DNA of 64,000 nucleotides from a virus: positions 33,238 through 97,237 of the IMG/VR virus record IMGVR_UViG_3300007535_000003; one strand, given 5' to 3'. Shown one piece after another: positions 1 through 64,000 of this stretch. How positions within the stretch are numbered: position 1 is the stretch's first letter; each line of letters starts with the position of its first letter. The notes under the pieces were generated by a model. That model did no database searches. It was given only the letters and a program-made list of their open reading frames with translations, and was not told where the DNA came from. The position numbers were made by a program, and so were the translations under genes.

Positions 1-78
1 ATCTACATTATCAACATTCACACCTGCAGTACCCCATGTACCATCTGTCCTTAATACGTTTATTTGCCTATTTAACAT
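1..78 (-). CDS. hypothetical protein, N-terminal part (runs off window start)
   Basis: ATG at 78, open frame to position 1 (MLNRQINVLRTDGTWGTAGVNVDNVD), AGGT-like leader. Confidence 0.5.
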   Translation of the reverse strand, partial: MLNRQINVLRTDGTWGTAGVNVDNVD

Positions 79-92
79 AATTACCTTTTTAT

Positions 93-236
93 TTATTCTG
101 TTACAAATTTAGCAAATTTCTTTGCTGTCCTGACTATCTCTGTGTCAGTTACTTCTTTATCGCCTTTAAGAAAGAATAAAGCCTCCCTAAGGCATTCTAG
201 CCTAAACTGTTCAACTGCTTTCTGTTGTTCATCCAT
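93..236 (-). CDS. hypothetical 47-aa protein
   Basis: Manually translated MDEQQKAVEQFRLECLREALFFLKGDKEVTDTEIVRTAKKFAKFVTE*; same strand as neighbours. Confidence 0.55.
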   Translation of the reverse strand: MDEQQKAVEQFRLECLREALFFLKGDKEVTDTEIVRTAKKFAKFVTE

Positions 237-295
237 AATTAATAATTTAGTACTGATACGTATATTTAGTTAAAAGGTTATATAATACTGATAAT

Positions 296-321
296 AAAAA
301 AACCCCAGCCTTACTGGGGTT
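296..321 (-). terminator. intrinsic terminator
   Basis: AACCCCAG/CTGGGGTT hairpin followed on the minus strand by a T-run, downstream of the HSP20 gene. Confidence 0.7.
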
Positions 322-375
322 AGACTGGAGTTAATAACCATAGTCCATACATAAGCAAACTGATTAAGTTAGTAA

Positions 376-675
376 CTACTCAACTTTAACTTGCTTACCT
401 AGGTCTTCCAATTCAATCTTTGATATACTTATACTTAGGATACCATTTTCATATTTAGCTCTTACATTGTCAAGGTCTAGATTCCTAGGTAAAGCATACC
501 ATTCATTAAATAATACCTTACGTGCCATAGCTTCACTTTCATGACTAGCCTTAACATGCAACTAACCTAACTCGGTAATAACTTTAATATCTGATTTGTC
601 AACGCCAGGGAGTACAACATCAACTACAAAATTACCTTTATCATCTTCACGCTTATAAATCTTTTCTATCAACAT
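376..675 (-). CDS. small heat-shock protein (HSP20/alpha-crystallin) with one in-frame TAG at 562-564
   Basis: ATG at 675 with upstream AGGGGAG. Reading through the TAG gives ...VVDVVLPGVDKSDIKV...LPRNLDLDNVRAKYENGILSISI, with both the LPG..K.DI and A.Y.NG.L HSP20 motifs. Confidence 0.75.
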
Positions 676-744
676 ATTTACTATCTCCCCTTTTTAGTTT
701 TACTCTTTGATTTACGCCCAGTTTTATATGATTGCCCATAGGCA

Positions 745-987
745 TTACTCTGGGGGCCTTTTATTATCTAACCTATAAATTAATTCTTCAGGGCTTGATA
801 TACTGCCTTTAAACTTATAAAATACTTCATCATCTTCAGTACCAGTCTCTTCATCAACTATTTCAGCTGCTTTTATGTTACGCCTAAACATAACATCAAC
901 TCCTGACTTATTTTCTGTACCTAAGTTAAACCTAGCTACATCAGTCCTATTATGGAGAATATCCCTAAATTCATCTTTTAAACTCAT
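745..987 (-). CDS. hypothetical protein
   Basis: 80-aa ORF in the minus-strand block. Confidence 0.6.
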   Translation of the reverse strand: MSLKDEFRDILHNRTDVARFNLGTENKSGVDVMFRRNIKAAEIVDEETGTEDDEVFYKFKGSISSPEELIYRLDNKRPPE

Positions 988-1029
988 AAGCTAAATAAGC
1001 TATTTTATTAATTTTTAGATATACCTATC

Positions 1030-1262
1030 CCCTATAATCGTAAAATTTGCCCTAAGTTTTCGCTAAACCAGTTCGTCACCTCTTGTTGGCTACACCCACC
1101 CCTATTTTTTCCATTCTATATAGACCTGTTGGGTCATAGGGTGCTTAGCTTATACTTAGGGTGTTTTTGGCACTATCGGGGACAATATACTTACTAACCC
1201 AACTTCTGACCCCCTAACTACCTCTCGGCCCTCGGGGGCGATCTACCTCTCGGTAGGTGCCT
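1030..1262 (-). ncRNA. candidate structured ncRNA
   Basis: GC-rich gap with no ORF in the track; GAGA-tetraloop hairpin (CTACC-GAGA-GGTAG) and several interleaved complementary blocks. Confidence 0.45.
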
Positions 1263-1272
1263 ATTAGTTAGA

Positions 1273-1524
1273 CTACCTGCCTAACCAATTACGGTACTTA
1301 TACTTATATTGGGTTGAAAAGGTTTCATTTTCACCCTCAAAATTTAACCTGGTTTGCCCAGATTGTTCTTGGTTAAGGTTATGTACACTTTCATCATATT
1401 TATACAAAGACCTCACATGTTCGCCTAATTCCTGATCATTAGGCATATTCCTAACAGCACTACTTACTTGCTTGTTCCTTGCTATCGCTCTCCTTATATA
1501 TTCTCCCGTAGATGTCATTATCAT
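1273..1524 (-). CDS. hypothetical protein
   Basis: 83-aa ORF overlapping the end of the GroES-like gene. Confidence 0.55.
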   Translation of the reverse strand: MIMTSTGEYIRRAIARNKQVSSAVRNMPNDQELGEHVRSLYKYDESVHNLNQEQSGQTRLNFEGENETFSTQYKYKYRNWLGR

Positions 1525-1951
1525 TCTCTTTAGTTATATTCCACATACCTAATATATCATATATATTTAACAAAACTGAGTCCCTATATAAGTCAAATTG
1601 AAATACACTAGGCCTCTCATGATAAACTATTACATCCCCTTCTTCAAGGTCAAATTTATCCTTATTACTATTAGATATGGATAGAACTACACCACGCCTA
1701 ACATTAGCTTTAACTTCTTTCGTAATAGTTTCAGTTTCAGTCTTAGGGCCCTTCTCAATTTCCTTTAGAGACTTCTTCTTACTAACCCTATCATCCTCCT
1801 TAAATACTATCTCTTCTCGTTTCAAATGTATAGGTTCCATCGGCTTTACTAACACCTTGTCGTCTAAAGGGGTAAATGGTATCTCTAGACGTTGTATCGC
1901 TTGTTTGTCTTGTTCTTTCAATTCTGTTGATGTTTTCACTGCTTCCGCCAT
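1460..1951 (-). CDS. GroES/Cpn10-like co-chaperonin with an enlarged mobile loop
   Basis: FTPLDDKVLVKP ... RGVVLSIS ... LEEGDVIVY ... DILG match the GroES pattern. Confidence 0.75.
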   Translation of the reverse strand: MAEAVKTSTELKEQDKQAIQRLEIPFTPLDDKVLVKPMEPIHLKREEIVFKEDDRVSKKKSLKEIEKGPKTETETITKEVKANVRRGVVLSISNSNKDKFDLEEGDVIVYHERPSVFQFDLYRDSVLLNIYDILGMWNITKENDNDIYGRIYKESDSKEQASK

Positions 1952-2552
1952 AATAATTATTTATAAGTTTAGTGATTACTACCACTGTTATTAATATCAT
2001 TGTGAACTTTAATAAAGCTTCAAATATTGTATCTTCTGCCTTATTTTTCATACCCTATTATACTCAAATTATAACAAATAGTTTCAAAAAATTTTTTATA
2101 TTATATATAGTCAAGTGAAGGTATCACTACTCTGTGTATACACCCCTCCCGCATAATATATAGCTGAGTACGGGTTCCACCTTGTATCAACCTCCCCTAT
2201 GCAGTTTTGAGGGGAAAAGGGGGGCACCTTTAACTTTTATTCCCCAAAGCCAAGGTAAGTTAATAAGTCTAAATATTACCTTAGGAGGCTTTGTAAAACG
2301 GCAACAAAGAATAACTCCTTAACCCGCCGTGTTTATTTTATGATTCTCAAATCACTATCAGGCTTTAAAAAAGTCTGGGAGTGGTTCTTTTGCTGAAGTA
2401 TCTCATAGCACTGATAGTGTTACTATGAGAAATGGTACTTATCTTCAGCTTTTCTTACACTCCCTTCATGACAGTAAGTAAAATAAGGTACCCTTGCCAA
2501 TATTCTCATAGGACTGATAGTAAGTTATAAACCTTTAAAATAATCAACAGTT

Positions 2553-3167
2553 ATGGAAAAAAAAGTCTATGAAATTGCTGGTGTCAACCGGCACAGCAAG
2601 ACCACAGTACGTGGTGAAGAGATAGAATATGTCTCACTTGCCCTGCAAGAAAAAGGTCGTAACATATTCAAAAGCTCTAACACTGACCCATTTGTCAACA
2701 TCTTTGGTAGCAATGCCAACGACAAACGCAAGATCGAACTTGTCAAAGCTTGCAAAGATGACAACGATAAGTACGATCCAGCTAAGCTTAAAGCGCTAGG
2801 TGATGTCGAAGGTTATTTTGCTACCCTCAGTGTGTCACCGTACTACGTCAAAGATCGGGAAGGTAACTATATGAAGTACCCCGATGGGCACCCTGACAAA
2901 GGGAAGCCTATGATCTCTACTCGTATCAGCGTGTTTGTTTGGGCTGGTGACGAGTCATCTCTGGAGGAGATCAAGACCATGAACATGGGTAATCGTGAGT
3001 TAGTGCCAACAACTGAACTTGACCCTAACCGATACGCATCTGCTAGTGCCAAACTGGTACTGCGTAAGGCTCAGGCTGAAGAAACAGCAAGAGGTAAGCC
3101 AGTTGATGACGAGTCCATTGGTGAGTCAGAGACTGAAGATCAGCAACAGCAAGGTCAAAAGATCTAA
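2553..3167 (+). CDS. hypothetical early protein with acidic tail (possibly ssDNA-binding)
   Basis: 204-aa ORF with more C-ending codons than neighbours, acidic C-terminus and its own terminator; function not identified. Confidence 0.7.
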   Translation: MEKKVYEIAGVNRHSKTTVRGEEIEYVSLALQEKGRNIFKSSNTDPFVNIFGSNANDKRKIELVKACKDDNDKYDPAKLKALGDVEGYFATLSVSPYYVKDREGNYMKYPDGHPDKGKPMISTRISVFVWAGDESSLEEIKTMNMGNRELVPTTELDPNRYASASAKLVLRKAQAEETARGKPVDDESIGESETEDQQQQGQKI

Positions 3168-3173
3168 AGTACT

Positions 3174-3201
3174 AGGGGTTACAGTGTGTAGCCCCTTTTT
3201 T
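3174..3201 (+). terminator. intrinsic terminator
   Basis: GGGGTTAC/GTAGCCCC stem followed by a T-run. Confidence 0.8.
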
Positions 3202-3260
3202 CACTAAGCTAAATCATGGTATTCCTACAAAATAAGTACCAATAACTAAATTAATTAATC

Positions 3261-3344
3261 ATGGAATTAGAAACAGCTGTTATAATTATGACATTATTTG
3301 CCATGCTTATAATAGTAATTATAAAAGGCAATAAGGATAAATAG
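3261..3344 (+). CDS. 27-aa single-TM microprotein
   Basis: MELETAVIIMTLFAMLIIVIIKGNKDK*, flanked by 20-bp direct repeats. Confidence 0.45.
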   Translation: MELETAVIIMTLFAMLIIVIIKGNKDK

Positions 3345-3645
3345 TAAGTACTGATAACTAAATTGAGTACTATCAGATCTGAAAGTTTAGTCCAAATTTG
3401 GACTGTCTGAAGTATGTTGGCATATCCCCAAATAAAGCCATATAAGCTGTTTATAGTCTAAATAGACCTGTAGTACCTAAACTACCCTATGAAGGCTTTA
3501 AATCGCTTAAAAAGGGCATTTATGGGCAAATGAGGGAGAGTGTTATAGGTCGTCTAAACTCACGCCTCAATCAGCCCTAATTTCACATAATCAATAACCC
3601 AACCTATATAATACTAATAGCTATAAACCACAAAAATATACAACT

Positions 3646-4029
3646 ATGAATAAAATTGAATTAATTGGAAGAGGTACAATAATTAACATTGATGATATTA
3701 ATTATTGTATTGAATCTCACAGCCATAATGACCCTGAATTAACAAGCTCAGTCTATCCCAGTAGGTACCTTTGCGTATTTGTCATTAAAGATGGGATAAA
3801 GTTTAGGATAGGATATATTAACTACAACGAACTAACCTGGTTTGATACACAAGCAAGGGAACAACTTATAGAGCATCCTAGTGATATAAAACAAGTTACT
3901 GTTATTAATGTCTTAAATTCGGTAGAGTTTAGTGTAAAAAGACTCCACACACCTTTACATGAATTTGATAGGCTGGATGAAGAGAACAGGGAAATGGTAT
4001 TTGAAAGATTAGTTGACACTGAACTTTAA
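3646..4029 (+). CDS. hypothetical early protein
   Basis: 127-aa ORF preceded by the AACCACAAA motif. Confidence 0.7.
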   Translation: MNKIELIGRGTIINIDDINYCIESHSHNDPELTSSVYPSRYLCVFVIKDGIKFRIGYINYNELTWFDTQAREQLIEHPSDIKQVTVINVLNSVEFSVKRLHTPLHEFDRLDEENREMVFERLVDTEL

Positions 4030-4040
4030 ACCACAAAACT

Positions 4041-4301
4041 ATGAAAATAATAAAAATAGTATTTAGGGTATTGTTAGTACCTATAATAATAGCAGCTGAA
4101 TTAGCAATCACAGCTGTATGTGGGTGGGGTATAGGGAAACTAATCCTATACTTTACACATGTAGATGAAATAGATTTGTTAGCATGCGACAGTTCAGTCC
4201 TTGAAACTATGTACTTAGGGGTAATCATTATAGTAGCATTTGTAACAGTATGTTTACTATTATATATAATATACTTATTAATTAAAGAATTTATTATATA
4301 A
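4041..4301 (+). CDS. two-TM membrane protein
   Basis: Two hydrophobic stretches; motif-led start. Confidence 0.7.
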   Translation: MKIIKIVFRVLLVPIIIAAELAITAVCGWGIGKLILYFTHVDEIDLLACDSSVLETMYLGVIIIVAFVTVCLLLYIIYLLIKEFII

Positions 4302-4314
4302 TCAAATCAATAGT

Positions 4315-4521
4315 ATGACTAGAGAGCAAATAACATTAGTAATAAAGAAACGTGAGGATTTATTAGAACAAAATCCTAATTTAAGGAAGGGTCAAGCATT
4401 CTACCTAATGTTAAGTACATACTTCTATCACAAAGCAATGGAAATTACAGCTACAAAATTTGACCCATTCTATGAAGATAAGAAGATTCCCAAGTGTATT
4501 AACTATCTTTTAAATCATTAA
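4315..4521 (+). CDS. hypothetical protein
   Basis: 68 aa with an LRKGQAF...FDPFY pattern typical of small phage proteins. Confidence 0.7.
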   Translation: MTREQITLVIKKREDLLEQNPNLRKGQAFYLMLSTYFYHKAMEITATKFDPFYEDKKIPKCINYLLNH

Positions 4522-4549
4522 ATACTATTAACTACAAAACTATAAGATT

Positions 4550-5071
4550 ATGAAGATTTACAGATTTAAAACTAAGGAAGAACTCATGAAAGAGTTTGGT
4601 TCTAATTTTAGAACTAAAGCACGTTTTAACAGTGAAGGTGAGATGGATTACCTATTCGGTACACCAGTGACAAAAGACTTCTATGAAGAAGTTGCAAACC
4701 AAGGTATTGCTATGATAGACAATGTAAATCCACATGCTTATCCCACCTTGTGGTCTGTCAACAATAAAATGTTAACCTGGAACTATAAACCTAAAAGGGG
4801 GGAAATAGTTGTAATTACACATTACCACAGTGGTAATATTGAAGGTACAGTTACTAAAATATTGGAAGCAAAATGGTACAGTGATTTAATATTATGTGAA
4901 GCCTTTACTGGTGATCCAATTAGAAATTTAAGACACCTAAACAAGCCTGCTTGGTTTGAAGCAGAGTATAGACCTGCTACTGAAGAAGAGAAAGAATTCT
5001 ACAGACTTGCTAAGAAAAAGGGGCGAGTTGCCATAGTAGGGCAAAGTAGTGGAAAACCACACATCTGTTAA
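4550..5071 (+). CDS. hypothetical protein
   Basis: 173 aa, YRFKTKEE N-terminus and RPATEEE motif. Confidence 0.75.
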   Translation: MKIYRFKTKEELMKEFGSNFRTKARFNSEGEMDYLFGTPVTKDFYEEVANQGIAMIDNVNPHAYPTLWSVNNKMLTWNYKPKRGEIVVITHYHSGNIEGTVTKILEAKWYSDLILCEAFTGDPIRNLRHLNKPAWFEAEYRPATEEEKEFYRLAKKKGRVAIVGQSSGKPHIC

Positions 5072-5126
5072 ACTAAACCACAAAGCTACAAAGTTATAAA
5101 TAAGTTAAATTAAACCACAAAATAAA

Positions 5127-5369
5127 GTGATTGAAAAAGGATTAGAAAGACTTAATAATCGTAAAGCCAAGCTTCTCAGGGATAGGGAAGCAATCAGTAC
5201 AGGTAGAATAGTATTTAGGAATAATAGGTTGTTAAACAACAAAAACTACAACCCATTGTTTGCAGAAGAATACAGATTCTCCCTCATCAGCTACATTGAC
5301 AAGAAAGTAGTGGAAATTGATGAAGAGATTGCAAAAAGTGAAGCTCCCCAGTTAGGTATGGGGAGCTGA
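5127..5369 (+). CDS. hypothetical protein
   Basis: 80 aa, GTG start right after the motif. Confidence 0.6.
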   Translation: MIEKGLERLNNRKAKLLRDREAISTGRIVFRNNRLLNNKNYNPLFAEEYRFSLISYIDKKVVEIDEEIAKSEAPQLGMGS

Positions 5370-5393
5370 TTATTAACCACAAAATATAGATGT

Positions 5394-5798
5394 ATGACAT
5401 CAAAAGCATTAGTATGGTTAAATTCCAACAAAGTACAGATTGGGGATCGAGTATTATTACTACCTGACGTACTCAAGGACAACCCTACAGAAGAATTAGC
5501 AGGACATGCTGTAGTAATTACTGGGTTAATACCTACAAAGGATTATAAGACAGCCTATGTAGAAGTAGGTAAACGTCTTCCTATTGGTGTAATAGGCTAT
5601 TGCCAACCTAATTATTATAGGCTGCTTAAAGCTACTCATTACAAGGTTAAGCAAACAGGTACAAAATGGCCTAAGTCAACTAATTGGCACAAGATCACAG
5701 ATTTCTTTGTGATGCTAAAAGGTTGGGAATACCAATTTGCTATCAAGGAAGATGGTTATATGATCCCATTGCAAACCAGGAAGTGGTGGAGATTATGA
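5394..5798 (+). CDS. hypothetical protein
   Basis: 134-aa motif-led ORF. Confidence 0.65.
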   Translation: MTSKALVWLNSNKVQIGDRVLLLPDVLKDNPTEELAGHAVVITGLIPTKDYKTAYVEVGKRLPIGVIGYCQPNYYRLLKATHYKVKQTGTKWPKSTNWHKITDFFVMLKGWEYQFAIKEDGYMIPLQTRKWWRL

Positions 5799-6124
5799 TA
5801 AGTAGGTGGCAAATATCCGGCAAGACCTTGGATAATAAGCTACTAGTCTCGTTTTTAAAGAAAGAGAGTTTATTAAATAGGTTTATTGATCTAACATACT
5901 TCTTTGCTTCTAAAACATCTAAGTTAAAAGCATCAAAGAGTGACCCATTTACGAGTACTAACAGCCCATTAAATATAAACGGGGATCTAAATGCTATATC
6001 ACAAGCATTTCCATGGGCAGCATCAATCGAAAGGGAACTATTCTGGTGTTCTATTGACAAAAAGTACAGAAAGTATGTAAAAACTAAAAAAAGGGAGGCT
6101 AAATATGAAAACCAGGTTAGATAG
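5795..6124 (+). CDS. hypothetical protein (likely start at ATG 5795 rather than 5684)
   Basis: ATGA overlap with the upstream stop codon. Confidence 0.55.
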   Translation: MISRWQISGKTLDNKLLVSFLKKESLLNRFIDLTYFFASKTSKLKASKSDPFTSTNSPLNINGDLNAISQAFPWAASIERELFWCSIDKKYRKYVKTKKREAKYENQVR

Positions 6125-6287
6125 AGCTAAAACTAGGCTTTCAGGTCAGCTGAATAGGCCTAAGTCCAAAAATATGCGAACTCGTGGAAAGAAAGTAATT
6201 GATAAGCGAGTACCAAGGGATGAAGAGCGTATAGTTGAACTGCAACAACGGATTAGCAGGCTAAAACGAGAGCAACATACGCAGTAG
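6105..6287 (+). CDS. small basic hypothetical protein
   Basis: 60 aa, Arg/Lys-rich, GGGAGG upstream. Confidence 0.55.
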   Translation: MKTRLDRAKTRLSGQLNRPKSKNMRTRGKKVIDKRVPRDEERIVELQQRISRLKREQHTQ

Positions 6288-6591
6288 AACCACAAACAAC
6301 AGAACTGTAGTAACCCATGTAGGATTAAGCCAGATGGTTGCTGCACAAACAGTAGGTCTTTAAATAAAACTATACAGACAACACCATAAATAGTTGTCAC
6401 CCCAAAGAAAGGGTATGAATGCTGAAGTACAGCTGATACAGCTCTTTCCCTACTGTTTTCCAATAACAGGTATTTTTTTGAGGACTTTTGTCCACCAGAT
6501 TATAACAAATAGTTTAAATACCGTAATTATGAGAGTACTTAAGCCACCTTAATTAACAACAACTAAAATTTATTTATTATTATTTTAGAGA

Positions 6592-6635
6592 TTAAATTAT
6601 TAAAACTAAACAGTTAAATTATTAAAACTAAACAG
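6592..6635. repeat. 22-bp tandem duplication
   Basis: TTAAATTATTAAAACTAAACAG x2. Confidence 0.9.
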
Positions 6636-6720
6636 GTAGATCTATTCTGACAGATACGCGCTCATTGAGGGTGGGATCTACCTGTTTATCTTATACAATA
6701 AACCACAAAAATTAAGTAAG

Positions 6721-7341
6721 ATGAAAAAAAACTTTAACAAAGAAATAGACATACTTAGACAGCTTCTCATATATAAGGAAAACTGTCAGTACGAAATGAG
6801 CTTAAGACAGCCGATAGGTGACGGACCTATGGCGCTTGTAAGTAGAGCCAGGTATGTTACAGGGTATATGTCTACAAGGTGGTTTGATCTATTTGACATA
6901 TACAAAGAGTTACAACTAACAGTTGGTTGGAATTTAAGTGATTTATTAAGTAAAAGCATAATTGACTTAGGATGTGGAACAGGATTACTTGTAGACTTAT
7001 TCAGCATAATATTTAAGAAAACTTATGGAATAGAAGCTGATTGGAATCTTTGTAAGATAGCTACAATAATGAGGCCTCATCTAGAAATATACAATGGATA
7101 TGTACAGGAAAGAGTAGACTTAATACTCAGGTTAGATCCTGACATTATTTATGCTTTTAATATCACAGGTGAACCAAGAGAAACATTTGATGAGTTATTC
7201 AGGAAGATGCGCAAGGGACAAGTATTTGTACATCTAGGGGGCTCAACAGAGATAGAAGAGTTAATAGATGAACACAAGTTTAATACATCTAACAAAGAGG
7301 AAGATAGGCAATCAGCCAGAGTACTGATAGCTATTAAATAA
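6721..7341 (+). CDS. class I SAM-dependent methyltransferase
   Basis: IIDLGCGTG motif I followed by YGIE. Confidence 0.8.
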   Translation: MKKNFNKEIDILRQLLIYKENCQYEMSLRQPIGDGPMALVSRARYVTGYMSTRWFDLFDIYKELQLTVGWNLSDLLSKSIIDLGCGTGLLVDLFSIIFKKTYGIEADWNLCKIATIMRPHLEIYNGYVQERVDLILRLDPDIIYAFNITGEPRETFDELFRKMRKGQVFVHLGGSTEIEELIDEHKFNTSNKEEDRQSARVLIAIK

Positions 7342-7359
7342 AACCACAAAATTAAAAAT

Positions 7360-7488
7360 ATGGATTGGGAACAATCAAGAGACGAAGATAGAGAATTTGA
7401 TCCTAATGATGGACAAGATATCTACGGATGCATACTAGGAGCAATTATGTGGATAGCACTAATAGCACTAGCGATTTTCTGTAGATAA
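7360..7488 (+). CDS. 42-aa acidic, C-terminal-TM microprotein
   Basis: MDWEQSRDEDREFDPNDGQDIYGCILGAIMWIALIALAIFCR*, motif-led. Confidence 0.55.
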   Translation: MDWEQSRDEDREFDPNDGQDIYGCILGAIMWIALIALAIFCR

Positions 7489-7608
7489 ACCACAAAAATG
7501 AAATTGTTAAAAATATAGAGAGATCTTGGAGCCCAATCAGGGCTATCGGCGACGACACGGTGGTAACCAGCCCATACAGCAGTCGTACTTCAGGTCTCCC
7601 TAACTTAT

Positions 7609-7728
7609 GGTCCGTTCGTCTAGTGGTAGGACGCCGAGCTGTTAATACTTTATACATGCACTAGCTATGTTAGAGTATCAACCATGGTTTGCCCCACGGA
7701 AACGGAGGTTCGACTCCTCCACGGACTG
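7609..7728 (+). ncRNA. tRNA-like RNA with an expanded anticodon arm
   Basis: Acceptor GGTCCGT/ACGGACT, D-arm GTCT-AGTGGT-AGGAC, T-arm GGAGG-TTCGACT-CCTCC; about 50 extra nt in the anticodon arm. Confidence 0.75.
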
Positions 7729-7733
7729 CTGTT

Positions 7734-7926
7734 AGCCATATAGCTCAAAAGTGTTACACTCAAGTTCCTAGGAATCGGCTGTAACCCCCAAGGATATGCA
7801 GAGGAGAATGGAACTTATTTGGACTTAAAATCCAATCCATTCTAGGCCACCTCACGCAGAGTCCGAGTAGCGGAAGAGCCCCTAATAAATTATAGGGAGA
7901 TCTGGGTTCGAGTCCCAGTATGGCTA
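7734..7926 (+). ncRNA. tRNA-like RNA with a ~120-nt insert in the D-loop
   Basis: Acceptor AGCCATA/TATGGCT, D-stem GCTC/GAGC, CCCTA/TAGGG arm, T-arm CTGGG-TTCGAGT-CCCAG. Confidence 0.75.
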
Positions 7927-7961
7927 CTATTTTTATTTACAAACCACAAAAATTAAATATT

Positions 7962-8129
7962 ATGTCAGCATTAATTGCATTCCTTGTAACAATGGCATTC
8001 CTAAGTTTAATGGGCTATGCCTTATTACCTTACGGGACTAAGGAGGAAGCCTCAACGAGAAAAGTAGTAGGTATTGTAGCAATTTTAGCTACAGTAGTAA
8101 TACTAATATTAACTTTAATAATATCCTAA
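7962..8129 (+). CDS. two-TM small membrane protein
   Basis: MSALIAFLV... start follows the AACCACAAA motif; two hydrophobic helices. Confidence 0.65.
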   Translation: MSALIAFLVTMAFLSLMGYALLPYGTKEEASTRKVVGIVAILATVVILILTLIIS

Positions 8130-8132
8130 AGT

Positions 8133-8390
8133 ATGGAAAAACGTTATGCCCTTAACAGGGGAGACATCTTAGTCTTACTGTTAAATGGGAAGAAAAAGAC
8201 ATTTAGGGTCTTATCCTCAAAAGATAGCATGGGAAAAGACGCCGACAGTAGTAATAAGAAAGAGCCTTTGGATCTCAATATAAGTAGCGAGCTATTCAAA
8301 GAGATCGAAAAGAAACTGCCTGAAGTATTTTTTAAGAAAATCCGATGGAAATCTAACTCAGTAAGATTATTAAGCGTTAAAAGGAGCTAA
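8133..8390 (+). CDS. hypothetical protein
   Basis: 85-aa ORF in operon. Confidence 0.6.
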   Translation: MEKRYALNRGDILVLLLNGKKKTFRVLSSKDSMGKDADSSNKKEPLDLNISSELFKEIEKKLPEVFFKKIRWKSNSVRLLSVKRS

Positions 8391-8393
8391 GAC

Positions 8394-8837
8394 ATGTGGA
8401 AATCTAACTCAAAGCAAAGCAAAGACAAAATAAGTAAGGGCAGTTTAGTAATTATTGACATGCCCGACTTTATTGGAGAATATGTACCTTCAATAAGTAA
8501 GGTAGCGTGTAGCTACAAAGAAAAGATGCTACATTTCTCTAATGTTAGCAATGCTTTTGGTAGCTTATTTGGTGAAGAACACCATTTAATAGAAGTACCA
8601 AGAGCAGTCATACTCTATAACAAGACACATTTTCTTAAGAGTGTATTAGAGCTATCTGAAGCATATAAAGAAGATAGCTTAGATTCTTTATTCTTTTACG
8701 GTCGTAAAATAGTACTACCAGTCCATGAGGGATACTTAATGCCGGTAAGTAAAATAAAGGATCCACACAAAAGAGGACTATGTTATAGAGAATGGGAAAT
8801 GTTAAAGACTAAGGGATATAGTAACCTTATAACCTAA
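8394..8837 (+). CDS. hypothetical protein
   Basis: 147-aa ORF in operon. Confidence 0.65.
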   Translation: MWKSNSKQSKDKISKGSLVIIDMPDFIGEYVPSISKVACSYKEKMLHFSNVSNAFGSLFGEEHHLIEVPRAVILYNKTHFLKSVLELSEAYKEDSLDSLFFYGRKIVLPVHEGYLMPVSKIKDPHKRGLCYREWEMLKTKGYSNLIT

Positions 8838-8898
8838 CTTAACTAACAAACGATTTACTTACGCTGCTAGCTAGGGCTTTAGCGGACTCGGGTTCGAT

Positions 8899-9519
8899 CA
8901 AAAGGTCGAAGTTAAACTGGGTGAATTCAGGGAAACCTAAGTCACAATGATAAGGCAACCCTGAGCCAAGCCCTTAAGAGGGAAGGTGCAGAGACTACCT
9001 GAATACAGGCTAGAGCGCCCAGCACTTAAAAGTGAAGAGATAGTCCGATACTCCTGAGAAATTAGGAGAAGAAGCGAGATGTAAATTCTTGACGTTTTGA
9101 TAAGGTTTCTTTTGTATATTTACCATTACGAGGTGTTATACTCTTCAATTCGTTAAGTATCATATCTATACGTCTACGCTTCTTGGGATGTCTGGAATTT
9201 ATGTAAGATAGTACGTTTATACATTTAGGTAAATAAGTATACCTCAGCTCATAATTAGTAAAATCACCTGATTTTTTAGTACAAATGAATCCATTATGAC
9301 CTGTTTCAAGTTTAATAAATTTTTCTATTTCCACAAGTAGGTCATATTCGTTATTACTAAAAGAAATAACAGGTGATCTTTCGCAATTCTTATGTAAACG
9401 TAAAAATGTTATCGTGCCGTCAGCATCAAAGAAACCTGTAATATATTCCCAACCCATATTTTTATTGAATATACGGACGCAGGTTTGAAATGTTACTGTT
9501 CCAGATGTTTTAACTATTG
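8899..9519 (+). mobile_element. group I intron in the tmRNA T-loop
   Basis: P1 with U.G at the splice site (TTCGAT/GTCGAA); P GAATTCAGGGAAAC 8923; Q AACCCTGAGCCAAG 8957; R GTGCAGAGACTA 8986; S AAGAGATAGTCC 9035; P3 CTGGGTG/CGCCCAG; extra P7.1 hairpin (IA-like); terminal G9519. Confidence 0.92.
9062..9457 (-). CDS. single-motif LAGLIDADG homing endonuclease, antisense within the intron
   Basis: N-terminal YITGFFDADGTI motif, 131 aa, located in the P9 region of the intron. Confidence 0.9.
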   Translation of the reverse strand: MGWEYITGFFDADGTITFLRLHKNCERSPVISFSNNEYDLLVEIEKFIKLETGHNGFICTKKSGDFTNYELRYTYLPKCINVLSYINSRHPKKRRRIDMILNELKSITPRNGKYTKETLSKRQEFTSRFFS

Positions 9520-9552
9520 TCCCGAAGGCTCCACTTATCTAAACACTGTATT

Positions 9553-9693
9553 ATGAAAGCATTAAAACTACCACGGAAGGAGAAAAAGAGACGTAAGAAG
9601 GAGATACAAAAGTATCTAAGAAATGTTCTTAAGGTAGAAGCTAATACTAAAAACATCCGATTATCGGAAATAGGATACAGGCTAGTAAAATAG
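9553..9693 (+). CDS. 46-aa highly basic protein in the tmRNA intervening spacer
   Basis: MKALKLPRKEKKRRKKEIQKYLRNVLKVEANTKNIRLSEIGYRLVK*. Confidence 0.45.
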   Translation: MKALKLPRKEKKRRKKEIQKYLRNVLKVEANTKNIRLSEIGYRLVK

Positions 9694-9812
9694 CCCGTTG
9701 CCAATGATAGCAGTAGGGCAGGTGAGGAGAAAATATTATAATTTCACGGAGGTTGGTAACTCAGGTAGCCCCTGGGGTGTAACCTGCCCTTTGTTTTCAA
9801 CGTTAAAAATAT

Positions 9813-9955
9813 GGGGCCTAATTGGTTTTGACGTTATGGTACCCAGTTAGCACGAAAGGTGTAAGTAATTTTTAAATGGCGAATCTGAAATGATGCAATT
9901 GCTTAGAGCAGCTGCTTAATCGGTGAGTCTTGGGGGACATTAATAGTCCCCCTTT
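9813..9955 (+). ncRNA. ssrA: two-piece tmRNA, coding (5') piece; tag (A)GESEMMQLLRAAA
   Basis: Starts GGGGCCTAATTGGTTTTGAC; GGGGCCT pairs with AGGCTCC including G3.U70; resume context TAAAT-GGC at 9878; tag ends GCT GCT TAA at 9919. Confidence 0.9.
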
Positions 9956-9960
9956 TTCTT
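9932..9960 (+). terminator. intrinsic terminator ending the tmRNA coding piece
   Basis: GGGGGAC/GTCCCCC stem followed by a T-run. Confidence 0.85.
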
Positions 9961-9982
9961 TAACCATTAAAACTAACCAAAC

Positions 9983-10531
9983 ATGGATAACTTATTTAGG
10001 AAGACACTACTCCAAGATCTTAAAGATCAATATTTGGAGTTACGGAAAGACTTCTTTAGGGCTAAAAAAAGAGGCAACAAAAGGGAAGCAAATTCCCTGC
10101 GAGAACAGCTTTCAACACTTTCCGCCTTAATCGGAGAAATTGAGAATATGGAAAAGAAGAAAGCATCATCCAGCTTTGAAGGAGACAAAAAGTACTTAAG
10201 GAAATACTTATTTGATACACTAACTGCTTCTTTGACTGAATCCAAAGATAGTCGTAAAGGTAGACTTTTCAGAGATAAGTGTATCAACGAAGTTGCAACT
10301 ATAACGAAAGCTTCTCATAAGCACTTGTTTGAAGAAGATGATAAGTTAAGTCCAGAAGAGGCGTATAATATCATTAATACGCTTAGTAAGTTTGGTATGA
10401 AGGAATTCAGGGAAAGAATCAGTGAAGCAAGAAAAGACGACAGGGGTAGAGACAGAATTGTCAAGTTTGTCTTTTCAAATTCACCTGAAGATCGAAATAA
10501 AATCGATATGGTGATTAAGAAAGTTCTATAA
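9983..10531 (+). CDS. hypothetical protein
   Basis: 182 aa, coiled-coil-like N-terminus. Confidence 0.7.
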   Translation: MDNLFRKTLLQDLKDQYLELRKDFFRAKKRGNKREANSLREQLSTLSALIGEIENMEKKKASSSFEGDKKYLRKYLFDTLTASLTESKDSRKGRLFRDKCINEVATITKASHKHLFEEDDKLSPEEAYNIINTLSKFGMKEFRERISEARKDDRGRDRIVKFVFSNSPEDRNKIDMVIKKVL

Positions 10532-10552
10532 ACCCTGAAAAAACCGATTAAA

Positions 10553-11611
10553 ATGAACAAATACAATGCTTCTGCATCGGAATTATTTGATGCAGCCGAA
10601 TACTTTTACAAAATGGCTGTCCGTTTTGAAGACAGGTATTGGAATCATGGCAACAACCAAAGTGATATGAGTGCCATGCATATGTACAAACTGAAAGCTG
10701 CTGAAGCTGAAAGCTACGCTGAATTGCTTATTCAAGAGGGGTTAAGCAATACCCTAGGATTTGGTCCTGAATGGATTAAAAAGAATTTTGTAGCTCTTAA
10801 TCCAGCTAATATTAAAAGTGAGGTAAGTAAAGCTAAAGAAGCTGGTAAAAGTGAAATCCCTAATGCTGAAATAGTTAATGATGAAGCTGAATTCATTAGC
10901 AAAAAAGTAGGTATGAAATTACGGGAAGAAGAAGCAGCTGTACTTAGCAAAAAAAGGCAAATACGTGAAAGTGAACCTCCATTTGTAACTAGCTTACGTT
11001 CTGAAATTATAGAACTACTTGAAAAAGGTCTAAGGGGCGAATTGGTTACATTATTAACTAAGTTCCATTTTAGGGATGTTGAATATCCTGCAGAAAGAGC
11101 TTACAGGTTTATCAACTTAGTTAAAGAGCAATTCAATATATTAGAACCCTCAAGTTCTTTAAAAGAAGCTAAAACAGCCAGAAGGGTAGCTGAACTAAAA
11201 ACTCAGCTGCTTAATAAAAAGAGAAGAGAATTCAGGAAAAAGTACACTAAAAAGCATGGTAAATTGCCTAAGCCCGAATTACTCAATGCTATACAACTAA
11301 GCGATCAGGAAATAGCTCCTTTAGTTGAAAAAGCTAATAAATGGGGCACAGAAAAGATACCTGTAAATACCTATGTTTATGCTAGATACACGGTACATAA
11401 TTGTAATGGTGTAGATGTAGAAGAGGGCTATGCCAAAAGACATAAGAATAAGCCTAATGAGCTATGGCATAGCAATAGGTTTGTATGCTTCTTAAGTGAT
11501 GTAGAGAAGTGGAGACCTATCTACGATATCATTCACAACAAAGAAAGGGAGATGAAGTGGTATTTCAATAACAACCCTGTATCAGGCAAATATCAAAGAA
11601 ATAAAGTTTAA
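10553..11611 (+). CDS. hypothetical protein
   Basis: 352-aa ORF. Confidence 0.75.
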   Translation: MNKYNASASELFDAAEYFYKMAVRFEDRYWNHGNNQSDMSAMHMYKLKAAEAESYAELLIQEGLSNTLGFGPEWIKKNFVALNPANIKSEVSKAKEAGKSEIPNAEIVNDEAEFISKKVGMKLREEEAAVLSKKRQIRESEPPFVTSLRSEIIELLEKGLRGELVTLLTKFHFRDVEYPAERAYRFINLVKEQFNILEPSSSLKEAKTARRVAELKTQLLNKKRREFRKKYTKKHGKLPKPELLNAIQLSDQEIAPLVEKANKWGTEKIPVNTYVYARYTVHNCNGVDVEEGYAKRHKNKPNELWHSNRFVCFLSDVEKWRPIYDIIHNKEREMKWYFNNNPVSGKYQRNKV

Positions 11612-11626
11612 CCTAAGTAACATATT

Positions 11627-12151
11627 ATGTCAAAAAGTAAAAAAGAAAGAAACACTTCACACGACGCAATAGAGTTAATACTCGTAAGCGTGCGTATCAA
11701 CGAGCTCAGGAGCTTAAGGTTACGGTTATTTAACGACATTTATTTAATACGTTCAACCTGTCAAAACTCCAAGTTTACAAGAGCTTCTAGTACTATCAAC
11801 AATATGAGTTTACTCATAAGCGAGATAGATGCTAGAAGAAAAAGCTTAACAAGGAGAAGTAGATCCTTGATGGTAAGAATGATTAAGCTAACCAATAAAA
11901 CATTTCAAGAAAAACCATCAGAGCTAGTGCCCTTACACAATAAAGATATTGAAACTGGGTATGTAGAACTGACGGAAGTAACTGAACAAGGTGAACTTAT
12001 ACCCCATTTACTACTACTTGATAGTGGTAAAATAGAACCAGCTAACAATGTAAGAGCTAAACAGATCATGGCAAGAGGTCCCAGCTATACCGGGTTCACC
12101 TTCGATAAAATAAAAGCCTTGGCTATAATGTCTGAAACCTGGCCAAGGTAG
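11627..12151 (+). CDS. hypothetical protein
   Basis: 174-aa ORF. Confidence 0.7.
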   Translation: MSKSKKERNTSHDAIELILVSVRINELRSLRLRLFNDIYLIRSTCQNSKFTRASSTINNMSLLISEIDARRKSLTRRSRSLMVRMIKLTNKTFQEKPSELVPLHNKDIETGYVELTEVTEQGELIPHLLLLDSGKIEPANNVRAKQIMARGPSYTGFTFDKIKALAIMSETWPR

Positions 12152-12215
12152 CACATAATATTTTTTGTGGTTTGAGTCGATTTAGGTGCGAGCCTATTTC
12201 GGCTTCAATTTTTGT
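12152..12215 (+). ncRNA. candidate antisense sRNA to the AACCACAAA/AUG leaders
   Basis: CATAATATTTTTTGTGGTTTG followed by a GCGA-tetraloop hairpin and a T-rich tail. Confidence 0.55.
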
Positions 12216-13450
12216 AGCAGTTCTTGAGAGAACCTTCACCCTACCGCCTTTGGATTCGGCAATGTTGGGAATACCAAGGACAATGCCTACTACCTATTAG
12301 CTACTCAATATCTACAAAACTACTCTCCTTATGAAGTATCCTAGGAAGATGGGTTCCAATTATTGATTTAAGCGCACTCTGAGGAACTGGCAGACCCGAT
12401 GGATACATTAAGGTAAATAGGTCTAACGCAACCCATGGTCAAATCCGTACTCTTAAGTGTGTGGGTATTACCCTTAAGAGCTTATGCATGCTCGCACTTC
12501 CCTTTACGAAAAGGTTGAACTAAGAAGTAACTGAATACGGGGCTGTATATACTGTATACAGTGGGGCTGGAAACACCAGAAGACTACGATGATGCTACCT
12601 AGTAAATAGGCCAAGTGAACACTTAACTTTGAATTAAGTTAGTAACGGGGGGTCCAAATTCCTTAGAGTCGTTGTATAGACCTTGAGTACCGAGTACAGA
12701 GTAGATAATTTATCCCCCAGTAAAGTGGTGTAGTTCAAGCCGCAGTAGCGAAATATGAACTGTCGTCTGTGATTTCGGCTGGGGTAAGAGGAGGAGGGAT
12801 GGATACGTGTGCTTCACCGTTTGTATGGTAAGAAGCTACATGTTATACGCCCTAGCCAAGATCTGAAGCATGAATCGTCAAGTTGGGGCTTAGGAATAAG
12901 TTTGATAAATAGCCTGCGATAGGTCGCAATCCCTATCAGTTTCAACCATCGAGTAATGTGGAGGATACATACATCAATGAGGCGGTAATGCCGCCCAGTA
13001 TCATGGTAGTGCGCTTTATAACTGATGCAGCCATTTCCAGTTATATTTGCTTGGAGCTACTTATGATGCGATACTCTGTAGGACAGAGGGTCTTTAAACT
13101 TAGCAGGTAACCGTAAGTGTGGAGAACAAAGTTAAGTCCCTAGAGTAGAACAGACCTCTAACAGTTCTACAAAATTCAAATAGTAAACAAGGGTTTACAA
13201 CGGAGCCGTTAGGCTGTTGTATAATATATACCCAAATAAATGTCAGTGTATTTCTTGCCTAACCACAGCAAGAGACTGACTAATAGTGACTATAAGAGTA
13301 TTAAGCTAAGGAGGTTGTGAGTGGATGTGGTTCATGAGGTACCAAGTGCATTTTAAAAGCTTGGGTGGATGACTTCATTGAATCATAGCTTAATATTAAG
13401 TAAGGAAATAGGACTGGGGCTTAAGAAAGTCCCAGCTCCCCAGTCCTTTT
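12216..13450 (+). ncRNA. candidate very large structured ncRNA (or cluster of ncRNAs)
   Basis: No ORF >=60 aa in any frame, higher GC, many hairpins and long-range complements, ends in a terminator. Confidence 0.65.
13410..13450 (+). terminator. intrinsic terminator
   Basis: AGGACTGGGG/CCCCAGTCCT stem followed by TTT. Confidence 0.75.
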
Positions 13451-13463
13451 AAACTATTAAAAA

Positions 13464-13778
13464 ATGAAGGTAAAAAAGTATAAATATCTAATACCTATAA
13501 TAAGCATAAAAGCTGAAGGTACCTTAGTACATTTGATACAGCGCAATATTCTGTACAAAGCTAAAAAAGTACTAGGGATCAAAATACCAATAGAAAAGAT
13601 CTTTCAAAAAGACAGGGGGATCTCAGCTTGGAAAGAGACAGCGGGTCATAAGCAGACTAAATGGAGAATAGTCTACATAAAAGATGAAGATAATAACATC
13701 AGATTAGGGCCCGTTATTCAAGACAAGAAACTTTTAAAGTTTTTAAACAAGATTACTAACCAAAATTATGCAAAATGA
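13464..13778 (+). CDS. hypothetical basic protein
   Basis: 104-aa ORF. Confidence 0.6.
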   Translation: MKVKKYKYLIPIISIKAEGTLVHLIQRNILYKAKKVLGIKIPIEKIFQKDRGISAWKETAGHKQTKWRIVYIKDEDNNIRLGPVIQDKKLLKFLNKITNQNYAK

Positions 13779-14275
13779 AAAGAGGAGCTAGCAAACCCAG
13801 TAGTGTTTTATCGCTTGGAGAAATAGTATATTTTCTACAAGAAGAGGTTGTAGACAATGACAACAAGTTGATAAGGACTACCTGGTATGATCCAAAGGGT
13901 ATAAGAGTAGTATCTGTTGTCTTAGACGGCAACAAAGTTGTAGTAAATCGAAAAGATATCGTCGAGTCTATTATGTCTAAAGGAGAGATAGAAGGAGACC
14001 ATAAGATATTTGAAATGTCTTTCGATATCAACAAAGAATCGATTTACACAGACAAAGATTCCGCAATAGAAGATGCGTGGGATCTCAATGAGAAGTCCCT
14101 GGAACAAAACAGGTATGCAGTATCTGAAAAGAAAAAGGAGTTATCTGACCTTGAAGAAAAAGTTAAAATGGTCAAAGTTCAGATAGATGCTGGAAATAAA
14201 GTATCTCAATTTCTCGAAGATTGGCTTGAAAAATTAGGTGATGGGGAAACCTACACTGATGATCAAGCTGTTTAA
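13775..14275 (+). CDS. hypothetical protein with C-terminal coiled coil
   Basis: 166-aa ORF. Confidence 0.7.
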   Translation: MKRGASKPSSVLSLGEIVYFLQEEVVDNDNKLIRTTWYDPKGIRVVSVVLDGNKVVVNRKDIVESIMSKGEIEGDHKIFEMSFDINKESIYTDKDSAIEDAWDLNEKSLEQNRYAVSEKKKELSDLEEKVKMVKVQIDAGNKVSQFLEDWLEKLGDGETYTDDQAV

Positions 14276-14312
14276 CCTTAAGAATTATTAACCAACTAAA
14301 CAATTTAAAAAA

Positions 14313-14735
14313 ATGGCTAAAAGCAAAAAGAAAGTACAAGATGAAGTACAGGAACAAGAAACTGCAACTACAGTGGAAAATGAAGCTACAGAAGCTTCTG
14401 GTTCAGACAACACCCAAACTGCTAACGCTGAGGATGATACGGTCTTTGGTACGGTAGTATGGAACGACAAAAAGAAGAAAGGATTTGGTTTTATCCAGAT
14501 GGATGGTGAAAAGCAAGAAGAAGGTAATGATATCTTTATGCACCATTCCCAAATTATGGCTTACAAAGATGGTAAGGTACCAAATCTTGAAGCTGGTGAT
14601 AGGGTATCCTTTATACTTGTAGATCCCCCGGAGAGCAATAGCAAACAAAAACCTATTGCTTCTGAAGTAGTTCTCGAGGAAAAAGCTCCCAAAGAGGATA
14701 AACCCAAAGAGGAAAGCAAATCTGAAAATAAGTAG
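14313..14735 (+). CDS. cold-shock domain (CSD) protein with acidic extensions
   Basis: GTVVWND.KKKGFGFI (RNP1), DIFMHHSQI (RNP2), LEAGDRVSF. Confidence 0.9.
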   Translation: MAKSKKKVQDEVQEQETATTVENEATEASGSDNTQTANAEDDTVFGTVVWNDKKKKGFGFIQMDGEKQEEGNDIFMHHSQIMAYKDGKVPNLEAGDRVSFILVDPPESNSKQKPIASEVVLEEKAPKEDKPKEESKSENK

Positions 14736-14766
14736 TGTTAAACTCTAAAAACTAAAAAGCTAACCA

Positions 14767-15222
14767 ATGGGTAAAAATAATCAGGAAAAACAGCAACAGA
14801 ATAAAGGTAATTCTCTTACTGATCCTATCAAAACTAAGAGCGGTAAGGAAATCAAGGGTTTAGAAACTGATGTTAACAAAGAAGTAAGCAGTATCATCAG
14901 TAATAGAAAGACTGAACCTTATGAAACAGTCAAAGGTAAATTGGCTGAAAAAGAGTTACAAAGAAGGGCAGATGTTTTAATGAATGCCCTTTATACGGAG
15001 TACCCAAAGGTGGTTAATATGGTCAAAGAAATAGGGCCGGATCTTGATCCAGAATACAACGAGGATGACAAGGAAGTAAAACCTAAACGTTATTCTGCTG
15101 AAGCCTGGAAAAAGAAGACCAAGACTCTAGAGAGATTTGAATCTCTTAAAAAGGCTATTGAGACTGTCAGAAAAGATGGCAACTATGAATTGCTGGACAA
15201 GTATTTTAATCAGTACAAATAA
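14767..15222 (+). CDS. hypothetical protein
   Basis: 151-aa ORF. Confidence 0.7.
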   Translation: MGKNNQEKQQQNKGNSLTDPIKTKSGKEIKGLETDVNKEVSSIISNRKTEPYETVKGKLAEKELQRRADVLMNALYTEYPKVVNMVKEIGPDLDPEYNEDDKEVKPKRYSAEAWKKKTKTLERFESLKKAIETVRKDGNYELLDKYFNQYK

Positions 15223-15230
15223 TAAGGCGT

Positions 15231-15617
15231 ATGGAAGACAAATTAAAGCTTCCAACCAGCATACAAAGAGAAATAGATGAGATAGCTTCATCAAGAAATG
15301 ATGAGGTAATGTCTCTAGTACACATCTGGCGCAACAGGCAAATAAAGTATAAGTTTGATCCTGTAGTTCATGATGGTAAGAGCAACAATCAATTAATAAG
15401 AGGAGGGTGCCAATGTTCATACTGTAAACACCTTAAACTCTATGTCCAAAAGAAGTTGGAACATCACAGATTGAAGAAGTTTATAGATAAGTGTGATATG
15501 TACGGCATAGAAGTAAGTGAACTGGATGATTTATTAAAAACCCTTGATGAGATTAAAATTAAAGTTCAGTATGAGAAATCTATTAAAGATAAAGTTAAAC
15601 AAGAACTAAAACTCTAG
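15231..15617 (+). CDS. hypothetical protein with a CxCxxC motif
   Basis: GCQCSYC; 128 aa. Confidence 0.7.
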   Translation: MEDKLKLPTSIQREIDEIASSRNDEVMSLVHIWRNRQIKYKFDPVVHDGKSNNQLIRGGCQCSYCKHLKLYVQKKLEHHRLKKFIDKCDMYGIEVSELDDLLKTLDEIKIKVQYEKSIKDKVKQELKL

Positions 15618-15625
15618 CAACCACT

Positions 15626-16654
15626 ATGAAGATTTCAAAGGTAATTAAGACTATCCTATTTGTAATGATTGTTATGTCTTGTGCCTCTTTTTACACTCTA
15701 TACAGCTTTTATAAAAATAATAATGATAAACTTGAATCCGCTGAAAATATTCAGGGACAAGAGTCATTAGATGCTAAAATTCTAAAAATAATCTATTTCA
15801 ATAGAGCTTTAGAATTAGCTAAAAGTACAGAGTGTATAGAAGAAGTAGAGGTAGATAATACTAACTACAGACGGGAATCAGTCGAGAGCTTTATAGGAAA
15901 ATCTATTCCTTCTAATAATAGTATAACCGTTTCTAACCTGCTCATTTACAGGAAGGAAACCCTGGTTATATATGCAGGGAATAGCAAGACTCAATTTTTC
16001 TATAAGACTCTTACAGAAAGTTACAAAGGCGCTATAAACGTCTACAAACCACTAATCCAAGTACCGGAATATTTAGGTTACTCTATAAGAGGACCTACCA
16101 GAGCAGCTATAAATAAAACTGCTAATAAACCTGACAATCAACTAAATACTATGAAGAAATGTGAATTTTCAAAGGAACAGAAAAAGAAAGTTGAAAGGGT
16201 AGCAAAGGTATTATTCGACTATAAGTACATATACATTGAGGGTAATAATCTTGTTTTCTCTCAATTTAGAAAGAGCTCGTTAGTTAGCTTATTAGCTCCC
16301 AACGAAGCTACCAAAGTACCTATATTTGAGTTGATAGTAAACGAAATCCCTAAAAAGCTAAGTACTTTTGCTTATGGGAACCAATCCTTTGCTCCTCTTT
16401 ATATGGCTGGTATTGTGTACCTCTTAAATATGCACCCGCCAGCTATAGCTGATTATGTATATCATAAGTTTATAAGGATTAGTAATAATTACAATCCCCA
16501 AGCTACGGCAAGATCAGCTATAAAAAATATCATTGATGAAGAAGAAAAAGTGAACAATAGTTCGATACTTATGAGTAAAAGGGCTAGAGATGCTGTTAAC
16601 ATGGGTGAAAGCAGTAAACTTGAAGTTGAAAGTATACTTAACATGATGCCATAG
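15626..16654 (+). CDS. hypothetical protein with N-terminal TM (possibly two genes, second start at 16151)
   Basis: 342-aa ORF; internal ATG after an AT-rich leader. Confidence 0.6.
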   Translation: MKISKVIKTILFVMIVMSCASFYTLYSFYKNNNDKLESAENIQGQESLDAKILKIIYFNRALELAKSTECIEEVEVDNTNYRRESVESFIGKSIPSNNSITVSNLLIYRKETLVIYAGNSKTQFFYKTLTESYKGAINVYKPLIQVPEYLGYSIRGPTRAAINKTANKPDNQLNTMKKCEFSKEQKKKVERVAKVLFDYKYIYIEGNNLVFSQFRKSSLVSLLAPNEATKVPIFELIVNEIPKKLSTFAYGNQSFAPLYMAGIVYLLNMHPPAIADYVYHKFIRISNNYNPQATARSAIKNIIDEEEKVNNSSILMSKRARDAVNMGESSKLEVESILNMMP

Positions 16655-16768
16655 TATACTAAAGCCCTTACCTAAACCTTTTATAGTTTATAACGTAAAA
16701 GGCCTCATAAGTTATAAGTAAAGGGCGAGTTAAGTTAACTTGCCCTATGTTTAACTAAACTACTATTT

Positions 16769-17431
16769 ATGAATAAGTTTTTTATAATCATAGCTTCTGT
16801 GATTACTATGTTTTTGCTATGTAGTCCAAAGCTAAACAAGGGCTCTTCTATACCGATAGACAAAGAAAAATCTATGGCTACTTATGAAAGATTAGTAGCT
16901 AAAGAGCAACTAAACCTAAGTAACAAGGATACAGAAATGGTCAAAGCGCTTAAAATAGCGTTAAAAGGCAAAACTCATTTATTCAATGATTCTGTTACAA
17001 ACAGGTTAAATAGGATAGCATCCACACATGGTATTAAACCTTCTTGGATTGTTTATGTCATGGTTAAAGAAAGTGGTGCCGATCCTACTAAGCAGAATGA
17101 AATATCAAATGCTACTGGCATTATTCAATTTATGCCTAGTACAGCTAGGGCACTAGGCACATCTACTAAAGAACTACTCTCTATGAATATTTATGAGCAG
17201 CTTCATTACGTAGATAAATACCTCAGTGCTATAGGAAAGTCTCATCTTATAAGATCCTATGAAGACTTATACTTAGCTATATTCTGGCCCAGAGCTTTGG
17301 GCAAGAGCCCTGATTATGTGATAAGTTCTAAGAAAAGTCTTGTAAGTAAACAAAATCCAACTATCTCTGGCGAAAGAAGGGATGGTTCTATTACAGTAAA
17401 GAGTTTTAAGAAGTATGCACTAAAATTGTAA
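16769..17431 (+). CDS. lytic transglycosylase (SLT/lysozyme-like) with N-terminal signal or anchor
   Basis: KES catalytic Glu, ATGIIQFMPSTA, EQLHYV..Y, DLYLAIFWP. Confidence 0.88.
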   Translation: MNKFFIIIASVITMFLLCSPKLNKGSSIPIDKEKSMATYERLVAKEQLNLSNKDTEMVKALKIALKGKTHLFNDSVTNRLNRIASTHGIKPSWIVYVMVKESGADPTKQNEISNATGIIQFMPSTARALGTSTKELLSMNIYEQLHYVDKYLSAIGKSHLIRSYEDLYLAIFWPRALGKSPDYVISSKKSLVSKQNPTISGERRDGSITVKSFKKYALKL

Positions 17432-17452
17432 CAAATATTGTTTATTAATAAG

Positions 17453-17490
17453 AAAATACCCGCTCAATTTAAAAGTTGGACGGGTATTTT
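17453..17490 (+). terminator. intrinsic terminator (possibly bidirectional)
   Basis: AAAATACCCG...CGGGTATTTT. Confidence 0.7.
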
Positions 17491-17508
17491 ACTTAAAAAC
17501 TTTTTATT

Positions 17509-17910
17509 ATGGAGATTACCCTAGATCTAAATGAAGCTATCAACTTTCAAAAAAAATTAAACAGCGAACTAGGTAAATTAAGGAAAAAATTACTTTGTTC
17601 CAAGGATGAAGAGGAAAGAGATAAACTGTTAGATGAATATGAATATATTTCTAACTCTCTTGTAAAGATAAAAGTTAAAATAAGGGAGAAGAATATTCAA
17701 GAAAATATATCAGAGAATATCTATAAGTTATCTGAACTGAAATCCCTAAAAGAGATTTTAGTAAAAACGAGAAAAGTAAATAGAATTAGAGAAATTGAAA
17801 AAGAAATTATAAGGTTGGAAAGATTATTAAGGGTATCTAACTCATTTACTACCATTGCTATTGATAAAGAAATGAAAAAACTTGTAAATATTTTAAATAA
17901 TACAAAATGA
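17509..17910 (+). CDS. coiled-coil hypothetical protein
   Basis: 133 aa. Confidence 0.7.
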   Translation: MEITLDLNEAINFQKKLNSELGKLRKKLLCSKDEEERDKLLDEYEYISNSLVKIKVKIREKNIQENISENIYKLSELKSLKEILVKTRKVNRIREIEKEIIRLERLLRVSNSFTTIAIDKEMKKLVNILNNTK

Positions 17911-19112
17911 ACATACAAAATAGTAAGTTGGTAATACTACACGATAGAACTGGGAAAGAAATACAGTTTAATGATAGGAGAATGATAGAATATACTATAA
18001 TCTCCATGATTAACAGTGTTGTAAATAGACCTCTAAGTGTCATAGATGCAGGCAAAGAATACTATGGATTATTGAATTTAGCTGCAGGAAAACCTCTATT
18101 AGAAGGAGTAGATATAGGCTCTACTTTAAGTAGAAATCCTATCAAACTAGTTAAGATGCTTGAAGGTACAGATGGTACAGTAATTAAGGAAGCTGAGAAT
18201 AAAGCTTCTCAAATAGCTAATATAATTATGGACAAAGGTGATAAAGACACTAGTTTAACTTCTTCCTTTTTTAGCTATTTTTTAGGAGAATTAACACCCT
18301 ATATGCTAAACAACAATATCCTTATTCCTTGTTATGATTATAGAAGCCCTGCAGTTGTTATCCATAACTTAGTAGGTAAAGAAGATTCACTAGATACATC
18401 CAGTATTGATAAGATTATAAATACTTTTAAGAAAATAGAAGTATATTTAGCTTGTCTACATAATACTAATAAAATTGAAGAAAAAAGAACAGTTGGGAAA
18501 GTTGGAGAAAAGTACAGATCTAAGTTCAAGGATATATTAAAGAACATTGCACGTGATAAAGTACCTAAGAGAGCTGATATGTACGACCCTAAAAATATTA
18601 AACATATATTAGATTTGTACTCATTATCTGAGGAATTCCTTAGGGAACAATGTATAGAAGCAAACAAAGTAAATATAGAAGAAATTGATAAATCTATAAA
18701 TAAGATTGATAAACAAGAGAACATATCAAAGGTACTATTAACATCTGAAGAAGGGTCAGAGGATAATAAAGATGACTACAACCTTACAATTAATTTAACA
18801 GATACTTTTAAAGAAGACTTAAGGACAATATATGAAAGTATTGAAGATAAAGAACAGGCATTTGATTTAAGTCTTTTTATTATTAATTATTTGAGAATTA
18901 ATTCCTTGATGGGAGATTATACTGATACAACAACGTTATTTTCTAAGTTAGATACAGGTAAGAGTATTACTACATATTCAGACTTATATGAAATGTTAAC
19001 TTCTGTAACTAGGGATTATTTAGATACAAAGTCCTATTTAAATGAAGTATCTAACAAAATCCCAAAAAGTATTTTACAATTCTCTAAAAACTTATTGAAA
19101 CAAAATACGTAA
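17907..19112 (+). CDS. hypothetical protein
   Basis: 401-aa ORF. Confidence 0.75.
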   Translation: MNIQNSKLVILHDRTGKEIQFNDRRMIEYTIISMINSVVNRPLSVIDAGKEYYGLLNLAAGKPLLEGVDIGSTLSRNPIKLVKMLEGTDGTVIKEAENKASQIANIIMDKGDKDTSLTSSFFSYFLGELTPYMLNNNILIPCYDYRSPAVVIHNLVGKEDSLDTSSIDKIINTFKKIEVYLACLHNTNKIEEKRTVGKVGEKYRSKFKDILKNIARDKVPKRADMYDPKNIKHILDLYSLSEEFLREQCIEANKVNIEEIDKSINKIDKQENISKVLLTSEEGSEDNKDDYNLTINLTDTFKEDLRTIYESIEDKEQAFDLSLFIINYLRINSLMGDYTDTTTLFSKLDTGKSITTYSDLYEMLTSVTRDYLDTKSYLNEVSNKIPKSILQFSKNLLKQNT

Positions 19113-19294
19113 TGTATATAAAAGCATATAGGAAAGTTTCAAACAAATGTAAGACATGTGGGGGTGAAGGAAAAATTACCAACAAAAGGTATAGTTGGCA
19201 TAAAAATACTTGTCCTACATGTAGAGGTGAAGGAATAACGACTAGAGAAGAGGAAGTAAAGATTCCTCTTAGTCATCTTAATGATTATACCTAA
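19112..19294 (+). CDS. DnaJ-type zinc-finger protein
   Basis: Two CxxCxGxG repeats. Confidence 0.75.
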   Translation: MYIKAYRKVSNKCKTCGGEGKITNKRYSWHKNTCPTCRGEGITTREEEVKIPLSHLNDYT

Positions 19295-19747
19295 ATGGTA
19301 ATTTGTGTAATTGATAAAACTCACAGTAGAAGTAAAGATTTATATGAAAGATTGAAAGAGGAGTATACTGAAGGTAGGGTACTCTATTTAGCTTCTATCG
19401 ATAAGGTAGAAGAAGTCGCTACGATGCTAAAGATGTCAAAGAACTTTGGCTTAGCTAAAGAAGTAGAAAAAATTTGGCAAAGTTATAACGAAGCTATAGC
19501 AGATAATATCATAGACTATATTAAACATTTTAAGAACGAAGAAGATATAGTACTAGTCAATGTAACAAGTGAAAAGGATAGAGCTCTGTTTGTTGAAAGA
19601 TGCTCATTTGATGTGCATTCTATATTCTTGGAAGGAGCTCCTAAGAGCTACATACATGACACTGTACTAAACATAAGGATGAATATGACTTTACAAACTA
19701 GTAAGTACGATGATATATCTGCTAACAAAGAAGAAAGTACTGTTTAA
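19295..19747 (+). CDS. hypothetical protein
   Basis: 150-aa ORF. Confidence 0.65.
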   Translation: MVICVIDKTHSRSKDLYERLKEEYTEGRVLYLASIDKVEEVATMLKMSKNFGLAKEVEKIWQSYNEAIADNIIDYIKHFKNEEDIVLVNVTSEKDRALFVERCSFDVHSIFLEGAPKSYIHDTVLNIRMNMTLQTSKYDDISANKEESTV

Positions 19748-21683
19748 AGATGGTGATATTAACTACAGTACTAAAATATCAGAGGTTATATCTGATTTAA
19801 AGGAACAGAAAGTAATTGCCCTAGATATAGAAACTAATGGATTTGATACCTTGACTAACAAAGTATTAATGCTCCAGTTAGGTACTAGAGAAGGTAACCA
19901 ATATGTTATAGATTCTAGGGATTATGATATAAGTAAATTCAAGGAAATATTAGAGGATAGTAGTAAAGTATTTGTAGGCCATAATATAAAGTTTGATTAT
20001 AATTCCTTAAAGAAGCACAATATAGTATTAAGTAGGGTATATGATACTATGCTGTCAGATATTGTAATATATAACGGCTATTACTCTAAAGATTATATTA
20101 AGAAAAACAAGAGATTCTCATTAGCAGGTGTGTACAAACATCACTTTAATAAAGCCATTGAGAAAGAAACTAGGGATACTTTTAAAACAATAGGCAGCAC
20201 ACCATTTAGCTACTCTCAAGTACTCTACGGAGCTAATGATGTTAAGTACCCATTAGAGATAATGAAGGTTCAAAGAAATTTACTAAATGAATTTGATTTG
20301 GTAGAATGTGCTAAGTTAGAGAATAAAGTTACTTTGGCTTTAGCTGATATAGAGTATAATGGTTTTTATCTCAATAGGGACAAGTGGGGAAAAGTAGCTA
20401 AGGAGTATAGTAGAAAAGTTAAGGAAACTACTGACAAATTAGATAGAATACTGATAAGTAAGGATAAATCATATAAGAAAAAGTATTACCAAAAAGATTT
20501 ATTCGATGAACAGTATGAAGATAAGAGGTTCACAGTAGTTAATTGGGATAGTCCCCAACAGGTATATGAAATATTAACAAATGTATTTGACATATATCTT
20601 GTAGATAAGCATGGTAAACCTTCTACTAGTACTAAAGCTATAGAATATTTAACAAGTACCCATGAAATTACTGATAAACTATTACAATATAGGCAAGAAA
20701 GTAAGGCTTTAAATGCTTTTGGGGAAAACTTTGCTAGAGATTCTACAGATAAGGAAGGTAGGATACACACTAAATTTACTCAAATTGTGGAGACTGGTAG
20801 AGTTAGTTCTAGCAAACCTAATTTACAACAGATTCCTAGCTCTAAATTATTTAGGGAATGCTTTGAAGCCCCTAAAGGTAGGAAGATAATTACTGCAGAC
20901 TATAGTACTCAAGAGGGCCGTATTATGGCTGATCAGTCCAAAGATGAAGCTTATGTAGATTTCTTTAAGAATGGGGGCGGTGACGCCCACAGTTTTGTAG
21001 CAACTAAGATGTTTTCAGCTAAATTTGGTAAAGAATTCATAGTAACTAAGTACAATGAGAATAAGGAGTATAGACAACAAGGTAAGAAATTAAACTTCTC
21101 TATATCTTATGGTGGTACTGCCTTTTCTTTATCAAAGAGTTTGAAGATATCGGTGGAGGAAGCTCAGGAGCTCATAAACGCCTTTTTTAGAGGATTTAAG
21201 CAACTCAAAGAGTATTTTGATACTAACTCCCGTTTCGGCCTAAACAACGGCTATATTCGCACTAATACGATCACTAAGCGTAGGAGGTGGTTTCAAGAAT
21301 ATGAAGATTATTTAGTGTATAAGGAAAGAGCTAATCAGTCTGATAGATCTTTAGATTATTATAAGAGGTATAAGACTCTAGAGGGATCTATTGGTAGGAA
21401 GTCACAAAATACACCTGTTCAGGGTACTGCAGGGGATATGACTAAACAAGCTTTAGTGTATATTAGGGATAAACTATTAGAGAACGGTGTAAAACCACTG
21501 TCTAGTGCTGAAGCTAAGTTGGTTAGTGTGGTACACGATGAATGTAGCTTAGAGGTAGTAGAAGGTAAAGCTGAATTCTACGCTAAGATACAAAGGGAAG
21601 CTATGGAGAAAGCTGCTAATCTACTCACTGAAGATCTAGATATTCCTGTAGATCAAGAGATAGGAGATCATTGGTCTCATTAA
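19710..21683 (+). CDS. polA: family A DNA polymerase with 3'-5' exonuclease
   Basis: DIETNG and HNIKFD exonuclease motifs; TGRVSSSKPNLQQIP; DYSTQEGR (motif A); RQQGKKLNFSISYG (B); VHDE (C). Confidence 0.97.
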   Translation: MIYLLTKKKVLFKDGDINYSTKISEVISDLKEQKVIALDIETNGFDTLTNKVLMLQLGTREGNQYVIDSRDYDISKFKEILEDSSKVFVGHNIKFDYNSLKKHNIVLSRVYDTMLSDIVIYNGYYSKDYIKKNKRFSLAGVYKHHFNKAIEKETRDTFKTIGSTPFSYSQVLYGANDVKYPLEIMKVQRNLLNEFDLVECAKLENKVTLALADIEYNGFYLNRDKWGKVAKEYSRKVKETTDKLDRILISKDKSYKKKYYQKDLFDEQYEDKRFTVVNWDSPQQVYEILTNVFDIYLVDKHGKPSTSTKAIEYLTSTHEITDKLLQYRQESKALNAFGENFARDSTDKEGRIHTKFTQIVETGRVSSSKPNLQQIPSSKLFRECFEAPKGRKIITADYSTQEGRIMADQSKDEAYVDFFKNGGGDAHSFVATKMFSAKFGKEFIVTKYNENKEYRQQGKKLNFSISYGGTAFSLSKSLKISVEEAQELINAFFRGFKQLKEYFDTNSRFGLNNGYIRTNTITKRRRWFQEYEDYLVYKERANQSDRSLDYYKRYKTLEGSIGRKSQNTPVQGTAGDMTKQALVYIRDKLLENGVKPLSSAEAKLVSVVHDECSLEVVEGKAEFYAKIQREAMEKAANLLTEDLDIPVDQEIGDHWSH

Positions 21684-21695
21684 TTTAAACTTATT

Positions 21696-22121
21696 ATGAA
21701 TAAAATTAAAATTAGATATAAAAATACATTTACAAAGCCTATCAGTTATCATAGTTTATCAAAAGAATGGTATATATTCTTACCTAATAATTTAATTAAG
21801 CTATTTAAATATGGAATAAAATATCCCATTTTATATTGGTTTAATAAAAAGCATTATACAGGTATATGTGAATGTGGCCATAATTTCAGTGAACATCACC
21901 ATGGTGTTATTATGAATGTAGATTCGTTATACTACCCATTACAAGTAAATGGGGTTATAGGTCAAGAATGTGAGCATAACGGCTTTAATGGTGAAAAATG
22001 GGCTGATGAAGATGGTAGTATCTGTAGGTGTAATAGCTACGTAGACAAAGGCTGGATATTCAGGAAGAATAAAGATTATAAATTCAGATTGCATGGAAAA
22101 ATTGGACGATCTAAAACCTAA
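21696..22121 (+). CDS. Cys/His-rich hypothetical protein
   Basis: CECGH..EHH...C...CRC. Confidence 0.6.
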   Translation: MNKIKIRYKNTFTKPISYHSLSKEWYIFLPNNLIKLFKYGIKYPILYWFNKKHYTGICECGHNFSEHHHGVIMNVDSLYYPLQVNGVIGQECEHNGFNGEKWADEDGSICRCNSYVDKGWIFRKNKDYKFRLHGKIGRSKT

Positions 22122-22407
22122 GCAGATAAAGGAAGAGGACTTTGATGCTTATGTAGATATATATGATAAAAAGTATACATGGTTCTACAAAAATAAGGTA
22201 TTGCTTATAGAGAAAAAAGGAGGTGAATTTGAATTTCTTGAGTGGCATGCCCACAATGGACCTGTATATGATTTAAGCTTGTCTACAGTAAGGTGGCTTG
22301 TAGATAAAAAGAAGATAAATTCAAAACGTATCAAATTAGTATTAAAATTAGCAGGAAATGAACAATCAGACTCTAACAGAACCAGTATCAGAAATAGGGG
22401 CAACTAG
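22093..22407 (+). CDS. hypothetical protein
   Basis: 104-aa ORF. Confidence 0.6.
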   Translation: MEKLDDLKPKQIKEEDFDAYVDIYDKKYTWFYKNKVLLIEKKGGEFEFLEWHAHNGPVYDLSLSTVRWLVDKKKINSKRIKLVLKLAGNEQSDSNRTSIRNRGN

Positions 22408-22744
22408 ATTGTTATTGGATATAGTAAGGGATAATCTACCTAAGGAATATAATAAAGACTATGAGTCATTGAACAATGCTGTAGATAAGATAACACCTGA
22501 AAGACTATCTTCTACAAGACATTTAAAGACTTGTGATGAACTGTTTAGACGAAGAATCTTACTTACTATTCATACACCTTATAACAGCTCCTATGACAAT
22601 CTCTTGCTTAAACAAGAGAAAGTTAAAAGAAATGCACTTCCTCGATTTATAGAGGAATATGTGAGAAAGAGAGGTACTAAGCATAAAAGGCTTTCACATT
22701 TTGAAAGAGAAGGTAAGGTCTTTTGTGTTAAACACTACAAGTAG
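22358..22744 (+). CDS. hypothetical protein
   Basis: 128-aa ORF. Confidence 0.6.
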   Translation: MNNQTLTEPVSEIGATRLLLDIVRDNLPKEYNKDYESLNNAVDKITPERLSSTRHLKTCDELFRRRILLTIHTPYNSSYDNLLLKQEKVKRNALPRFIEEYVRKRGTKHKRLSHFEREGKVFCVKHYK

Positions 22745-22746
22745 AT

Positions 22747-23310
22747 ATGAATATTGATATTGAAGTACTTAAAGATTACAAACTTACCCCTAATGAATAC
22801 GTAGTAGCACACACAGTGCAGAATAAAAACTACAAGGACTTTAGGGCATTAAGTAAATTAATACAAATGGATGATATTCTTCGTAGCTTAGAGAAAAAGG
22901 GATTTATTAAAGTTCCTGAAGAAGAAGGCATAAGCTTAGATGATATCACAGTGAGAAATAAGTTACTATTTGTATTTGACGAAAGAGACTATTTTGATGA
23001 TATATATGAAGAATACCCTGTCAAGGTTATAAGACCTGATGGTGTAAAAGATTATCTTAGAGCAGATGTAAAAAGGAGTAGAAAGATATACTATAATAAG
23101 GTAAATAGCTCTAGAAAAAGACATGAGAAAATATTGAAAGCCCTAAGATTTGAAAAAGAAATTAGGGAAAAAGAAAACTCGTGGAAATACATGAAAAAAT
23201 TGCCTAAATGGCTCTCATCTGAAGAATGGAAAGTATTTGAAGAGAGGATGAGAGATGAACAGCAGGAAAAAAGTAATAAAAAACCTGAGTATGGCCAACA
23301 ACTCAAATAG
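22747..23310 (+). CDS. putative replication initiator or helicase-loader-like protein
   Basis: HTH-like N-terminus, FDDIYEEYP and KWL..E.W motifs, directly upstream of DnaB. Confidence 0.55.
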   Translation: MNIDIEVLKDYKLTPNEYVVAHTVQNKNYKDFRALSKLIQMDDILRSLEKKGFIKVPEEEGISLDDITVRNKLLFVFDERDYFDDIYEEYPVKVIRPDGVKDYLRADVKRSRKIYYNKVNSSRKRHEKILKALRFEKEIREKENSWKYMKKLPKWLSSEEWKVFEERMRDEQQEKSNKKPEYGQQLK

Positions 23311-24241
23311 AGTGTTGCATTATAAACAAATTGCCCTACCCGCCAGGGAAATTATTCAGTATATGGATAAAAGACGGAAAGGGGATATTACTTCGTTAAA
23401 GACTAAGTGGAAAAAGTTTAATGATCAGTGTATGGGAGGTATTGAGCCAAATAGTATCTACACTATAGCAGGCATATCAGGAAGTGGTAAATCAGCATTT
23501 GCCAACAGTCTAGAAACTGACCTATTCGACCAGAATCCCAATGAAAACTTTGTTGTACTTTCCTTCAATTTCGAGATGTTAGCTTCAAAGCAAGTGGGGA
23601 GGAAGCTGTCATACAAATTAGATAAAACAACACAAGAGCTTTATAGCGGCTTGTCCAACCACAAACTATCAGAATTTGACTACCACAAAGCTATTGAAGA
23701 AGCTAAAAAAATTAAAGATCTACCTATATATTATGTAGATACCCCTGGAACGGTCTCTCAGATTAGAGAGACTATCACTGATTTTTCCAATAGAGTCGCT
23801 AAAGATAGGTGGCTCATAATATTACTCGATCACACCTTGTTAACAAGAGGTAAACAAGGTGAAAAAGAAAGGGAGACATTAGCTGAATTACAGTATATGT
23901 TCATGGAAATTAAGAAGTATGACCAAAATACTATAATTCAGTTGTCTCAAATGAACAGAGAGATAGAAGCTAAAGAAAGGATTATGGTTAATACTATGCA
24001 TTTTCCGGTGCGTAGGGATATATTTGGTGGTGATTCTGTATTTCAAGCATCAGATTATCTTTTAGTGCTGCATAGGCCAGAAATGCTTAATATCTCCTCG
24101 TATGGGCCTGAAGGTTGGCCTACCAAAGATCTCATTTACATGCACTTTTTAAAAGTGCGAGAAGGAAACCCAAGTATTTTAGTTTTTAAGAATAACTTAA
24201 AGTACAATAAGATTGAAGATTATAACCTTAAAGATTCGTAA
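23290..24241 (+). CDS. dnaB: DnaB-like replicative helicase
   Basis: Walker A GISGSGKS, FEM, LDH, LSQMNR, KVREG; likely start MANNS. Confidence 0.92.
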
Positions 24242-24297
24242 TACTGACTGTATCAAAAAACAGAAGTATTACTAGTCGAATTTCTAAATTTGAGACA

Positions 24298-24783
24298 ATG
24301 AACAAAAAATTGTCATTTGTAGTCGATATGACTAAGCCCGTTAGTAACAACTTTGCTGAAAACGAAGGCACTTTCGACTATTATAAGCGAGCTTTAGTAC
24401 GTAACGTAAAGAAACTCGGACTTACTATTTCTGGTGAAGATCGCCCAGAAATACGTCGGGGTGTTGACCAGGCAGGATTCGGTAATGTACTTACCGTTGG
24501 TACCTCCCGCACCCACGATATGGAATGGATCGAACGCATGGATTACGTGTGCGAAAAAGGATATACTCCCGTATTGAATCTGATTAAGGACTGGGACTTA
24601 ATCAGCAGGAAGCTGGTAGAGTATTACAAAGACAAATACCAGATGGATCTCAAATATGGTTCTACCGTCTCATTCCACGACGGTTTTGTCAAGATTGGGA
24701 CTGAACTGGTAACCAATCGTGAGCTTGATAAGATCATTGACAAGCTTGATGATATGGTACGTAGGGGATATCTCTACAGATAG
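24298..24783 (+). CDS. hypothetical protein
   Basis: 161 aa, C-ending codon bias, followed by a terminator-like hairpin at 24806-24840. Confidence 0.7.
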   Translation: MNKKLSFVVDMTKPVSNNFAENEGTFDYYKRALVRNVKKLGLTISGEDRPEIRRGVDQAGFGNVLTVGTSRTHDMEWIERMDYVCEKGYTPVLNLIKDWDLISRKLVEYYKDKYQMDLKYGSTVSFHDGFVKIGTELVTNRELDKIIDKLDDMVRRGYLYR

Positions 24784-24859
24784 TAAGTGATTAAAGATAT
24801 AATATGCTTAGGGGTTGTATATCTTCCCCTAAGCTTATTTAACTATAAAACATATTAAT

Positions 24860-25294
24860 ATGATTGAACAAGGAACTACTAAAGAAGATCTTATAGGTAA
24901 AAAGCTCAGAGTAGAGAAAAACACTGGTATGCATAACTATGGCCCAAAAGGAGCTATCTTATATGTAAACAAGAGTACCGCTGTTAATAACAACACTATA
25001 ACAGGAGCTATAAAAGAAGACGGAACGAAGGGAAACTCTATTCTTTTCAGTGAAGTATCAATAGTAGACGAATCTATAAGTGGCCTAAAAAAAGATAAAG
25101 ATAAACTTATTGAAGATAAAATAGATATTGAAGATAAAATATGTAACATAGACGAAAAAATTGAGTTTATGAAAGTACAAGGATTATCTAAATTCAATGA
25201 AGAAGAGTATAAAGTATTTAAAGTTCTACAAGAGTTAAAGACCTATAAAACAGATATGGAATTAGCTAAATCCGTAGCTAAAATAATAAAATAA
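24860..25294 (+). CDS. hypothetical protein
   Basis: 144 aa with coiled coil. Confidence 0.7.
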   Translation: MIEQGTTKEDLIGKKLRVEKNTGMHNYGPKGAILYVNKSTAVNNNTITGAIKEDGTKGNSILFSEVSIVDESISGLKKDKDKLIEDKIDIEDKICNIDEKIEFMKVQGLSKFNEEEYKVFKVLQELKTYKTDMELAKSVAKIIK

Positions 25295-25295
25295 T

Positions 25296-25943
25296 ATGGC
25301 TAGAGAAGCTTATAATATTGCAGTTACAGGTAATAGTGGGAGAGGTAAAAGTTATTCTCTGCGAAATTTAGATCCTGAAACAACTGGTTTTATAAATATG
25401 GAAGCAAAGCCTCTACCATTTAAGAACAACTTCAAATTTTATTACGTCCCAAAAGATTGGAACGACGCTTATAATAAATTAATAGAATATGCCAAAAATG
25501 ACAGTGTAAAAACAGTTGTACTTGAAAGTTTCACTCAGTATATGGACAGTGTACTAAAAGCATCTAGGGAGATTAAGAAAGGTTTCGATATATGGAACTT
25601 CTACAATCAAAAAATAGGTGAATTAAACTATATAATAAAAAGGTATCCTAAAGATATTATAGTTACTGCACATACTGAGAAAGTTGAAACTGACAATGGA
25701 GTGGTAGAAGAACGCATATTCGTAAAAGGAAAGGAATGGAAAAGCGATATAGAAAAAGACTATACAATTGTACTATACGCCGATGCCAAAATATCAGATT
25801 CTTCCAAACGTGACTACTTCTTCAGATTAAATACGGATGGTATAATTAATGCAAAGACTCCGCCTATGTTGTTTGAGGATCAGGAAACAATCCCCAATGA
25901 CGTCAAAGAAGTATTAGACGAATTAGACAGAGTATTTAATTAA
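25296..25943 (+). CDS. AAA_24/Sak4-like P-loop ATPase (recombination-associated)
   Basis: GNSGRGKS Walker A, AKTPPMLF, adjacent to SSB. Confidence 0.85.
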   Translation: MAREAYNIAVTGNSGRGKSYSLRNLDPETTGFINMEAKPLPFKNNFKFYYVPKDWNDAYNKLIEYAKNDSVKTVVLESFTQYMDSVLKASREIKKGFDIWNFYNQKIGELNYIIKRYPKDIIVTAHTEKVETDNGVVEERIFVKGKEWKSDIEKDYTIVLYADAKISDSSKRDYFFRLNTDGIINAKTPPMLFEDQETIPNDVKEVLDELDRVFN

Positions 25944-25962
25944 TTAAACACAGATATATATT

Positions 25963-26571
25963 ATGCCATTATACGACATGACCAAAGATGTTCAAAAAGA
26001 GGGTAACGGTAGTGCTTATTTGGAAGCTGGTATTCATGAAAACATCGTGCTAAGTGATGTATCATATAACGAATCTAGGAATGGTAACAAATTTCTAGCT
26101 TTCTATTTCTCCGATGAGAATGGGAATCAAGTACCTAAAACAGAATGGGAACCCAATGGAGAGAATCAAGAAAGCAAAGTTAATAAACAACTAGCTAGAA
26201 TAAAGCATATTGCCGTAAACTCAGGTATTTTGAGCGAAGATGAGTTCGTCTTCAAAGCAGAAGATTTTGAGAGTTTCGCTAAACAAGTAGTTGAGAAACT
26301 AAAATCTAAACAAGATCAATGGAAAGATCATAAGCTTAGGGTAAAAGTAGTATATGATTTTAACAACTATACAACTTTGCCTAGCTACGCTAAATTTGAT
26401 TGGCTAGAAAATATGAATATACCTGCGGATCAATCAAAGATTAAGATCTTGCCTATAGATAAAATGGAGAGAGATAAACCTGATTCTACTCAGACTTCAT
26501 CTAACCCATTTGATAGTAATACCCAGGAACAGGGTAAGAGTTCAAAGACTGATGAAAATGTTCCATTCTAA
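25963..26571 (+). CDS. putative single-stranded DNA-binding protein
   Basis: OB-like N-terminus, acidic tail ending DENVPF. Confidence 0.7.
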   Translation: MPLYDMTKDVQKEGNGSAYLEAGIHENIVLSDVSYNESRNGNKFLAFYFSDENGNQVPKTEWEPNGENQESKVNKQLARIKHIAVNSGILSEDEFVFKAEDFESFAKQVVEKLKSKQDQWKDHKLRVKVVYDFNNYTTLPSYAKFDWLENMNIPADQSKIKILPIDKMERDKPDSTQTSSNPFDSNTQEQGKSSKTDENVPF

Positions 26572-26615
26572 ATTAGCATATAATATCCCTCTTCGGAGGG
26601 TACATATATATACCC

Positions 26616-26648
26616 AGGGCTTTGTTTTACAACAAGGCCCTATTTTTT
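26616..26648 (+). terminator. intrinsic terminator
   Basis: AGGGCTTTGTT/AACAAGGCCCT stem followed by a T-run. Confidence 0.75.
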
Positions 26649-26669
26649 GCTAGCTCAAGTATAATAACA

Positions 26670-27060
26670 AGCTCGATAGCGGAACCAGAAGACGCACTGA
26701 TTAGCCTTGACCCCTAAGGCTTGAAATTGGGGGGAGGCCTTGCTATCCTAAGAAACTGAATCTTTTTATATCAATGACAAGATATAAAGATAGCAACGCT
26801 CGTGGGCGTAGAATAACGAGCAAAGGTACAACTGTGCACTAAGTATTATATACCTGCAAAGAATATTAAATACGTATAGTTGATTACCGGTCAGGACGCA
26901 CTAAATGGTAGTAATAGAATCCATTCAAAGAATCTATTGACCCGATAAATACTAAGTTATAGTGCAATATCCAGTAATAGACACGTTGAATTGAAGTTCG
27001 ACTTAATACTACTAACAAGTAAAGTAAGTAAGTGTTGCAGGTTCAAGCCCTGCTCGAGCT
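26670..27060 (+). ncRNA. tRNA-scaffolded ~390-nt structured RNA
   Basis: Acceptor AGCTCGA/TCGAGCT, Leu/Ser-type D-arm GCG..CGC, T-arm GCAGG-TTCAAGC-CCTGC; ~335-nt insert at the anticodon position; TATAAT at 26660. Confidence 0.75.
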
Positions 27061-27068
27061 TGTTACTA

Positions 27069-27138
27069 GCCGGGTAGCTCAACGGTAGAGCCTAGGATTT
27101 TACCCTAGAGAAGCGAGGTTCGAGTCCTTGCCCCGGCA
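27069..27138 (+). tRNA. non-canonical tRNA, anticodon TTT (Lys-like)
   Basis: GCCGGG/CCCGGC, GCTC-AACGGTA-GAGC, CTAGG-ATTTTAC-CCTAG, GCGAGG-TTCGAGT-CCTTGC. Confidence 0.65.
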
Positions 27139-27152
27139 CTAAATTAATAAGC

Positions 27153-27404
27153 ATGAAAAAATATAATACATTTGTAACATACGCAACTAACGACAAGGGC
27201 GAAGATATCACAGAAGATAACAAATTAATATGGCATAAGTATAAAAAGGGTAGTAGAAAAGAATATGTAAGCGTATCTAAAAGAGCTCAAGATGGGGATA
27301 TACCTCAATTGAATGAACCTAATAGTAGAACTGTTTCATACTACACGAGAAATATACCTAAATTCGGCGAAGAGAGAACTGAGTTCATTATTTTTGAAAG
27401 CTAG
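27153..27404 (+). CDS. hypothetical protein
   Basis: 83-aa ORF. Confidence 0.6.
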   Translation: MKKYNTFVTYATNDKGEDITEDNKLIWHKYKKGSRKEYVSVSKRAQDGDIPQLNEPNSRTVSYYTRNIPKFGEERTEFIIFES

Positions 27405-27408
27405 TACT

Positions 27409-28386
27409 ATGCTATACGACACTGATAAACTTACACCTGTTACAGAGGAAAATATTTTAAAGAGAACTACTGAGTATGATATTTACTCTTACTATATAGG
27501 AAGAAAAGTACCAATAAATACTAAATTTAATAGTCCCCTAAGAAAAGATGATGATCCTTCATTTGGTTTATTTATGGCCAAAAAGACCAGGAGTCTATTA
27601 TTTAAAGATCAGGGTACTGGTATAGTAGGTAACTGTTTTAAGTTTGTACAATTATATAAACAATTAGCTACTTATAGAGATGCCTTAAATAAAATAAATA
27701 AGGATTTAAGTTTAGGCTTGTTAGAAAGGTCACAAAAAGGCTTACTAGTAAGGGACAAGTACAAGCCTAGTAGGACTAAGATAGCTGTAAAGAAAAGGAA
27801 TTTTACAAAATTTGATTTGGATTATTGGTCTCAGTTCTGTATTACAAGAGAGACGCTAAGGAAGTTTAATATATTCCCTATAAGTAAATTATGGATAAAT
27901 GATGCGGTATCCAAGTATTTTTATAGTAAAAGAGAGCCTATGTATGCTTATAGGATATATAATAAGTTTAAAATATATAGGCCACATAGTTCTAAAGATA
28001 ACAAGTTCCTAAATAACTGTAACAAGCACGATATACAAGGGTTCCAGCAGTTGAAAAAATCTGGGGAACTAGTTATTGTAACCAAATCCTTAAAGGATGT
28101 TATGGTTCTATACGAACTGGATTTTAGTTCTATAGCTGCTAACAGTGAATCTACTCCAATACCTAAAGATGTAATGTTAGATCTAAAGAAGAGGTTTAAT
28201 AGGGTGGTAGTGTTATATGATAATGATAGCACTGGTGTAAAGGGTATGATTGATATGAAGAAGGCATACAACTTAAAATGTATCTTTATACCCTTAGGGT
28301 ATAGAGCTAAAGATATAAGTGATCTTATAAAAAAAGTAGGTTTTAACAAAACTTATACAATATTAAACAAGCTACTTTATGGATAA
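27409..28386 (+). CDS. DNA primase (TOPRIM)
   Basis: SPLRKDDDPSF, TKSLKDVM, YDNDSTG, KDISD; likely start MLYDT. Confidence 0.9.
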   Translation: MLYDTDKLTPVTEENILKRTTEYDIYSYYIGRKVPINTKFNSPLRKDDDPSFGLFMAKKTRSLLFKDQGTGIVGNCFKFVQLYKQLATYRDALNKINKDLSLGLLERSQKGLLVRDKYKPSRTKIAVKKRNFTKFDLDYWSQFCITRETLRKFNIFPISKLWINDAVSKYFYSKREPMYAYRIYNKFKIYRPHSSKDNKFLNNCNKHDIQGFQQLKKSGELVIVTKSLKDVMVLYELDFSSIAANSESTPIPKDVMLDLKKRFNRVVVLYDNDSTGVKGMIDMKKAYNLKCIFIPLGYRAKDISDLIKKVGFNKTYTILNKLLYG

Positions 28387-30427
28387 ATGTATCAAAAAAG
28401 AGGAAATAGCAATTAGTCTAGAGCACTTAAATGCTATAACAGCAACCAGAACAGCTGTACTAGATCAAGGCCACACATATACATATATTTCTAATTCAGC
28501 TGTAGATCTTTTTAACAGGGTGATATCTTCATTAGCTAATAAGCTTACAAAAGATAAACAGGACTTATCAGAATTTAAAGCTAAAGAAGTTAAATCTGAT
28601 TTAGATTTAGATAGTATTAATAGGTTAGAAAGAAGAATAAAGATTACTTCAGAGGCTATAGATGTAAGTAAATACCTTAAAGGCAGGCCGTTCTCCAACG
28701 GCTATAAAATAACAACTGACCATACAGTAAATGAAACTAAACTTAGTGAAATACCTTTAAGTTTGCATATAGACAATAAAGGGAAAGCTCTTATATTTAC
28801 TAGAGCTTTATTGGGGAAATCAATAATACAGATATTAGAAGAGAGTGGGCATATTGGTCCAGTTAATATGAGATGTGCAGTGGAGGTTCTGCTAAATAAT
28901 TCTGATCTGATTACAATACCAAAGAACTATAAGGATCTATTGCCCCCAATATCCACACACTATGGGATAATTTCAATATCCACATACTATGGGATAATTT
29001 GTCGTTCAGAACAACAATCTATATGGACCTACATAGCAAAAGTTATAAAAATGTCTTCTGAGGACCTTGATTATCAACCCTATTTTAAAGAGATTAAGCT
29101 TGGTAGAGCTATAACAGCTATAATGGGCAGTGCTGTACCTAGTGCAGTAGTAGAAAAAATAGTGCAAGAAGTTAAGGACTTGGCAGATTCTGCTAATACT
29201 AACCTAGAAAAAGCTGTTAGTATAGTAGAAGGTCATGATATATTATTTTATTACAATAGGCATAATAATCTATTCTTAGAAAAATTGCCAGAAGGAGTTG
29301 TAGAAAGTGCCAATATTAATGCTCAAGAAAAAGGCGGATCATTAGCAGGTAGTTGTATGAACGGCTATTCTAATTATAGTAAGTTGAATTTTTATGCCTA
29401 TAATCCTGATAGAATTAAGTTGCTAGTTTTAAAGAGTAAAGTACCTAATAAAATCTTAGCTAGGAGTATTCTATGGTTACCAGATGATGGTAAGGTATAT
29501 ATGGATAGAATATATTCTATTTCAGAGACATGTGCTAGAATACTTAGGAAATATGCTAAGGATAAAGGGTTCATAGGTATACATCACAGCTCTGTGATAT
29601 CTGATACTGGGTATGATGCCAAATTTGTATTAGAAGACTTGTACGCACCTAATATTAAGCACTATAGACTCCCTTATTTAGACTCTCTAAACAGGAGAGG
29701 TTTTGTACTCACCAAGGATAACAAAGTCAAAGTTACATTATCTTATGGTCCATTTAATACCCCTGAGAAAGATAAATGGGTAAAAAGAAAAGTAGAAGAT
29801 GATGAAGTTAAGTATATTGATGAGTCGGATATTTCAAATAAGAATAGTCTTAATGTAGATAAAGATAAAATAGCAACTCTTACAAAAATAATAAATACTT
29901 CTAAAACAGAAGATCTGGATAATGAGGTAAGTTTTAACACTGATGCTAATATTAAAGCAAAAAAGGTAAGCTCTGATCCTAATTTAGAAGGCGTTATCAG
30001 TGATATTAATAAAATACTGTCAACAAGGTATGGGGTAAAGAGTCCACTACGGTCTAAAAACATGGGTATCAAAAGAATATTTAGTCAATACATGACTTTA
30101 AACAGTGTAACAAACAGAAACTTTTTTAACCGTATTAATGTAGACGAAGCAGTAAATACAAAAACATTCAATAACACAATTTGCTCTGTAGAAATTGGCA
30201 GCAAGGATGTTATATATAAGGATAAGCACTTAGTAAAGAATTTACTATTAAATCCTGATATAGATTTTTATGTAACAAAAAAGAATATTGTGACAGATCC
30301 TAATTATCTAAATGTGACTCAGTCAGGTCCCTATTGTATCATATTACATAAAAATAATATCTTTAAAGTTTTTGGTAAGAACAATATAAAAGAAGTAAGT
30401 ACCAATTATTACAAACATACGGCCTAA
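28379..30427 (+). CDS. hypothetical protein
   Basis: 682 aa with GSCM...ARSILW...YMDRIY...PYLDS conserved-looking motifs. Confidence 0.75.
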   Translation: MDKCIKKEEIAISLEHLNAITATRTAVLDQGHTYTYISNSAVDLFNRVISSLANKLTKDKQDLSEFKAKEVKSDLDLDSINRLERRIKITSEAIDVSKYLKGRPFSNGYKITTDHTVNETKLSEIPLSLHIDNKGKALIFTRALLGKSIIQILEESGHIGPVNMRCAVEVLLNNSDLITIPKNYKDLLPPISTHYGIISISTYYGIICRSEQQSIWTYIAKVIKMSSEDLDYQPYFKEIKLGRAITAIMGSAVPSAVVEKIVQEVKDLADSANTNLEKAVSIVEGHDILFYYNRHNNLFLEKLPEGVVESANINAQEKGGSLAGSCMNGYSNYSKLNFYAYNPDRIKLLVLKSKVPNKILARSILWLPDDGKVYMDRIYSISETCARILRKYAKDKGFIGIHHSSVISDTGYDAKFVLEDLYAPNIKHYRLPYLDSLNRRGFVLTKDNKVKVTLSYGPFNTPEKDKWVKRKVEDDEVKYIDESDISNKNSLNVDKDKIATLTKIINTSKTEDLDNEVSFNTDANIKAKKVSSDPNLEGVISDINKILSTRYGVKSPLRSKNMGIKRIFSQYMTLNSVTNRNFFNRINVDEAVNTKTFNNTICSVEIGSKDVIYKDKHLVKNLLLNPDIDFYVTKKNIVTDPNYLNVTQSGPYCIILHKNNIFKVFGKNNIKEVSTNYYKHTA

Positions 30428-30438
30428 ATTTTCAAAAT

Positions 30439-31686
30439 ATGCCAGATATAAGCTTGAGAATGTTAAAGAATGTGCTGTCTATACAATCTAAATCTACTTA
30501 CAGCAAAGATAGTAAAGACAATGATTTGCAGATAAGGAGGTACATAAAGTCTGTGCTGTCTTCTAATAATATTAAACATTTTGAAGATGGGTACGGCAAC
30601 ATATATGCTGTAAAAGGCAAAACAGAACTGTACGATTGTATAGTAGCTCATGTTGATACAGTACACAACATTAACAACAACGTAGAAGTGAATAGAAATG
30701 GGGATTACCTATATGCCTTTGACCCTATAAATGTTAAACAAGCAGGTATAGGGGGTGATGATCTTGTAGGGGTTTATATAGCTTTACAAGCTCTAAAAGA
30801 TAGGGATAATATAAAAGCTGTATTCTACAGAAACGAAGAGATAGGTAAACTGGGTAGTAAATTCTCAATAAGTAATAATAAGACATTTTATAGCAACTGT
30901 AAATTTGTTATACAAAACGATAGAAAAAATAACACGGATTTTATAGTTAAATCTAGTGGTATAGATATTTGCAGTAACAGTTTTAAAAAAGATGCTAAGA
31001 TATATCTTGACAAAAATGGGTATAAAGAAAGTACAGGTTTGTCTTCAGATATTGATACTTTAGTAAGTGGTGGTATAGGCATAAGTGCTGTAAATCTTTC
31101 TTGTGGTTATTTTAGGCCCCACTCTGATACTGAAGTTGTAAGTATTAGTGATGTAAAACGTGCTTACAGCTTAACTACAGATTTATTTGATAACTTGATT
31201 AAGAAATATAAACATACTTATACTCCCCCAAAAAATACTAATAATAACCAGTACTACTTTAGTGGTTATAACACAAATACTGGTATTGATGATGTATATG
31301 CTAAGCAGCATTCTTCAGAGTATAAAGAAACATTAAACAAGATTGATTCGACTAAGAAAAATGAATATAAACTTTTCCTTAAGCTTAAAGGTGTAGATTT
31401 CTACATATTGAAAAACCACGAAGATATTGAAGTTCCTATAAAAGGGCACACTTGTAGTGAATGTAGTAAAGAAGAAACTACGTATTTTATCCCTGATGAA
31501 AATAGGTTCTTCTGTATAAGCTGTAATAAGTTTATAAACAATGATTTAAATTTAAGGAAGAAACTAATTATAAAGGATTCAAAACACGTATTTTACCATA
31601 ATGGTATAAACAACAGATGGATTAGGGATAATGCTGTCTGGGATAATACTTTTGATTTCTATAGACACAAAAGATATGGAGAATAA
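30439..31686 (+). CDS. M20/M28-family zinc peptidase-like protein with C-terminal zinc ribbon
   Basis: AHVDTV, GGDD, EE.G..GS, DR, YFRPH; CxxC...CxxC. Confidence 0.85.
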   Translation: MPDISLRMLKNVLSIQSKSTYSKDSKDNDLQIRRYIKSVLSSNNIKHFEDGYGNIYAVKGKTELYDCIVAHVDTVHNINNNVEVNRNGDYLYAFDPINVKQAGIGGDDLVGVYIALQALKDRDNIKAVFYRNEEIGKLGSKFSISNNKTFYSNCKFVIQNDRKNNTDFIVKSSGIDICSNSFKKDAKIYLDKNGYKESTGLSSDIDTLVSGGIGISAVNLSCGYFRPHSDTEVVSISDVKRAYSLTTDLFDNLIKKYKHTYTPPKNTNNNQYYFSGYNTNTGIDDVYAKQHSSEYKETLNKIDSTKKNEYKLFLKLKGVDFYILKNHEDIEVPIKGHTCSECSKEETTYFIPDENRFFCISCNKFINNDLNLRKKLIIKDSKHVFYHNGINNRWIRDNAVWDNTFDFYRHKRYGE

Positions 31687-31759
31687 TAACTTTAATTAGG
31701 GGCTTTCGTATAATGCGAAATGCAACGTGGGTTCATGTTGAGCCCCTAATTTTATTATT

Positions 31760-32281
31760 ATGAAGCGAAAGAAGAATAGGAAGGTAAAGAATGCTACTAT
31801 TAAAACAGTAGATGGTATAAAGTTTAAGTCTAAGTTGGAAGCTCATTGTTACAATAGACTTAAAGAAAATAATATAAAGGCTGAATATGAGGGTAAAAAG
31901 TTTGAAATTATACCAGCTTTTATATATAATAATGAGAAAGTAAGGAAAATGACCTATACTCCAGATTTTGTTGGTACTTATAAAAATAAGAAGTTTGTAA
32001 TAGAGTGTAAAGGGAATCCTAATGATGCTTTCCCATTAAGGTGGAAGATATTTAAGTATTATCTATATAATACTAGGTCTAAGTATGATTTGTATTTACC
32101 TAGGAGTATGAAACAGGTAGATGAGACAGTTGAAAAAATAAAAAACAATGGAACTAATTTACATAACAGCAAAAATGATGGAGCCAGGAGAAGCAGGGAT
32201 AAAGGAGAAAATAAAGGCTCACAAAAAGGAAATAAAAAGACTGAGAAAAAGGCTAAGAATGATAAGAAAATGGAGAAATAG
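31760..32281 (+). CDS. PD-(D/E)XK endonuclease (DUF1064/endonuclease I-like)
   Basis: FKSKLE...YTPDF...IECKG. Confidence 0.85.
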   Translation: MKRKKNRKVKNATIKTVDGIKFKSKLEAHCYNRLKENNIKAEYEGKKFEIIPAFIYNNEKVRKMTYTPDFVGTYKNKKFVIECKGNPNDAFPLRWKIFKYYLYNTRSKYDLYLPRSMKQVDETVEKIKNNGTNLHNSKNDGARRSRDKGENKGSQKGNKKTEKKAKNDKKMEK

Positions 32282-32295
32282 GGGGTTACCTTGGT

Positions 32296-33333
32296 ATGAA
32301 CGAGAAGCAATATTATAAAGAAAAGGGGGTATCTAACTCCTCGTTAAATTGGTTTTTATATTCCCCCGCTTATTTTAGGAAAAGATTAGATGAAGAGATA
32401 GCTGAAGAGCAGAAATCATGGCAATCTATCGGTCGTAAGGTGCATATGGCTATACTAGAACCAGAAGAATTTGAAAAAAACTATATATATTTAGAATATC
32501 AACAGCCTAAAAGCCCACAACAAAAACAATTCTGCGAAGAGTATGTTAAAGATAGGCGCAATAGACCTAAAGCTACTAAAATATCTAGTAAGATTAAAGC
32601 TTATGGAAAAGCTTACAATACTAAAGCTATCAAGGAAGAAGATGTGAAGAAAAAGGCTGAAAGTCTACAAAGAAAGCTTAAGGATTATATAAACTACTTA
32701 GAGAAATCTAAGGAATACAAAGATATATTGACTAAAGCTGAATGGAATCTAATTAACCGTTTGAAAGAAGCCGTATTTGAGCATAAAATAGCTACAGAGG
32801 TGTTGGGTATGGGTGGGAGTAATGAGCTCTTTAAAAGCCAAATTTCGGCCTATAGTGAGCTTCCTATATTTTGGAAGTACCCAACTGATATTGATGTAGA
32901 CTGTAAGTCAATGGTTGACAGGCTTGTTATAGATAAAGAGAATAAAACAATAAAGTTAATCGACTTGAAAACAACTAGTAATATAGGTAAATTTAGCGAC
33001 TCATTTAATGACTATAGTTACTATAGACAGCTAGCTTTTTACTGGCTAGCAGTTTATTACATGGCTAAGAATGATAGCTCAATACCTGACATACGTGATT
33101 ATAAGAAAGAAACATATATTATAGCTCTACAGAAAAGGGACATACCAGAGTGTAGAGTTTACAAGATACCAGAGCACAAACTTAACGAGGGATTAGCAGA
33201 GATAGAGAGAATATTACCAGAAATTGCATGGCATATAGAAAATGACAAATGGTTCCATACTAAAGAGTACTACACAGGAAACGGAATCGAAAAACTATTT
33301 AAACATGATGAACAACATGCAAACGTTAAGTAA
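32296..33333 (+). CDS. PD-(D/E)XK exonuclease (RecE/exonuclease VIII-like)
   Basis: VSNSSL, G..VH..ILE, CKSMVDRL, IDLKTT, YYRQLAFY. Confidence 0.85.
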   Translation: MNEKQYYKEKGVSNSSLNWFLYSPAYFRKRLDEEIAEEQKSWQSIGRKVHMAILEPEEFEKNYIYLEYQQPKSPQQKQFCEEYVKDRRNRPKATKISSKIKAYGKAYNTKAIKEEDVKKKAESLQRKLKDYINYLEKSKEYKDILTKAEWNLINRLKEAVFEHKIATEVLGMGGSNELFKSQISAYSELPIFWKYPTDIDVDCKSMVDRLVIDKENKTIKLIDLKTTSNIGKFSDSFNDYSYYRQLAFYWLAVYYMAKNDSSIPDIRDYKKETYIIALQKRDIPECRVYKIPEHKLNEGLAEIERILPEIAWHIENDKWFHTKEYYTGNGIEKLFKHDEQHANVK

Positions 33334-33868
33334 TCTTAACAAAGGCAGAACAACTGAAAAGACTCAAGCAACTAGATTTCTAATGCCTCTGGTATCCAAG
33401 GGATCTGATGGTACTTATCTTGAATTTATTAAGAAAGGAATTGATAATTGCTATCTGTATGAAGAAGATAAATTAATACTAGTTTATGAACATACAGATG
33501 ATAATATTAGCCTTGAAGAAAAAATGAGGGGTAATAGCTTGTTTGAAGACAGTATTGATATTAAAAACGAGAATAAAGTAGGGTATATATTTAATGTACC
33601 TGAACAATATAAACAAGACTTAGAGAATTTTAAGCAGGGTAAATATTCTGAGTTTAGTAAAGATATGAAAGATACTATACTCTCCTTCTGGAATTTAGAC
33701 CCCAAGGATGAAACTAACGTCCTTTATGGTGTACTAAATAAAACTGAGATAGGTAAAGACTATGCTCAAGACCAAAAAGAAGATAACGATGAGTTTGAAG
33801 GAGATGAAGTATGGATGAAACCGAATATAGAGATTGAACAATTTTCAAACATATATTCAAAAGCATAA
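33305..33868 (+). CDS. hypothetical protein
   Basis: Acidic ORF with an F..GKYSEFS motif; start uncertain. Confidence 0.7.
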   Translation: MMNNMQTLSNLNKGRTTEKTQATRFLMPLVSKGSDGTYLEFIKKGIDNCYLYEEDKLILVYEHTDDNISLEEKMRGNSLFEDSIDIKNENKVGYIFNVPEQYKQDLENFKQGKYSEFSKDMKDTILSFWNLDPKDETNVLYGVLNKTEIGKDYAQDQKEDNDEFEGDEVWMKPNIEIEQFSNIYSKA

Positions 33869-33940
33869 GTTGGTTAGTTAGGGTTTAATAAGTTGGGGTG
33901 TCATTCGGTTGGCACCCCTTTTATTTTAAATTAAATTATT

Positions 33941-34102
33941 ATGAAAATATATATAGATCCAGATAAGTACTCAGAAGAAGATTTAGGGCTGCTTATAAAT
34001 GCTTTAAGAGATATAGGCATATATGCTGAAGCAGCTGAATTAGAAACTGAAGTCTTAAATAGAAGAGTAGATGAAACTATTGAACAAAACGATAACAATT
34101 AA
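33941..34102 (+). CDS. 53-aa hypothetical protein
   Basis: Manually translated MKIYIDPDKYSEED... Confidence 0.5.
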   Translation: MKIYIDPDKYSEEDLGLLINALRDIGIYAEAAELETEVLNRRVDETIEQNDNN

Positions 34103-34110
34103 GTTAGGTA

Positions 34111-34914
34111 ATGAGATGGATTAAATACAATGAGTGGATCGCCTTAAAGATTTATTCGTATATATTTGATAAGATACACAGAAGAAAACTTTTATATGAT
34201 AATTATTATAGTATGCAACAATTAAATTTACAATTTAAAGAAGATCCACGACTAGTAGAAAAGCGGCAGAAGCTGCTAGATAACTGGTATAAGATACTTA
34301 AAGATGAATTCAATAAGGACTATATGCAGCGAATATCAGCTTATTTAGCTAATAGGTATAAAGAAGCTGAGGTATATCCACCTAAACATCAAATATTTGA
34401 GGCATTTAAACAATGTTCTTATAATAAGACTAGGGTGGTAATGATAGGTCAAAACCCGTATCATACCCCTGGTACTGCACATGGTCTAGTATTTAGTAGT
34501 CTGCAGAAGAAGACTCCACCTAGTTTAAAGAATATTTTTGTTGAGATAGAGAATGAATTAGGCAAACACACGTTTAATCATAACGACTTAACTCAATGGG
34601 CTAATCAAGGTATACTATTGCTCAATGCTTCGCTTACAGTTGAAAGGGGAGACCCGTTATCTCATACAGATATAGGGTGGGATAACTTCTTAAAAGCTGC
34701 TATAACTAAGCTGAACAAGCATAATAACCAAATAGTATATTTGCTGTGGGGTAAATTTGCACAATCTTTCAAACCACTAATAGATACTGACAAACATATT
34801 GTATTAGAAGCAGCTCACCCTAGCCCATTCTCTGCAGACAGGGGATTCTTTGGCTGTGGACATTTTAAGGAAGTAAAAGATAAGTACCCAGATATAGATT
34901 TTAATGTATACTAA
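34111..34914 (+). CDS. ung: uracil-DNA glycosylase family 1 (catalytic motif GQNPY)
   Basis: VYPP, GQNPYH, AHGL.FS, PPSLKNI, LLLN, LLWG, HPSP; true start may be 34213. Confidence 0.92.
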   Translation: MRWIKYNEWIALKIYSYIFDKIHRRKLLYDNYYSMQQLNLQFKEDPRLVEKRQKLLDNWYKILKDEFNKDYMQRISAYLANRYKEAEVYPPKHQIFEAFKQCSYNKTRVVMIGQNPYHTPGTAHGLVFSSLQKKTPPSLKNIFVEIENELGKHTFNHNDLTQWANQGILLLNASLTVERGDPLSHTDIGWDNFLKAAITKLNKHNNQIVYLLWGKFAQSFKPLIDTDKHIVLEAAHPSPFSADRGFFGCGHFKEVKDKYPDIDFNVY

Positions 34915-34915
34915 A

Positions 34916-35080
34916 ATGAAAAATTTACTAAGAGTCTTTATTATAATAGCGCTTACGGCAGCTATAATAACCAGTTTTATACAAAAAGACTATTTCCTAT
35001 CGACTAGTATTTTATGGATAGTATTAATGCTAGAAGCAATTTTAGATATTTTAGATAGGCACAAAATTAATAAAAAATAA
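34916..35080 (+). CDS. 54-aa two-TM protein
   Basis: Manually translated; two hydrophobic helices and a basic tail. Confidence 0.5.
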   Translation: MKNLLRVFIIIALTAAIITSFIQKDYFLSTSILWIVLMLEAILDILDRHKINKK

Positions 35081-35084
35081 TGCG

Positions 35085-35810
35085 ATGGCTAAAAATATTC
35101 AAAGGAGAAATTTTATAATCCTTATCTTAAGCGAAATGCTAAGTTATATGGGTCTAGAAGCATATCCTCATAATAGTGATAATGTTACACTTATATATTA
35201 TCACGGTAGTAAAGTAAAGGTAGTTAAAGTAGTAAAATTTGAAAAATTATTAAGATTTTGTGGGTTAGATTATCTAGTAGATAAATACTCTTTCCTGCAC
35301 GAAACAGCTTTCTTTCAAAAGTTAACTGAATGTAAGTACTTTAACCCCACTATATTTAGACCTGGTAATAGTAGGGATACATATAAACAGGCTAAGGAGC
35401 AAAAGCTAAATACTTTATTTACAAGCTTTGTCAATCATGTATCAAATAATAGATTAAGTTTATATAAAAACCCTTATATATTTACTATCCATGAAAGAAT
35501 GCACCTTAAAGCTATAGACTATTTCTTTGTGTTTAATACAGAAGAAACATTAGCCTTGCAAGCTAAAGCAATAAGGGATTCTTTACTAAGCCCTGAAACA
35601 GTAAGGGAATACATATTGGAAGATAAAGGTAAGAATTACTTTATACCTGATGGGGCTGTAGAAGATTGTATAAATGAATTGATTGATAGTGTAGTACAAG
35701 TAAAAGGTAATTTAGAAAACTACCTAAGGGAAGTAACAGCGAATACTGTAAAGAAAGATATCCTGAATATCTATAATTATTACGTTATGAGAGATTACTA
35801 TGAAAACTAA
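35085..35810 (+). CDS. hypothetical protein
   Basis: 241-aa ORF. Confidence 0.65.
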   Translation: MAKNIQRRNFIILILSEMLSYMGLEAYPHNSDNVTLIYYHGSKVKVVKVVKFEKLLRFCGLDYLVDKYSFLHETAFFQKLTECKYFNPTIFRPGNSRDTYKQAKEQKLNTLFTSFVNHVSNNRLSLYKNPYIFTIHERMHLKAIDYFFVFNTEETLALQAKAIRDSLLSPETVREYILEDKGKNYFIPDGAVEDCINELIDSVVQVKGNLENYLREVTANTVKKDILNIYNYYVMRDYYEN

Positions 35811-36015
35811 AAAAGATAAATTCTTTAAAAAACCTAGGAGAGTAGTTATAAAATGCTTGAATCCTAACTGTGACGCTCAAAAACCTTTTATTATGAATGT
35901 TAATAACATTCATGAGAGTGAGATCAGTGAAATATTAAACTGCCCTAGATGTGGTAGTAATAATATAGAGATAGTAGAAGTAACTACCCCTAGAAAACAA
36001 ACACTCGTTATATGA
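35800..36015 (+). CDS. zinc-ribbon protein
   Basis: CLNPNC...CPRCGS. Confidence 0.65.
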   Translation: MKTKKDKFFKKPRRVVIKCLNPNCDAQKPFIMNVNNIHESEISEILNCPRCGSNNIEIVEVTTPRKQTLVI

Positions 36016-36203
36016 AAAAAATAGATGAAATTGTAGAATATAATTACGCACCAGGTTATTCCTTAGTCCATTTTATTGGGGACGGAAGGTTTAACTCCCT
36101 AGTACGAAACAGTGACCTTGTTTGTACACATCTAAAAGAAAGGCAAGAGCCTAAACAAAAAAAGGTGGAAATCAATTTGTATGAAATCCACCTACATCTT
36201 TAA
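36012..36203 (+). CDS. hypothetical protein
   Basis: 63 aa, last gene of the plus-strand block. Confidence 0.55.
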   Translation: MKKIDEIVEYNYAPGYSLVHFIGDGRFNSLVRNSDLVCTHLKERQEPKQKKVEINLYEIHLHL

Positions 36204-36221
36204 AAAGATCATTTAAAACAG

Positions 36222-36258
36222 TAATGGGGGGCTTGTTGCTGAGTCCCCTATTATTTTT
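36222..36258. terminator. terminator between the convergent blocks
   Basis: GGGGGCT/AGTCCCC hairpin and T-rich tail. Confidence 0.65.
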
Positions 36259-39200
36259 TACCTAAACCATGCTAACATACTACCCATATCTGTAAGTCTA
36301 TAATACTGTTTCCAGAATGGTAACATATTATTAAGGTGTTTGGCATATCGAGGATTACCTTTTAATGGTCCCTTTTCTATCTCATCAAATATACTCTGTC
36401 CAGGATCTGCAAATTCTGAGAAGAAATTTATAAGGTTCTCAATTATAGCCAAAGAAGCTGCAGGAGACCTAAGTATCCTTTGAAACTCTCCAGGACTATA
36501 GAAAAATAAAAGCTCTGACCTTAACCTAAGGGCATGGAATGCTATTGTTTGATACATGTACTCTTCCCTATCATCATCTGCTTCTTTAAGACCTTTTAGA
36601 GCTGCCCAGCCAATTATTATAAATGCAGCTAAGAATATATGATCACCTAGAGTCCTGCGTATATTAGCTCTTTCTACTGCTGTAACTCCTTTCCAATGAG
36701 CTCTAGCCATATCAGCTTTAAACCTCATAAGATCCCATATTATCTTAGGCATTATCCTAAGGAATGAGATATAAGCACCTTCAACAGAGGATTCTAGCAG
36801 TTCATTGTACTTAAACTTATAGTTACCATTTTCATCCTTTAGCCTCGAATGTTCCCACCTACGTTTAAATCCTGGTACAACAAACTTCCTAAACATCATA
36901 CCTGCTTGACCTAAAGCATGTCTCTGAATAGCGTTAGAGCCTTCTTTAGAGTATTCACCGTGCATTCTAGATAAAACTCTTTTGATCTTATTACCAAATT
37001 GTAGAGCTTCATCTCTAGTCCAATCAGACTCTTTCTCAACTCTATCATTTAATTTAATCTTGCCTGTTTCCTTATCTACTTCAATTGCGTGATAAAGTGT
37101 CATATCTCTTCCGTTGGACCTTTTCATGATATTCCCATCTTTATCATATATTTTCTGTGATAGAGCCATTGATACTGCAAATCTTACTTGCATCATATAT
37201 TCGCCCATATGAGACTGGAAGAATGCTAGATTACTAGTCATTAACTGTCTAAACTTATTGTGCTTCCTCATTCTGGGATCATTACCATAGTCGTGTAGTA
37301 TATCCCACCACTCTTCTAACCTACTCAATTTGTTAGTAGGAGCCCTACTGCCTATATCATTGAATATACCTGGTAGATTCGTCTTAAATATTATACCAGC
37401 TCTTTCATAGTCTTTCATATTAGTATATTCACCAGCAAAGGCTTCTACACGTTGCATAACTTGGCCTAATCCCCAGTTAGCTATACCTTGTACTAAGTTT
37501 AGACCTAGTAGATTATAAGCTGAGTACTTATTAATATTTTGTATAACTTTAGTAGTATCTACAGACTGGCCAAATACAGAGAACTCGCCCATTTGCTCCA
37601 TAGACTTACCATACATAGCGTGTTTCATCCAATCCTCAAACTGTTCAGCTATATAACTTCCTTTCTCTTTAGTAACTTCTTTACCCCTAAGGGACCTTAG
37701 AGCATTTTTAATAGGGTTGCCTTTAGCTACTAATCTCAACTTCCTATTATTAAGGTGGAATTGAGTAAGTTCCATGAACGGCAATATTTCACTCTTGTAC
37801 TTATAGTCTATCCCCATTGTAAACCTCATATTATACAAAGAAGCTAGATCATATGACTGTTCACTTTCATTTATATTAGATGAGTAGAATATAGGTAAGA
37901 ACATTCGTTCATTGCCGTTTTCATCTTGAAGCTTTAATATCTCACTCCTCTGTTTCTCAGTTTTCCCTGTTCCTACAGTTTCACCTTTCTGTATATCTTC
38001 AGGCCGCCTAGTAAATGCTTTCCTACCAGTACCCTTTAAAGCTTTACCTATATTATATCCTGATCTTAATCTTTCTACGAAAGTTTTCGATACTCCAGGC
38101 AGCCTAGTACCTAGTCTGTACTTATATGGGAGCCTCATATCTATTTCAGCATTCTTGTTTACTATATATTCATAGTATTTAACTCGTGGATCATCTGGAT
38201 TCTTACTTTTTATATTCGTTAGTTTCTCCCACTCAGGATTCTTCCACATGTCTATAGGTGTTCTATACTCCCATTCATTCTCACGTATCCACTTAAGTAT
38301 TTCTGAAATAGCTGTTTCATTATCTTCAAGGATATCAGTAATATCCCTCTTAAAGTCTCCTGGGGAGTAGTCATTATCAATAAGCTCTGTCTTTGTCTCT
38401 TCTGATAATATACCTTGTTCTACTAATGTGTCATAAAATAAGGCTTTATCTTTCCTATATTTATTAGTATCAAAATTAGTATTATTATTTTTCCACCTAT
38501 TAATCTCTTTACCCCTAGCCCTAGCAGCTTTTTTAGGATTTACACCGCTATAATCTCTTCCAAAAGCTATCTCTTTAATTAGGTCTAACTGGCTATGAAA
38601 TTCGCTGTGAAACTCTGACACATAGTGTTGTGTGTACTTAGAGTTATGACTCTTATATTCATATAGATTAGGTTCTAGTAAGAATTCTTTACCACCGCTA
38701 GTATATCTTACCCAGTTACCATAGTCCTCACTTTTAGTAACTACAGCCTCTTTAAAGTTATTAGCACCTTTTTCACTTATATATATAGTTCTGCCTACCC
38801 TAAATGCTACATCTCCAGATATTATAAACGACTGTGTTTTCTCTAGCATAAAATCATACAGACTCTCAGGACTAGATATAGTAGTATAGCCTTGTTTCTT
38901 TTCTAGCTCCCTTGTAAGTTCAACTACTTCATCCCTAACATCTATAGATTCATCTCTAGACTTATTATGCTGAATCATAAAGGCTTTAACAGCTGATGCT
39001 ACAACCTCATCATTACTATCTAATACACTATCAGCCCATCTAGCTAAGAAGGGTATATCATACTTAGCCTTCTCTATTTCATTACGTAGGCTATTCCTTA
39101 TATTCTGTTTTATCAAGTCCTCATTTTGCTTCACTTCTTCATCAAGAAACTGTGCTAAAGGCTTAGCTTTTTTATCTTCTTTAGACCACTGACGCCATTC

Positions 39201-42200
39201 TTTTTCTTTCTCTAATTTAAACTCCTCATATGCCCTAGTATCAAATTCACTAAGAGCATTTACTAATATCTCAGATGAATCCCTAGTATACAGACTTTTT
39301 ATAGAGTTCTTCATTTCTATAGTACTAGTAAGGAAATCACGTATTCCAGAAAATTGCTCTTGTATTTCACTTTGTTTAGTAAACTTTAGATATTCTTCTT
39401 TCATTTCTTCTAAAGTATCAAAAGCAACTAGATAGTCATACCATTGGCGGAATAATTCTGCTAACTCTTTATTAGTAACTTCACCTTTATCTATCCTATC
39501 TTTTAAACTCCAATATCTATCATATATATGCTTAGTATGTTTACCAGCTACAGAAGCAAATCTAGCTAGTGCTACTATAGGGCTATCCTCTTTCATCTTT
39601 TCATATTCTTCAGACAGCTTAGCCACTTGTTCTCTCTTACCCCTATTTTTGTATAGTGATATCTTAGTCTCTAATCTTTCTAAGACTTTATCCTTCAGTT
39701 TATCAGCCCTAGTTATATTACTATCAATAGCTCCTTGAGCTGATACTATGCCCCTTATCATAGCTATATTCTTCTTCTCTTCAGCTGTAAGCTCCCTATC
39801 AACTCTTTGTTCATAAGAGTCTACCAGGGTTTCCTCAGCAGCTTCTGTAGGCTTCTGACTTACAACTTTTTTAGCTAATTTCCTAACGGCAGACTTTTCA
39901 ATATGTAATAGTTGCTTAATCCTATCAAATATACGCATCAGTACTCTTTCCCACCTACTAGCTTTTTGTAGTCTCTGCTCATTATCTTTGATATTATTGA
40001 ATATATCAGCAGTATCTCTACCTATTGCTGTAGCTAGTACTTCTTTCTTTAGGGTAATATCATCAACACCTACCAGATCAGAATAAGTATTATATACTTC
40101 TTGTTCTATACTAGATCCTTCAAGTTCTTTTAAAGCCTTCTTAACTAGTGGGTTCTCTAACCCACCCATCAAGTCTATAAGCAAGTGGCCAAACTCATGG
40201 CCTATAGTATCTGTAGTCCATTTATTAGGGTTAACCCGTATTACTCTACCATTTTGTTCAAGTAAGCCTTTTTGCTCAATAGAATAATCTTCTGCTACAT
40301 CTTGTACATAAGGGAAGGTATTAAGCATTATATCTTTCTTACGCTCAAAGTCAGCCCTATTTTCTTTATCAAGAATATCAGTACCAAGATCGTTAGTGTT
40401 GACCGTCATTCTATAACTACCTTCCTGAGTAGTCTCAGCTTCACTATTGTTTACTAAAGATTCCCATATATTTCTTGTAACAATATTAAGCCTTTGTTTT
40501 TTATCAGATATGAGATTACCGTTATTCTTAAGAGCTATAGAATTAAGCTTTCTATATACCTTTTTAGCTAATCCCTCTCCTCGACGTCTATCAAACTTTA
40601 TCCAACGTACTCTGAGATTATTGCCTTCTCTTTCTAATAACACATCTCCTATCTTACCTTCACCGTCACTTACCTTGTACTGAATACTTTCACCGCTAGA
40701 TATTCTAAGAATATGTTCTAAGGACTCTTTATTTTCTTCTGAAGGCTCCATTACAACATCTTTAAGATCATATCTCTGCTCATATTGATCTAAAGATATA
40801 AGATCTTCATTAGCCTGCCTGCGCATCTCATCTATCTCTTGCTGATTACGCTTAAGTGCAAAATTGTCTATCTCTACAGTATATACATCTCTACCAGCCT
40901 GCCTACTAGCATCCTGTTTCTTTAATAGCTTCAATAAACCAGGATTATTACTATTAATAGCATTGACTAACTTAAGAGCCTTAGCATAATTATTACTACC
41001 TTCAGAATCTGCTTTAACCCATATTTTATCTTGATACCGCTTACCTGCTATACCATCTTGAGCTATTAGATGGTCTTCTACAGATTTACGAGTAAAGAAT
41101 CTCTTATCTTGTGGTTGTATTCTTACTCTACCCGCCCTTTGTTCATAGGAAGGCTCATTTTTAACAAATTCTCTAAAGCCCTGTATATCTTGTTCAGAGC
41201 CTAGTATATGAATTTGATCAGGATTAAATACAGCTGGATAACCTTCTGCTATTATAGAATCAAAATTTCCATATTTTTCTAGCTCCCCTATTTGCTTATT
41301 CTTAATAAACTGGCCACCTCCTGTATTAGGATCATATATATCTAAAAGACCCAGATAGTTTTGCTTAGCCTTTTCATTACTTATATTGTCTATATATCCC
41401 CTACGCTCTATATCCATACCCTTCTCTATATCGGATACAGTTCCTTCGCCGTATTTAGAGTCTATAAAGTTTTTTACAGCTCTAAGATCTTTGTAACTAA
41501 AAGGGTTCTTTATATCTAATAAAGCATATACTATAGACTTACCTACATAAGGTTCTTTTCCAACTTTATCAAAAAAGAAAGCATCACTAGTTCTACCATG
41601 GCCTTTTTCAAATCCTACCTCCTTCATATTAGGGTGAGATGAAGAGTGCTGGTATATTTCCCTAGTTGTACTACTAGAAAATATAGTATTTAAGTATTGA
41701 GAGTAAGCTTCTAAAGCTTGTTGTTTTTGTTGTGGGGTTACTTCAAAATTACTAATAGATTCAGATTTAATATCTTCAAGCATTTGCTTATAAGATTCAG
41801 CGTGTCTGTCTATTGTACTATCAGGTACATTAGCTCTATTTTCACCTCTTGCTATTTGTGCTTTTATTCTTTGTTTAGCCAGTTCTGGATTTAAATCCAT
41901 CAACTTGTATTGAACATTAGCAGTAGGTATTTCTTTTTTGATAGCTTCAATAAAAGGTAGTCTTTTATCTTTCGTTAAATTAGTAGTATCAAATACAACT
42001 TGTTTACCTTGTTTAATTGCTGCTACAGCTCTTTTAGCAGCCTCTTCATATATTTCTTTATCTTTAGATTTGTCATTTATATCACCTGTAAACTCAACTC
42101 TCATTGCGTCAGGTTCTATAACTACTAAATTTTCTTGCGGTAAAGATTTTATAAAAGTGGACTTTCCACTACCACTTGTACCGATGGGTAATATAACATC

Positions 42201-45200
42201 TGGTTCACTTTTAAACCCTAAAGCTTCATATACTTTATTAGCTAAATCAGGGTTTTGCTGAAATACAGCATCCACTCCTTCTTTAACTCTAGGAGCTCTT
42301 TGTTCACTACTAGGTAAATCCTCTACTGTTATAGTCCTATCTAATCTCCTGTTTATAATATACTCAGAGAATGTAAGTATTTCTTCAGTAGCACTATTTA
42401 CCAACTTTTTACCTGATATAGCCCTGAACAAATCAGTAAACAAGGCTACTATCTTATCCCACAATGAGGGAGATGTTGTTTGAAGTTCCCTTACAAAATT
42501 AGGATTGGCTATAATCTCTGATACAAATTCTAAAGGATTTTTAAGTCCATAAGACTTACTATTAGGCAACCTCCTTAAAGCCTCTTGCCAGTATCTCCTT
42601 ATTTTATCATGGAACTCTCTCTCTGTTTTAGTGGTAGGCTCCAACAAAGACCTTACAGTTAGACTATGCATACCTTCGTGTATCATAGAGACACCAAAAT
42701 AACTAAACATAGAGGAGTCTAACCTCTCCATAGAAATATGAATAGTATTTTTATTTGGATCGTAATACATATAAGCATTAGAATGCCCTTCACTATCAAA
42801 TTGAGTAGTAATAACAGCATCAGTCTTTTCTATTAGATCCAACCAAACTCTATACTTATTACTATGAAAGAATGTATCGTAATTATCCCTAAGTTTTTTG
42901 ACAACTTTTGGTACATGAGTATCTTCAATCTTTCCATCAAATATTGTATCTCTTATTTGTATAGAATTTAACTGTGATATTCTATCCTCAGTCTCAGCAA
43001 CAAGCTTATCTACCTGATTTCTATAGTACCTGATTCTAGATTCCAGTAGTGAAATGGCATTACTGTATTCCTTTTTTGCTATCTTAGCTATAGGATCTAC
43101 AGGAGTTAATCCAGTCATTCTAGTGAAATAATCTTGACTTATTTTTCCATCTTGAAGGTCTTCTATAAGATCATCTACATCATAGGTAGCTAGTTTTCTA
43201 TTCCCTTCAAAATACATACCTAAGGAGCTGTAATCATAAGACCTTAATATTTCAGCAATTTCTGGTAATGCTGCAAAAGCTTCAGAAGGTACCATCATAC
43301 CAGCCCCATAGTCACTCTTTATACGCCTTATAGCCTCTTCGTATATTTCTATGTTCTGGTTATACTCTTCTATCATAGATGATAAGCTCATAGCAGCTTC
43401 AGTGGTTATTTCACTTTCTTGCAACCTATTAGTTCTGCCATAGTCATCAACAAAATATATATTATCAGAATCAAATGTAACATACTCTTCATAAGTACCA
43501 TCAGATGTAAATGCTTGCTCCTCAATATATATAATACCATCATTACCCCATGCTTTCCATGTCTTAACATCTTCAGTACCTATATTAGCTACAGTATCGT
43601 ACTCTACCTCTTCAGATGAAAACTTCCTAGGATTACGCATATTGAGGAATAGCGGCCTAGTCTGTATATTCTCTTCACTAACCCCAGTTCTTTCAGCACT
43701 AGACTTACCATACCGCCTAGCAAAATTAATATTAGGTGTAGCATAGAATGCTGCTTTATCGCTAGTACCAGAGAATTGTTCAGTACTACCATGCCATAGT
43801 ACTTCGGGTTCCCCGTTAACATCTACAGCTTTAGAAGAATTCTTAGGATCGTTAACCCAATCACCAAACCATTCTTTAAACTCTGAAGTCCTTGTATGCA
43901 AATAAGTCCTTAAAGCTGTATTGAAATCATATGTAGACTCTAACTCGCTGAATAAATTAGATATATTATCGTTAGGAGCTTTATACTGATTTTTATCATA
44001 AGCATCGGTTACCTCACCACTACTTATCATACTCTTAAGTAAAGTAGCTTCCTCTTCATTAAGATTAGGGAATGCTTTCTGTATAGTACTTACAGTATGG
44101 TCTGCTTTACCCTTAGGTAATTTCTTAGTTGTTAGACTCTCGCCTTTAGCGCCCATACTCTTAGCTGTCTTATCTACATCTTCTTCAGGAGTGATAGTGT
44201 CTTGTAAGGATTCTTTACTATAGAATACAGCTAAATTATCAGCTTTACTTACCTCTGTAAAGTCTTCATATATTTTCTTACCACTTTTACTAATACTGCG
44301 TATGCCATTAGCATCGAACAGTGTATTCCTCGGCTTGTCTTTAGAACTAGCTAAATTAGCTTTATTTTCTTCAAAGAGTGTATCTTTGAGACCATACTCT
44401 TTAACCTTATGCCCCCTAGAACTATAACCACGTCTATCAGTTAGCCTATATACTGGATCTTTAACAGCATTATAACCTATATATTCATATAGATACACTT
44501 CATCACCCCAAAGACGCTTTATAAATGGTTTATAAACAGGAGTACCATGAGAATTACTACCTACCCATAGTTCATTCTTCTCGCTATCTACAGTAATAAG
44601 GGCTGATTCTCTGTTACCCCACCCTACAGTATTATATAGAGCAGCATCTTGTACTTCAGGTACAATATTATCATTAAACCAACTATGCTTGAAGAATTCA
44701 TCTAGTACTTCAGCAGCTATACTACTAAAGTTCTCTTCATGATTAAGGTCTTGTATTTGCCAAGATATATAATCACTGAACCCAACATCCCTTAAGTACT
44801 GAAATGGTATATATTCAAAGAAAGAATTAAGGGTACCATTGAACCCTGACGTAAAGAAAGCATAAGCTACAAGATCTTTACCTAATCTCCTTACAGCATC
44901 ATTGGGATATGATAATAGTTCTTTCCAGCCTTTAGTAACTTCATCCTTATCCCACTTCTCAGCTATATCAATAGTATTTGTAGCTAATTTATCGTAATCA
45001 GATTCATTCTCTGCTAGCCTAGGACTTAACATATCTAACAGTTTATTCTTCTTAAGATCTTGGTACTTATTAGGGCTGAATTTGACATTGTATACTCGCC
45101 TAGCTACACTATTATTACCTTTGAGTAATTTATTAACACTAGCTGAATCATACCCCATATATTCAGGATCTGAAAAGAATCTAGATACTATAGCAGAATA

Positions 45201-48200
45201 TATTTCATTAGCTGAATAGTTTACTACATCCTTCATTAAACGATTATCTGAAGTATACATAGTACCAGTAAATTTAAGTACCTGGTTATGTATGTAGTCA
45301 AACCCATCCGTAGAAGTAATAGTTCTATTCTTTAATATAGTATGTAAAGCTGGTAATACGTTGTTCATGTATTCCCCTAGGAAAGTATCTGTAAAGCTCT
45401 TTTTAAAGTTCTTTATGACATTATCCCTAAGTACTTTATTGTACTTATTTTCATATATCCTAGCTTCAACTAAGTTCTTACCATACTGTGCAGTATCTAT
45501 CCTAGAGGCCATTACAGCTTCTGTTAGAGCTGCCCCATACCCTTTTAATTCTTGGTACTTACCTAGTATCTCTAATTGTCTAGCATAATATTCAAAGTCA
45601 TTAGCATGTTTACCAGAAGCATCCTTCCTGAGCCTAGTAAAGTTGAAAGGCTTACCAGTACTTTCAGTTTCAAACTTCTCTACCCCTTGTTTCTTAAGCT
45701 TCTCAAACTCTTCTTTCATCCTCTTCTTATAGATACCTCTAACTACACTAACAGCAGCAGTATTTATAGCAGCTATGCCAGAACCTGATTTATCTGTGAG
45801 TGAGTCATAGTAAGCTAAATCTTTCAAAATAGGCTGTGCTAAGAAGTAGAATGTCCTATCCCCTAAACCGGACCTTAATAGCAAGTTAGCTACATTCTGT
45901 GTAGTATTGTTAACATTAACATCAAATATATAGGGGTCTTTGCCTATATCAACAAGAGCACTAATAGCAGCTGACATCCAGTCTGATACATACTCCCCAT
46001 CTACACCTTTATGTACTGCTAAATTAGTTGTACCAGTTGTAGTCTTTTCAATTTTTGTTATTTTTTCATATTGAAACTGCACATATCCCTTACCTTCTAG
46101 CCTACTATATTCTTCTTCAGACCATCCTTCTACTTTAGACCATTCCTCAGGAGTTATTTTATCTAAGCTGTATTCATCTGTTGTAGCTCTAACTAATACA
46201 GATCTACCCTCTGTATCAGTGAATTTTACAACATCACCTTTTTTTACATGTTTTCTAGCCTCAGGACTCCTACTAGTAGCTGTTCTATCCCCGCTTATTA
46301 TTAAATCCATTGTAGACTTACCTCGGAACTCTGGCCTCATTTTTCTTCCTCCTTGACCGTCTTTAAAGTTCATGGGCATAGTTACACTTGGTTTAATATC
46401 TGTACCAGCTACATTAGTTGTATTAGTAGGAGTAAACTTCTGTCCTACTTTATATCCTTCTTGAAGAGCTTTTTCTATTAAATCAGCAGTCTGTTTTTGA
46501 ATGCCTGGTTTCACAGACTCTCTATTACCAGCGACATTTAAAACTTTAATATTATTATCTGCAATCCATTTAGCTAATTCTCTAGAAGATGGATTTACTA
46601 TATAGGGTTTATTAAGCTTTTTTGCTAAATTTACAGTAAGCTTAGTACCAGGTGAAGTAGTATTCCCTACTAACAGAGTACCATCACTATTTTCAATATT
46701 TTTCCTAGTACGCTTAGGATATATTTTAGGATCATACTCTCCTTCTACCAGCCCGTATTTACTAGAAAGACTTTCATCCTTGCCTTTTTCAGTTATAAAT
46801 CCTTGAGGAGCAGTACCGCCAGTTTCTATACCTAGGTTAAGAGCAGCAACTAATCCACCCTGATCAGCCCCTGTTTGACCCCCTGATATTATTTTAGATA
46901 GACTTACTTTTACAGTTCTCTCGCCACTTATATAGTCTTTAACAAACCTATAAAAATCAAATTTATATGAAGCCTCTTCACCTTCTAAAGTGCCCCTAAG
47001 TACACTTTCGCCAGGTATCTCTACATCAAATAGTGTAGTCTGTTCAGTATCAATAGTCTCTATAGCATCACTGTCATACAGCATACTCATCGCTGTTTCT
47101 TGTAGACCTTCTTCTATCTTGATGCCTCCGCCAACTTCTTTTGTAGAAGCTTCTATTATTTTATTAACTGTCTCTTCATTATTACTTATCCAATGTGCTT
47201 CTTCAAATGTAACATCAGGTAAAGGCATTTTCATAGATACCCACTTATCTAATACCTTACTATTGTAAGAATCTATTATACTTTTATAGGAAGCTATGTC
47301 TTTATACGGTATAGGAGTAGTTTGCAGAGCATTAGGTAACTTAGCAGCTTCAATAAGCTTATTAGCAGGTATACCATTTACTTTAGTTTTCTTCAACTTC
47401 TCTATATACCTAGACTTCTCTGTAGCTGGTACTTCTTTTATATAATCTTGATATTGTTCAGGTAGTACCCCATTTAAGTTAAATTCGCCCATTAGCTCAT
47501 AAGCAGTACTAAAAGCTTCTTTTAGCATATCATCTGGTGTCTTCTCTAACTCTGCAGCCTCTTTAGTTTGTGGTATACCTAAATCAGTATCTATATATAA
47601 ATCAGCTATTTGCCCTACAATATGATGTACATTATTAAGAGCAAATGAACCTATTAAGTTCTTACCTTCAATATATCTACGCTTAGAGTCAGCTTGGAAT
47701 CTAGGCGTTAAACTATAGTTATCTGGCAACTCTGTCTCAGTCTTTACTTCGCTAGCTATTTTCTTAAGTCTATCTGTGTAAGTATCTAAAGGTGTATAGG
47801 TTTGTACTGCGTGCTTAGAATCTAATAATATACTCCTATAGCTAGCTATTAGTATATTTTCAATAGCAGCTGGTGTATTCTGTTCTAATATACTTCTTTG
47901 AGCAAATTCTTCCCTATGCTCTTTCACCCACTTCTCTACTAACTCGTCAGACTTTTTCTTTATACTATCTTTAACATCTTTTATACCTTGGTTAAGGTCT
48001 TGTATCATACTATGGACAGTATCTATAGCCTCTTTTCTATCAGCTATATCCTCTTCTACAGCTTCTAAATATACACCTTGGTACCTATCAAGAGCATCCC
48101 TAAACTCAGATTGAAGATAATCTAATTCTTCTTTACTCAGCTCCCTACTCTGTAATATTCTCTTAATCTCTCTAGTGTACAACTTTCTTACATCCTCTAT

Positions 48201-51200
48201 TTCTTTAGCTACCCCTTCTTCCCTAGCATATTTATATATACGCTGTTCAAAATTATTTACCTTGCCAGGCTTATCCTGTGAATCAGTCAAATAGGGAACA
48301 AGTATAGGATTACCATCCTTATCTAGTTCATAATTTTCCCTAAATACAAATAATTTGTCAATATCGAAATCAGAACCTGTAAGAGTAGTAAACTCTGCAG
48401 GCAGTATAACTGCATCTTTATAATTCTCTGGTAAGAAACCTACTATATTTAAGCTAGATACAGAGTTAGGACCTTGAGTAGGAACCCTATAACCTAAGGC
48501 TTGTGGGTTATTTTTAAGGAACTTTTTCTTCTGTTCAAAAGTGAGATTCTTATAGTTGGGTATTGCATCTTTATACAAATCAACACTGACAACAGCGTCC
48601 ATAGATATAATATTGCCCCCTTTACCTATCCTGTAGTACTTAAGATCTTCCTTAGCTTCTTGCAACCATGTAATCTTATCCTTGTACTTATCTAACCCTT
48701 CAGTAGACTTAAGACGTCTACCAAAGTTAGATACTTGTATAAAGGGCTTACCAGGTATCAAAAGATCTATAATATTCTTATTAATAAGTGATACAACCCT
48801 ATTCTCTATCCACTTTCTGTTTGGCAGAGAATCAAATTCTGGATAATTACCGTTAGCATCTGGAGTAAGGGCATCTACTATGTTGTTAGGACTGTTAGAC
48901 CTTACAGCATCCTCTCTGAGGACTTCTAAGAGCTTCAATTCATTTTCGACTACTCCAGTACTAGGATTGATCCCCATGCCAGTGAGGAGCTTCCTAGCCC
49001 CTATTGTGGACAATCTACCAAGGGACTTGTTAATAGTATTAAGTATTTCTTTACCAGTAACATCTTTACCTTGTAGACTATAAATACCAGCTTTATTAAC
49101 ATTATACATAGGAACTTTCTTAACCTGTGTACCTAAAGCTATTTCAGTTTCTTCGTGGGGATCAGTCATAATCTGTCTCCTAAGAAACTCAAACTTCTGA
49201 CTATATACAGCTGCTTTATCTAACGAGTTTATATCTTCATGCTCAGCATCTGCATAAAATTCAAACCTATCCCTATTACCTACTTTGGTAGCGGTATCAA
49301 ATTTAACTTGATGTATTTTTTGTAAGTCGCCGTTAAGATTGAAAGTACCCCCAGGAGCGTAATCCCCTTTTAGCTCCATTCGATCTAACAACTCTTCAAG
49401 CTCAGTATCTTTGACTATATCCCTGGTAAGTACGGCCATAGACATTTTATCGTATGTAGGTACAGCCATACCCCTTTCATAGCTAGGGCCAAAGTATACT
49501 AACTTTAACGGTGGAAGTGGGTTAGTATCAAATTCGCCTCTCTCACCCTGTAAATCTGCTAAAGCTTGATCATCTTCTATATGCCATTCGCCTAAACGTT
49601 CTTTTATAGACTTATACATTTCAGGTGAAATAAATACCTGTGCATCTGTTTGGTCTACTTTTTTGTAGTTATTAAGCTTATTAGTAGAAAGTCTATCAGC
49701 TTCTACTGAAGAATACCCTTGTTCCAGCAGTAGATTCATGTAGTTATTCTTCAACTGCGGATAGTATACGCTGCTAACAATATTAGTATCTAGCGTAATA
49801 CTGTTGTATTCAGTTTCATTAGCTAACCTATGACCGCTTGGGAAATCAGTACGTAGATTCTCACCTGTAGACCCTAGTACAGAGGAACGCTTAACTTTAT
49901 TTACATCAGTACTAAAAAATGCTGGATCGCCTAATAGAACTTTATCTGTCTCTATTGTAGATACTAGGTTGTTAACAGCATAAGTAGCTATAATATCTTT
50001 AATAGCATGGTTAGTATTTCCCCCATATCTTTCCTTAGCTATATTATCTACAAGAGTACTATCTAAGTACTTGTTGCCTTGTATAGTTACTTTCTTACCT
50101 TCTACTTTAGTATCTATAATACCATATTCAGAAGCTAATTTAATAGTATCTAGTATATTAGATACTACTATATTCATAGCGTCCTGCTTTATATCTTTAG
50201 CTCGTTTCTTATTCAGGCTAGTAAACTCGTGAAACTTAGTACCATCACCTAAATAGTTACCTTGATTATCTTTAAATACTTTATATAAAGCTCTACCAAT
50301 CTGTTTATAAACAAAACCAGATCTAGGCTTAATATTGTCTAACTTATAATGATAGTCTTCTACCAGATGAGTAGTTTCCCCGGTCTTTAAAGCTTCTTCA
50401 ATCTGTTCTTTTGTCTGCTCTATCCTATTCTGTTCATCTAATATATAACCTTCTATTATCCTGATTATTTCAGAATCATAAGGTATTATAGTTTCCCCTT
50501 TATTATTCAGGGTAAAACTAAAATCAACAGGTTCTATACCACTGAAGTAATAGAAACTAGACCTATCAGCTAAAGTAGGCAATGGCAGCTTACCATGCTT
50601 AGTAGAATGCAACCTAGCTATTAAGTCTTCCATAGGGTTCATTCCCTCGTAGGATCTGCCCTGATCTAGGTATTCTCTAACAAAGGCAGAAAAAGTATCT
50701 AGTTTAAACTTAGCCCTAGCATTTGCATCTTCGCTAATACGTTTTAATATGTAAGAATTCTTATTGAATACAGCAGACCTATGGAGCTGTAAAGCCTCAG
50801 GATCTTTCTTTAACTTCCTTATAAAGTCTGTAGTAAAGCTGTTAAGCATATACTTAAAGTGGGCATTCCCTTGAGGACCCAATATAGTAGAAGACAGATT
50901 CTCAGGACTATACTCAGCAAAATACTGGCCTAAGTCCCTGGCTATACTTTCATTCAAGAACAATTCACTAGTATCATATCTATCCCCATTAGCTTTAGTA
51001 GGGAAATTGTCTAAAGAAGCTTGGTACAAAGTACCAGATCTTTCAAATAAGCCCTTTAGCCTATTAAGCAGATTCATAGCAGCACCGTATCTACCAGATG
51101 TATCATCTTGATCTAATACATATAGTAAAAGATCTTCATCAGTAGGTATATTTATACTATTGAGTAGACTACTGAGGGACCTTAGTAGCTTACCTAATTG

Positions 51201-54200
51201 ATTTTCATCTTTGTTCTTAGCAATAGCCACAGAATCTCTTACTAACTTGTTGTAAGTATCGTTATACTTACGCATCTTAGACTTATCTATCTTATTATCT
51301 TTAGTAACTAAATCGCTTTTAGCTAGTCTCTGTCCCCATTCTAACACATATCGCCTAGAAGCAGATTGTATCTCAGCGTCACCAAACCTAAATCTAAACT
51401 TATTTTTCCTATCATCAAAATAGGCATTAATAAACTTATTCTTATGCAGCCTGGTGCTTACTAGGAATTGAGTACGTACTAATTCATTATGATCATTTAA
51501 TCTATTATATAAGACTTCATAAGGAAAGTAATTCTCACTCTTAGACTTTAACCTCTCCAACATCTCTTCTACACTGTCTACATCATGTAAATCATTTAGT
51601 ACTTTATTCCATGTAGAAGTAAAGTCTACAAACTTAAACATATCTGTATAAGCATCTTTCTGCTTACTCTCAGGAAGAGTAAGTACCATCATCTTTATAT
51701 CAGACCTTATATTCTCCCTACCATCAAATTGGAATGGCGCTTTATTGTACTTTTCAAATTCTGATTGACCTCTACCACTAGTATACTCATTATCTAAATA
51801 GTCTTCTTTCTTCCTAGTAATATTTAGAGATGACAGATAGTCCTCAGCTAAAGATTGGAAATACTCAAAGTTGTCCAATATATCTTGATATAAGTCTATT
51901 AACCTATCAGCTTCAGCTATCTCTCCTTGAGCAAACTCTTTTTCTTCTTGGTTAGAAGCCTTTTCAACTTGTTCAGAGAAATATTCTTTATTATCTCTTA
52001 TTACATCTCTTTTTCTGGCTACATCCTGCTTTACCGTATCAAAGTCTATTTTCTCAACATCTTCTACTCTATGCACTTCATTGAGAGTTAGAGCTTTAAA
52101 TACTAAGTTTTTGGTAATAGTCCTTTGCAGATCAGAGCTATACCCTTGCGAATTAAGATACGCTGTAGCACCTTTGAATATAGGAGCTGCTTTAGATTTT
52201 TTAGGTCTTGCGTATTTAAATCTACCTTGTTCTACAGCCCTAAATACATTCTCTACATCTAAACTGGATAATTGAACATCTCCAGTAAATAGGGTATATA
52301 TTATATTCCAAAGCTCCTGAAAGAATCTTTTTATTGCGCTGGGTTCTTTAAACTTATCCTTGTTATCAGTAAGTACAAATTCCCTAAACCTTTCAGCTAA
52401 TCTCTCTTCAACCTCTAAATTAGAGGCTCTAGCCATATCATACTTTCTCCTGGCTTTATCGTACATCTCTCCCCTTTGCTCGGGAGTAAGCAATGATAAG
52501 GATACTCTGTGAAATGCCTCATGGAAAGCAGTACCATACTCAGCAGCTCTAGACAGTATAATCATATCAGATCTAGTCTGGCCAAATGCTTCTTCGCCAG
52601 AAGATATCACTTTAATTAAGCTGTCTACAACATGTACATTCTCTTTAGGCAATTTATTCCTAAGCCATTTTAGCTCTCTCTCTATATCTATTTTTTTATA
52701 TGTAGAAGGAGCTTGACTCCTAAGCCTAAAAGGACTTATTTCATTAGGATCGTCACCAGCATTTCTAGGCTTGTTTTGTCTTTCATTGTACTCATCTGAA
52801 ACATCTTTAGTATAGATATAGCCCATGTTAGTACCACCGAATACAGACTTGAACTGCTCCATTACAGCTTTAGCTACATCCTCATTAGTAACAGATTCCC
52901 TTTCAACTGCTTGAAGTTCTGATTTAGCGCTAGACTTAGTGAGTACCTGTATCTTCCTATTCTCATCCACCCTAAGCACAGGGTCGGTAAACATAGTCTT
53001 CTCTTTACCTTCCTCTATAATAGCATGCTTGGTAACTAACTCTGTATTAGCTGGTATATTCTTAAATTTCTCTACAGTGTCTACAGTTCTGTAGAATTTC
53101 TTAGACTTAGATTTAGGCTCTTGTTTAGACATTACAGTTTTAGATGCATCTTCAGACGTCTTTTCTTCAGATTTAGAATTAGTAGGAGTCACACTACCAG
53201 AAGTATCATTACCAGAGTTGGTAGGACTTATAGAGTTTATATCGTAGTGTATAGACGGTGCATGAAATATCGGCTTTTCAGCATCTGTCATTACTAATCT
53301 ATTATCTATAAGATATTCAGAGTAAGTAGTATCATTAGCTCTTACTTCTATATCCCCTAACTTAAACGATCTATCAAATGTCTTACCTAGTTTATTAATG
53401 CTAGCTACATAATTCTTGTTGGCCTTAGCCCACTCTACAAACTTATTAATATCATCTGAAGATATTTCGCTTATATCTGATTTACCTGTAAGATCTATAA
53501 TACCACTTTCTCCATAATGGAGCTTTCTTTCCTCTACATATAGTTGCTTACGCTTTAAATCAGTTTTAGTAGGATCTGTAACTTTGGTATATTTGATACC
53601 CTCCAATGCTAATATATTAATAGCTTCACCCGCTGTAAGATTTTCAACATTAGGTATATTAAGGGCTGTATTATAGCCACCTTTTAGATGCGCTGTAAGT
53701 ATAGCCTCTAATAGTATTCTAGAATGTTGATCAGATAACTTTGAAGGATTAAGTTTAAAAGGAAATTCCTTGCCATTTTGAGTAGCTTCTGTAATAAGGA
53801 ATACATTACCTGGATTACCTGTATATTCTGCAAAGCCCCCTTTACTAGAGTGCAACATACCAGAGTTATCAGCTATAGCTACTTCAGCTTCTTTAGCTGT
53901 AACAGGGAATACATCAGTTATTTTCTTATTACGTTTTTCTTTTGTCAAAGAGGCTGTTATAGGTCTACCCCGACCTTTCTGAAGGTTAGTAACAGAAGGC
54001 CTATTTCCTTTGAGTATCTCCCTAAGCACTCGAATCCTATTAGCCCTAGTCTTACTCATTATGTTCTCTTTATAGATTTCTGTTTGTTCTTTAGTAAGAT
54101 CACTAGGTACTACAAAGGCATCATAACTAGATACATGGGAATGTACAATAGCAACAGTATTACCTTTAGCGTTCTTTACAGTACCCTTTATAGGTATTTG

Positions 54201-57200
54201 ATCTGTAGGATTAAAGAAAGATTTAGGATTAGGCAGATTATCTTTTATAATACTGTTTATCTCTTCATCTGTAAATGTTTTCTTACTTTGTAAATACTCC
54301 TTAAGCTTTGTATTATCATTCCAAAATATCTTATAAGTAAAATCAATACTAAATTCTATAATATGATCTTTAAGGTTTGTAGTAGAAAAGTACCTATCTT
54401 CCTTATTGTAGAACTCATCAGGCTCTGTACCCCTTACTTGCTCATCCCCATAATAAGCTACCATTTGTGAAGGATCGTATACTTTAAGAGTATCTTCAGC
54501 TAAATGTCTACTAGCTTCATGCAGCTCTATAAAGGTTCTACCAGATTCTTCTGGTGTAACAGGCTCTAGTATCTCCTCGCTAGTTAGAACTTCTTCAGCT
54601 CTTTCCCTAGCTTTATCATCTATTAAACCCTGCTCAGTTTCGTTTCCGGTCTCAGATTCAGCTGCTCCTTCTGGTGCTTCCTCAACTCTCCCTTCAACGT
54701 CTGATAATTCTGCAGCGGACTTTGTAAGGTTAATTTCTTTCGGAGTTGCGGATCGAATAGCATTGCCAATTCGTTTAAGTTCATTTTGTAATTTCTCCTT
54801 TTTAATCTTAGTACCAAATCGTTTATTTTGTATCATGTTAGCCATTGCTTGGCTTAACTGGTCATTGTATATTTGAGCTACCTGTTTTCTAATACCAGCT
54901 TTCACCCAAGACGTATAGCCACCTTTATTATCTTTACCTTTGACATGTAATCTACCCTTACGATAATATACAGCATACTCTTCACCAGTTTCAGGTGATC
55001 TTACTATGACAAAGTCTTCATTAGCTTCTTTCATTGTTTGCATAGCTTGAAGCCTAGCAAACTCTATTGTAGCTATAGCTGCAGATAGCTCTTCAACAAG
55101 TACAGGATTCTTAAAGGTAACTGATCTATTATCACTATCACGCAGAGTAACACCACTAGGATTGCCCTTATTATCTTCCTCTATAGAATCTAGCCTATTA
55201 TTAGTAGGTATAGTGTATTCATTGCCTTCTATAGTAATAGTCCTACCATCTCCCCTAGTTCTTACATCAAATATGTAATTACCTAGTATAGTAACACCTA
55301 AATCTTTTGGTTTAGATGTACTATCTCTTGTAGCTATATCATATTCATTACCCCCTACATCTATGAATTTAGTATCACCACTATCCTTATCATAAGTAAG
55401 ATACCCTGTCTTACCATCATGTAAAGCTGGTAACATATCAGTACCACTAGCTTCAAATACTGTGGTTATAGGCTGGTTAGTTAAAGTATAATTAGCATAC
55501 CTATCTATAACATCCTGCTCAGCTTGAGCTTTAGTCCTAGGAGCTACTTTCGTAGTTTCCCCTATAGCTGCTTCACCAGTATAATATTCTTGTTGTTGTT
55601 CAGTCTCCCCAAATATAGTAGTCTTATACTCTTGGGTTTTATTATCTACATACTCTTCTACTGTTTGACCATACAATTCTGACTCAGGTACTCCTTCTAC
55701 GCCTCTTCCCTGCTTTTCTAAAACTGCTAACTCAGCATCATATTTAGCATTAATTTTATTAGGATGGTATTGATTCCAATAGTCGCTCAAAGATTCAACT
55801 TCACCATCTATTATTTTTTGAATTGCAGGTTGTAGTGATGCTCTTGCTCCATAATAGAACCCATACCCTCTATTAGTTAAGTCTACTGTAATTTCTTCAG
55901 CAGTCTTCCCTTTTTTAATTTGAGCAGCAATAATTTTATCAAGAAGCTCTAGTTCATTCTTAAGTCTGTCTCCCGTAAAGGTTTCTTCACTTTTATCTCT
56001 TGGTCTTTTAACTAATATACTCCCTTTAACAATTTCAGACTGCTTTAACTCTTCTTGCCTCCTTCTCTCAATTTCTTGTCTCTGTTCTTCAGTACCACGC
56101 CTTTCCTCTTCAGTATAGAGACCCTCAGCCATTGTAGCAGTACCTTTCTGCTCTTCCTCTACAGCTAATTCACCTAGTGTCTGTTCTACTTCTTCCTCTT
56201 GTTTCTTCTTTTCTTTCTCATCAGTATTTACTATAGTCTTAGCCCTATCAGCTAATTCAGCTGTATTTCTTAATAGCATCCTATACTCATCCTGCCTAAT
56301 CTCTTTATCAGCAGTAGCATCAAATAAATCACTATGGGCTTGTTTAATTTCTGGATCAGAACTGGTTACTAAGTCTTTTTCACTAAAATCAGATCTATCT
56401 AGCTTTTTATTGTACTCTGTCTCAGTATTTCTTATCTCCCTATTAAGCTTATTCCTAAACTTTTTAGCGAAGCTTTTAACATTAGGTATATCATGTTGTT
56501 CAGCTAAATCGAATGCTTCTAACTTTTCTTTAAGAGCATCTAACTTAAGCTTAGTACTAAGAACATCTATAAAATCCTTACCCAAATCTTCAGCAGTATT
56601 CCTAACTTCTCCTTCTGTTTGGTTTAAGTATTCTACCCTAGATTGCTCATCTCTTTTAGCTTGAGTATACTTTTTATTAAGATTGGCCATTTTAGAAGCT
56701 GCAGCTAATGCTTCTGACTCGCTTAATTTACTGAGATTCCTATTAGACTTATAATTCTTAAGTATCTTAGCACCAGCCTTAAAAGCAGCCTTTTCATCTT
56801 CTATCATCTCATTGGTAATACCATAGTCTTTGGCAAGTTTGGATCCCTTAATCCTATCCATTATATCAAGGAATCTTTTCGATCTATCCTGACCATATAT
56901 AAGGTTACTAGTCTTTTGTTTAGCACTCCTCTTACCGAGCCCCATAAACTTACCTAGTATCTGTTCCCTATAAGTATCTTTTTCAGCTTGAGATTCGAGA
57001 TCGAACATTTGCTCTACCTCTTTCTTAGTTCTAGCAGATGACAGTATATCCCTGAAATTAGCAATAGTAGATGAAGCTGCTGTAAAAGAACCACCCATTA
57101 AAGCACCTGTTCTAGTAGCTTCCCTAAACTCTTTACTATCAGCTAATTCTTGTTCGCCTAAACCTAGTATAGCATTTGTAGATCTGATTGATGCATCAAA

Positions 57201-58541
57201 ATATGTCTTTATATAATCTTTAACATCAGATATCTCCTCTAGAGTACCATCTTTATACGCTTCTTGCCATATAAACTGATTACCTTCTTCTATAGCCTCT
57301 GTATAAGCATTACATACAGTAGAACCTACACCTACAAAGGCTCTCCTCATAGCAGCAGAACCAAAGGCTTTGCTTATATTAGGGAACCAAGGTATAGCTA
57401 ATATAACTGTTTGAGCTATATCTTCTGACATTAAGCTCATATTAGCTTTCTTAAGGTCATCAAGGCCCTCATAAGCATTCATTCTAATAGCTCTAGCCTC
57501 CTCTTCATCAGGCTCTCTACCGTAAGTATTTATAAAATCTTGTTCCTCCTGAGCTAATTTCTCTTCATACGCTTGACCAGCTTCAGCCTCACTTTCATGC
57601 TCACGCATCTTAACCAAGGCAAACGCCCCAATACCTGCACCTACTACTGTACCTAGTGCCATACCCCATGGACCACCTAAACCTAAACCAGCTAAAGCTT
57701 TAGTAGCTATTGCGGGACCTAATGCTGCACCTAACTGCCACATCCAGTCAAAAGCTCCGCCAGCTAGTACTTCCCCAGATTCATATTTAAGAAAAGTACC
57801 AAAGCCATAGTCACTTGGTATGAATGGGTTACCAGTACCCTCATCGGCTATAGCAGCTGCTTTCTTAAGCTTATAAGGCAGCGATTGTTCAAACTCTCTT
57901 ATTTCTTCTTCTTTAGCCTGTATATCCCCCTGAAGTGATTCTACTTTAGTTAAAGCTAATTCCCTACTAGCTCTTAAATCCCTAAACTCTTCCATAGATA
58001 AATTATCAGAATCTTTTAGCTGTTCATCTATCTTATCTAGTTCATTCTGGGCGGTAGCTAGTTCATCAACAACCCTAGATTTTTTAAAAGAGTTATAATG
58101 TTCCCTAAATGAATCAGCCCAATTAGACCATCCACTCTGAAAGTTGGTTTGTATAACTCTAGGATCTGCGGAAGGTTGGTTTTTATAATCACCTTTGGCT
58201 ATGAACGGTAGATTTTGAGCTACTCTAATCTTAGCAAGCTCTTTAACTAATTCCCTATTTTGCTGTCTTTGAGCTTCAGCAATAGCAGTACCAATAGAAC
58301 TAGCTCCTTTGCCTACTTCAGGGCTATATGATAGTTCATCAGTACCTTCAGAACTAGAGTAGTAGTCGCTGTAGTCTACAGGGTAAGCACCTATATTATC
58401 AGCACTTACATTACTGCTAGCTGCTTTATTGCCTACAGCAAGATCTGTATCAATATCAGTATTAATATCAACCTGGTCACCACCAGGTGTATTATAATTC
58501 ATATCGCTTAAGTAAGCTTTATATTCAGGGTTATTAGCCAT
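36258..58541 (-). CDS. giant virion-associated RNA polymerase polyprotein (crAss-like), 7427 aa
   Basis: GYRVPTQG and GSDFDIDKLF two-barrel RNAP catalytic motif (~48357-48377); three HExxH motifs; several accessory domains. Confidence 0.9.
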   Translation of the reverse strand: MANNPEYKAYLSDMNYNTPGGDQVDINTDIDTDLAVGNKAASSNVSADNIGAYPVDYSDYYSSSEGTDELSYSPEVGKGASSIGTAIAEAQRQQNRELVKELAKIRVAQNLPFIAKGDYKNQPSADPRVIQTNFQSGWSNWADSFREHYNSFKKSRVVDELATAQNELDKIDEQLKDSDNLSMEEFRDLRASRELALTKVESLQGDIQAKEEEIREFEQSLPYKLKKAAAIADEGTGNPFIPSDYGFGTFLKYESGEVLAGGAFDWMWQLGAALGPAIATKALAGLGLGGPWGMALGTVVGAGIGAFALVKMREHESEAEAGQAYEEKLAQEEQDFINTYGREPDEEEARAIRMNAYEGLDDLKKANMSLMSEDIAQTVILAIPWFPNISKAFGSAAMRRAFVGVGSTVCNAYTEAIEEGNQFIWQEAYKDGTLEEISDVKDYIKTYFDASIRSTNAILGLGEQELADSKEFREATRTGALMGGSFTAASSTIANFRDILSSARTKKEVEQMFDLESQAEKDTYREQILGKFMGLGKRSAKQKTSNLIYGQDRSKRFLDIMDRIKGSKLAKDYGITNEMIEDEKAAFKAGAKILKNYKSNRNLSKLSESEALAAASKMANLNKKYTQAKRDEQSRVEYLNQTEGEVRNTAEDLGKDFIDVLSTKLKLDALKEKLEAFDLAEQHDIPNVKSFAKKFRNKLNREIRNTETEYNKKLDRSDFSEKDLVTSSDPEIKQAHSDLFDATADKEIRQDEYRMLLRNTAELADRAKTIVNTDEKEKKKQEEEVEQTLGELAVEEEQKGTATMAEGLYTEEERRGTEEQRQEIERRRQEELKQSEIVKGSILVKRPRDKSEETFTGDRLKNELELLDKIIAAQIKKGKTAEEITVDLTNRGYGFYYGARASLQPAIQKIIDGEVESLSDYWNQYHPNKINAKYDAELAVLEKQGRGVEGVPESELYGQTVEEYVDNKTQEYKTTIFGETEQQQEYYTGEAAIGETTKVAPRTKAQAEQDVIDRYANYTLTNQPITTVFEASGTDMLPALHDGKTGYLTYDKDSGDTKFIDVGGNEYDIATRDSTSKPKDLGVTILGNYIFDVRTRGDGRTITIEGNEYTIPTNNRLDSIEEDNKGNPSGVTLRDSDNRSVTFKNPVLVEELSAAIATIEFARLQAMQTMKEANEDFVIVRSPETGEEYAVYYRKGRLHVKGKDNKGGYTSWVKAGIRKQVAQIYNDQLSQAMANMIQNKRFGTKIKKEKLQNELKRIGNAIRSATPKEINLTKSAAELSDVEGRVEEAPEGAAESETGNETEQGLIDDKARERAEEVLTSEEILEPVTPEESGRTFIELHEASRHLAEDTLKVYDPSQMVAYYGDEQVRGTEPDEFYNKEDRYFSTTNLKDHIIEFSIDFTYKIFWNDNTKLKEYLQSKKTFTDEEINSIIKDNLPNPKSFFNPTDQIPIKGTVKNAKGNTVAIVHSHVSSYDAFVVPSDLTKEQTEIYKENIMSKTRANRIRVLREILKGNRPSVTNLQKGRGRPITASLTKEKRNKKITDVFPVTAKEAEVAIADNSGMLHSSKGGFAEYTGNPGNVFLITEATQNGKEFPFKLNPSKLSDQHSRILLEAILTAHLKGGYNTALNIPNVENLTAGEAINILALEGIKYTKVTDPTKTDLKRKQLYVEERKLHYGESGIIDLTGKSDISEISSDDINKFVEWAKANKNYVASINKLGKTFDRSFKLGDIEVRANDTTYSEYLIDNRLVMTDAEKPIFHAPSIHYDINSISPTNSGNDTSGSVTPTNSKSEEKTSEDASKTVMSKQEPKSKSKKFYRTVDTVEKFKNIPANTELVTKHAIIEEGKEKTMFTDPVLRVDENRKIQVLTKSSAKSELQAVERESVTNEDVAKAVMEQFKSVFGGTNMGYIYTKDVSDEYNERQNKPRNAGDDPNEISPFRLRSQAPSTYKKIDIERELKWLRNKLPKENVHVVDSLIKVISSGEEAFGQTRSDMIILSRAAEYGTAFHEAFHRVSLSLLTPEQRGEMYDKARRKYDMARASNLEVEERLAERFREFVLTDNKDKFKEPSAIKRFFQELWNIIYTLFTGDVQLSSLDVENVFRAVEQGRFKYARPKKSKAAPIFKGATAYLNSQGYSSDLQRTITKNLVFKALTLNEVHRVEDVEKIDFDTVKQDVARKRDVIRDNKEYFSEQVEKASNQEEKEFAQGEIAEADRLIDLYQDILDNFEYFQSLAEDYLSSLNITRKKEDYLDNEYTSGRGQSEFEKYNKAPFQFDGRENIRSDIKMMVLTLPESKQKDAYTDMFKFVDFTSTWNKVLNDLHDVDSVEEMLERLKSKSENYFPYEVLYNRLNDHNELVRTQFLVSTRLHKNKFINAYFDDRKNKFRFRFGDAEIQSASRRYVLEWGQRLAKSDLVTKDNKIDKSKMRKYNDTYNKLVRDSVAIAKNKDENQLGKLLRSLSSLLNSINIPTDEDLLLYVLDQDDTSGRYGAAMNLLNRLKGLFERSGTLYQASLDNFPTKANGDRYDTSELFLNESIARDLGQYFAEYSPENLSSTILGPQGNAHFKYMLNSFTTDFIRKLKKDPEALQLHRSAVFNKNSYILKRISEDANARAKFKLDTFSAFVREYLDQGRSYEGMNPMEDLIARLHSTKHGKLPLPTLADRSSFYYFSGIEPVDFSFTLNNKGETIIPYDSEIIRIIEGYILDEQNRIEQTKEQIEEALKTGETTHLVEDYHYKLDNIKPRSGFVYKQIGRALYKVFKDNQGNYLGDGTKFHEFTSLNKKRAKDIKQDAMNIVVSNILDTIKLASEYGIIDTKVEGKKVTIQGNKYLDSTLVDNIAKERYGGNTNHAIKDIIATYAVNNLVSTIETDKVLLGDPAFFSTDVNKVKRSSVLGSTGENLRTDFPSGHRLANETEYNSITLDTNIVSSVYYPQLKNNYMNLLLEQGYSSVEADRLSTNKLNNYKKVDQTDAQVFISPEMYKSIKERLGEWHIEDDQALADLQGERGEFDTNPLPPLKLVYFGPSYERGMAVPTYDKMSMAVLTRDIVKDTELEELLDRMELKGDYAPGGTFNLNGDLQKIHQVKFDTATKVGNRDRFEFYADAEHEDINSLDKAAVYSQKFEFLRRQIMTDPHEETEIALGTQVKKVPMYNVNKAGIYSLQGKDVTGKEILNTINKSLGRLSTIGARKLLTGMGINPSTGVVENELKLLEVLREDAVRSNSPNNIVDALTPDANGNYPEFDSLPNRKWIENRVVSLINKNIIDLLIPGKPFIQVSNFGRRLKSTEGLDKYKDKITWLQEAKEDLKYYRIGKGGNIISMDAVVSVDLYKDAIPNYKNLTFEQKKKFLKNNPQALGYRVPTQGPNSVSSLNIVGFLPENYKDAVILPAEFTTLTGSDFDIDKLFVFRENYELDKDGNPILVPYLTDSQDKPGKVNNFEQRIYKYAREEGVAKEIEDVRKLYTREIKRILQSRELSKEELDYLQSEFRDALDRYQGVYLEAVEEDIADRKEAIDTVHSMIQDLNQGIKDVKDSIKKKSDELVEKWVKEHREEFAQRSILEQNTPAAIENILIASYRSILLDSKHAVQTYTPLDTYTDRLKKIASEVKTETELPDNYSLTPRFQADSKRRYIEGKNLIGSFALNNVHHIVGQIADLYIDTDLGIPQTKEAAELEKTPDDMLKEAFSTAYELMGEFNLNGVLPEQYQDYIKEVPATEKSRYIEKLKKTKVNGIPANKLIEAAKLPNALQTTPIPYKDIASYKSIIDSYNSKVLDKWVSMKMPLPDVTFEEAHWISNNEETVNKIIEASTKEVGGGIKIEEGLQETAMSMLYDSDAIETIDTEQTTLFDVEIPGESVLRGTLEGEEASYKFDFYRFVKDYISGERTVKVSLSKIISGGQTGADQGGLVAALNLGIETGGTAPQGFITEKGKDESLSSKYGLVEGEYDPKIYPKRTRKNIENSDGTLLVGNTTSPGTKLTVNLAKKLNKPYIVNPSSRELAKWIADNNIKVLNVAGNRESVKPGIQKQTADLIEKALQEGYKVGQKFTPTNTTNVAGTDIKPSVTMPMNFKDGQGGRKMRPEFRGKSTMDLIISGDRTATSRSPEARKHVKKGDVVKFTDTEGRSVLVRATTDEYSLDKITPEEWSKVEGWSEEEYSRLEGKGYVQFQYEKITKIEKTTTGTTNLAVHKGVDGEYVSDWMSAAISALVDIGKDPYIFDVNVNNTTQNVANLLLRSGLGDRTFYFLAQPILKDLAYYDSLTDKSGSGIAAINTAAVSVVRGIYKKRMKEEFEKLKKQGVEKFETESTGKPFNFTRLRKDASGKHANDFEYYARQLEILGKYQELKGYGAALTEAVMASRIDTAQYGKNLVEARIYENKYNKVLRDNVIKNFKKSFTDTFLGEYMNNVLPALHTILKNRTITSTDGFDYIHNQVLKFTGTMYTSDNRLMKDVVNYSANEIYSAIVSRFFSDPEYMGYDSASVNKLLKGNNSVARRVYNVKFSPNKYQDLKKNKLLDMLSPRLAENESDYDKLATNTIDIAEKWDKDEVTKGWKELLSYPNDAVRRLGKDLVAYAFFTSGFNGTLNSFFEYIPFQYLRDVGFSDYISWQIQDLNHEENFSSIAAEVLDEFFKHSWFNDNIVPEVQDAALYNTVGWGNRESALITVDSEKNELWVGSNSHGTPVYKPFIKRLWGDEVYLYEYIGYNAVKDPVYRLTDRRGYSSRGHKVKEYGLKDTLFEENKANLASSKDKPRNTLFDANGIRSISKSGKKIYEDFTEVSKADNLAVFYSKESLQDTITPEEDVDKTAKSMGAKGESLTTKKLPKGKADHTVSTIQKAFPNLNEEEATLLKSMISSGEVTDAYDKNQYKAPNDNISNLFSELESTYDFNTALRTYLHTRTSEFKEWFGDWVNDPKNSSKAVDVNGEPEVLWHGSTEQFSGTSDKAAFYATPNINFARRYGKSSAERTGVSEENIQTRPLFLNMRNPRKFSSEEVEYDTVANIGTEDVKTWKAWGNDGIIYIEEQAFTSDGTYEEYVTFDSDNIYFVDDYGRTNRLQESEITTEAAMSLSSMIEEYNQNIEIYEEAIRRIKSDYGAGMMVPSEAFAALPEIAEILRSYDYSSLGMYFEGNRKLATYDVDDLIEDLQDGKISQDYFTRMTGLTPVDPIAKIAKKEYSNAISLLESRIRYYRNQVDKLVAETEDRISQLNSIQIRDTIFDGKIEDTHVPKVVKKLRDNYDTFFHSNKYRVWLDLIEKTDAVITTQFDSEGHSNAYMYYDPNKNTIHISMERLDSSMFSYFGVSMIHEGMHSLTVRSLLEPTTKTEREFHDKIRRYWQEALRRLPNSKSYGLKNPLEFVSEIIANPNFVRELQTTSPSLWDKIVALFTDLFRAISGKKLVNSATEEILTFSEYIINRRLDRTITVEDLPSSEQRAPRVKEGVDAVFQQNPDLANKVYEALGFKSEPDVILPIGTSGSGKSTFIKSLPQENLVVIEPDAMRVEFTGDINDKSKDKEIYEEAAKRAVAAIKQGKQVVFDTTNLTKDKRLPFIEAIKKEIPTANVQYKLMDLNPELAKQRIKAQIARGENRANVPDSTIDRHAESYKQMLEDIKSESISNFEVTPQQKQQALEAYSQYLNTIFSSSTTREIYQHSSSHPNMKEVGFEKGHGRTSDAFFFDKVGKEPYVGKSIVYALLDIKNPFSYKDLRAVKNFIDSKYGEGTVSDIEKGMDIERRGYIDNISNEKAKQNYLGLLDIYDPNTGGGQFIKNKQIGELEKYGNFDSIIAEGYPAVFNPDQIHILGSEQDIQGFREFVKNEPSYEQRAGRVRIQPQDKRFFTRKSVEDHLIAQDGIAGKRYQDKIWVKADSEGSNNYAKALKLVNAINSNNPGLLKLLKKQDASRQAGRDVYTVEIDNFALKRNQQEIDEMRRQANEDLISLDQYEQRYDLKDVVMEPSEENKESLEHILRISSGESIQYKVSDGEGKIGDVLLEREGNNLRVRWIKFDRRRGEGLAKKVYRKLNSIALKNNGNLISDKKQRLNIVTRNIWESLVNNSEAETTQEGSYRMTVNTNDLGTDILDKENRADFERKKDIMLNTFPYVQDVAEDYSIEQKGLLEQNGRVIRVNPNKWTTDTIGHEFGHLLIDLMGGLENPLVKKALKELEGSSIEQEVYNTYSDLVGVDDITLKKEVLATAIGRDTADIFNNIKDNEQRLQKASRWERVLMRIFDRIKQLLHIEKSAVRKLAKKVVSQKPTEAAEETLVDSYEQRVDRELTAEEKKNIAMIRGIVSAQGAIDSNITRADKLKDKVLERLETKISLYKNRGKREQVAKLSEEYEKMKEDSPIVALARFASVAGKHTKHIYDRYWSLKDRIDKGEVTNKELAELFRQWYDYLVAFDTLEEMKEEYLKFTKQSEIQEQFSGIRDFLTSTIEMKNSIKSLYTRDSSEILVNALSEFDTRAYEEFKLEKEKEWRQWSKEDKKAKPLAQFLDEEVKQNEDLIKQNIRNSLRNEIEKAKYDIPFLARWADSVLDSNDEVVASAVKAFMIQHNKSRDESIDVRDEVVELTRELEKKQGYTTISSPESLYDFMLEKTQSFIISGDVAFRVGRTIYISEKGANNFKEAVVTKSEDYGNWVRYTSGGKEFLLEPNLYEYKSHNSKYTQHYVSEFHSEFHSQLDLIKEIAFGRDYSGVNPKKAARARGKEINRWKNNNTNFDTNKYRKDKALFYDTLVEQGILSEETKTELIDNDYSPGDFKRDITDILEDNETAISEILKWIRENEWEYRTPIDMWKNPEWEKLTNIKSKNPDDPRVKYYEYIVNKNAEIDMRLPYKYRLGTRLPGVSKTFVERLRSGYNIGKALKGTGRKAFTRRPEDIQKGETVGTGKTEKQRSEILKLQDENGNERMFLPIFYSSNINESEQSYDLASLYNMRFTMGIDYKYKSEILPFMELTQFHLNNRKLRLVAKGNPIKNALRSLRGKEVTKEKGSYIAEQFEDWMKHAMYGKSMEQMGEFSVFGQSVDTTKVIQNINKYSAYNLLGLNLVQGIANWGLGQVMQRVEAFAGEYTNMKDYERAGIIFKTNLPGIFNDIGSRAPTNKLSRLEEWWDILHDYGNDPRMRKHNKFRQLMTSNLAFFQSHMGEYMMQVRFAVSMALSQKIYDKDGNIMKRSNGRDMTLYHAIEVDKETGKIKLNDRVEKESDWTRDEALQFGNKIKRVLSRMHGEYSKEGSNAIQRHALGQAGMMFRKFVVPGFKRRWEHSRLKDENGNYKFKYNELLESSVEGAYISFLRIMPKIIWDLMRFKADMARAHWKGVTAVERANIRRTLGDHIFLAAFIIIGWAALKGLKEADDDREEYMYQTIAFHALRLRSELLFFYSPGEFQRILRSPAASLAIIENLINFFSEFADPGQSIFDEIEKGPLKGNPRYAKHLNNMLPFWKQYYRLTDMGSMLAWFR

Positions 58542-58556
58542 AAAAAAGTTTATTCG

Positions 58557-60593
58557 TTATTTAGTTTTAACGTCTTCTGCAATTGATCTCCTAGAAGGAG
58601 TTGTCTTACCTCTATTCTGTTGCATCTGAAGTAATTCCCTTAGAGCATTCCTCTGACTACGTACATCCTTTGTAATACCAAACATCCTAGCATATTCTTC
58701 AGACTGGGGCTGTCCACTAGTAACTGGTATTAGCTCTGAAGTAAGAGCATTAGTCATATCTTCAGCTCTGTCGGGTAGAGCAGTATATAGATTAATACGC
58801 ACTATCTCTTTAGTGTTTCCATTACTATCCTCTATTTCCTCTATATAAGCTGAACCAGAATCTACAAGATCTTTAAGGCTAGGTAAGTCAGTACCATGTT
58901 TATCTTCAGCTCTTTCTATCATATTCTCTGCTTGATTCTTAGACATCTCTATGGTACCACGGGAATATAGTTGACCTTCCCTAGTTAATATCTTATTGTT
59001 AACTTGAGCTGGTTCATACTTATATTTTCCTTCAAGACCTGCCAACTCTTTACCTAACATGTTTGCTTTAGTATATTTATCTGCCTTCTCTCTTATACCT
59101 TCTGGTAGTGACTCTTCAGCACTTTTAATACCTTCCTTAATATCTCTAGATATATCAGCTAGTAATTCTTTCTTTTCTGTATCACCAACAGTCTCATCCC
59201 TCATTTTGGCTGGTATATCGCCATAATCTTCCTCTAAATTGCTATCAGTAGCTAATTCATATGCTTTAGCTAATTTGTTGTAATTAGAACTTTTTTGACT
59301 AGAAGATGTTGGAGCTCCCATATAGCCTACATATTCATACTTGCCTGAAGATTTCAGGTTGCTAGGAGTTAAACCTTTCTTAGACACATCACCTAACAGC
59401 TTACTAGCCTCATCTATAGCAGAGATTTTCTCAGCATTAGCTTGTATATTTGCTAGATCTTCAGGTCTACCTAAACCTAAGTCAGGTAATATACTGCTTT
59501 CTTCAGCAAATTGGCCTAAGTCTAATCTACCCTTATCATCTGTATTCATCCAACGATGCATAGTCTCTTGATCGAAAGTTTGAACTTCCTTAGTCATAAG
59601 ATCTTCAGCTCTTTGAGCGTACATAATATCAAACATGCTCGCACCAGCTTGTTCCTGCTGTGCTTGACGCCTACTCTCTACAGCAGACCAGTTAGTATCA
59701 ATACCTGACTCAGCTGCAATAACTCTCCTAGCTGTTTCATCATATAAAGCTCTCTCTATATTATTGACTAGATCCCTAGACATTTCAGGAGCTTCCCCAG
59801 CTTTTACTTGCTGCCTAGCTATATACTCGGCTTGATCACTCAATGCTCTACCCGCTTTACTAGTTCTAAAGTCATTAGGTATACGTCTTAGTACTAAATC
59901 GTCAGACTCTTCATCTTGAACATAACCTAACATCCTACCTACCCTATCAGGTAGTACTCCTGTCTGACCAAATTCTAAAGTATCTTCACGTATATCATCA
60001 AGCATAACATCCCTAATATATTCATTAGGATCTGCCATCTCTTCAGGAACTGTACTAAACCTAAGAGTCCTACGACCTTCAGGTGTAACAGCGCCTTCAG
60101 TTTCATACTCAGCTAACTGTTCCCTTATCTGATTAACTTTCCAAGAAGGTAGTTGATAGCCATACTCCTCTAATCTTTCCCTGGTTTCTGCCGCTTCTTG
60201 TGCAGCACTTTTAGCTTCTCCCCAAAAGGGATCTGATAATATTTCAGACCTAACATTTTGAAACCTATTCTTAAAACCAGGAGACCTAAGATTATAGCCT
60301 TCTTCTTCAGCTAATTGGTTTATAGCTTGTTTAGCTGCGTTAGCTTTAGCTTTAGCTGTCCTAGCATCTCCACCACCGATACCTAAAGCTCTACCTGAAG
60401 TACCTTCTGCAGCTTCCTCTGTGGACAATTGTCCAGAGCCTAAACCACCTATAAACTGTTGAGCAGCCTGACGATAAGCATCTTGTTCTTTCTGCATCTG
60501 CCCAGCCATAGCACCTAACTCCTGAATTGGGGGAGCTACGTAACTAGGTTGATAATAACCTTGAGCAGGTTGTGTATATTGACTAATTGGCAT
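58557..60593 (-). CDS. putative virion cargo/ejection protein
   Basis: 678 aa, Y.P.Y..PP N-terminus, directly upstream of the vRNAP as in crAss-like gene order. Confidence 0.65.
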   Translation of the reverse strand: MPISQYTQPAQGYYQPSYVAPPIQELGAMAGQMQKEQDAYRQAAQQFIGGLGSGQLSTEEAAEGTSGRALGIGGGDARTAKAKANAAKQAINQLAEEEGYNLRSPGFKNRFQNVRSEILSDPFWGEAKSAAQEAAETRERLEEYGYQLPSWKVNQIREQLAEYETEGAVTPEGRRTLRFSTVPEEMADPNEYIRDVMLDDIREDTLEFGQTGVLPDRVGRMLGYVQDEESDDLVLRRIPNDFRTSKAGRALSDQAEYIARQQVKAGEAPEMSRDLVNNIERALYDETARRVIAAESGIDTNWSAVESRRQAQQEQAGASMFDIMYAQRAEDLMTKEVQTFDQETMHRWMNTDDKGRLDLGQFAEESSILPDLGLGRPEDLANIQANAEKISAIDEASKLLGDVSKKGLTPSNLKSSGKYEYVGYMGAPTSSSQKSSNYNKLAKAYELATDSNLEEDYGDIPAKMRDETVGDTEKKELLADISRDIKEGIKSAEESLPEGIREKADKYTKANMLGKELAGLEGKYKYEPAQVNNKILTREGQLYSRGTIEMSKNQAENMIERAEDKHGTDLPSLKDLVDSGSAYIEEIEDSNGNTKEIVRINLYTALPDRAEDMTNALTSELIPVTSGQPQSEEYARMFGITKDVRSQRNALRELLQMQQNRGKTTPSRRSIAEDVKTK

Positions 60594-60597
60594 ATTA

Positions 60598-63378
60598 TTA
60601 ATTATTATTTTTTAAATATCTTTTATACGCAGTATTAAATATATCACCCCTAGTAGGATTGAAATTAATACTACCTTGCTGACCTACATCATAATCAGGT
60701 AAGTACTGATTAAGTGCTCCACGCCACATTTCAGTATTACGCCTAGACTGTACATCTTGCATAACACCCCTAGCACCAGCACCTAACTGACTCATACCAG
60801 TACTTATTAACCTATCCTTAGCTGCCTGAGTGCCTAACCTACGATTTAAGTTAGCCTCTTCTAACTGCTGCCTACGTTGTGCTTCCCTAGAGCCCATGTT
60901 AGCTAACATACTAGCATTCTGTTGCCTATATTGATTCTCTACATTTTCTTTACGTCCGTATATATTAGCTTTGGTCCTAGCGTCTTGACCTTGTAATGCA
61001 GCTAAATTAGCTAAGTATTGCGCAGAACTAGGAGCTGTTTCCCTTAAGTTTCTTTCAGCTGTCCTAGAAGCTATATTAGCTTGTTGTAGTTGAGGCCTAA
61101 CATCGTATCGCCTATCCCTCATTAGATTAAGTATCTCTTGCTTATAGGGATTCTGTTGGTAATTTATATCTGTTTGAGCTTTTTTACCAAACAGCCCTTT
61201 ACCTATATTATATAAAGCAGGCGCAAATTGAGCTGCTACACCTACCCCAGTACCTACTTTGCCCCAGTTAATACCTTGTCCACCAGCTTCAGGTGCTTCT
61301 GGTGAGCTCATAGGAGCTAGTTGAGGATTGTTAACATCGTAGGTTTGTTCCTGTCCTATACCCCTTATACCAGATAACTTGTCAGGATTAGAGGTATCAA
61401 GTTGCATCGCAGCCTCATCATCTATATCTATATTATTTAAATCATACAACTCTGGACTTAAATTATGCCCTACAAATCTACCAGGATCATGAAGAGGCCT
61501 ATTAGCGGATGTACCACTAGGTGTCCAAGTATTGCCTATAGTTTGATTATAGGGACTAGGAGCTAACTGTGGGTTATTAGCATTATAAGTCTGACCCATA
61601 CCTTGTAAAGGTAAAGAACTCATTTTAGAACTCTCACCCCACCCCCAGTCATCAGAGTTACCCCACATAGCTTCTATAGGACCCCATCCGGTTGTACCAC
61701 CTTCCTGCATTTTACGGTTGCCTCCAGAAGTTTTCTGACTCTCTTGTTGTTGCATTAAATCCATATATTCTTTATTCACTTTAGCTAACATCTTCTCTGC
61801 AGTACGTTTAGCTATCGGAGTAGGCTTACCTTCCATTACTTTCTTATAGTTATTATACGCTCTTTCTAATCTCCTACCTAATTCTTTATATTCCTTATTA
61901 TCACTATTCTTAAGATCACCTAGAACTTGAGTACCTTTAGGTAGGTTCATATCTATACCACCATTTTTATGTGTAGGAGTACCTTGTGGTACCTGTTTAA
62001 TAACACCAGCTGGGGTTCTATAAGTTTCTCCCTTCTCTAATTCAGCATTAGGACCGCTATTACCATAAGGTATCATACCGCCCATAGGCATTTGATAAGG
62101 AGAAGTATACTGACTTTGGTGTTGGGGCTGCATTTGTGCTTGTGCAGCTTGTGCTGTTTGTTGGGCCTGCATAGCTTGCTGTTGTTGAGCTGCTTGTTTA
62201 TCTCCTTGTATTTCACTGCCTATCATGCCTGCACCAGAAGATATCATGCCCATACCAGCCCCCTGTAATCCTGGAACAAACATAGCTCCAGCTCCTCCTA
62301 ACGCTAACGCACCACCCAGTATACCCTGTTTATTCTCACCTATCCAACCACCTAAGTTGTATTCAGGTAATTCACCCTCATAATTTTTAACCTTTTTAGC
62401 TGCTCTATCTAAAAGCTTCTCCTTTATATCAAAGTCACCTTCTTCACTAGTACCTATCATAAACCCCTGATTTCCGTATAGATTACCTTCTTTACCTACC
62501 CTAACAGGGGATTCAGATTCGACTATACCGAATCTATCATTAACTCTAGATAACCTACTCCTCAAAGAATCTGGGGATTCTGTTTGACCTAAGTAACTAG
62601 CAACATTAGAGGGGTATACCTGATTTAAATACCAACCCATGTTAGACCTATTTATAGGCCTAAAATTAGGATTTGATATATATTCACCAGGTTTACCGTA
62701 TTCTTTGGTCTTAGCCATATTATGAGAATAGACATCAGCACTTGGGGAACCTGATACAGGACCACCTTTTTGGTATTTCACTTTGTTCGTTTTTTCAGAC
62801 ATCTTATTTTTATTATTATTCTGTTCTACGGGTATGTAATTATTATCGCTACCTTTTTCATAATAGACCCTATCATATATTTCTGGTGTCCTATCTAAAA
62901 ACTTATTAGCTAAAGGATTCTTTAAATCCCATTTATCATAAAAGGATACGTATTGACCTCTTTCATCTTCACCTCTACCTACTGTTATATCCCCAGAAAA
63001 AGTTAAATAAGGTAGCTCACTAACTCCACCTTCCCTAGTATCTAAAACAGCCTTATCTTTATCACCAAGAGCTTTCATAGCTCTATTGAGAAATTTCCCC
63101 CTATTGTAATCTTTAGGAGTATAATAAGTAACATCCTGTTCCTGGCTTATAGAAGGAGCGTATTTAGACTTGTTAAAGCTTCTAGTGGGTTCTCTACCCC
63201 CTAAAGCATATCTCCACATATCTTCCCTTCTTTCGCCTACAGGTGCTCTACCTCCACCTACTATAATATTGCCTATTGCTGGAAGTATATTACCCAGTGT
63301 ATTACTATAACCTAGAGGTTGAATATTTTTATATATCCTTTTATCTAACTTAGTAAATTTGGGATCTCCGTTTGCCAT
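60598..63378 (-). CDS. putative virion cargo/ejection protein with xxxGG repeats and Gly-rich TM segments
   Basis: YQKGG/YNLGG/MPMGG/MQEGG motifs, NAELEKGE, THKNGGI, Gln-rich linkers. Confidence 0.7.
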   Translation of the reverse strand: MANGDPKFTKLDKRIYKNIQPLGYSNTLGNILPAIGNIIVGGGRAPVGERREDMWRYALGGREPTRSFNKSKYAPSISQEQDVTYYTPKDYNRGKFLNRAMKALGDKDKAVLDTREGGVSELPYLTFSGDITVGRGEDERGQYVSFYDKWDLKNPLANKFLDRTPEIYDRVYYEKGSDNNYIPVEQNNNKNKMSEKTNKVKYQKGGPVSGSPSADVYSHNMAKTKEYGKPGEYISNPNFRPINRSNMGWYLNQVYPSNVASYLGQTESPDSLRSRLSRVNDRFGIVESESPVRVGKEGNLYGNQGFMIGTSEEGDFDIKEKLLDRAAKKVKNYEGELPEYNLGGWIGENKQGILGGALALGGAGAMFVPGLQGAGMGMISSGAGMIGSEIQGDKQAAQQQQAMQAQQTAQAAQAQMQPQHQSQYTSPYQMPMGGMIPYGNSGPNAELEKGETYRTPAGVIKQVPQGTPTHKNGGIDMNLPKGTQVLGDLKNSDNKEYKELGRRLERAYNNYKKVMEGKPTPIAKRTAEKMLAKVNKEYMDLMQQQESQKTSGGNRKMQEGGTTGWGPIEAMWGNSDDWGWGESSKMSSLPLQGMGQTYNANNPQLAPSPYNQTIGNTWTPSGTSANRPLHDPGRFVGHNLSPELYDLNNIDIDDEAAMQLDTSNPDKLSGIRGIGQEQTYDVNNPQLAPMSSPEAPEAGGQGINWGKVGTGVGVAAQFAPALYNIGKGLFGKKAQTDINYQQNPYKQEILNLMRDRRYDVRPQLQQANIASRTAERNLRETAPSSAQYLANLAALQGQDARTKANIYGRKENVENQYRQQNASMLANMGSREAQRRQQLEEANLNRRLGTQAAKDRLISTGMSQLGAGARGVMQDVQSRRNTEMWRGALNQYLPDYDVGQQGSINFNPTRGDIFNTAYKRYLKNNN

Positions 63379-63386
63379 ATCCTATA

Positions 63387-63599
63387 TTATTTATTAGCTT
63401 TCCTAGCGTTCCGTGCGAAATTAGCTTTCTTAGCTATCTTACCACCTTGTTTCAAACCTTTCTTTATACAAGCTTGTGTAACACCATTATAGCCTTGTTT
63501 TTTACACCAGCGAGTAAAGCTGCCTTCAGTACCTTTACGCTTCATACGTTTAGAAGCTTTACCCATCCAATCCTTATTAGAACCTTTCTTTTTAGCCAT
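63387..63599 (-). CDS. small basic virion-associated protein
   Basis: GSFTRWCKKQG...KKANFARNARK. Confidence 0.65.
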   Translation of the reverse strand: MAKKKGSNKDWMGKASKRMKRKGTEGSFTRWCKKQGYNGVTQACIKKGLKQGGKIAKKANFARNARKANK

Positions 63600-63609
63600 G
63601 GCTTTAATT

Positions 63610-64000
63610 TTATCTATATGATAACCTATACTTAGTTACAAATAATGGGAAGTTAAATCTATACCCATTAACATTATCATATTTAAGTTCTACAATTAAA
63701 TATTTATCACGCATCCTCTCCTTGAAACTCTTACTAGAGTCTAAGTTACCAGCATCGAATATATCTGGATTATCAGCTAGATCTACAGTAACTGCATTCC
63801 TAGGAATTCGCATAGACCAGTCTTTACCACGCTTATCTATATTGTCGCCTACAGTAAGACTTACCCAATCTGAATTCTGATAAGTGTTGTATACCCTAGC
63901 TTCATCTAATGTATCATAAAATATATTCTTATCGCTAGAGTCTGTAGATTTATTTATATAGTTAAATACATCAAATATCTTAGTTAAGCCTATATCAGAA
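63610..64000 (-). CDS. C-terminus of a tail stabilisation-type structural protein (partial)
   Basis: Frame open to the window edge: KIFD...YNTYQ...WSMRIPR...RMRDKYL. Confidence 0.6.
   Translation of the reverse strand, partial: SDIGLTKIFDVFNYINKSTDSSDKNIFYDTLDEARVYNTYQNSDWVSLTVGDNIDKRGKDWSMRIPRNAVTVDLADNPDIFDAGNLDSSKSFKERMRDKYLIVELKYDNVNGYRFNFPLFVTKYRLSYR

Follow-up and report, generated by a model that had tools for sequence, protein, structure and literature searches.

Few known viruses are as abundant as the crAss-like phages. To our knowledge, all of them carry a giant virion RNA polymerase, whose early start signal has yet to be defined in the group. Short signals shared by many early genes are known from T4, in which RegA and RegB targets lie in early-gene initiation regions and allow one phage factor to switch a whole class off, RegB cutting GGAG within Shine-Dalgarno (SD) sequences. 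T4-type PeSL cassettes, which combine sigma-70 promoters with stem-loops, have been proposed as swap points of ORFan cassettes. On the host side, the Bacteroidota primary-sigma promoter consists of TTTG at -33 and TAnnTTTG at -7. Phage P23-45, which has a virion two-barrel RNA polymerase, repeats one short motif before its small pre-early genes, with 14 transcription start sites, and its gp96 pre-early promoters are AT-rich (10.1101/2022.12.01.518664); the virion RNA polymerase of N4 uses hairpin promoters (PMC4496689). Among crAss-like phages, phi14:2 alone has been tested: its gp66 is the enzyme that transcribes early genes on the arm corresponding to that described here, and these transcripts share no motif upstream (preprint 10.1101/2020.03.07.982082). 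Finally, Cluster K mycobacteriophages carry start-associated sequences (SAS; Pope et al. 2011, PMC3203893), whose function was still open in 2025 (PMC12699233).

In a 64-kb window (the whole stretch of DNA analysed) of the 97,237-bp genome of an uncultured soil crAss-like phage, about ten units are preceded by TAAACCACAAAA, a 12-nt G-free tag made of A and C only. Its core, AACCACAAA, occurs 12 times in the window, and these identical 12 are also the total for the genome. Ten of them, all intergenic and on the + strand, fall within 3626-7950 (core starts 3626, 4029, 5076, 5113, 5375, 6288, 6701, 7342, 7488, and 7942), matching the preliminary description of about ten copies in 4.3 kb, nearly all of them between a stop and the next start; the remaining two are at 23657 (+) and 12172 (-), the former (23657..23665) lying in frame within a DnaB-like helicase ORF and probably there by chance. 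Together with a one-mismatch copy, AACTACAAA, at 4530 upstream of ORF 4550, this gives 11 units (ten exact and one variant) on the + strand. The full unit is tAAACCACAAAa, 12 nt long, with no second conserved block. Dinucleotide shuffles of the window yielded 0.40 expected core copies and a maximum of 2, and the core ranks first among over-represented 9-mers genome-wide (+ strand, 11 vs. 0.52, z 14.6, order-3 Markov model), so that about 0.4–0.5 copies are expected where 12 are seen. The enrichment also survives the refuting check set in the preliminary description: with a background model trained on intergenic DNA alone, 0.05–0.08 copies per strand are expected in all 11.9 kb of intergenic DNA and 8–10 are seen. 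The ten identical cores hold ~17–20 bits of information, which suffices for uniqueness in a 97-kb genome.

The rightward arm opens with the 4.3-kb motif block, which lies beside the divergent region and contains small genes and RNA genes; in the whole-genome count no copy precedes replication or virion genes, in line with the preliminary description. Since the genes behind the copies are mutually unrelated ORFans, gene duplication is not the source of the repeat. The proposal of an early-regulon signal is supported by this restriction, by the unrelated downstream genes, and by the strand bias and intergenic sites of the copies.

All features of the block lie on the + strand. The first copy (3624..3635), with no gene directly upstream, is 11 nt 5′ of the ATG of ORF 3646-4029 (127 aa); the second (4027..4038) contains, as its TAA, the stop codon of this ORF and is 3 nt 5′ of the ATG of ORF 4041-4301 (86 aa, membrane-like); and the variant, TTAACTACAAAA (4528..4539, one core mismatch), is 11 nt 5′ of the ATG of ORF 4550-5071 (173 aa). 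Copy 3 (5074..5085) is an orphan in tandem with copy 4 (5111..5122), 37 nt downstream with no start codon between, and copy 4 is 5 nt 5′ of the GTG of ORF 5127-5369 (80 aa). Copy 5 (5373..5384) lies 8 nt 3′ of a hairpin (5342-5367) and 10 nt 5′ of the ATG of ORF 5394-5798 (134 aa), to which ORFs 5795-6124 and 6105-6287 are linked by overlaps that have SD-like GGAG and no motif. Adjoining the stop of ORF 6105-6287, copy 6 (6286..6297) is followed by no ORF, and the ORF-free stretch behind it (6297-6700) is a candidate noncoding RNA: its predicted fold is more stable than those of shuffled sequences (z −4.4), it includes a 22-nt tandem repeat (6592-6635), and it ends in a long terminal hairpin with a T-rich tail (6618-6699). 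About 10 nt 3′ of this hairpin, copy 7 (6699..6710) is 11 nt 5′ of the ATG of ORF 6721-7341 (206 aa, weak methyltransferase-like match), whose stop adjoins copy 8 (7340..7351), itself 9 nt 5′ of the ATG of ORF 7360-7488 (42 aa). The TAA of copy 9 (7486..7497) is the stop of ORF 7360-7488; behind it come only a 6-codon frame, at which the earlier pairing of motif copies with start codons fails while all its other pairs stand, and then a pair of tRNA genes that carry large inserts (7609-7728 and 7734-7926; Rfam RF00005, 44.6 and 30.4 bits), neither of which is called by ARAGORN. Copy 10 (7940..7951), 16 nt 3′ of the tRNA end and a T-run, is 11 nt 5′ of the ATG of ORF 7962-8129 (55 aa, membrane-like). 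Overall, a start codon follows at 3–11 nt in 8 of 11 units (9–11 nt in at least five of these eight, with 3, 5, and 10 nt also seen), three units have no ORF behind them (the tandem orphan at 5076, 6288 before the structured ~400 nt, and 7488 before the tRNA pair), and terminator-like hairpins or the tRNA end with its T-run stand 8–16 nt upstream of three (5375, 6701, and 7942).

A candidate reader of the motif is encoded on the - strand by a giant ORF of 7427 aa (36258..58541), which combines a crAss-type virion RNA polymerase domain with cpYpsA, ART-PolyVal, and AAA_33/Zeta-toxin-like kinase domains. The polymerase domain keeps the catalytic motif DFDID (48357-48371) and matches phi14:2 gp66 (PDB 6VR4, phmmer) with an E-value of 7e-43 across gp66 residues 703-1392 and 1613-1827; by this homology, the phage is predicted to encode an RNA polymerase of the virion-packaged type. 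Gene order likewise agrees with phi14:2, the motif cluster being syntenic with the phi14:2 early arm. The phage record has no end repeat, and a 144-bp repeat in the relative G003 may be an assembly overlap. A promoter was not among the readings offered in the preliminary description.

Because a crAss-type virion RNA polymerase is recognised in the genome, a promoter reading is attractive, and we tentatively favor, at somewhat less than an even chance, the view that the motif is a compact early promoter for this polymerase. The 12-nt unit would form the promoter core on the non-template strand and would be read by the virion polymerase injected along with the DNA, each copy starting one short transcription unit, which would hold one to three small ORFan genes, the tRNA pair, or the structured noncoding RNA. 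The first transcribed base would lie within or just past the A-run, the resulting G-free leaders of 3–12 nt would suit a host without SD pairing, and junctions inside a unit would use overlapping or SD-like coupled starts in place of the motif. Recognition by the polymerase, the position of the transcription start, and the placing of the block in the earliest temporal class are what we infer from the sequence.

Several observations bear on this reading. Because the motif also stands before RNA genes and at the tandem orphan, the signal likely acts on DNA or on whole transcripts rather than on ribosomes alone, and the purely translational signal considered earlier is a poor fit to three units without an ORF, two of them before RNA genes. 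It fits no better with the relative G001, in which an intergenic copy lies directly 3′ of a terminator hairpin, the next ATG following only after ~80 nt (82 by coordinates); as far as sequence can tell, this is a terminator-then-promoter layout and not a start-adjacent one, and it speaks for a promoter. The terminator-like hairpins, or tRNA end with T-run, upstream of 5375, 6701, and 7942 point the same way, and P23-45 offers a precedent. The G001 contig lacks the early block, and the motif comparison with G001 covers the rest of that contig. Relatives with ~50% polymerase identity have no copy of the motif, which therefore appears lineage-specific, as expected for a co-evolving polymerase and promoter. 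On the other hand, the spacing of 9–11 nt in at least five of the eight ORF-linked units would fit a ribosome-proximal RNA element too, the start-abutting words of relatives (aAATCAAAATG in G002 and G003, AACTAACTA in G001) look like translation contexts, 12 conserved bases with nothing conserved upstream would make a small promoter, and phi14:2 has neither a common early motif nor, in our search, any over-represented word comparable to this one.

Other promoter types agree less well with the motif. It has no self-complementarity, as an N4-type hairpin promoter would need, and a Bacteroidota primary-sigma promoter on the gene strand was rejected, the + strand of the motif having no T or G. Its reverse complement plus 4 nt does read TAnnTTTG, and the copies could in principle drive antisense transcription from leftward host promoters, the box being found on the minus strand at 6 of 11 sites (3638, 4041, 4542, 5088, 5096, and 7354). 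We consider this extremely improbable: GTGGTT, as the invariant motif positions read on the minus strand, falls outside the -7 box, the box is absent from 5 sites, a -33 TTTG is present at one site only, and the block has no leftward genes.

The sole reverse-oriented copy (12160..12173, -), at which the + strand reads TTTTTTGTGGTTTG, lies just 3′ of ORF 11627-12151, with a T-tailed hairpin (12190-12205) 17 nt 3′ of it. Conserved and next to a hairpin, this reverse-complement copy is arranged like the seed and terminator of a small RNA, and points to RNA–RNA pairing. The motif may accordingly be a start-proximal, SAS-like mRNA tag, to which a phage or host factor binds to boost or later shut off early translation, a possibility that we take seriously, as the main alternative to a promoter, without thinking it probable. 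In one version, the + strand at 12150-12215, which may be the 3′ UTR of gene 11627-12151, would yield an RNA with the seed UUUUUUGUGGUUUG ahead of a hairpin and U-tail; by pairing with the leaders, this RNA would close early translation once later genes are expressed. Such a tag would account for the short distance to the start codon in 8 of 11 units and for the lack of SD-like sequence in motif-bearing genes, while the motif-less overlapping junctions at 5795, 6105, and 8394 have GGAG-type sequences. Moreover, + strand 12159-12174 is complementary at 15 of 16 positions to the leaders at 7940 and 6700, and the 12-nt core of the reverse copy is the longest block conserved between this phage and G001, despite just ~30% identity of the flanking proteins. 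A single opposite-strand copy is also found in SAS arrays (PMC3203893). Against the tag stand the three units with no ORF, the distant start in G001, the count of reverse copies, which is by itself near chance (~0.5 per strand), and a duplex-energy comparison in which motif leaders could not be told apart from the others. A more specific version, which we regard as doubtful, is an RNA switch in which the 12150-12215 small RNA shuts off ~10 early units post-transcriptionally: derived from a later gene's 3′ end and bearing a terminator hairpin, it would pair with all identical early leaders at once and so silence the earliest-expressed genes of a crAss-like phage with a lytic life cycle, and the motif might double as a virion-polymerase promoter.

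Direct contact with the ribosome was considered as well. The G-free motif has no complementarity to the 16S 3′ end (GGAGG-like), but the leader UAAACCACA could pair with 16S rRNA UGUGGUUUA (nt 939-947, Pedobacter 16S) and act as a translation enhancer. The 9-nt complement lies inside the SSU rRNA gene and is present in 80 of 80 rRNA loci, mostly Bacteroidota, a count that reflects the longer pattern containing the same 9-mer by which the loci were chosen and is not an independent test; matches of at least 9 nt occur in only 2–3% of shuffled or composition-matched 12-mers. This comparison was, however, one among several tried, the motifs of relatives do not match the same 16S site, and the three ORF-less copies would be left unexplained. 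The 16S segment is also base-paired inside the 30S head and not free for mRNA, and we give pairing of this kind almost no credence.

Two further explanations use the positions of the copies themselves. A long early transcript from 3200-3625 might be cut at every copy by a sequence-specific endoribonuclease, which would free the tRNAs and the noncoding RNA along with mRNAs that have short leaders. In line with such processing, copies 7488 and 7942 bracket the tRNA pair exactly, as 6288 and 6701 do the structured ORF-free stretch, the G-free motif is predicted to be unpaired in RNA, and the upstream hairpins could serve as 3′ stabilisers. It is nonetheless unlikely, since no nuclease with such a site was identified in the window, some junctions lack the motif, cutting at the tandem 5076/5113 would give just a 37-nt scrap, and T-tailed terminator-like hairpins within the block speak against a single long transcript. 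Alternatively, the 12–30 nt shared at gene boundaries might provide micro-homology for swapping ORFan cassettes, with any role in expression secondary. The block is indeed hypervariable, none of its genes having a homologue in G001-G003, and tandem or decayed copies exist at 5076/5113 and ~3594. The recombination joint raised in the preliminary description agrees with two break points, where variant contigs from soil run X4 lose their match at 3605, leaving 21 nt to copy 1, and at 4552, just past the variant leader and ATG, and not with the others (6159, 6571-6623, and 8954-8996), which lie away from the motif. Support from two break points in low-depth contigs is thin, and homology alone would need neither ten identical cores, nor a strict strand bias, nor positions at RNA genes; we therefore judge this origin very unlikely.

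Taken together, ten identical 12-nt copies provide a concrete candidate recognition signal for a crAss-type polymerase. Should the motif act in RNA, it would be the first SAS counterpart from a phage with known relatives on Bacteroidota hosts, and it has a plausible partner RNA. Under either reading, sequence alone would be enough to delimit the earliest regulon of this uncultured soil phage.

Among described systems, SAS resemble the motif in being short asymmetric repeats of ~10–19 copies (11–19 for SAS), restricted to the non-structural region of the genome, in a single orientation with one opposite-strand copy each (here ten exact and one variant copy on the + strand and one reverse copy). 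Both are found a few bases 5′ of the start codons of genes unrelated to one another, in many cases overlapping the upstream stop codon, and both are absent from host-like background. However, the SAS consensus GGGATAGGAGCCC contains the SD core AGGAG and lies 3–7 bp from nearly every associated start, whereas the G-free phage motif has no SD, is 3–11 nt from a start in eight units, and has no ORF behind it in 3 of 11. Two of its units precede RNA genes, the copy in G001 is distant from its start, no ESAS-like inverted repeat lies beside it, and the Cluster K lineage and host phylum are unrelated to those of this phage. Membership in SAS was rejected on start spacing and the SD-containing consensus. 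The T4 RegA and RegB targets and PeSLs share with the motif the principle of short signals common to many early genes, but neither the sequence nor the structure of RegB sites or PeSLs matches it. P23-45 and N4 resemble this phage in having their own particle-carried RNA polymerase (here predicted from genes) and a lineage-specific motif, short and repeated many times before the small genes that open the early arm. The motif described here is known from sequence, lacks an N4-type hairpin, and would be read by a crAss/QDE-1-like polymerase, a kind for which phi14:2 has yielded no consensus promoter. Although the early transcripts of phi14:2 lack a common motif and its polymerase is not, as here, fused within a 7427-aa polyvalent protein, the two phages share a homologous polymerase with the DFDID motif, encoded on the leftward arm, and a rightward arm in which small genes and long noncoding stretches are followed by replication genes.

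The motif that punctuates the early block (window 3626-7950, small ORFan genes and RNA genes at the start of the rightward arm) is a real, sharply defined and lineage-specific signal. This G-free 12-nt unit carries a 9-nt core, and 12 copies of the 9-mer AACCACAAA are present in the window, a count that also covers the entire genome, against 0.4-0.5 expected. Ten of these copies lie on the plus strand within 3626-7950, and no other 9-mer in the genome is as strongly over-represented (z 14.6). The preliminary description had placed the motif mainly between the stop codon of one early gene and the start of the next; this enrichment holds once AT content is modelled, since an intergenic-trained model predicts 0.05-0.08 copies over all 11.9 kb of intergenic sequence, where 8-10 are observed. 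Counts against shuffles and background models likewise rule out chance or AT bias as the source of the motif. Outside the block, one copy (23657, plus strand) falls in frame within the helicase gene and is probably due to chance, while the other, at 12164-12172, is in the reverse orientation; ORF 4550 is preceded by a variant copy with one mismatch (4530). Aligned copies yielded the consensus tAAACCACAAAa, and neither the preceding 25 nt nor the following 30 nt adds a second conserved block; a literature search on the motif string returned primers and unrelated matches only. Two further words considered as signals, TAAAGATAA and ATTAGCTAAT, proved to be coding-strand words or one palindrome.

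Within the block, 0-6 nt separate the upstream stop codon from the motif, whose first three bases form the stop TAA in three cases; its distance to the next start is 3-11 nt (9-11 nt in five of the eight ORF-linked units). The proteins encoded behind it are small and mutually unrelated, with no family match except a weak methyltransferase-like one; because early proteins are not paralogues, gene duplication was discarded as the origin of the repeat. A polymerase scan of viral contigs provided relatives of this phage, including a closer one at 69% identity (G001, a 23-kb fragment of the IMGVR_UViG_3300007635_000010 lineage) and more distant ones at ~50%, among them G002 (93.9 kb) and G003 (96.4 kb), both of which lack the motif. 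No early-block gene has a homologue in these three phages (the G001 contig begins downstream of the block), which makes this a hypervariable accessory block. Protein scans with ORFs 6721, 10553 and 2553 found no early-block relatives in viral contigs, nor did a metagenome scan with ORF 6721; the search with the ORF 10553 protein returned a single 34% relative, on a 3.6-kb contig. The four DNA runs containing the sequence derive from soil metagenomes, and the same phage is present nearly unchanged in all of them, in contigs spanning the early block with almost no differences.

Junctions without the motif correspond to overlapping or tightly coupled genes, several with GGAG-like sequences (5795, 6105, 8394). 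Clear SD-like GGAG/GGAGG is found at overlapping junctions (5779-5794, 6088-6104, 8378-8393) only where the motif is absent; most hosts of this group of phages do without SD pairing. Ahead of the block, a divergent control region contains the repeated palindrome-like words ACTGATAG / CTATCAGT (within 2395-2530 and 3226-3390) and a 32-nt direct repeat (3226 and 3338), which look like operators, with a membrane-like 27-codon ORF (3260-3343) between the repeats.

Three motif copies have no ORF behind them. The first, copy 5076, is an orphan, with copy 5113 following 37 nt later. The second, copy 6288, stands at the head of ~400 nt free of ORFs (6297-6700), a stretch that folds better than 100 of 100 shuffles (z -4.4) and ends, immediately upstream of copy 6701, in a long hairpin (25-nt arms, 6618-6699) with a T-rich tail. 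A 22-nt unit is repeated exactly in tandem within this stretch (6592-6635), and the repeat part (6571-6623) is all that unrelated soil contigs match. Finally, copy 7488 precedes, and copy 7942 follows, two tRNA genes with large inserts (7609-7728 and 7734-7926), one of 51 nt in the anticodon region and one of ~126 nt in the D-loop region; both genes score above the Rfam tRNA threshold (44.6 and 30.4 bits), and neither was called by ARAGORN. Copies 5375, 6701 and 7942 each have a terminator-like hairpin, or a tRNA end and T-run, 8-16 nt before them, and in G001 a forward intergenic copy sits directly 3' of a terminator hairpin, ~80 nt (82 by coordinates) ahead of the next ATG. Standing ahead of tRNA and noncoding RNA genes and not of ORFs alone, in some cases right behind a terminator and, in a relative, far from the start codon, the motif would most simply be a transcription start signal. 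That it instead marks RNA-processing sites, as first suggested alongside a translational role, seems rather improbable, and leftward host promoters are a very doubtful reading of these copies; a sigma-70 consensus scan performed no better than shuffles (46 vs 39).

The genome also encodes an enzyme suited to such a signal. The virus record is 97,237 bp long (G+C 34.8%), and the window spans its bases 33238-97237; the encoded DNA polymerase shares ~30% identity with its counterparts in crAss-like phages, and the layout matches that of Cellulophaga phage phi14:2. Small genes and noncoding stretches come first in the rightward arm, followed by replication genes (polymerase, helicase, primase, exonuclease), while the leftward arm includes a giant gene (36258-58541, minus strand) consisting of a single 7427-aa ORF. 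This ORF contains, at roughly residues 2700-4400, a domain homologous to gp66, the virion RNA polymerase of phi14:2 (PDB 6VR4, E 7e-43), retains the catalytic DFDID (48357-48371), and fuses the polymerase domain to cpYpsA (SLOG), ART-PolyVal and AAA_33/Zeta-toxin-like (kinase-like) domains, whereas the phi14:2 polymerase is a separate 2180-aa protein. In phi14:2, the early arm is transcribed by the crAss-type virion RNA polymerase (10.1101/2020.03.07.982082), and the virion two-barrel polymerase of P23-45 works from a single short motif repeated 14 times ahead of small pre-early genes (10.1101/2022.12.01.518664). Based on the start-signal placement, the matching virion-type polymerase and the P23-45 precedent, we tentatively rank a compact early promoter first among the explanations: the crAss-type virion RNA polymerase of this phage would recognize the motif, with TAAACCACAAAA as the candidate promoter sequence.

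A somewhat less likely, but still plausible, explanation is a leader element acting in the mRNA. G-poor, A/C-rich leaders are common to this phage and its relatives: aAATCAAAATG, often directly at the start, occurs 16 times in G002 (L032-L033, 9212-33278) against 1.4 expected, and is also found in G003; G001 has five copies of a start-abutting word, AACTAACTA (L025, 412-5207); and the homologous block of the window genome (9983-16769) shows looser ACTAAC/ACTAAA leaders. The motif thus fits the SD-less leader style of these phages in its general flavor, though not in having ten identical 12-mers within a single block. Separately, positions 1-300 of G003 (L027) hold ~9-10 copies of a GC-rich GCATTAGCGGCAGCATAAGCAGC-like word, beside a 144-bp end repeat. 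The reverse copy (12160-12173) is retained in G001, where, of all blocks conserved in the alignment downstream of the ORF 11627-12151 homologue, TTTTTGTGGTTT is the longest, even as the two proteins are only ~30% identical. Laid out like the seed and terminator hairpin of a putative small RNA from 12150-12215, it is complementary to two leaders at 15 of 16 positions. Tight motif-to-start spacing, the start-abutting words of relatives and this conserved reverse-complement copy keep an RNA-level role alive, although duplex energies computed for the anti-motif RNA against every leader did not separate them cleanly. An early promoter and an RNA leader can be compatible, provided transcription starts inside the motif.

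Pairing with rRNA as a translation aid is highly improbable. TAAACCACA (3624-3632 and other copies) perfectly pairs with UGUGGUUUA, nt 939-947 of Pedobacter 16S (L056 1448-1456), with a simulated P of ~0.02-0.03, and the complement occurs in 80 of 80 fetched rRNA loci, which were however chosen by a pattern containing it. The G001 word AACTAACTA has a 9-nt complement in the same 16S (nt 242), shared by only 17 of the 80 loci. The proposed recombination joint, allowing cassette exchange, is similarly unlikely: in one soil run (X4), the match to variant contigs ends at 3605 and, just past the variant leader and its ATG, at 4552, a pattern that is suggestive but thin, and other break points lie away from the motif. 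The soil runs also contain a 34-nt stretch resembling junction 4024-4057; it proved not to be a relative but a chromosomal gene junction with a similar leader in a Bacteroidota-type bacterium (L037). Processing, recombination, rRNA pairing and leftward promoters are all weaker explanations than an early promoter or an RNA leader.

The motif supplies a testable candidate for the recognition sequence of a crAss-type virion polymerase. The closest described phenomenon is the start-associated sequences (SAS) of Cluster K mycobacteriophages (PMC3203893), which the motif resembles in copy number, strand bias, restriction to non-structural genes, stop-codon overlap and a single reverse copy; SAS function itself is still open (PMC12699233). 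Since the motif lacks an SD core, has another sequence and includes copies away from starts, it is not a SAS member, and would work more like the early promoters of virion-polymerase phages.

Follow-up and report, generated by a model that had tools for sequence, protein, structure and literature searches.

The RNA encoded at positions 7734 to 7926 of the phage DNA analysed here is tentatively regarded as a non-decoding RNA that is built on a tRNA scaffold and mimics the anticodon arm of tRNA-Leu(UAA). This reading is supported by an intact tRNA body, by a native anticodon loop that is predicted not to decode, by a stable rod (rod B) on which a Leu loop stands open, and by the identity of the displayed arm with that of genuine tRNA-Leu(UAA). 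New here are the location of the insert in the D-loop, the disabled native loop and the complete tRNA-Leu(UAA) stem-loop carried on a rod.

Positions refer to the window, the whole stretch of 64,000 nt that was analysed, which corresponds to bases 33238-97237 of the 97,237-nt IMG/VR record IMGVR_UViG_3300007535_000003. The virus record is ∼94% complete as estimated by CheckV. The window encodes a family A DNA polymerase, a primase, a DnaB-type helicase and a giant protein of 7,427 amino acids. Since the polymerase is ∼30% identical to crAss-like phage polymerases of Bacteroides, the virus was considered a distant crAss-like phage; its host phylum is likely Bacteroidota. The sequencing runs containing the stretch are all soil metagenomes, none of them on record as RNA. 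Four soil DNA runs were compared: a contig from another soil run spans 7243-7991 with zero differences, contigs from two further runs are identical over parts of the stretch, and the fourth run (X5) yielded no contig over it. Because the contigs of other soil runs are identical, the layout of the element is not an assembly artefact.

tRNA body and D-loop insert

The element and its parts were located as follows.

7734-7926, plus strand: tRNA-like element of 193 nt with intact acceptor, D-stem and T-arm, an altered native loop and a D-loop insert
7734-7750, plus strand: 5′ part of the body, with acceptor strand AGCCAUA (7734-7740), U8 A9 (7741-7742), D-stem strand GCUC (7743-7746) and D-loop remnant AAAA (7747-7750), from the cmscan alignment and pair probabilities
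7751-7871, plus strand: structured insert, ∼121 nt long, which separates positions 17 and 18 in the D-loop's variable pocket, from cmscan (a 126-nt D-loop insertion), composition and fold
7753-7785, plus strand: hairpin A, GUUACA/UGUAAC around the palindrome UUCCUAGGAA; pair probability of the outer stem 0.88
7792-7864, plus strand: rod B, predicted to fold into five stacked helices (24 bp, one of them G-U) with four asymmetric internal loops
7819-7835, plus strand: tip of rod B, with the sequence UUGGA-CUUAAAA-UCCAA, identical to a tRNA-Leu(UAA) anticodon stem-loop, from 17-mer identity and fold
7872-7879, plus strand: D-loop remnant GGAA (G18 G19; 7872-7875) and D-stem 3′ strand GAGC (7876-7879), from the cmscan alignment and direct reading
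7880-7897, plus strand: native anticodon hairpin C, CCCUA/UAGGG with the 8-nt loop AUAAAUUA at 7885-7892, from direct reading; pair probability 0.98
7898-7926, plus strand: variable loop AGAU (7898-7901), T-arm CUGGG-UUCGAGU-CCCAG (7902-7918), acceptor 3′ strand UAUGGCU (7919-7925) and discriminator A (7926), from cmscan
7927-7940, plus strand: T-rich trailer after the discriminator, from direct reading; possibly the transcript end of the RNA cluster

A first reading of this DNA, made without database searches (the sequence-only reading), had described a tRNA-like RNA with an intact acceptor, D-stem and T-arm, and its coordinates all proved correct on direct reading and folding. The acceptor stem (7734-7740/7919-7925) consists of 7/7 Watson-Crick pairs, the D-stem has 4 bp and the T-arm is canonical. 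Core nucleotides of the body are also present, namely U8, A14, A15, G18 G19, A21, the U54-U55-C56 loop and the A15/U48 pair. No CCA is encoded after discriminator A7926. In the thermodynamic ensemble, pair probabilities were 0.96 for the acceptor, 0.90 for the T-stem and 0.62 for the D-stem, the last of which competes with GAGU at 7865-7868 (probability 0.25). The Rfam tRNA model (RF00005) aligned with 7734-7926 from end to end and with all arms, scoring 30.4 bits where the gathering score is 29 (E 2.6e-4, 701-nt search). The cloverleaf threshold was passed marginally in this local search; a gathering run over the whole window did not report the element, and the genome search gave 24.9 bits. 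ARAGORN called no tRNA at the element with default settings and, with introns allowed, returned only an implausible solution.

The native anticodon loop had been described as a non-functional-looking 8-mer, which holds. In the 8-nt loop AUAAAUUA the U33-NNN-purine37 register of a canonical 7-nt decoding loop is absent; position 26 is lacking, the hairpin abuts the D-stem, and the span of positions 26-48 falls short of that in a canonical tRNA by 1 nt. Judged from this layout, the native anticodon hairpin is incapable of decoding. Removal of the insert in silico leaves the 8-nt loop and no normal anticodon loop.

The predicted secondary structure of the whole element had a z-score of −2.55. Its G+C content is 46% in a genome of ∼35% (34.8%), which places it in the top 1.7% of the genome's 193-nt windows. 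Neutral junk in an A+T-rich phage is expected to drift to A+T, and the G+C content of the element also supports the mimic reading.

The D-loop insert, put at ∼120 nt by the sequence-only reading, spans ∼121 nt. It is as G+C-rich as the body (∼47.5% over 7751-7872) and had a z-score of −1.55 when folded alone. Hairpin A was about as stable as shuffled sequences (z −0.9). The letters CTGTAAC, pointed out earlier as a Tyr-type loop, do stand at 7779-7785, but they do not form a loop: CUGUAAC is base-paired within hairpin A and is therefore best treated as a chance resemblance. The helices of rod B contain no internal mismatch and reached probabilities of 0.76-0.98, and the rod was more stable than its shuffles (z −3.17; 2/300 as stable). 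At its tip, the Leu arm stacks on AGAAUGGA/UCCAUUCU, which were found at 7805-7812 and 7836-7843 as had been noted, and each base of the tip loop is unpaired with a probability of 0.93-1.0.

Gene cluster, relatives and homolog searches

The surroundings of the element contain the following features.

7487-7497, plus strand: leader motif AAACCACAAAA, just 5′ of a cluster of three RNAs, from direct reading (repeat D1); a putative promoter or start
7516-7602, plus strand: element X, the first unit of the cluster, an RNA-like fold closed by a long stem; G+C 55%, z −1.3 (not significant alone)
7609-7728, plus strand: tRNA-like gene whose body is of Glu type and whose loop, CUGUUAA, is of Asn type, with a hairpin of 49 nt inserted at 37/38; Rfam tRNA 44.6 bits
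7941-7951, plus strand: second copy of leader motif AAACCACAAAA, before the next ORF

Of the three structured units, all rich in G+C, the element comes last; it is placed downstream of a small ORF and upstream of the next leader motif with its ORF. Element X had no Rfam match. The second unit is separated from the element by a spacer of 5 nt. ARAGORN with introns called this neighbour tRNA-Asn(gtt) i(37,49), and its 5′ part is 89% identical to the tRNA-Glu(UUC) of a related phage (G002). A scan for consensus terminators found none at the trailer (7927-7940). Neighbouring proteins are orphans, and the early region of this phage group shows fast turnover.

The polymerase of G002 is 52-53% identical to that of the phage. 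In addition to normal tRNAs, G002 carries one tRNA-like gene with a rod in place of the anticodon loop, so altered tRNA-like genes recur in the phage group. The mimic reading draws further support from this gene and from the altered tRNA-like gene that adjoins the element. G001, the closest relative, is fragmentary and begins downstream of the element region.

Homologs were searched for in several collections. In IMG/VR, exact or degenerate patterns around the rod tip gave 0 matches. A pattern of D-arm and T-arm separated by a long gap matched 15 times, mostly at two adjacent tRNA genes and never at an element-like site, and a pattern of the Leu arm followed by a T-loop 55-85 nt later gave 43 matches, all normal tRNA-Leu(UAA) genes, many of which were followed by another tRNA gene. 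In JGI metagenomes, a 20-mer matched 20 normal class II tRNA-Leu(UAA) genes, which share the arm of the element, and 6 sites without a tRNA call; none of these 26 matches was element-like. The same search of GTDB genomes gave two matches, which were uninformative since one, which was checked (L136), is part of a coding sequence and the second is nearly identical to it. Comparison of 7400-8000 with five related phage records by blastn and nhmmer returned nothing, and blastn against a phage collection returned only short matches, under the neighbouring intron. The gene is thus a singleton, with a homolog in none of IMG/VR, the JGI metagenomes, the phage collection and the five related records.

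Origin of the Leu arm and alternative readings

Anticodon-like hairpins in general, defined by a stem of 5 bp closing a 7-nt loop of the form Y-U-NNN-R-N, number 94 on both strands of the phage genome versus 80.5 ± 9.9 in dinucleotide shuffles, so that a generic hairpin of this kind is unremarkable here. The 17-mer of the arm (7819-7835) occurs as a single copy in the phage genome; the chance that 97 kb would contain a particular 17-mer exactly is ∼1e-5 by our own arithmetic. Of 301 Bacteroidota genomes chosen to represent the phylum evenly, 61 contain the 17-mer and none a reversed control pattern; this frequency covers Bacteroidota. All 9 of the 9 loci that were checked are class II tRNA-Leu(UAA) genes of 85-87 nt. 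The canonical Leu-UAA anticodon stem-loop recognised by the sequence-only reading therefore matches real tRNA-Leu(UAA) genes letter for letter.

Likeness to tRNA-Leu was demonstrable for the arm only. A covariance model (R1), made from eleven Bacteroidota tRNA-Leu(UAA) genes, matched the element solely at 7819-7835, in a local alignment of 13.9 bits, and local alignments of the flanks to tRNA-Leu gave p-values against shuffles of 0.68 (left) and 0.14 (right). With the outer 5′ strand omitted, a generic tRNA model produced a second, sub-threshold alignment of 24.9 bits, in which 7792-7835 was read as acceptor strand, D-arm and Leu arm. Moreover, some Bacteroidota tRNA-Leu genes have an acceptor 3′ strand which, together with A73, is identical to the 8-mer found in collinear position at 7862-7869. 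A relic of nested tRNAs had been named earlier as an alternative; the second alignment and the 8-mer speak weakly for it, and the similarity of the flanks to tRNA-Leu is not significant against shuffles.

A perfect arm between flanks without detectable tRNA-Leu likeness fits selective retention or copying better than uniform decay. If the insert began as a copy of tRNA-Leu, its flanks diverged beyond recognition while 17 bases stayed perfect; otherwise, the Leu arm was built or copied onto the rod. With either origin, the arm looks as if it was kept for a reason. A short, recent gene-conversion patch from a tRNA-Leu gene could nevertheless yield a perfect arm without selection.

The body was compared, minus its anticodon arm, with 470 distinct tRNAs. 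The best match was a 76-nt class-I tRNA(UAA) of two uncultured phages (L106 and L092), with a score of 32 versus 24 for the runner-up; its T-arm is identical to that of the element and its acceptor is similar. This sequence likeness suggests that the whole gene may descend from phage Leu(UAA)-type tRNA genes.

These observations also bear on the possibility that the element is a recombination scar or chimeric pseudogene, in which pieces of tRNA-Leu(UAA) and of another tRNA gene were fused or duplicated and which, being functionless, awaits deletion. As the body is closest to class-I tRNA(UAA), all pieces could derive from Leu(UAA) genes. The sub-threshold alignment of 7792-7835 as a tRNA 5′ half and the collinear 8-mer are consistent with such an event, as are the lack of relatives, the joint occurrence of two non-canonical features (the D-loop insert and the 8-nt loop) and the fast turnover of the early region. 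Decay should, however, be even, and here the 17-nt arm is perfect in flanks without detectable likeness to tRNA-Leu; zero mismatches are seen in the acceptor, the T-arm, the D-stem and the 24 rod pairs. The high G+C content argues in the same direction, and so do the compactness of phage genomes and the position of the stretch within a run of structured RNAs. A scar was judged unlikely, though it is the foremost alternative to the mimic reading. Were it true, the element would document fast reworking of tRNA genes in the early regions of crAss-like phages.

The body might instead serve as a processing signal only (a 't-element'), kept for cuts by RNase P and at the 3′ end, with the insert as a passenger and a Leu-like tip that has no role. 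RNase P determinants are an intact acceptor and T-arm, both of which are present, and the location, with a small ORF before it and the next leader motif and ORF after it, would suit such a signal. Processing does not, however, need a G+C-rich insert of 121 nt, an intact D-stem, G18 G19 or an exact copy of an anticodon arm, and tandem tRNA-like units would be redundant for a single cut. This explanation was considered improbable.

It is very improbable that the RNA becomes a real decoder after maturation, either as Leu(UAA) by way of a novel intron or refolding, or as a quadruplet reader through its 8-nt loop. UUA makes up 41% of the leucine codons of the phage, which has no other tRNA-Leu(UAA) gene, and the neighbouring gene would give a normal tRNA-Asn(GUU) if the 49 nt at 37/38 were removed. 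Removal of the insert of the element, however, leaves an 8-nt loop without the U33/R37 layout, and the Leu arm, placed on a 24-bp rod, would by its geometry be too distant from the acceptor end for decoding. No convincing bulge-helix-bulge is present at the insert borders: a scan gave scattered matches only, none at 7750/7872. No group I intron or small ribozyme was matched in 7400-8100. Enzymes for splicing were likewise not found in the phage, in searches for EndA, RtcB and Rnl2 (PF01974, PF01139 and PF09414); in the control set PF01974 occurred in archaea only. The phage thus lacks a splicing endonuclease, RtcB and an Rnl2-type ligase, and bacteria generally lack the endonuclease.

Interrupted tRNA genes have a precedent in Lak megaphages of Bacteroidota (Prevotella), whose tRNA genes are reported to contain short non-group-I 'enigmatic introns', including one with a predicted tRNA inside (Devoto et al., 10.1101/356790); this counts in favour of a decoder. 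The Lak inserts were placed by a eukaryote-mode tRNA scan and their removal gives a typed tRNA, whereas the insert of the element lies in the D-loop and its removal gives no usable loop. The Lak introns offer no mechanism that would rescue the element.

Several other identities were rejected. For a group I intron, RF00028 had no match in 7400-8100 at E up to 10 and the insert is only 121 nt long; the group I intron of the window is located elsewhere (8774-9068). For tmRNA, the third acceptor pair is C-G instead of G3-U70, and neither an ARAGORN tmRNA call nor an Rfam tmRNA match was obtained. No ribozyme family matched 7400-8100. A small ribozyme, a Y-RNA-like RNA and a small peptide gene in the insert were considered and rejected as well.

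The mimic reading and known phage RNAs

According to the mimic reading, the RNA would share a transcript with the other two structured RNAs of the cluster, started at the early-gene leader (∼7487). Host RNase P would release it by a cut at 7734, as the intact body suggests, and 3′ trimming would be followed by addition of CCA after A7926. The tRNA body would confer stability. From the solvent-exposed part of the D-loop the 121-nt domain is expected to grow outwards, its rod displaying the Leu arm, and the displayed arm would occupy a protein whose target is the tRNA-Leu(UAA) anticodon loop. Candidate partners are anticodon nucleases and enzymes that modify the anticodon loop. The only exact match to a real tRNA being the free-standing anticodon stem-loop of one tRNA, a specific partner that reads the tRNA-Leu(UAA) loop is suggested. 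Bacterial LeuRS does not read the anticodon, so the Leu arm is not an obvious charging signal.

Codon usage also supports the mimic reading. The phage genome contains no canonical tRNA-Leu(UAA) gene, and the high share of UUA among its leucine codons gives the phage an interest in the tRNA-Leu(UAA) of its host.

A decoy for host anticodon nucleases or tRNA-modifying enzymes had been proposed by the sequence-only reading. Its mimic part is favoured by the perfect arm, the loop predicted to be open and the flanks without detectable tRNA-Leu likeness; the decoy part is speculative. In this step, a nuclease-resistant tRNA scaffold would bait an anticodon nuclease, or another reader of the anticodon loop, and so spare the real tRNA-Leu(UAA). 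The neighbouring gene with its Asn-type loop would then belong to the same decoy toolkit. Such a decoy is plausible inasmuch as published tRNA-targeting defences cut tRNA-Leu or anticodon arms: tRNA-Leu is among the four tRNAs most cut by LshCas13a (PMC11042736), and bacterial Schlafen-type nucleases cleave anticodon arms (PMC12330615). The heavy cleavage of tRNA-Leu by LshCas13a supports the mimic reading too. A stoichiometric decoy would, on the other hand, not easily stop a nuclease of high turnover, and the decoy step was rated as improbable.

If the mimic reading is true, the element would represent an RNA-based answer to anticodon nucleases, Cas13 and Schlafen-type enzymes. Conflict over tRNA targeting is so far known to be countered by replacement tRNAs and repair enzymes. 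Annotators would also be warned that tRNA finders overlook a class of phage genes.

Phage tRNA-like stable RNAs have been known since work on T4 and T5 in the 1970s-80s. The T5 record (AY543070) annotates RNA1 (30501-30644) and RNA2 (32959-33083) as 'tRNA-like stable RNA with unknown functions'. Like the element, they are phage genes among tRNA genes, with an acceptor/T-arm frame, a structured insert and no normal anticodon loop. The element has the architecture of T5-type stable RNAs, i.e. a tRNA-gene neighbour, the frame, the insert and no usable loop, and by this analogy it is most likely a fresh form of phage 'tRNA-like stable RNAs', understood as an architectural class and not as a homology family. 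RNA1 and RNA2 thereby provide a precedent that supports the mimic reading. RNA1 has a Leu frame and keeps CUUAAAA beside an insert of ∼40 nt. In RNA1, however, a class II frame takes the insert in its anticodon loop, whereas in the element the D-loop of a class I frame takes it and the Leu arm forms a closed, intact stem-loop on a rod. Stability is part of the annotation of both T5 RNAs, and the element is known from its gene sequence; blastn against the phage collection revealed no sequence homology between them. Literature searches turned up no description of a tRNA mimic with a D-loop insert in crAss-like phages.

Compared with the class II tRNA-Leu(UAA) of Bacteroidota (85-87 nt), the element has an identical 17-nt anticodon stem-loop and matches in nothing else: it lacks a properly placed long variable arm, and its Leu arm stands off the anticodon position. 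Phage class-I tRNA(UAA) genes of 74-76 nt (L106 and L092) differ from the element in having the UAA arm at its normal position and no insert.

The logic proposed for the element resembles, by analogy, that of phage RNA anti-CRISPRs, in which a phage RNA copies a feature of a host RNA to occupy a host protein. It also resembles that of the engineered 'tRNA scaffold', where the tRNA body protects an inserted RNA and the anticodon arm, not the D-loop, is replaced.

Start of the RNA cluster and open reading frames

The units considered here are listed by window coordinates.

6721-7341, open reading frame adjoining the RNA cluster on its upstream side
7498-7518, mini-ORF of six codons (MKLLKI), directly after the leader motif at 7487
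7516-7602, element X, first unit of the RNA cluster
7609-7728, tRNA-like gene
36258-58541, minus strand, a single ORF encoding 7,427 aa

Element X, a three-way fold of 55% G+C, gave no match in Rfam. Its closing 5′ strand is a 20-nt repeat (85%) of region 7887-7906, which belongs to the tRNA-like RNA gene displaying a tRNA-Leu(UAA) anticodon stem-loop in its D-loop insert (7734-7926). The mini-ORF, which enters element X, may represent a remnant or encode a leader peptide. For the upstream open reading frame, the match to the SAM methyltransferase domain PF13489 was weak and sub-threshold (21.4 bits, threshold 27), and no relative was found among 5.8 billion proteins.

The tRNA-like neighbour and its Asn-type loop

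The tRNA-like gene at 7609-7728 has a tRNA-Glu-type body, with 89% identity over 27 nt to the tRNA-Glu(UUC) of a related phage (G002). Its loop, CUGUUAA, is of the Asn type and precedes a hairpin of 49 nt. If 49 nt were removed at position 37/38, the gene would yield a tRNA-Asn(GUU) whose anticodon stem contains a single A-A mismatch. The same loop letters occur outside the window in a palindromic hairpin, UAGCU-CUGUUAA-AGCUA, at position 8355-8371 of the phage's own genome record (G000:C1); this hairpin may lie inside a coding region, and the shared letters are probably due to chance.

Altered and short tRNA genes in other phages

On G002, an 88-nt tRNA-like gene (L030 1501-1588; G002:C1:12043-12130) was found in which a long hairpin, capped by a 5-nt loop, takes the place of the anticodon loop. 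ARAGORN called this gene 'tRNA-Stop(tta)' with a 17-nt intron, a call of doubtful reliability. IMG/VR loci L052, L056, L057, L059, L061, and L065, from uncultured phages, have in common a tRNA-like gene with a hairpin of ∼45 nt replacing the anticodon region, and a normal tRNA gene comes after it.

Class-I-sized tRNAs of 74-76 nt with the leucine anticodon UAA, lacking a long variable arm, were observed in many uncultured phages (IMG/VR loci L067-L109). G002 carries a similar tRNA(CAA) of 73 nt.

Follow-up and report, generated by a model that had tools for sequence, protein, structure and literature searches.

A soil phage of the Crassvirales very probably encodes a circularly permuted ssrA gene for tmRNA, the RNA that releases stalled ribosomes, with a mobile group I intron splitting the T-loop of its acceptor piece. 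The gene is found in a 97,237-bp virus record of IMG/VR, a part of which, a stretch of 64,000 nucleotides hereafter called the window, was analyzed; positions are counted from the first base of the window. A previous reading of this DNA from its letters alone (hereafter the sequence-only reading) had proposed a phage-encoded, permuted and minimal tmRNA in two pieces. This proposal was borne out by the covariation between the pieces, the conserved tag frame and the distance of 9 nt between helix P2 and the resume codon, and all the sequence features that it had listed were found at the positions it had given. Gene anatomy, intron boundaries and tag conservation are shown, and the elements are as follows, with the evidence for each in parentheses.

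8855-8898, plus strand: acceptor piece, exon 1 (sequence, cofolding, ARAGORN 3′ domain, contiguous homologues L079, L080 and L081)
8899-9519, plus strand: group I intron (Rfam RF00028, core similarity to introns of other phages, intron-less alleles)
9062-9457, minus strand: putative homing endonuclease ORF, LAGLIDADG-like (ORF list, PHROG 4645, Pfam LAGLIDADG_1)
9520-9533, plus strand: acceptor piece, exon 2 (sequence, ARAGORN, acceptor-stem covariation)
9534-9812, plus strand: intervening sequence (alignments with L025, L079 and L080; ORF comparison)
9813-9832, plus strand: coding piece, 5′ tRNA-like domain (ARAGORN 5′ domain; motif in other phages)
9833-9868, plus strand: 5′ strands of helix P2, at 9833-9836, 9842-9852 and 9859-9868, paired with 8855-8883 (cofolding, duplex energies, compensatory changes)
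9878-9920, plus strand: tag reading frame (ARAGORN; tag-end conservation, synonymous changes)
9932-9960, plus strand: intrinsic terminator-like hairpin (9932-9952) and T run (terminator scan; equivalent in relatives)

The major capsid protein of the window phage was 61-63% identical to those of RefSeq Crassvirales, which upholds the crAss-like assignment made in the sequence-only reading, and the portal and terminase also matched phage head-and-packaging families. The stretch was present in contigs of five soil-metagenome DNA runs. According to the DNA polymerase, the closest relative was G001 (69% identity), and a protein search with the adjoining 352-aa gene found no relatives. The absence of smpB, which had been claimed for the window, holds across the whole 97-kb record, and therefore the SmpB of the host must serve.

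Exon 1 of the acceptor piece contains the 3′ strands of helix P2 at 8855-8864, 8865-8872 and 8880-8883, followed by GGAC, the T-stem 5′ strand TCGGG and T-loop nucleotides 1-6 (TTCGAT), and ends at 8898. Exon 2 supplies T-loop nucleotide 7, the T-stem 3′ strand CCCGA, the acceptor 3′ strand AGGCTCC and the discriminator A73 (A9533), and CCA is not encoded. When 8899-9519 is removed, the T-arm reads TCGGG-TTCGATT-CCCGA, that is, a 5-bp stem closing the 7-nt loop TTCGATT, with GGAC just before it. The elements of the tRNA-like domain (a T-psi-C-type loop and GGAC / UUYGAC) are therefore present after intron removal, and the 5′ side has GGTTTTGAC. GGGGCCT, the acceptor 5′ strand, and AATTGGTTTTGAC, which corresponds to the D-loop, make up the 5′ domain of the coding piece. 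The latter is the motif normally seen in the 5′ tRNA-like part of tmRNA, and it recurs in approximately 27 phage tmRNA genes from other contigs. The acceptor stem formed by GGGGCCT (9813-9819) and AGGCTCC (9526-9532) has 7/7 pairs, including G3.U70.

The insert of 621 nt between the two exons is a group I intron, which scored 97.3 bits with RF00028 over model positions 1-253 (cut-off, 50 bits). Its removal had been proposed in the sequence-only reading, though the insert was left unnamed there. The conserved core P3-P9 lies at approximately 8942-9068; the alignment of the P1-P2 part of RF00028 to 8774-8830 is a misplacement. P1 is formed by UUCGAU (8893-8898) and GUCGAA (8906-8911), 6 bp with U8898.G8906 at the splice site, and the last base of the intron is G9519. 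The boundaries 8899-9519 fit the rules of group I introns, in which the exon U at position -1 pairs with a G in P1 and the intron ends with G. In a blastn comparison with GenBank phages (INPHARED), the intron core was the sole match. The intron is inserted between T-loop nucleotides 6 and 7; with the numbering deduced from PMC11915505, this apparently is position 7 of the T-loop, the principal place of tmRNA introns in bacteria.

The ligated-exon sequence was seen in intron-less alleles. L079-L081 have an uninterrupted T-arm (TCGGG-TTCGATC-CCCGA), and a contig of run X5 was approximately 90% identical over 8830-8898 and then continued directly with ACCCGAAGGCTCCAC... This contig leaves the window sequence exactly at 8898, and therefore the exon junction is fixed. 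The group I intron is the feature that sets the window gene apart. Located after P9, and antisense to the gene, is a putative endonuclease ORF of 131 aa with the motif GFFDADG, which matched the PHROG 4645 endonuclease with an E-value of 1.5e-5 and Pfam LAGLIDADG_1 with 21.6 bits (E 4e-4), just below the cut-off of 23.1.

The two pieces have co-evolved. The three inter-piece helices claimed in the sequence-only reading, GTTA/TAGC, AGTTAGCA/TGCTAGCT and GTGTAAGTAA/TTACTTACGC, indeed pair over 4, 8 and 10 bp with one G.U each, and all of them were reproduced by RNAcofold. The duplex of the cognate arms of the window gene had an energy of -31.1 kcal/mol compared with -14.8 +/- 3.3 for shuffled sequences (z -4.9), and only -6.9 to -15.7 kcal/mol was obtained when the window arm was combined with coding arms taken from other phages. 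Across the genomes, cognate duplexes ranged from -31 to -37 kcal/mol and non-cognate ones from -7 to -16 kcal/mol, with z from -4.9 to -7.8; for L082 and L063, with the arm boundaries used, the duplexes were no better than shuffles. The covariation check in related phages that had been suggested in the sequence-only reading showed that the acceptor stem and all three P2 helices have changed in a compensatory manner. Both strands of the acceptor stem are altered at positions 6 and 7, where the window has GGGGCCT/AGGCTCC and L079 and L080 have GGGGCTG/CAGCTCC, and ten inter-piece pairs are compensatory in the three-sequence alignment. In the P2 segments the sequence differs between genomes and complementarity is kept, as follows.

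P2a: window GTTA/TAGC; L080 ATAACAG/CTGTTAT; L079 GTAACAA/TTGTTGC
P2b: window AGTTAGCA/TGCTAGCT; L080 CAGTCAAC/GTTGATTG; L079 as L080
P2c: window GTGTAAGTAA/TTACTTACGC; L080 GACATAGA/TCTATGTC; L079 as L080

A column-wise covariation table marks P2c as "broken" in the window, because MAFFT cannot align unrelated helix sequences; for this reason, per-sequence folds and cross-duplex energies were used for this helix. The architecture given by RNAcofold was alike in each genome, with a tRNA-like domain and a long P2.

The tag frame begins with the resume codon GGC and comprises 13 codons (GESEMMQLLRAAA) and a TAA stop, so that the tag ends with Ala-Ala. The corresponding tags are GEHESTVSRLLRAAA in L079, DDDESTVSRLLRAAA in L080 and ...DQSLRAAA in L082, and comparison of these relatives showed a conserved tag end, LLRAAA, with synonymous changes. 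Between L079 and L080, the last 12 codons of the tag differ at only three positions, all of which are synonymous (TCG/TCA, AGT/AGC and CTG/TTG), and between the window and L079 the shared Leu and Ala codons also differ synonymously. This substitution pattern fits a tag that would be translated. The 3′ part of the frame also folds as a P5-like hairpin, and because this conserved part forms a hairpin, the conservation could partly act at the RNA level. Downstream of the tag only a hairpin and a terminator follow, and the coding piece probably has its 3′ end at the terminator-like hairpin, an equivalent of which is carried by the relatives. Of the tag frame and terminator that had been described from the sequence, the former was recovered by ARAGORN (tag GESEMMQLLRAAA) and the latter as the hairpin at 9932-9952.

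Pseudoknot 1, which is typical of tmRNA, is absent between P2 and the resume codon of the window gene. The end of P2 (9868) and GGC at 9878 are separated by only 9 nt (TTTTTAAAT), and therefore there is no room for it. The mature RNA is predicted to be approximately 205 nt, made of a 58+3 nt piece and a piece of approximately 145 nt, in accordance with the minimal design without pk1 and of approximately 200 nt that had been proposed. L048 and L063 likewise lack the hairpin that follows P2 in RF04321.

Between the acceptor and coding pieces lies a spacer of 279 nt, which contains an ORF for a small basic protein of 46 aa (9553-9693, MKALKLPRKEKKRRKK...). Comparison of L079 and L080 over this ORF gave 9 synonymous and 10 non-synonymous differences. 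Alignments with L025, L079 and L080 revealed a conserved structured element at approximately 9697-9795, including a covarying hairpin at approximately 9760-9776. This element was considered as the real 3′ acceptor strand and rejected, since it paired poorly with the 5′ strand of the window. Because the spacer is long and carries an ORF, the two pieces might come from separate transcripts.

The gene escapes the tools in its native form. With the default threshold, ARAGORN reported no tmRNA for the native window or for the merely spliced sequence, and when the intron was removed and the 279-nt spacer was trimmed to 250 nt or less, it reported a permuted tmRNA with the tag GESEMMQLLRAAA. In silico removal of 8899-9519, which had been suggested as a check, was thus not sufficient by itself, and together with a spacer of at most 250 nt it returned exactly the domains of the sequence-only reading. 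ARAGORN therefore misses the gene because of its size limits, and not because of poor domains. A call obtained with -ps80 combined the right 5′ domain and tag with a poorly fitting 3′ domain located in the spacer (5/7 acceptor pairs), and was rejected. The Rfam tmRNA families gave no match to the native window, with its 621-nt intron and 279-nt spacer, in gathering mode or with E up to 10. With RF04321 (tmRNA_permuted; curated cut-off, 47 bits), L082 scored 58.3 bits and the intron-less L080 scored 35.3 bits (E 8e-4) at full length; the merged Rfam model covers only the pairs of the tRNA domain (PMC11915505). On the clade of the window gene, the cut-offs of the three bacterial permuted Rfam models were not reached.

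A motif scan of metagenome contigs found complete intron-less genes in L079, in L080/L081, which are of the G001 type, and in L082. G001 itself has a homologous coding piece at the syntenic place, with the tag end ...LLRAAA, and its contig begins inside the spacer. The tmRNA motif was absent from G002-G005, whose DNA polymerase is approximately 50% identical, and the permuted tmRNA gene is therefore dispensable. The low-threshold ARAGORN calls in these four looked spurious. The same kind of scan in IMG/VR revealed tmRNAs of both the standard and the permuted form in numerous large contigs of phages; L048, L065 and L063 were recognized as permuted by both ARAGORN and RF04321, and other phages share the permuted layout with short spacers and score above the Rfam cut-off. 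In viral_contigs, exact matching of a 21-mer from the 5′ domain gave nothing new, nor did the 17-mer that the tags share.

Judging from the anatomy described above, splicing, processing, charging and trans-translation may be envisaged as follows. The region would be transcribed rightward, probably within an early operon, and the intron would splice itself out, joining U8898 to U9520 and rebuilding the T-arm. RNase P of the host would cut before G9813, other host enzymes would trim the RNA after A9533 and add CCA, and the 279-nt spacer would be discarded. The resulting pieces, of approximately 61 nt and 145 nt, would be held together by the 7-bp acceptor stem and approximately 25 bp of P2. Because G3.U70 and A73 are present, the alanyl-tRNA synthetase (AlaRS) of the host should charge this two-piece complex with alanine. 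Together with SmpB and EF-Tu of the host, the charged complex would enter stalled ribosomes, and translation would resume at GGC 9878 and append (A)GESEMMQLLRAAA, so that tagged peptides would end in AGESEMMQLLRAAA. As for the benefit to the phage, ribosome rescue during host shut-off or defense-induced RNA cleavage, or marking of proteins with a tag of its own, can be speculated. The full scheme, in which a pseudoknot-free two-RNA tmRNA of approximately 205 nt arises by three routes, namely group I self-splicing, RNase P cleavage, and 3′ trimming with CCA addition, acts with the SmpB of Bacteroidota and marks stalled proteins with ...LLRAAA, and in which the spacer is a second gene slot for a small basic protein and a structured RNA, is put forward tentatively, and we judge its chance to be slightly short of even.

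Other explanations of the same sequence have to be considered. The copy in the window may have been disabled because the intron no longer splices, in which case it is a tmRNA pseudogene and a working RNA is made only by the intron-less relatives. The intron is indeed confined to the lineage of the window, since L079-L081 and the X5 variant are without it, the endonuclease ORF is antisense and under the Pfam cut-off, and no P10 pairing was seen in the sequence. However, the intron core aligns with the whole Rfam model (97 bits), the canonical U.G in P1 and the terminal G are present, and no damage is seen in the two exons, the P2 arms, the tag frame or the terminator, which also complement one another. 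Moreover, hundreds of bacterial tmRNA introns occupy the same T-loop site (PMC11915505). We consider a pseudogene to be unlikely. An even less likely explanation is a decoy, in which the tRNA-like domain titrates SmpB or AlaRS of the host and inhibits host trans-translation, and the tag is not used. The minimal RNA without pseudoknots would agree with such a role, and a possible inhibitory role has been discussed for the RNA of mycobacteriophage DS6A, which consists only of the tRNA-like domain (PMC4131195). The resume context is kept across diverged phages, and so are the open tag frame, the LLRAAA end with its synonymous substitutions and the in-frame stop; a decoy would need none of these features, which therefore speak against it.

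The least probable explanation, which we regard as hardly tenable, is that the two halves have nothing to do with each other, the T-arm on the upstream side being the leftover 3′ end of a host ssrA or tRNA gene (attP-type) and the downstream GGGGC... belonging to a separate gene for a small RNA or peptide. A distance of 279 nt, within which there is an ORF, separates the halves, and 3′ fragments of ssrA often serve phages as integration sites (PMC4383910; PMC9004378). Against this, no tyrosine integrase was found in the 97-kb record, so that an attP remnant is unlikely, and this reading was rejected. The compensatory double changes in the acceptor stem and the three P2 segments, together with the same permuted layout in other phages, also oppose unrelated halves.

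Two-piece tmRNAs are known from Alphaproteobacteria, Betaproteobacteria, Cyanobacteria and marine phages such as Melnitz (RF01849-51, merged as RF04321), and as in the window their ssrA gene is permuted, the spacer is removed and the pieces are joined by the acceptor stem and P2. The gene of phage Melnitz is of the alphaproteobacterial type and is linked to a glutamine riboswitch, and 53 two-piece forms, called by ARAGORN, are counted among 133 unique phage tmRNAs (PMC9004378). Compared with the Melnitz and bacterial two-piece genes, the window gene differs in having an intron, a 279-nt spacer that bears an ORF, and no pseudoknot. Closer examples are found in two members of the Suoliviridae, cr114_1 (NC_055897.1, 19180-19622) and cr125_1 (NC_055900.1, 87913-88362), in which the annotated tmRNA coincides with the permuted-gene positions given by RF04321 and ARAGORN; a permuted tmRNA was also called by both in the RefSeq crAss-like phage cr52_1. 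Like the window phage, cr114_1 and cr125_1 are Crassvirales with the acceptor piece upstream of the coding piece, and, as judged by eye from the ARAGORN print-out, their long P2 is close to the resume codon and leaves no room for pseudoknot 1. They differ from the window gene in the lack of an intron, in their spacers of approximately 90-165 nt and in the tag (GNFYVTDYTRIAA), and the primary sequences are too distant for blastn. In addition, ARAGORN and RF04321 recognize them directly, whereas the window gene is missed in its native form. Because these RefSeq genes are annotated, permuted tmRNAs are no novelty among crAss-like phages. The independent permutation suggested in the sequence-only reading is not supported, given cr114_1, cr125_1 and the many IMG/VR phage contigs, and the rarity attributed to the gene was overstated, since two-piece phage tmRNAs have been published (PMC9004378) and permuted genes are annotated in crAss-like phages of RefSeq.

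The other component is known from bacteria. Intron-form tmRNA, the T-psi-C loop of which contains a group I intron, was first found in Clostridium botulinum and is represented by 883 sequences (PMC11915505). It resembles the window gene in its T-loop group I intron, in the U at position -1 paired with a G of P1 and in the terminal G, and a minority of these introns contain a LAGLIDADG gene after P9, as the window does; in contrast, the window gene is permuted and phage-borne, and its endonuclease ORF is antisense. The 2025 tmRNA database sorts the genes into a standard, an intron and a permuted form and includes 79 phage sequences (PMC11915505). In the tables of this largest tmRNA catalogue, where intron forms are tabulated apart from permuted ones, no class combines permutation with an intron (PMC11915505).

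The gene in the window is both permuted and intron-split, and its native form is missed by default ARAGORN and the Rfam models; because the tools miss this form, annotation of phages and metagenomes will under-count such genes. A homing intron has spread here into the phage copy of a gene whose T-loop hosts introns in bacteria, and, since the tag is conserved and specific to the phage, one may ask what is gained from tagging during infection. A two-piece tmRNA lineage of the Crassvirales without any pseudoknot is a natural minimal substrate for probing the needs of trans-translation. Each component of the gene is already known singly, and the combination of permutation and intron in one tmRNA gene seems to be the new part.

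The spacer between the acceptor and coding pieces of the window tmRNA gene (9534-9812) contains two features, which are shared with the intron-less relatives of this gene on metagenome contigs L079 and L080.

9697-9795 (+), conserved structured RNA (L079:4650-4750; L080:2275-2375)
9553-9693 (+), small basic ORF of 46 aa, MKALKLPRKEKKRRKK...

The structured RNA is recognized by conservation, and its parts are arranged in the order CGTTGCCA..AGCAGGTGAGGA...GGTAAC, a hairpin and GGGTGTAACCTGC. Compensatory changes were observed in the hairpin among the three sequences (C-G/A-U/U-A and G-C/A-U), and no match for this RNA was found in Rfam. In the structure proposed by RNAalifold, the conserved tag end is predicted to pair with the 5′ part of the RNA. 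The homologues of the small ORF in L079 and L080 are 57 aa long and differ from each other by 9 synonymous and 10 non-synonymous changes; the ORF is a possible protein gene, lying in a segment that would be absent from the mature tmRNA.

Permuted tmRNA genes of other phages, on IMG/VR contigs L048, L063 and L065, are adjoined by tRNA genes.

L048:1294-1367, L065:3406-3485 and L063 ~8608-8680 (-), tRNA genes adjoining permuted tmRNA genes

In this set, tRNA-Ala or tRNA-Phe is located immediately 3′ of the coding piece, and in L063 a tRNA is found immediately upstream of the acceptor piece. Because these genes directly flank the tmRNA genes, co-processing of the permuted phage tmRNAs in tRNA arrays is suggested. 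By eye, the spacer of the permuted gene of cr114_1 (NC_055897.1, ~19,180-19,622) seems to contain a tRNA-like sequence, and the coding piece of the gut crAss-like permuted genes (cr114_1 and L087) seems to carry, at its 3′ end, a T-arm-like element, GGAGGG-TTCGATT-CCCTCC.

A tRNA gene and a tRNA-like gene lie upstream of the window tmRNA gene.

7609-7729 (+), tRNA-Asn(GTT) with a 49-nt insert (Rfam tRNA, 44.6 bits, 51-nt insertion)
7734-7926 (+), tRNA-like gene (Rfam, 30.4 bits)

The tRNA-Asn insert is located at the canonical 37/38 intron position; it is much below group I intron size and is odd in a virus of bacteria. The second gene, which was not called by ARAGORN, retains an intact acceptor arm and T-arm, and its D-loop region holds an insert of approximately 126 nt.

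Two large ORFs were also noted.

G000:C1 ~27,300-30,500 (L044:8325-11462) (-), large terminase ORF of 1,045 aa
36258-58541 (-), single ORF of 7,427 aa

The terminase match is limited to the C-terminal part of the former, and residues ~326-551 match helicase/primase families; an intein or inserted domain may be present here. The 7,427-aa ORF is very large, even by the standard of giant crAss-like phage virion proteins, and after it come two ORFs (678 and 926 aa), neither of which has a PHROG match.

Follow-up and report, generated by a model that had tools for sequence, protein, structure and literature searches.

In Alphaproteobacteria, Cyanobacteria, some Betaproteobacteria and jakobid mitochondria, tmRNA consists of two pieces (RF01849, RF01850, RF01851, RF02544). 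tmRNA genes can also be interrupted in the T-loop by group I introns, as the original prediction had correctly stated; these introns were first found in Clostridium botulinum and are now represented by 883 unique sequences (PMC11915505). The 2025 tmRNA database, the largest census with 97,179 sequences, distinguishes five classes (standard, permuted, intron and two without tag frame), none of which combines permutation with an intron (PMC11915505). LAGLIDADG genes are present in 36 of the 883 tmRNA introns and, among the 23 nuclease-bearing founding sequences, 4 have the gene after P9 and 19 in P7.1, so that a LAGLIDADG gene after P9 of a tmRNA intron is already published; the same work makes no mention of nuclease gene orientation and counts only 26 intron-form tmRNA genes in Bacteroidota (PMC11915505). 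Antisense homing endonuclease genes are carried by nuclear rDNA group I introns, for example at position L2066 (PMC9548176); a major review of bacterial group I introns is silent on both tmRNA and antisense nuclease genes (PMC3984707). An intron and its nuclease may also be separate, as in the collaborative homing of cyanophage S-PM2, where an ORF-less psbA intron lies beside the free-standing F-CphI (PMC6083498; reviewed in PMC3984707).

The locus described here belongs to IMG/VR record IMGVR_UViG_3300007535_000003, of which positions 33,238 to 97,237 were analysed (64,000 nt, hereafter the window). The record is a soil virus of 97,237 bp with an estimated completeness of 94%, and its DNA polymerase finds its best matches, at 29-31% identity, in crAss-like phages; it is a distantly crAss-like phage whose hosts are likely Bacteroidota. 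Based on anatomy, homology, covariation, fold, family context and assembly, we consider it probable that this phage encodes a permuted tmRNA interrupted by a self-splicing T-loop intron, whose antisense LAGLIDADG gene encodes an enzyme directed at T-arm DNA that lacks the intron. Permuted tmRNA, T-loop intron and antisense homing nuclease are each known singly, and it is their combination that appears to be new.

The arrangement is not a one-off assembly artefact, given that independent soil-metagenome contigs from other samples span 9345-10300 and the 3' splice site with zero differences, and also bridge the spacer and the tmRNA coding piece with no differences. None of the independent soil contigs covering the locus contains an intron-less joint. 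By Rfam the whole phage has exactly one group I intron, at 97.3 bits, and neither a second tmRNA nor an SmpB gene was found in it. Searches with the neighbouring proteins (10553-11611 and 9983-10531) and with the exon/P1 pattern revealed no sister phage or intron-less allele, and a nuclease search of metagenome contigs revealed no sister phage. A coding-piece motif search returned only the contig of one related phage locus (L139) and chance matches, with no sister phage, and a generic T-arm pattern search returned 120 unrelated tRNA or tmRNA sites, with no intron-less allele.

The T-loop intron and its splice junction

The intron and its flanking exons are composed of the following features.

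8888..8898, plus strand: end of the 5' exon, with the 5' strand of the T-stem, UCGGG (8888-8892), and T-loop nucleotides 1-6, UUCGAU (8893-8898)
8899..9519, plus strand: group I intron of 621 nt that follows T-loop nucleotide 6 (PMC11915505 numbers this site as position 7)
8905..8910, plus strand: internal guide sequence GUCGAA, pairing with exon 8893-8898 (P1); P1 loop at 8899-8904
8917..9068, plus strand: ribozyme core (Rfam alignment; RNAalifold on nine homologous introns)
8917-8923/9016-9022, plus strand: P3 (Rfam alignment)
8927-8965, plus strand: P4-P5 (Rfam alignment)
8965-8987, plus strand: P6 (Rfam alignment)
8993-8997/9041-9045, plus strand: P7, GACUA with UAGUC
8998-9009, plus strand: P7.1 hairpin CCUG-AAUA-CAGG, between the 5' strand of P7 and the 3' strand of P3
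9023-9034, plus strand: P8, only 4 bp
9051-9068, plus strand: P9, with a GAAA loop
9458..9519, plus strand: 3' tail of the intron, ending in UUAACUAUUG with terminal G9519; seen from the minus strand, the 62 nt upstream of the nuclease ATG
9520..9533, plus strand: 3' exon, with T-loop U9520, T-stem CCCGA (9521-9525), acceptor strand AGGCUCC (9526-9532) and discriminator A9533

The complete group I core, the P1 with a U·G pair and the P7.1-like hairpin that the original prediction had described were all recovered. RF00028 matches over the full model (1-253) at 97.3 bits (E 7e-24; gathering score 50), and the trustworthy part of this alignment is P3-P9 (8917-9068). The Rfam 5' end at 8774 was rejected as the intron start, since the first 46 model positions, with the P1/P2 of the model, are misaligned into an upstream ORF. 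P1 itself is a 6-bp helix in which T-loop nucleotides 8893-8898 double as the exon strand, with U8898·G8905 at the splice site, and this exon/guide pairing is kept in all nine aligned introns (the window and eight relatives). RNAalifold on these nine introns found compensatory changes in 23 of 43 pairs, and neither P7 strand (CAGAGACUA, AUAGUCC) varies.

With position-7 T-loop introns in the tmRNA genes of Flavobacteriales, Vicingaceae and one phage, the core shares 69-76% identity (74-76% over 118-123 nt to loci L122, L123, L127 and L130; 69% over 179 nt to L139), and it scores as high as the cores found in intact bacterial genes. The ribozyme is compact, the stretch between the 5' splice site and the last nucleotide of P9 being 170 nt long, and by its predicted structure it would be IA-like, with P7.1 present and P2 absent. 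Because the window ribozyme is alone among the nine in missing P2, and its 4-bp P8 is also the shortest, its activity could be reduced or protein-assisted. P10 has 1 bp at best, and pairing of the segment after P9 with the 3' tail was not better than in shuffled sequences. The intron ends in a motif, UAAC-N2-3-UUG, that is common to the window and to L139, L131, L133 and L152.

In order to locate the splice junction, all U/G pairs with 5' sites at 8734-8903 and 3' sites within 1.3 kb downstream of P9 were enumerated, with the criteria that a 5-bp stem be rebuilt, together with a TTCRANN loop and an acceptor strand. Six junction pairs gave a T-stem when G-U was allowed, but 8898/9520 alone produced five Watson-Crick T-stem pairs (UCGGG/CCCGA), a TTCGATT loop and a partnered acceptor strand, AGGCUCC-A; the stems of the other five were pseudo-stems with many G-U pairs, and their acceptor strands lacked a partner. 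The predicted ligated junction, GGTTCGAT joined to TCCCGAAGG (also written GGUUCGAU joined to UCCCGAAGG), is thus the sole one expected to rebuild the tRNA-like domain, with the insertion between T-loop nucleotides 6 and 7, that is, subsite 7 among the tmRNA subsites 2, 3, 7 and 8. Since ARAGORN still calls the tmRNA when the junction is moved by as much as 2-3 nt, the junction was set instead by the Watson-Crick T-stem and by group I rules. The same procedure solved about 25 related loci, and the method is validated by the ARAGORN tmRNA calls that followed excision in 19 of them; from another 12 loci, 9 were solved subsequently. Terminal G9519 with the 8898/9520 junction, as originally proposed, is therefore the unique Watson-Crick solution, with an end motif shared by relatives, and the claim that excision restores the 7-nt T-loop TTCGATT agrees with both this enumeration and the ARAGORN call obtained after excision.

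The permuted tmRNA gene

The host gene does not have the one-piece form of the 883 catalogued intron cases. Its parts follow the intron-bearing acceptor piece in this order, the first being upstream of the intron.

8854..8886, plus strand: 5' region of the acceptor piece, forming a long P2-like inter-piece helix with coding-piece nucleotides 9832-9868
9534..9812, plus strand: intervening segment of 279 nt, with an ORF and a hairpin inside
9553-9693, plus strand: possible basic ORF of 46 aa in the spacer
9717-9790, plus strand: long hairpin in the spacer, with a U-rich tract after it; fold z-score -2.8
9813..9958, plus strand: tmRNA coding piece (ARAGORN, acceptor search, terminator scan)
9813-9819, plus strand: 5' acceptor strand GGGGCCU, then the GGUUUUGACG motif; G9815·U9530
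9878-9919, plus strand: tag reading frame, GESEMMQLLRAAA then stop, with an -AAA end
9932-9958, plus strand: clean intrinsic terminator that ends the coding piece (terminator scan)

The sole plausible partner for the acceptor strand lies at 9813, 294 nt beyond the 3' splice site, and the stem formed by AGGCUCC (9526-9532) with GGGGCCU (9813-9819) has 7 of 7 pairs, including G3·U70. Cofolding predicted a long helix of ~30 bp between the two pieces, along with the T-arm and the acceptor stem. The inter-piece helix has an energy of -31.4 kcal/mol (RNAcofold, RNAduplex) versus -17.0 +/- 3.4 for 1000 shuffles (z = -4.2), and the coding piece is bound as well by only 5 of 5118 windows taken from both strands of the 64 kb, these five including its own complement and the true partner. 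The tag starts with GES-, resembling the Bacteroidota tags GESNYAMAA and GESNYALAA of Cytophagales and Flavobacteriaceae recovered here. Pseudoknots 2-4 are absent. As in most relatives, CCA is not encoded at the 3' end.

ARAGORN reported a 'tmRNA* permuted' with tag GESEMMQLLRAAA when 8899-9519 was removed and the spacer was cut by at least 100 nt. No tmRNA was called in the native window or after intron excision with the full 279-nt spacer, nothing was found with the intron kept, and joining the two pieces artificially in un-permuted order produced no call. No Rfam tmRNA family reached its gathering score on the window or E <= 10 on 9500-10050, the models of the permuted lineages (alpha, beta, cyano and mito) did not identify the gene, and RF00023 had no match on the whole phage. 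The core, the junction and the ARAGORN evidence agree in placing the intron in the T-loop of a permuted tmRNA, in keeping with the first reading of this DNA.

The antisense nuclease and its relatives

One further gene lies within the intron.

9062..9457, minus strand: homing endonuclease gene, 131 aa, starting MGWEYITGFFDADG, with the motif ITGFFDADG and a C-terminal TPRNGKY

At the stop codon the ORF runs 7 nt into the 3' strand of P9, and it therefore lies after this helix. The Pfam scores are below cut-off (21.6 versus 23.1 bits for LAGLIDADG_1 and 19.0 versus 22.5 bits for LAGLIDADG_3), but they are outweighed by homology and fold. A phmmer search against 1.8 billion representatives recovered 237 homologues, mostly of 130-140 aa and up to 49% identical over the full length, which share the LAGLIDADG helix and the C-terminal TPRNGKY motif; in 31 aligned members Asp11 is invariant and the catalytic Asp13 is kept in at least 90%. 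Compared with the PDB, the family profile found I-PanMI at 8e-7. The AF2 model (pLDDT 95.7, pTM 0.86) has the alpha-beta-beta-alpha-beta-beta-alpha topology, and Foldseek returned 126 PDB matches at E <= 0.001, with I-OnuI, I-TnaI and I-CreI at the top and I-CvuI and I-Vdi141I also present; among the matches listed, all are LAGLIDADG enzymes. The minus-strand ORF of 131 aa in the P9 region, which the earlier reading had assigned to the LAGLIDADG enzymes, is thus, as judged by homology and model, a genuine single-motif member.

One motif and the small size imply that the enzyme is an I-CreI-type homodimer. Such a homodimer would be naturally suited to the T-arm DNA, an inverted repeat with 5-bp arms and a 7-bp spacer, and most likely the nuclease would cut the T-arm DNA of intron-less tmRNA genes. 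Cleavage of this kind, which the original prediction had suggested, gains indirect support from the near-constant location of the family at tmRNA 3' ends among about 45 related loci. No convincing promoter for the nuclease was found in the window, where sigma-70-type matches, such as the one at 9496-9468, are no more frequent than expected by chance (5 versus 4.8), and neither this gene nor its neighbours are preceded by a Shine-Dalgarno sequence. The exact Bacteroidota element TAnnTTTG is absent upstream of the window gene, which has TATATTCA there, partly common to its closest relative, L137. In 8 of 21 antisense relatives the ATG is preceded, at a distance of 42-61 nt, by an exact TAnnTTTG, which shows that an antisense copy can be equipped with a promoter of its own. 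The idea in the original prediction that antisense transcription could modulate splicing is neither favoured nor opposed by these results.

A family-alignment search retrieved about 45 related loci in all, 15 from genomes and 31 from viral contigs. Of the genome loci, 14 of 15 are from Bacteroidota (Flavobacteriales, Vicingaceae, Saprospiraceae, Reichenbachiellaceae and Prolixibacteraceae). At nearly all of these loci the nuclease is found at a tmRNA 3' end, according to Rfam, the junction solver and ARAGORN, in the following arrangements.

(a) Sense, within an intron at position 3: 12 loci
(b) Antisense, within an intron at position 3: 12 loci, exclusively viral
(c) Antisense, within an intron at position 7 or 8: the window, L139, L131, L133, L137, L152 and probably L158
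(d) Downstream of a tmRNA with a nuclease-less intron, sense: L122, L123, L127 and L130
(d) Downstream of a tmRNA with a nuclease-less intron, antisense: L140, L141 and L143
(e) Downstream of an intron-less tmRNA, antisense: L142, L144 and L167

With about 25 loci in antisense, this orientation is frequent in the family and hence no peculiarity of the phage studied here. The nuclease tree places the window nearest to L137 (position 8) and L139 (position 7), both antisense, and the arrangement switches inside well-supported clades, which makes the antisense orientation a recurrent state of the family. Several loci of arrangements d and e have a second copy of the tmRNA 3' end after the cassette, and at L123, L127, L141, L144 and L167 the nuclease lies between direct repeats of this end. 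At the other loci where the form could be determined, the 5' acceptor strand is 300-460 nt upstream, as in the one-piece form, the window being alone in having a permuted tmRNA.

It is conceivable, although we consider it unlikely, that the mobile unit is a nuclease cassette with a copy of the tmRNA 3' end, whose repeated cutting and repair of the T-arm led to a tandem duplication and finally to the permuted gene. Such a cassette may hop among T-loop subsites 3, 7 and 8, flip strand and also exist free-standing between repeats. If this were true, a homing endonuclease would have driven the origin of an independent two-piece tmRNA lineage whose maturation depends on self-splicing.

Alternative explanations, proposed working and known systems

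At L122, L123, L127, L130, L140, L141 and L143 the intron extends only 7-10 nt beyond P9, with the nuclease outside the tmRNA gene, and by analogy the window intron could be shorter, ending at a G soon after P9, with a free-standing nuclease gene beyond it. This is very improbable, given that the window has no T-stem 3' strand or acceptor strand after P9, that its sole copy of AGGCUCCAC is at 9526, that the alternative junctions are pseudo-stems rich in G-U and devoid of an acceptor partner, and that L139, L131 and L133, with the nuclease inside, have the same architecture and the common 3'-end motif. The longer intron being retained, the minus-strand gene within it might still be decaying or silent, with the intron immobile and the orientation without functional meaning, as the lack of a clear promoter or ribosome-binding site, the Pfam scores under threshold and the decay seen in relatives (fragments at L134 and L135, an in-frame stop at L132) would suggest. 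We regard this as a real but doubtful possibility, since the ORF is full length compared with 30 homologues, retains those residues that vary little or not at all in the family (among them Asp11, Asp13 and RNGKY), and yields a very confident AF2 model, and TAnnTTTG elements precede the ATG in 8 of 21 antisense relatives.

The main rival concerns the tmRNA itself, which could be a dead gene whose 5' and 3' halves were split by recombination, perhaps nuclease-provoked, leaving the intron and nuclease as selfish DNA in a relic that makes no two-piece tmRNA. The permuted order was found in no relative, all 37 other solved intron/nuclease loci being one-piece, the spacer is long enough to defeat ARAGORN and has a terminator-like hairpin, and pseudoknots 2-4 are missing, although known two-piece tmRNAs likewise have fewer pseudoknots. 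Moreover, the acceptor stem, the inter-piece helix, the tag, the terminator and the ribozyme core would be expected to decay in a relic, whereas here the 7 of 7 acceptor pairs with G3·U70 are intact across the pieces, an extra helix of ~30 bp joins them (z = -4.2), the tag frame is intact from its Bacteroidota-like start to its -AAA end and stop, a clean terminator follows the coding piece, and the core scores no lower than those in intact bacterial genes. A dead rearrangement is hard to reconcile with a trans acceptor stem, helix, tag and terminator, and we judge it quite unlikely.

If the permuted tmRNA is functional, we infer its splicing and two-piece processing, as well as the expression and target of the nuclease, to be as follows. 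The gene would be transcribed in the order acceptor piece, 279-nt segment and coding piece, and the precursor would self-splice, with P1 presenting U8898·G8905 and G9519 acting as the terminal G. Self-splicing by the standard pathway is a two-step, guanosine-initiated reaction. It would rebuild the TTCGATT loop, after which tRNA-processing enzymes could release the acceptor piece through 3' trimming and CCA addition, and a cut by RNase P before G9813 would release the coding piece. The pieces would be held together by the 7-bp acceptor stem and the ~30-bp helix, and host SmpB would be needed by the two-piece tmRNA. The nuclease, made from its own minus-strand transcript, would target intron-less T-arm DNA in co-infecting phage or host genomes, and repair of the double-strand break could then spread the cassette of intron and nuclease.

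Standard, intron-bearing and permuted tmRNAs are known, and the window locus combines the last two; a single RNA would need ribozyme splicing, RNase P and 3' processing at two ends, CCA addition and two-piece assembly. Permuted tmRNA would be extended to a distantly crAss-like phage with likely Bacteroidota hosts and, because the tag and the tRNA-like domain are Bacteroidota-like, this would be another independent permutation, arising in a phage lineage. The relatives form a series in which the nuclease lies beside an intron-less gene, beside a nuclease-less intron or inside the intron on either strand, and the presumed target at all these stages is the T-arm, which is small, partly palindromic and highly conserved. 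The ~240 compact (~130-aa) LAGLIDADG enzymes, with their probable common target, could be useful for specificity studies.

The nuclease resembles I-CreI, I-TnaI, I-CvuI and I-Vdi141I in its fold, in its single LAGLIDADG helix ending in the catalytic Asp and in its size (~130-160 aa), and Foldseek matched it to homodimeric LAGLIDADG enzymes with a probability of 1.00 and a query-normalised TM of 0.6-0.7. Identity to I-CreI-type enzymes is 13-17%, and the TPRNGKY helix motif sets the family of ~237 members apart.

As in nuclear rDNA introns (PMC9548176), the nuclease gene is opposite the ribozyme strand, the host is a non-coding RNA gene, and sense and antisense forms occur at one site; the rDNA introns, in contrast, are eukaryotic and involve His-Cys box enzymes, RNA polymerase II and spliceosomal introns, whereas the window has a phage LAGLIDADG enzyme (PMC9548176). 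Collaborative homing finds its parallel in L122, L123, L127, L130, L140 and L143, where a nuclease-less intron is accompanied by a nuclease immediately downstream of the tmRNA, and the arrangements seen in relatives correspond to the steps by which mobile introns have been proposed to arise. Unlike in S-PM2, the window nuclease is already inside the intron, is a LAGLIDADG enzyme and has a stable RNA gene as its probable target.

The locus shares with known two-piece tmRNAs the order of acceptor, spacer and coding piece, a trans acceptor stem with G3·U70, reduced pseudoknots and, as we suppose, tRNA-type processing. It differs from them in that none of the models RF01849, RF01850, RF01851 and RF02544 matches the window, in the intron within its acceptor piece and in a spacer with a possible ORF and a large hairpin. 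With the intron-form tmRNAs (PMC11915505) it has in common position 7, the main published subsite, the U·G pair in P1, the terminal G, the rebuilt 7-nt loop and a LAGLIDADG gene after P9, but, unlike in these, the gene is permuted and phage-borne, the nuclease is antisense and the ribozyme has no P2.

Surroundings of the tmRNA gene in the window

The segment separating the acceptor piece from the coding piece of the permuted tmRNA gene in the window (9534-9812) has a fold z-score of -2.8 and contains the following features:

9553-9693, a very basic ORF of 46 aa
about 9717-9790, a long hairpin, then UUUGUUUU

This hairpin may act between the two tmRNA pieces, as an internal terminator or as a signal for processing. 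An Rfam tRNA match at window positions 7609-7728 (44.6 bits) has 51 extra nucleotides inserted in its anticodon loop and received no call from ARAGORN. Similar oversized tRNA matches are present in three of the L-numbered loci, which come from Bacteroidota genomes and viral contigs and have the nuclease family of the window's intron (L137, 1438-1541; L159, 3655-3761; L163, 3515-3623). Positions 36258-58541 of the window, on the minus strand, are occupied by one ORF of 7,427 aa, a size that greatly exceeds what is commonly given for the virion RNA polymerase proteins of crAss-like phages, and the 678-aa and 926-aa ORFs that come after it had no PHROG match. In the related locus L141, about 1.2 kb separate a GOLLD RNA (RF02032, 328 bits; 1300-1714) from a phage tmRNA bearing an intron as well as a nuclease gene in antisense.

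Ribozyme structure, nuclease decay and promoter elements

When aligned with eight related tmRNA introns, the ribozyme of the window (8917-9068) was found to have lost P2 together with a shortening of P8. The P2 loop of the related introns is GNRA-like (GUAA or GGAA), and the two changes may represent the joint loss of a tetraloop-receptor contact.

Decayed nuclease genes were found in three bacterial copies:

L134, 870-989, and L135, 2501-2668, remnants keeping the first 40-56 codons alone
L132, 2501-2897, nuclease gene with an in-frame stop

L134 and L132 retain ribozymes that score 82-98 bits; in L135 no intron was detected, and the tmRNA scored 126 bits.

An exact Bacteroidota-type promoter element, TAnnTTTG (frequently TATATTTGCA), precedes the nuclease ATG by 42-61 nt in eight of the 21 antisense loci, including L139, where element and 3' splice site region overlap, L155, L157, L158, L161, L164 and L167.

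Nuclease genes outside the tmRNA gene

In loci that carry the nuclease outside the tmRNA gene, the cassette often stands between two copies, in direct orientation, of the tmRNA 3' end, the repeated unit consisting of part of the T-stem 3' strand and the acceptor strand (tmRNA-strand coordinates):

L123, copies at 2441 and 2912
L127, copies at 2437 and 2912
L141, L144 and L167, also with direct copies

In L167 (860-1500, minus strand) the ribozyme is reduced to a 28-nt P9 remnant adjoining the nuclease, which, together with the flanking copies, looks like the footprint of cassette movement or ribozyme loss.

Six loci, four from Flavobacteriales and Vicingaceae genomes (L122, L123, L127 and L130) and two viral (L140 and L143), have T-loop introns of 194-232 nt without a nuclease and, directly downstream of the tmRNA gene, a member of the same LAGLIDADG family. 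This pairing of a nuclease-less intron with an adjoining LAGLIDADG gene resembles the arrangement in collaborative homing.

Follow-up and report, generated by a model that had tools for sequence, protein, structure and literature searches.

A reversed copy of an early-region motif joined to a covarying hairpin, a candidate regulatory element in a crAss-like soil phage

Results

The DNA analyzed here, referred to as the window, comprises 64,000 nucleotides and corresponds to bases 33238 to 97237 of a 97,237-bp phage genome that was assembled from soil metagenomes. The phage encodes a family-A DNA polymerase that is about 30% identical to the polymerases of crAss-like phages, and its early and replication genes are oriented rightward and its structural genes leftward. 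The minus strand carries a giant open reading frame (ORF) of 7,427 aa (window positions 36258-58541) with a DFDID sequence at residue 3391. In the crAss-like phage phi14:2, the early genes are transcribed by a virion RNA polymerase (RNAP), of which DFDID is the catalytic signature (bioRxiv 10.1101/2020.03.07.982082), and since the giant ORF contains DFDID, the early genes of the present phage are probably read by an injected virion RNAP. This signature of crAss-like phages is here situated within a giant fused protein. The gene leaders of the window lack Shine-Dalgarno sequences, and a TAAATTTG box precedes a gene read leftward (32956-33315 in genome coordinates); both features fit a Bacteroidota host, and Bacteroidota are the probable hosts of this crAss-like phage. 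Further features identified in the window were a group I intron (8774-9068; Rfam, 97 bits), a LAGLIDADG-like ORF just downstream of the intron on the opposite, minus strand (9062-9457), and a gene for a cold-shock-domain (CSD) protein (14313-14735; Pfam CSD, 2.9e-10). The latter lies 850 nt downstream of the ORF-free region described below, and its product is a candidate single-strand nucleic acid binder for the motif, or the inverted copy of it, that are the subject of this work.

The element of interest is located in the 3' flank of a conserved plus-strand gene that encodes a protein of 174 aa (11627-12151). This gene is real: two database proteins, P0002 (53% identical) and P0003 (49% identical), align with its product over the whole length; another homologue, encoded by the related contig L001, is 30% identical. 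Searches of the 174-aa protein against Pfam and PHROG retrieved no match, and neither did a fold search with its AF2 model (pLDDT 82). The idea that this protein might be the binder of the motif was discarded, as there was no fold match.

The sequence CATAATATTTTTTGTGGTTTG (12154-12174, plus strand) starts 3 nt after the stop codon of this gene (12149-12151) and is the reverse complement of a motif of the early intergenic spacers together with its start context. Its core, TTTGTGGTT (12164-12172), is an inverted copy of the motif AACCACAAA, and we refer to the entire segment as the anti-motif. It is followed by a plus-strand hairpin (12174-12205) formed by a 7-bp outer stem (12174-12180/12199-12205; GAGTCGA/TCGGCTT) and a 5-bp inner stem (12183-12187/12192-12196; TAGGT/GCCTA), capped by a GCGA tetraloop of the GNRA type (12188-12191), and then by the tail CAATTTTTG (12206-12214), which is terminator-like in the window phage. 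The coordinates and sequences that a first-pass annotation had given for the stop codon, the anti-motif, the hairpin, and the T-rich tail were all confirmed. Three stem pairs are G-U on the plus strand, so that the hairpin is much more stable as a plus-strand RNA (-19.5 kcal/mol, z -3.5) than as a minus-strand RNA (-8.6 kcal/mol). The left part of the element (12153-12164) is complementary in 11 of 12 positions to the start of its own upstream gene (11619-11630; ATATTATGT), a match that is not kept in L001.

Transcription of the element from the plus strand, as assumed initially, is supported by its proximity to the stop codon of the conserved 174-aa gene on that strand, from which no terminator separates it. 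Since the anti-motif lies between this stop codon and the first hairpin, it is expected to be cotranscribed with the 174-aa gene, and, being part of the upstream mRNA, it does not need a promoter of its own. A TATAAT at 12124 had been pointed out; it belongs to a class of sigma-70-like matches that are found at chance frequency (50, versus 49.6 expected from shuffled sequences) and does not support a separate promoter.

The motif AACCACAAA is present in 12 exact copies in the window, versus 0.40 ± 0.65 expected, and none of 100 shuffled sequences reached 12 copies, which corresponds to a 30-fold enrichment. The copies are clustered in the early region: ten are intergenic and on the plus strand (3626-7950), one is the single inverted copy, at 12164-12172, and one is intragenic (23657); there is none in the remaining 33 kb of the genome. 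The motif (AAACCACAAAA) is rich in A and C and has no Shine-Dalgarno-like core. Most forward copies sit directly 3' of a stop codon. The initial description of the motif as the leader of about ten early genes was accurate as to the ten plus-strand copies, but only seven of these precede a plausible start, at a distance of 1 to 11 nt. (i) The seven copies with a start are those at 3626-3634 (ATG 11 nt downstream), 4029-4037 (overlapping the upstream stop codon, ATG 3 nt downstream), 5113-5121 (GTG 5 nt downstream), 5375-5383 (9-bp hairpin upstream, ATG 10 nt downstream), 6701-6709 (ATG 11 nt downstream), and 7342-7350 (adjoining a stop codon, ATG 9 nt downstream), as well as the copy that, with its leader and ATG, occupies 7940-7964 and precedes the gene of a 55-aa protein with two transmembrane segments (7962-8129). 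(ii) No ORF follows the remaining three, namely, those at 5076-5084 (the next copy begins 28 nt later), 6288-6296 (adjoining a stop codon and followed by about 430 ORF-free nt; this copy is also an exact mosaic junction in run X5), and 7488-7496 (followed by a 6-codon frame and then by tRNA-like genes). The first of these tRNA-like genes (7609-7728; Rfam tRNA, 44.6 bits; the match is spread across 120 nt, which points to an insertion of about 49 nt) was not called by ARAGORN, and the second element (7734-7926) has a T-arm near 7900-7925. In addition, gene 4550 is preceded by a degenerate copy, AACTACAAA, with a C-to-U change. Promoter hexamers at the forward copies were not consistent, and only 2 to 3 of the 10 copies have a hairpin upstream. 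The 55-aa protein, with its two hydrophobic segments, is a membrane protein, and the start region of its gene is the best predicted partner of the anti-motif.

The element was then compared with that of L001, an IMG/VR contig of 22,956 bp that was the one closer relative revealed by a polymerase search and whose PolA is 69% identical; a second contig, L049, represents the same phage as L001 (99.9% identity). In L001, the sequence CAATATTTTTGTGGTTT is located directly after the stop codon of the homologous gene, and 15 of 15 nt (ATATTTTTGTGGTTT) are identical to the anti-motif of the window, whereas the flanks are otherwise unalignable. This conservation extends past the core to ATAT. A hairpin follows directly (outer stem GGTCAAT/ATTGACC, inner stem GGGGG/CCCCC). 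Compared with the hairpin of the window, it has four double-compensatory pairs and a single compatible change, and its GGTGCGA apex is identical. The anti-motif and the hairpin are hence kept as a unit in this relative. The L001 hairpin is not followed by a T-run, nor is the complement of the AUG kept, and given the missing T-run, the conserved role is not that of an intrinsic terminator. The small RNA with a T-rich tail that had been envisaged thus has its hairpin and tail in the window, but the tail has no counterpart in L001. Neither the L001 nor the L049 contig includes the early region; the L001 contig contains an identical motif in one intergenic forward copy (4987), which follows a terminator hairpin plus T5, in two intragenic copies, and in the inverted copy.

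More distant relatives provided no further instances. No analogous anti-motif was found in G2 or G3, no GGTGCGA-type hairpin was found elsewhere in the relatives, and a search with the 20-nt element pattern retrieved L001 only, plus chance matches. Searches with the 174-aa or 352-aa proteins revealed no further relatives in the viral, metagenome, and genome contig sets. The 94-kb relative G2 (L031-L035) possesses a leader of its own, AAATCAAAATG, before many rightward genes, often after terminator hairpins, and no reversed copy of this leader was seen at the ORF-free gap of G2.

An inverted copy might also be the leader and start of a real minus-strand gene, which was one of the reservations made at the outset. 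The minus-strand motif indeed has an ATG (12156-12154) 7 nt downstream, resembling the forward copies in this respect. However, the frame opened by this ATG has 23 codons and lies inside the conserved plus-strand gene, and with TAG read through it reaches 83 aa at most, wholly antisense to the 174-aa gene. L001 has no ATG at the equivalent minus-strand site, and the only possible start, a TTG, opens 5 codons. A short, nonconserved frame that overlaps a conserved gene was rejected as a minus-strand gene, for which we see hardly any likelihood. Taken together, the 15 of 15 conserved nucleotides, the compensatory changes in the hairpin, the strand bias caused by the G-U pairs, and the absence of a conserved minus-strand ORF argue for a selected, structured plus-strand feature, with a conserved and putatively single-stranded segment beside the hairpin, in the 3' untranslated region (UTR) of the 174-aa gene that is probably functional.

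Downstream of the element extends a region of 1.25 kb (12216-13463, plus strand) that is free of ORFs, has a GC content of 0.41 to 0.45, versus about 0.35, and ends in a strong hairpin (13407-13450) followed by a T-run. The reading of TAG as Q, table 4, and the reading of TAA as Q produced no convincing ORF in 12152-13464. Counted from the element, the ORF-free stretch of the window measures 1.3 kb and that of L001 0.9 kb. Gaps of 0.9 to 1.4 kb occur at the same map position, 6 to 9 kb upstream of PolA, in L006, L015, L042, L052, L056, and G2; only some of them share sequence with one another and none with the window, and neither blastn nor nhmmer detected homology of the ORF-free region of the window or of L001 to the gaps of the relatives. 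Rfam searches of 11500-14000 (E ≤ 10) and of the equivalent gaps of six relatives returned no family, and the folding strand asymmetry across the gap was the same as in the coding flanks. A hairpin of the type CTTGC...GCAAG (13250-13275) exposes the loop AACCACA (13261), which is complementary to the anti-motif core; as an internal partner of the anti-motif, it was dismissed because the match covers no more than 7 nt and the L001 gap lacks it.

In both phages, the element directly adjoins the beginning of the ORF-free region, a position that would also be expected of a host-type promoter for this region. Bacteroidota sigma-A promoters have a -7 box TAnnTTTG and a TTTG at -33, about 19 to 21 bp upstream, and the plus strand of the inverted copy could be read as the -7 box; the transcript would then begin with the base of the hairpin, the hairpin would serve as a protective 5' stem-loop, and the anti-motif would lie outside the RNA. 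The L001 sequence TATTTTTG matches this box exactly and ends at a distance of 7 nt from the hairpin, the TA that the box requires is contained in the ATAT that is conserved upstream of the T-run, and the TAAATTTG box before gene 32956-33315 suggests a Bacteroidota host. Furthermore, the long noncoding RNAs of phi14:2 have a time course different from that of the early genes (bioRxiv 10.1101/2020.03.07.982082). However, the window sequence, TATTTTTTG, has one extra T, which puts the spacing off by one; neither the window nor L001 has a TTTG or TTG at -33; and the positionally equivalent gaps of the relatives have no such box. Moreover, a strain variant joins the gap at 12197 to another left flank, so that the gap may occur without the anti-motif, and the ten copies in opposite orientation are left unexplained, since only 4 of the 10 form a minus-strand TAnnTTTG and would thus be antisense promoters. 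We therefore regard a host-type promoter as unlikely.

The strain variant just mentioned is part of a larger mosaic. DNA contigs from other soil and salt-lake runs break their homology with the window at 3605, 4024, 6288, 7511, 11588, 12197, and 13381, junctions that are defined by metagenome contigs with few records. All of the runs found to contain the sequence were of DNA, with no RNA run among them. The break at 6288 coincides exactly with a forward motif copy, those at 4024, 3605, and 7511 lie within about 20 nt of one, and that at 12197 lies inside the hairpin. In one contig, the ORF-free region is joined from 12197 on to another left flank, and the last 30 of the 255 unaligned bases of this flank contain no anti-motif. 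The positions of the junctions suggest that early-gene cassettes may be exchanged at the motif. The junction at 12197, together with the fact that L001 keeps the gene and the element while its ORF-free region is unalignable, links the element to the 174-aa gene, and this thin evidence from few contigs suggests that gene and element move together, the latter being the 3' UTR of the former. An invertible segment with 7940 and 12174 as inverted arms was given low weight: the contigs contained no strand-change joints, and no recombinase was identified.

These junctions bear on another explanation, according to which the element is a stabilizer or terminator of the 3' end and a recombination linker that does not pair with other RNAs, the motif being kept as a joint for cassette exchange. 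In its favor are the terminator-like combination of hairpin and T5 in the window, the mosaic junctions at or near motif copies, among which those at 11588 and 12197 flank the 174-aa gene and the anti-motif as a cassette, and the precedent of the promoter-early stem-loop (PeSL) sequences (PMC2839356, PMC4122927). Intrinsic terminators are defined by a G+C-rich hairpin that is directly followed by a U-run, with conservation of both; in the window the hairpin is followed by CAAUUUUUG, and its stem is rich in G-U pairs and separated by a 3-nt spacer from T5, and L001 has no T-run. In addition, an inverted linker could not mediate the direct-repeat exchanges of the forward copies, and 15 of 15 identical nucleotides next to a gene with 30% identity indicate that the sequence itself is selected and is no passive scar. 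A role restricted to stabilization and linkage is accordingly improbable, to a degree similar to that of the host-type promoter.

We then turned to the pairing of the anti-motif with the early transcripts. A duplex scan of the whole genome with 12152-12176 as the query placed the 7940-7964 leader first among the trans sites, at -23.0 kcal/mol, about 7 standard deviations from the mean of the background (-7.4 ± 2.2 kcal/mol). The reverse complement of the anti-motif had been described as a near-copy of this leader including its start codon, and indeed 13 plus 8 bases match around a 4-base gap, ATG included. Four other motif-bearing windows were among the top 25 (-15.2 to -15.5 kcal/mol), interspersed with chance matches. 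The expectation that motif-bearing starts would rank at the top consequently held for one leader and was not supported for the others, which amounts at most to one strong target and several with the usual strength of a seed. As a seed, the anti-motif offers 9 to 13 nt of perfect complementarity to ten spacers, and its complementarity to start regions exceeds chance; it also ranks first among the 9- to 10-mers of the gap region with complements that are found again in other parts of the genome, and the C-to-U change in the copy before gene 4550 would be tolerated by a G-U pair. Any inverted copy of a motif is by definition complementary to it, and complementarity alone is thus no evidence of RNA pairing. 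As for accessibility, the T-run is predicted to be unpaired and the UGUG to pair weakly with CACA at 12152-12155; the mean paired probability of the anti-motif is about 0.5, equal to the baseline.

Several observations speak against pairing. No ORF follows three of the ten forward copies, and some copies in L001 are intragenic, so that the motif may act at the DNA level and not as a region of translation initiation; the duplexes of about -15 kcal/mol are, with the exception of one leader, inseparable from chance; the U-tail and the complement of the AUG are absent in L001; the anti-motif is predicted to be partly paired locally; and G2 and G3 have no analogous anti-motif.

The first of these observations leads to a DNA-level site that is present in reverse, the motif being bound by a phage regulator, as is the case for stoperators, or by an RNAP, for example, the injected virion RNAP. 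The reversed site could be a leftward promoter that produces an RNA antisense to the 174-aa gene, for which the OOP RNA of phage lambda offers a likeness, or it could act as a roadblock where the gene block ends. Such a site would account for the copies at 5076, 6288, and 7488 that precede no ORF, that at 7488 preceding tRNA-like genes, and for the intragenic copies, two in L001 and one in the window (23657). It would also suit the terminator-then-promoter layout at the L001 copy 4987, the DFDID of the giant ORF, which probably marks a virion RNAP that reads early genes, and the coincidence of motif copies with strain mosaic junctions, as in PeSL promoter cassettes (PMC2839356). However, a conserved hairpin with compensatory changes has no obvious role upstream of a leftward promoter, its G-U pairs favor a plus-strand RNA, conservation extends past the core to ATAT, most forward copies have no upstream hairpin, and no common early-promoter motif was found in phi14:2 (bioRxiv 10.1101/2020.03.07.982082). 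We consider a DNA site a tentative possibility that stands slightly below RNA pairing, and DNA-level readings, which comprise a protein site, an inverted promoter, and the Bacteroidota -7 box, are about as likely as pairing.

Discussion

What is new, as judged from comparative sequence analysis, is a reversed motif copy that is fused to a covarying hairpin and kept across a deep divergence. The element is real, conserved, and of regulatory appearance, and an antisense mechanism is possible as one of two or three live options. Among these, RNA-RNA pairing of the anti-motif with motif-bearing early transcripts is the most likely mechanism, to which we assign a probability of roughly one in three; that a discrete RNA exists, that it pairs, and that pairing has a regulatory effect is what we infer. 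In this mechanism, the element would be a plus-strand RNA module in which a U- and G-rich exact complement of the early motif is joined to a GNRA-capped hairpin, placed where an early or delayed-early block ends, in the 3' UTR of its last gene, with a long ORF-free region beginning next to it on the 3' side. Once the downstream block is transcribed, the anti-motif would pair with the motif-bearing early transcripts, most strongly at the start of the 55-aa membrane protein gene (7962) and more weakly (10 to 12 bp, A/U-rich) at the other spacers. Pairing might occlude the start regions or create substrates for nucleases, so that early expression would be turned down, and it might occur either in trans, through a 3'-UTR-derived fragment with the hairpin as its end, or in cis, both partners being part of one long polycistronic RNA. 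The abundant rightward noncoding RNAs of the phi14:2 early module constitute a precedent (bioRxiv 10.1101/2020.03.07.982082). The more ambitious version, in which a segment of a 3' UTR or of the 5' end of a noncoding RNA pairs with the start-associated motif of about ten early cistrons and shuts off the early set, appears rather doubtful to us.

If true, this mechanism would represent an RNA-based shut-off of a whole early set in phages of a host phylum in which initiation is not led by Shine-Dalgarno sequences. The timing of early expression in crAss-like phages is little understood, and in phi14:2, no early-promoter motif was found and the early noncoding RNAs have no assigned function (bioRxiv 10.1101/2020.03.07.982082). 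Whichever reading holds, the element and the forward motif, which tags almost all early spacers, form a simple pair through which the transition from early to middle expression could be approached in a major group of phages.

The c4 RNA of phages P1 and P7, the OOP RNA of lambda, and the sar RNA of P22 are small phage RNAs that pair with the start region or the 3' end of a phage mRNA, and c4 is released by processing of a transcript that also contains its target. These RNAs have one target and locus-specific complementarity, whereas the predicted seed of the present element would match a motif common to about ten spacers. The stoperators of Cluster A mycobacteriophages are asymmetric sites of about 13 bp that are located in short intergenic spacers near stop codons and oriented with transcription, and they serve as repressor sites in temperate phages. 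Their layout is like that of the present motif, but the phage studied here is of a lytic type and no repressor was identified; stoperators are also mentioned in the study on start-associated sequences (SAS; PMC3203893) discussed below.

The PeSL sequences of T4-type phages are similar in that they, too, are short, conserved, and regulatory, separate small early ORFs, and lie at the joints of insertions, deletions, and replacements that distinguish strains (PMC2839356, PMC4122927). They differ in that PeSLs consist of a sigma-70 promoter and a terminator stem-loop, whereas the present motif has no promoter consensus and mostly no stem-loop; its copies thus mark module joints as PeSLs do, without a promoter and a terminator at each copy. 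The likeness to the long noncoding RNAs of phi14:2 is one of position: the rightward early/replication module of that phage has long intergenic regions that are transcribed along with the genes (bioRxiv 10.1101/2020.03.07.982082), and the present element opens a similar region, whereas no repeat and anti-repeat have been reported there.

The closest described pattern is that of the SAS of Cluster K mycobacteriophages, an asymmetric 13-bp motif that is found a few bases upstream of 10 to 20 nonstructural gene starts, in one orientation (PMC3203893). Both are short asymmetric motifs that are repeated about 10 to 20 times in the nonstructural part of the genome, within a few bases of starts, sometimes over the upstream stop codon, and nearly all in one orientation. 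The present motif has this layout, with ten intergenic plus-strand copies at 3.6 to 8.0 kb, 7 of the 10 at 1 to 11 nt from a start and none in the structural/late half, but it is not a SAS: the SAS consensus, GGGATAGGAGCCC, has a Shine-Dalgarno core to which the present motif is unrelated, and we consider it an analogue. The function of SAS was still experimentally uncharacterized in 2025 (PMC12699233), and the authors of the original study had raised the question of whether its binding partner is an RNA or a protein (PMC3203893). Four Cluster K phages have a single copy in the opposite orientation away from gene starts (PMC3203893). For SAS, there is no report of a reversed copy that is joined to a conserved hairpin and retained in a distant relative, as is the case in the phage studied here, and RNA pairing, if true, would offer the first functional explanation of the lone reversed copies in SAS-type systems (PMC3203893).
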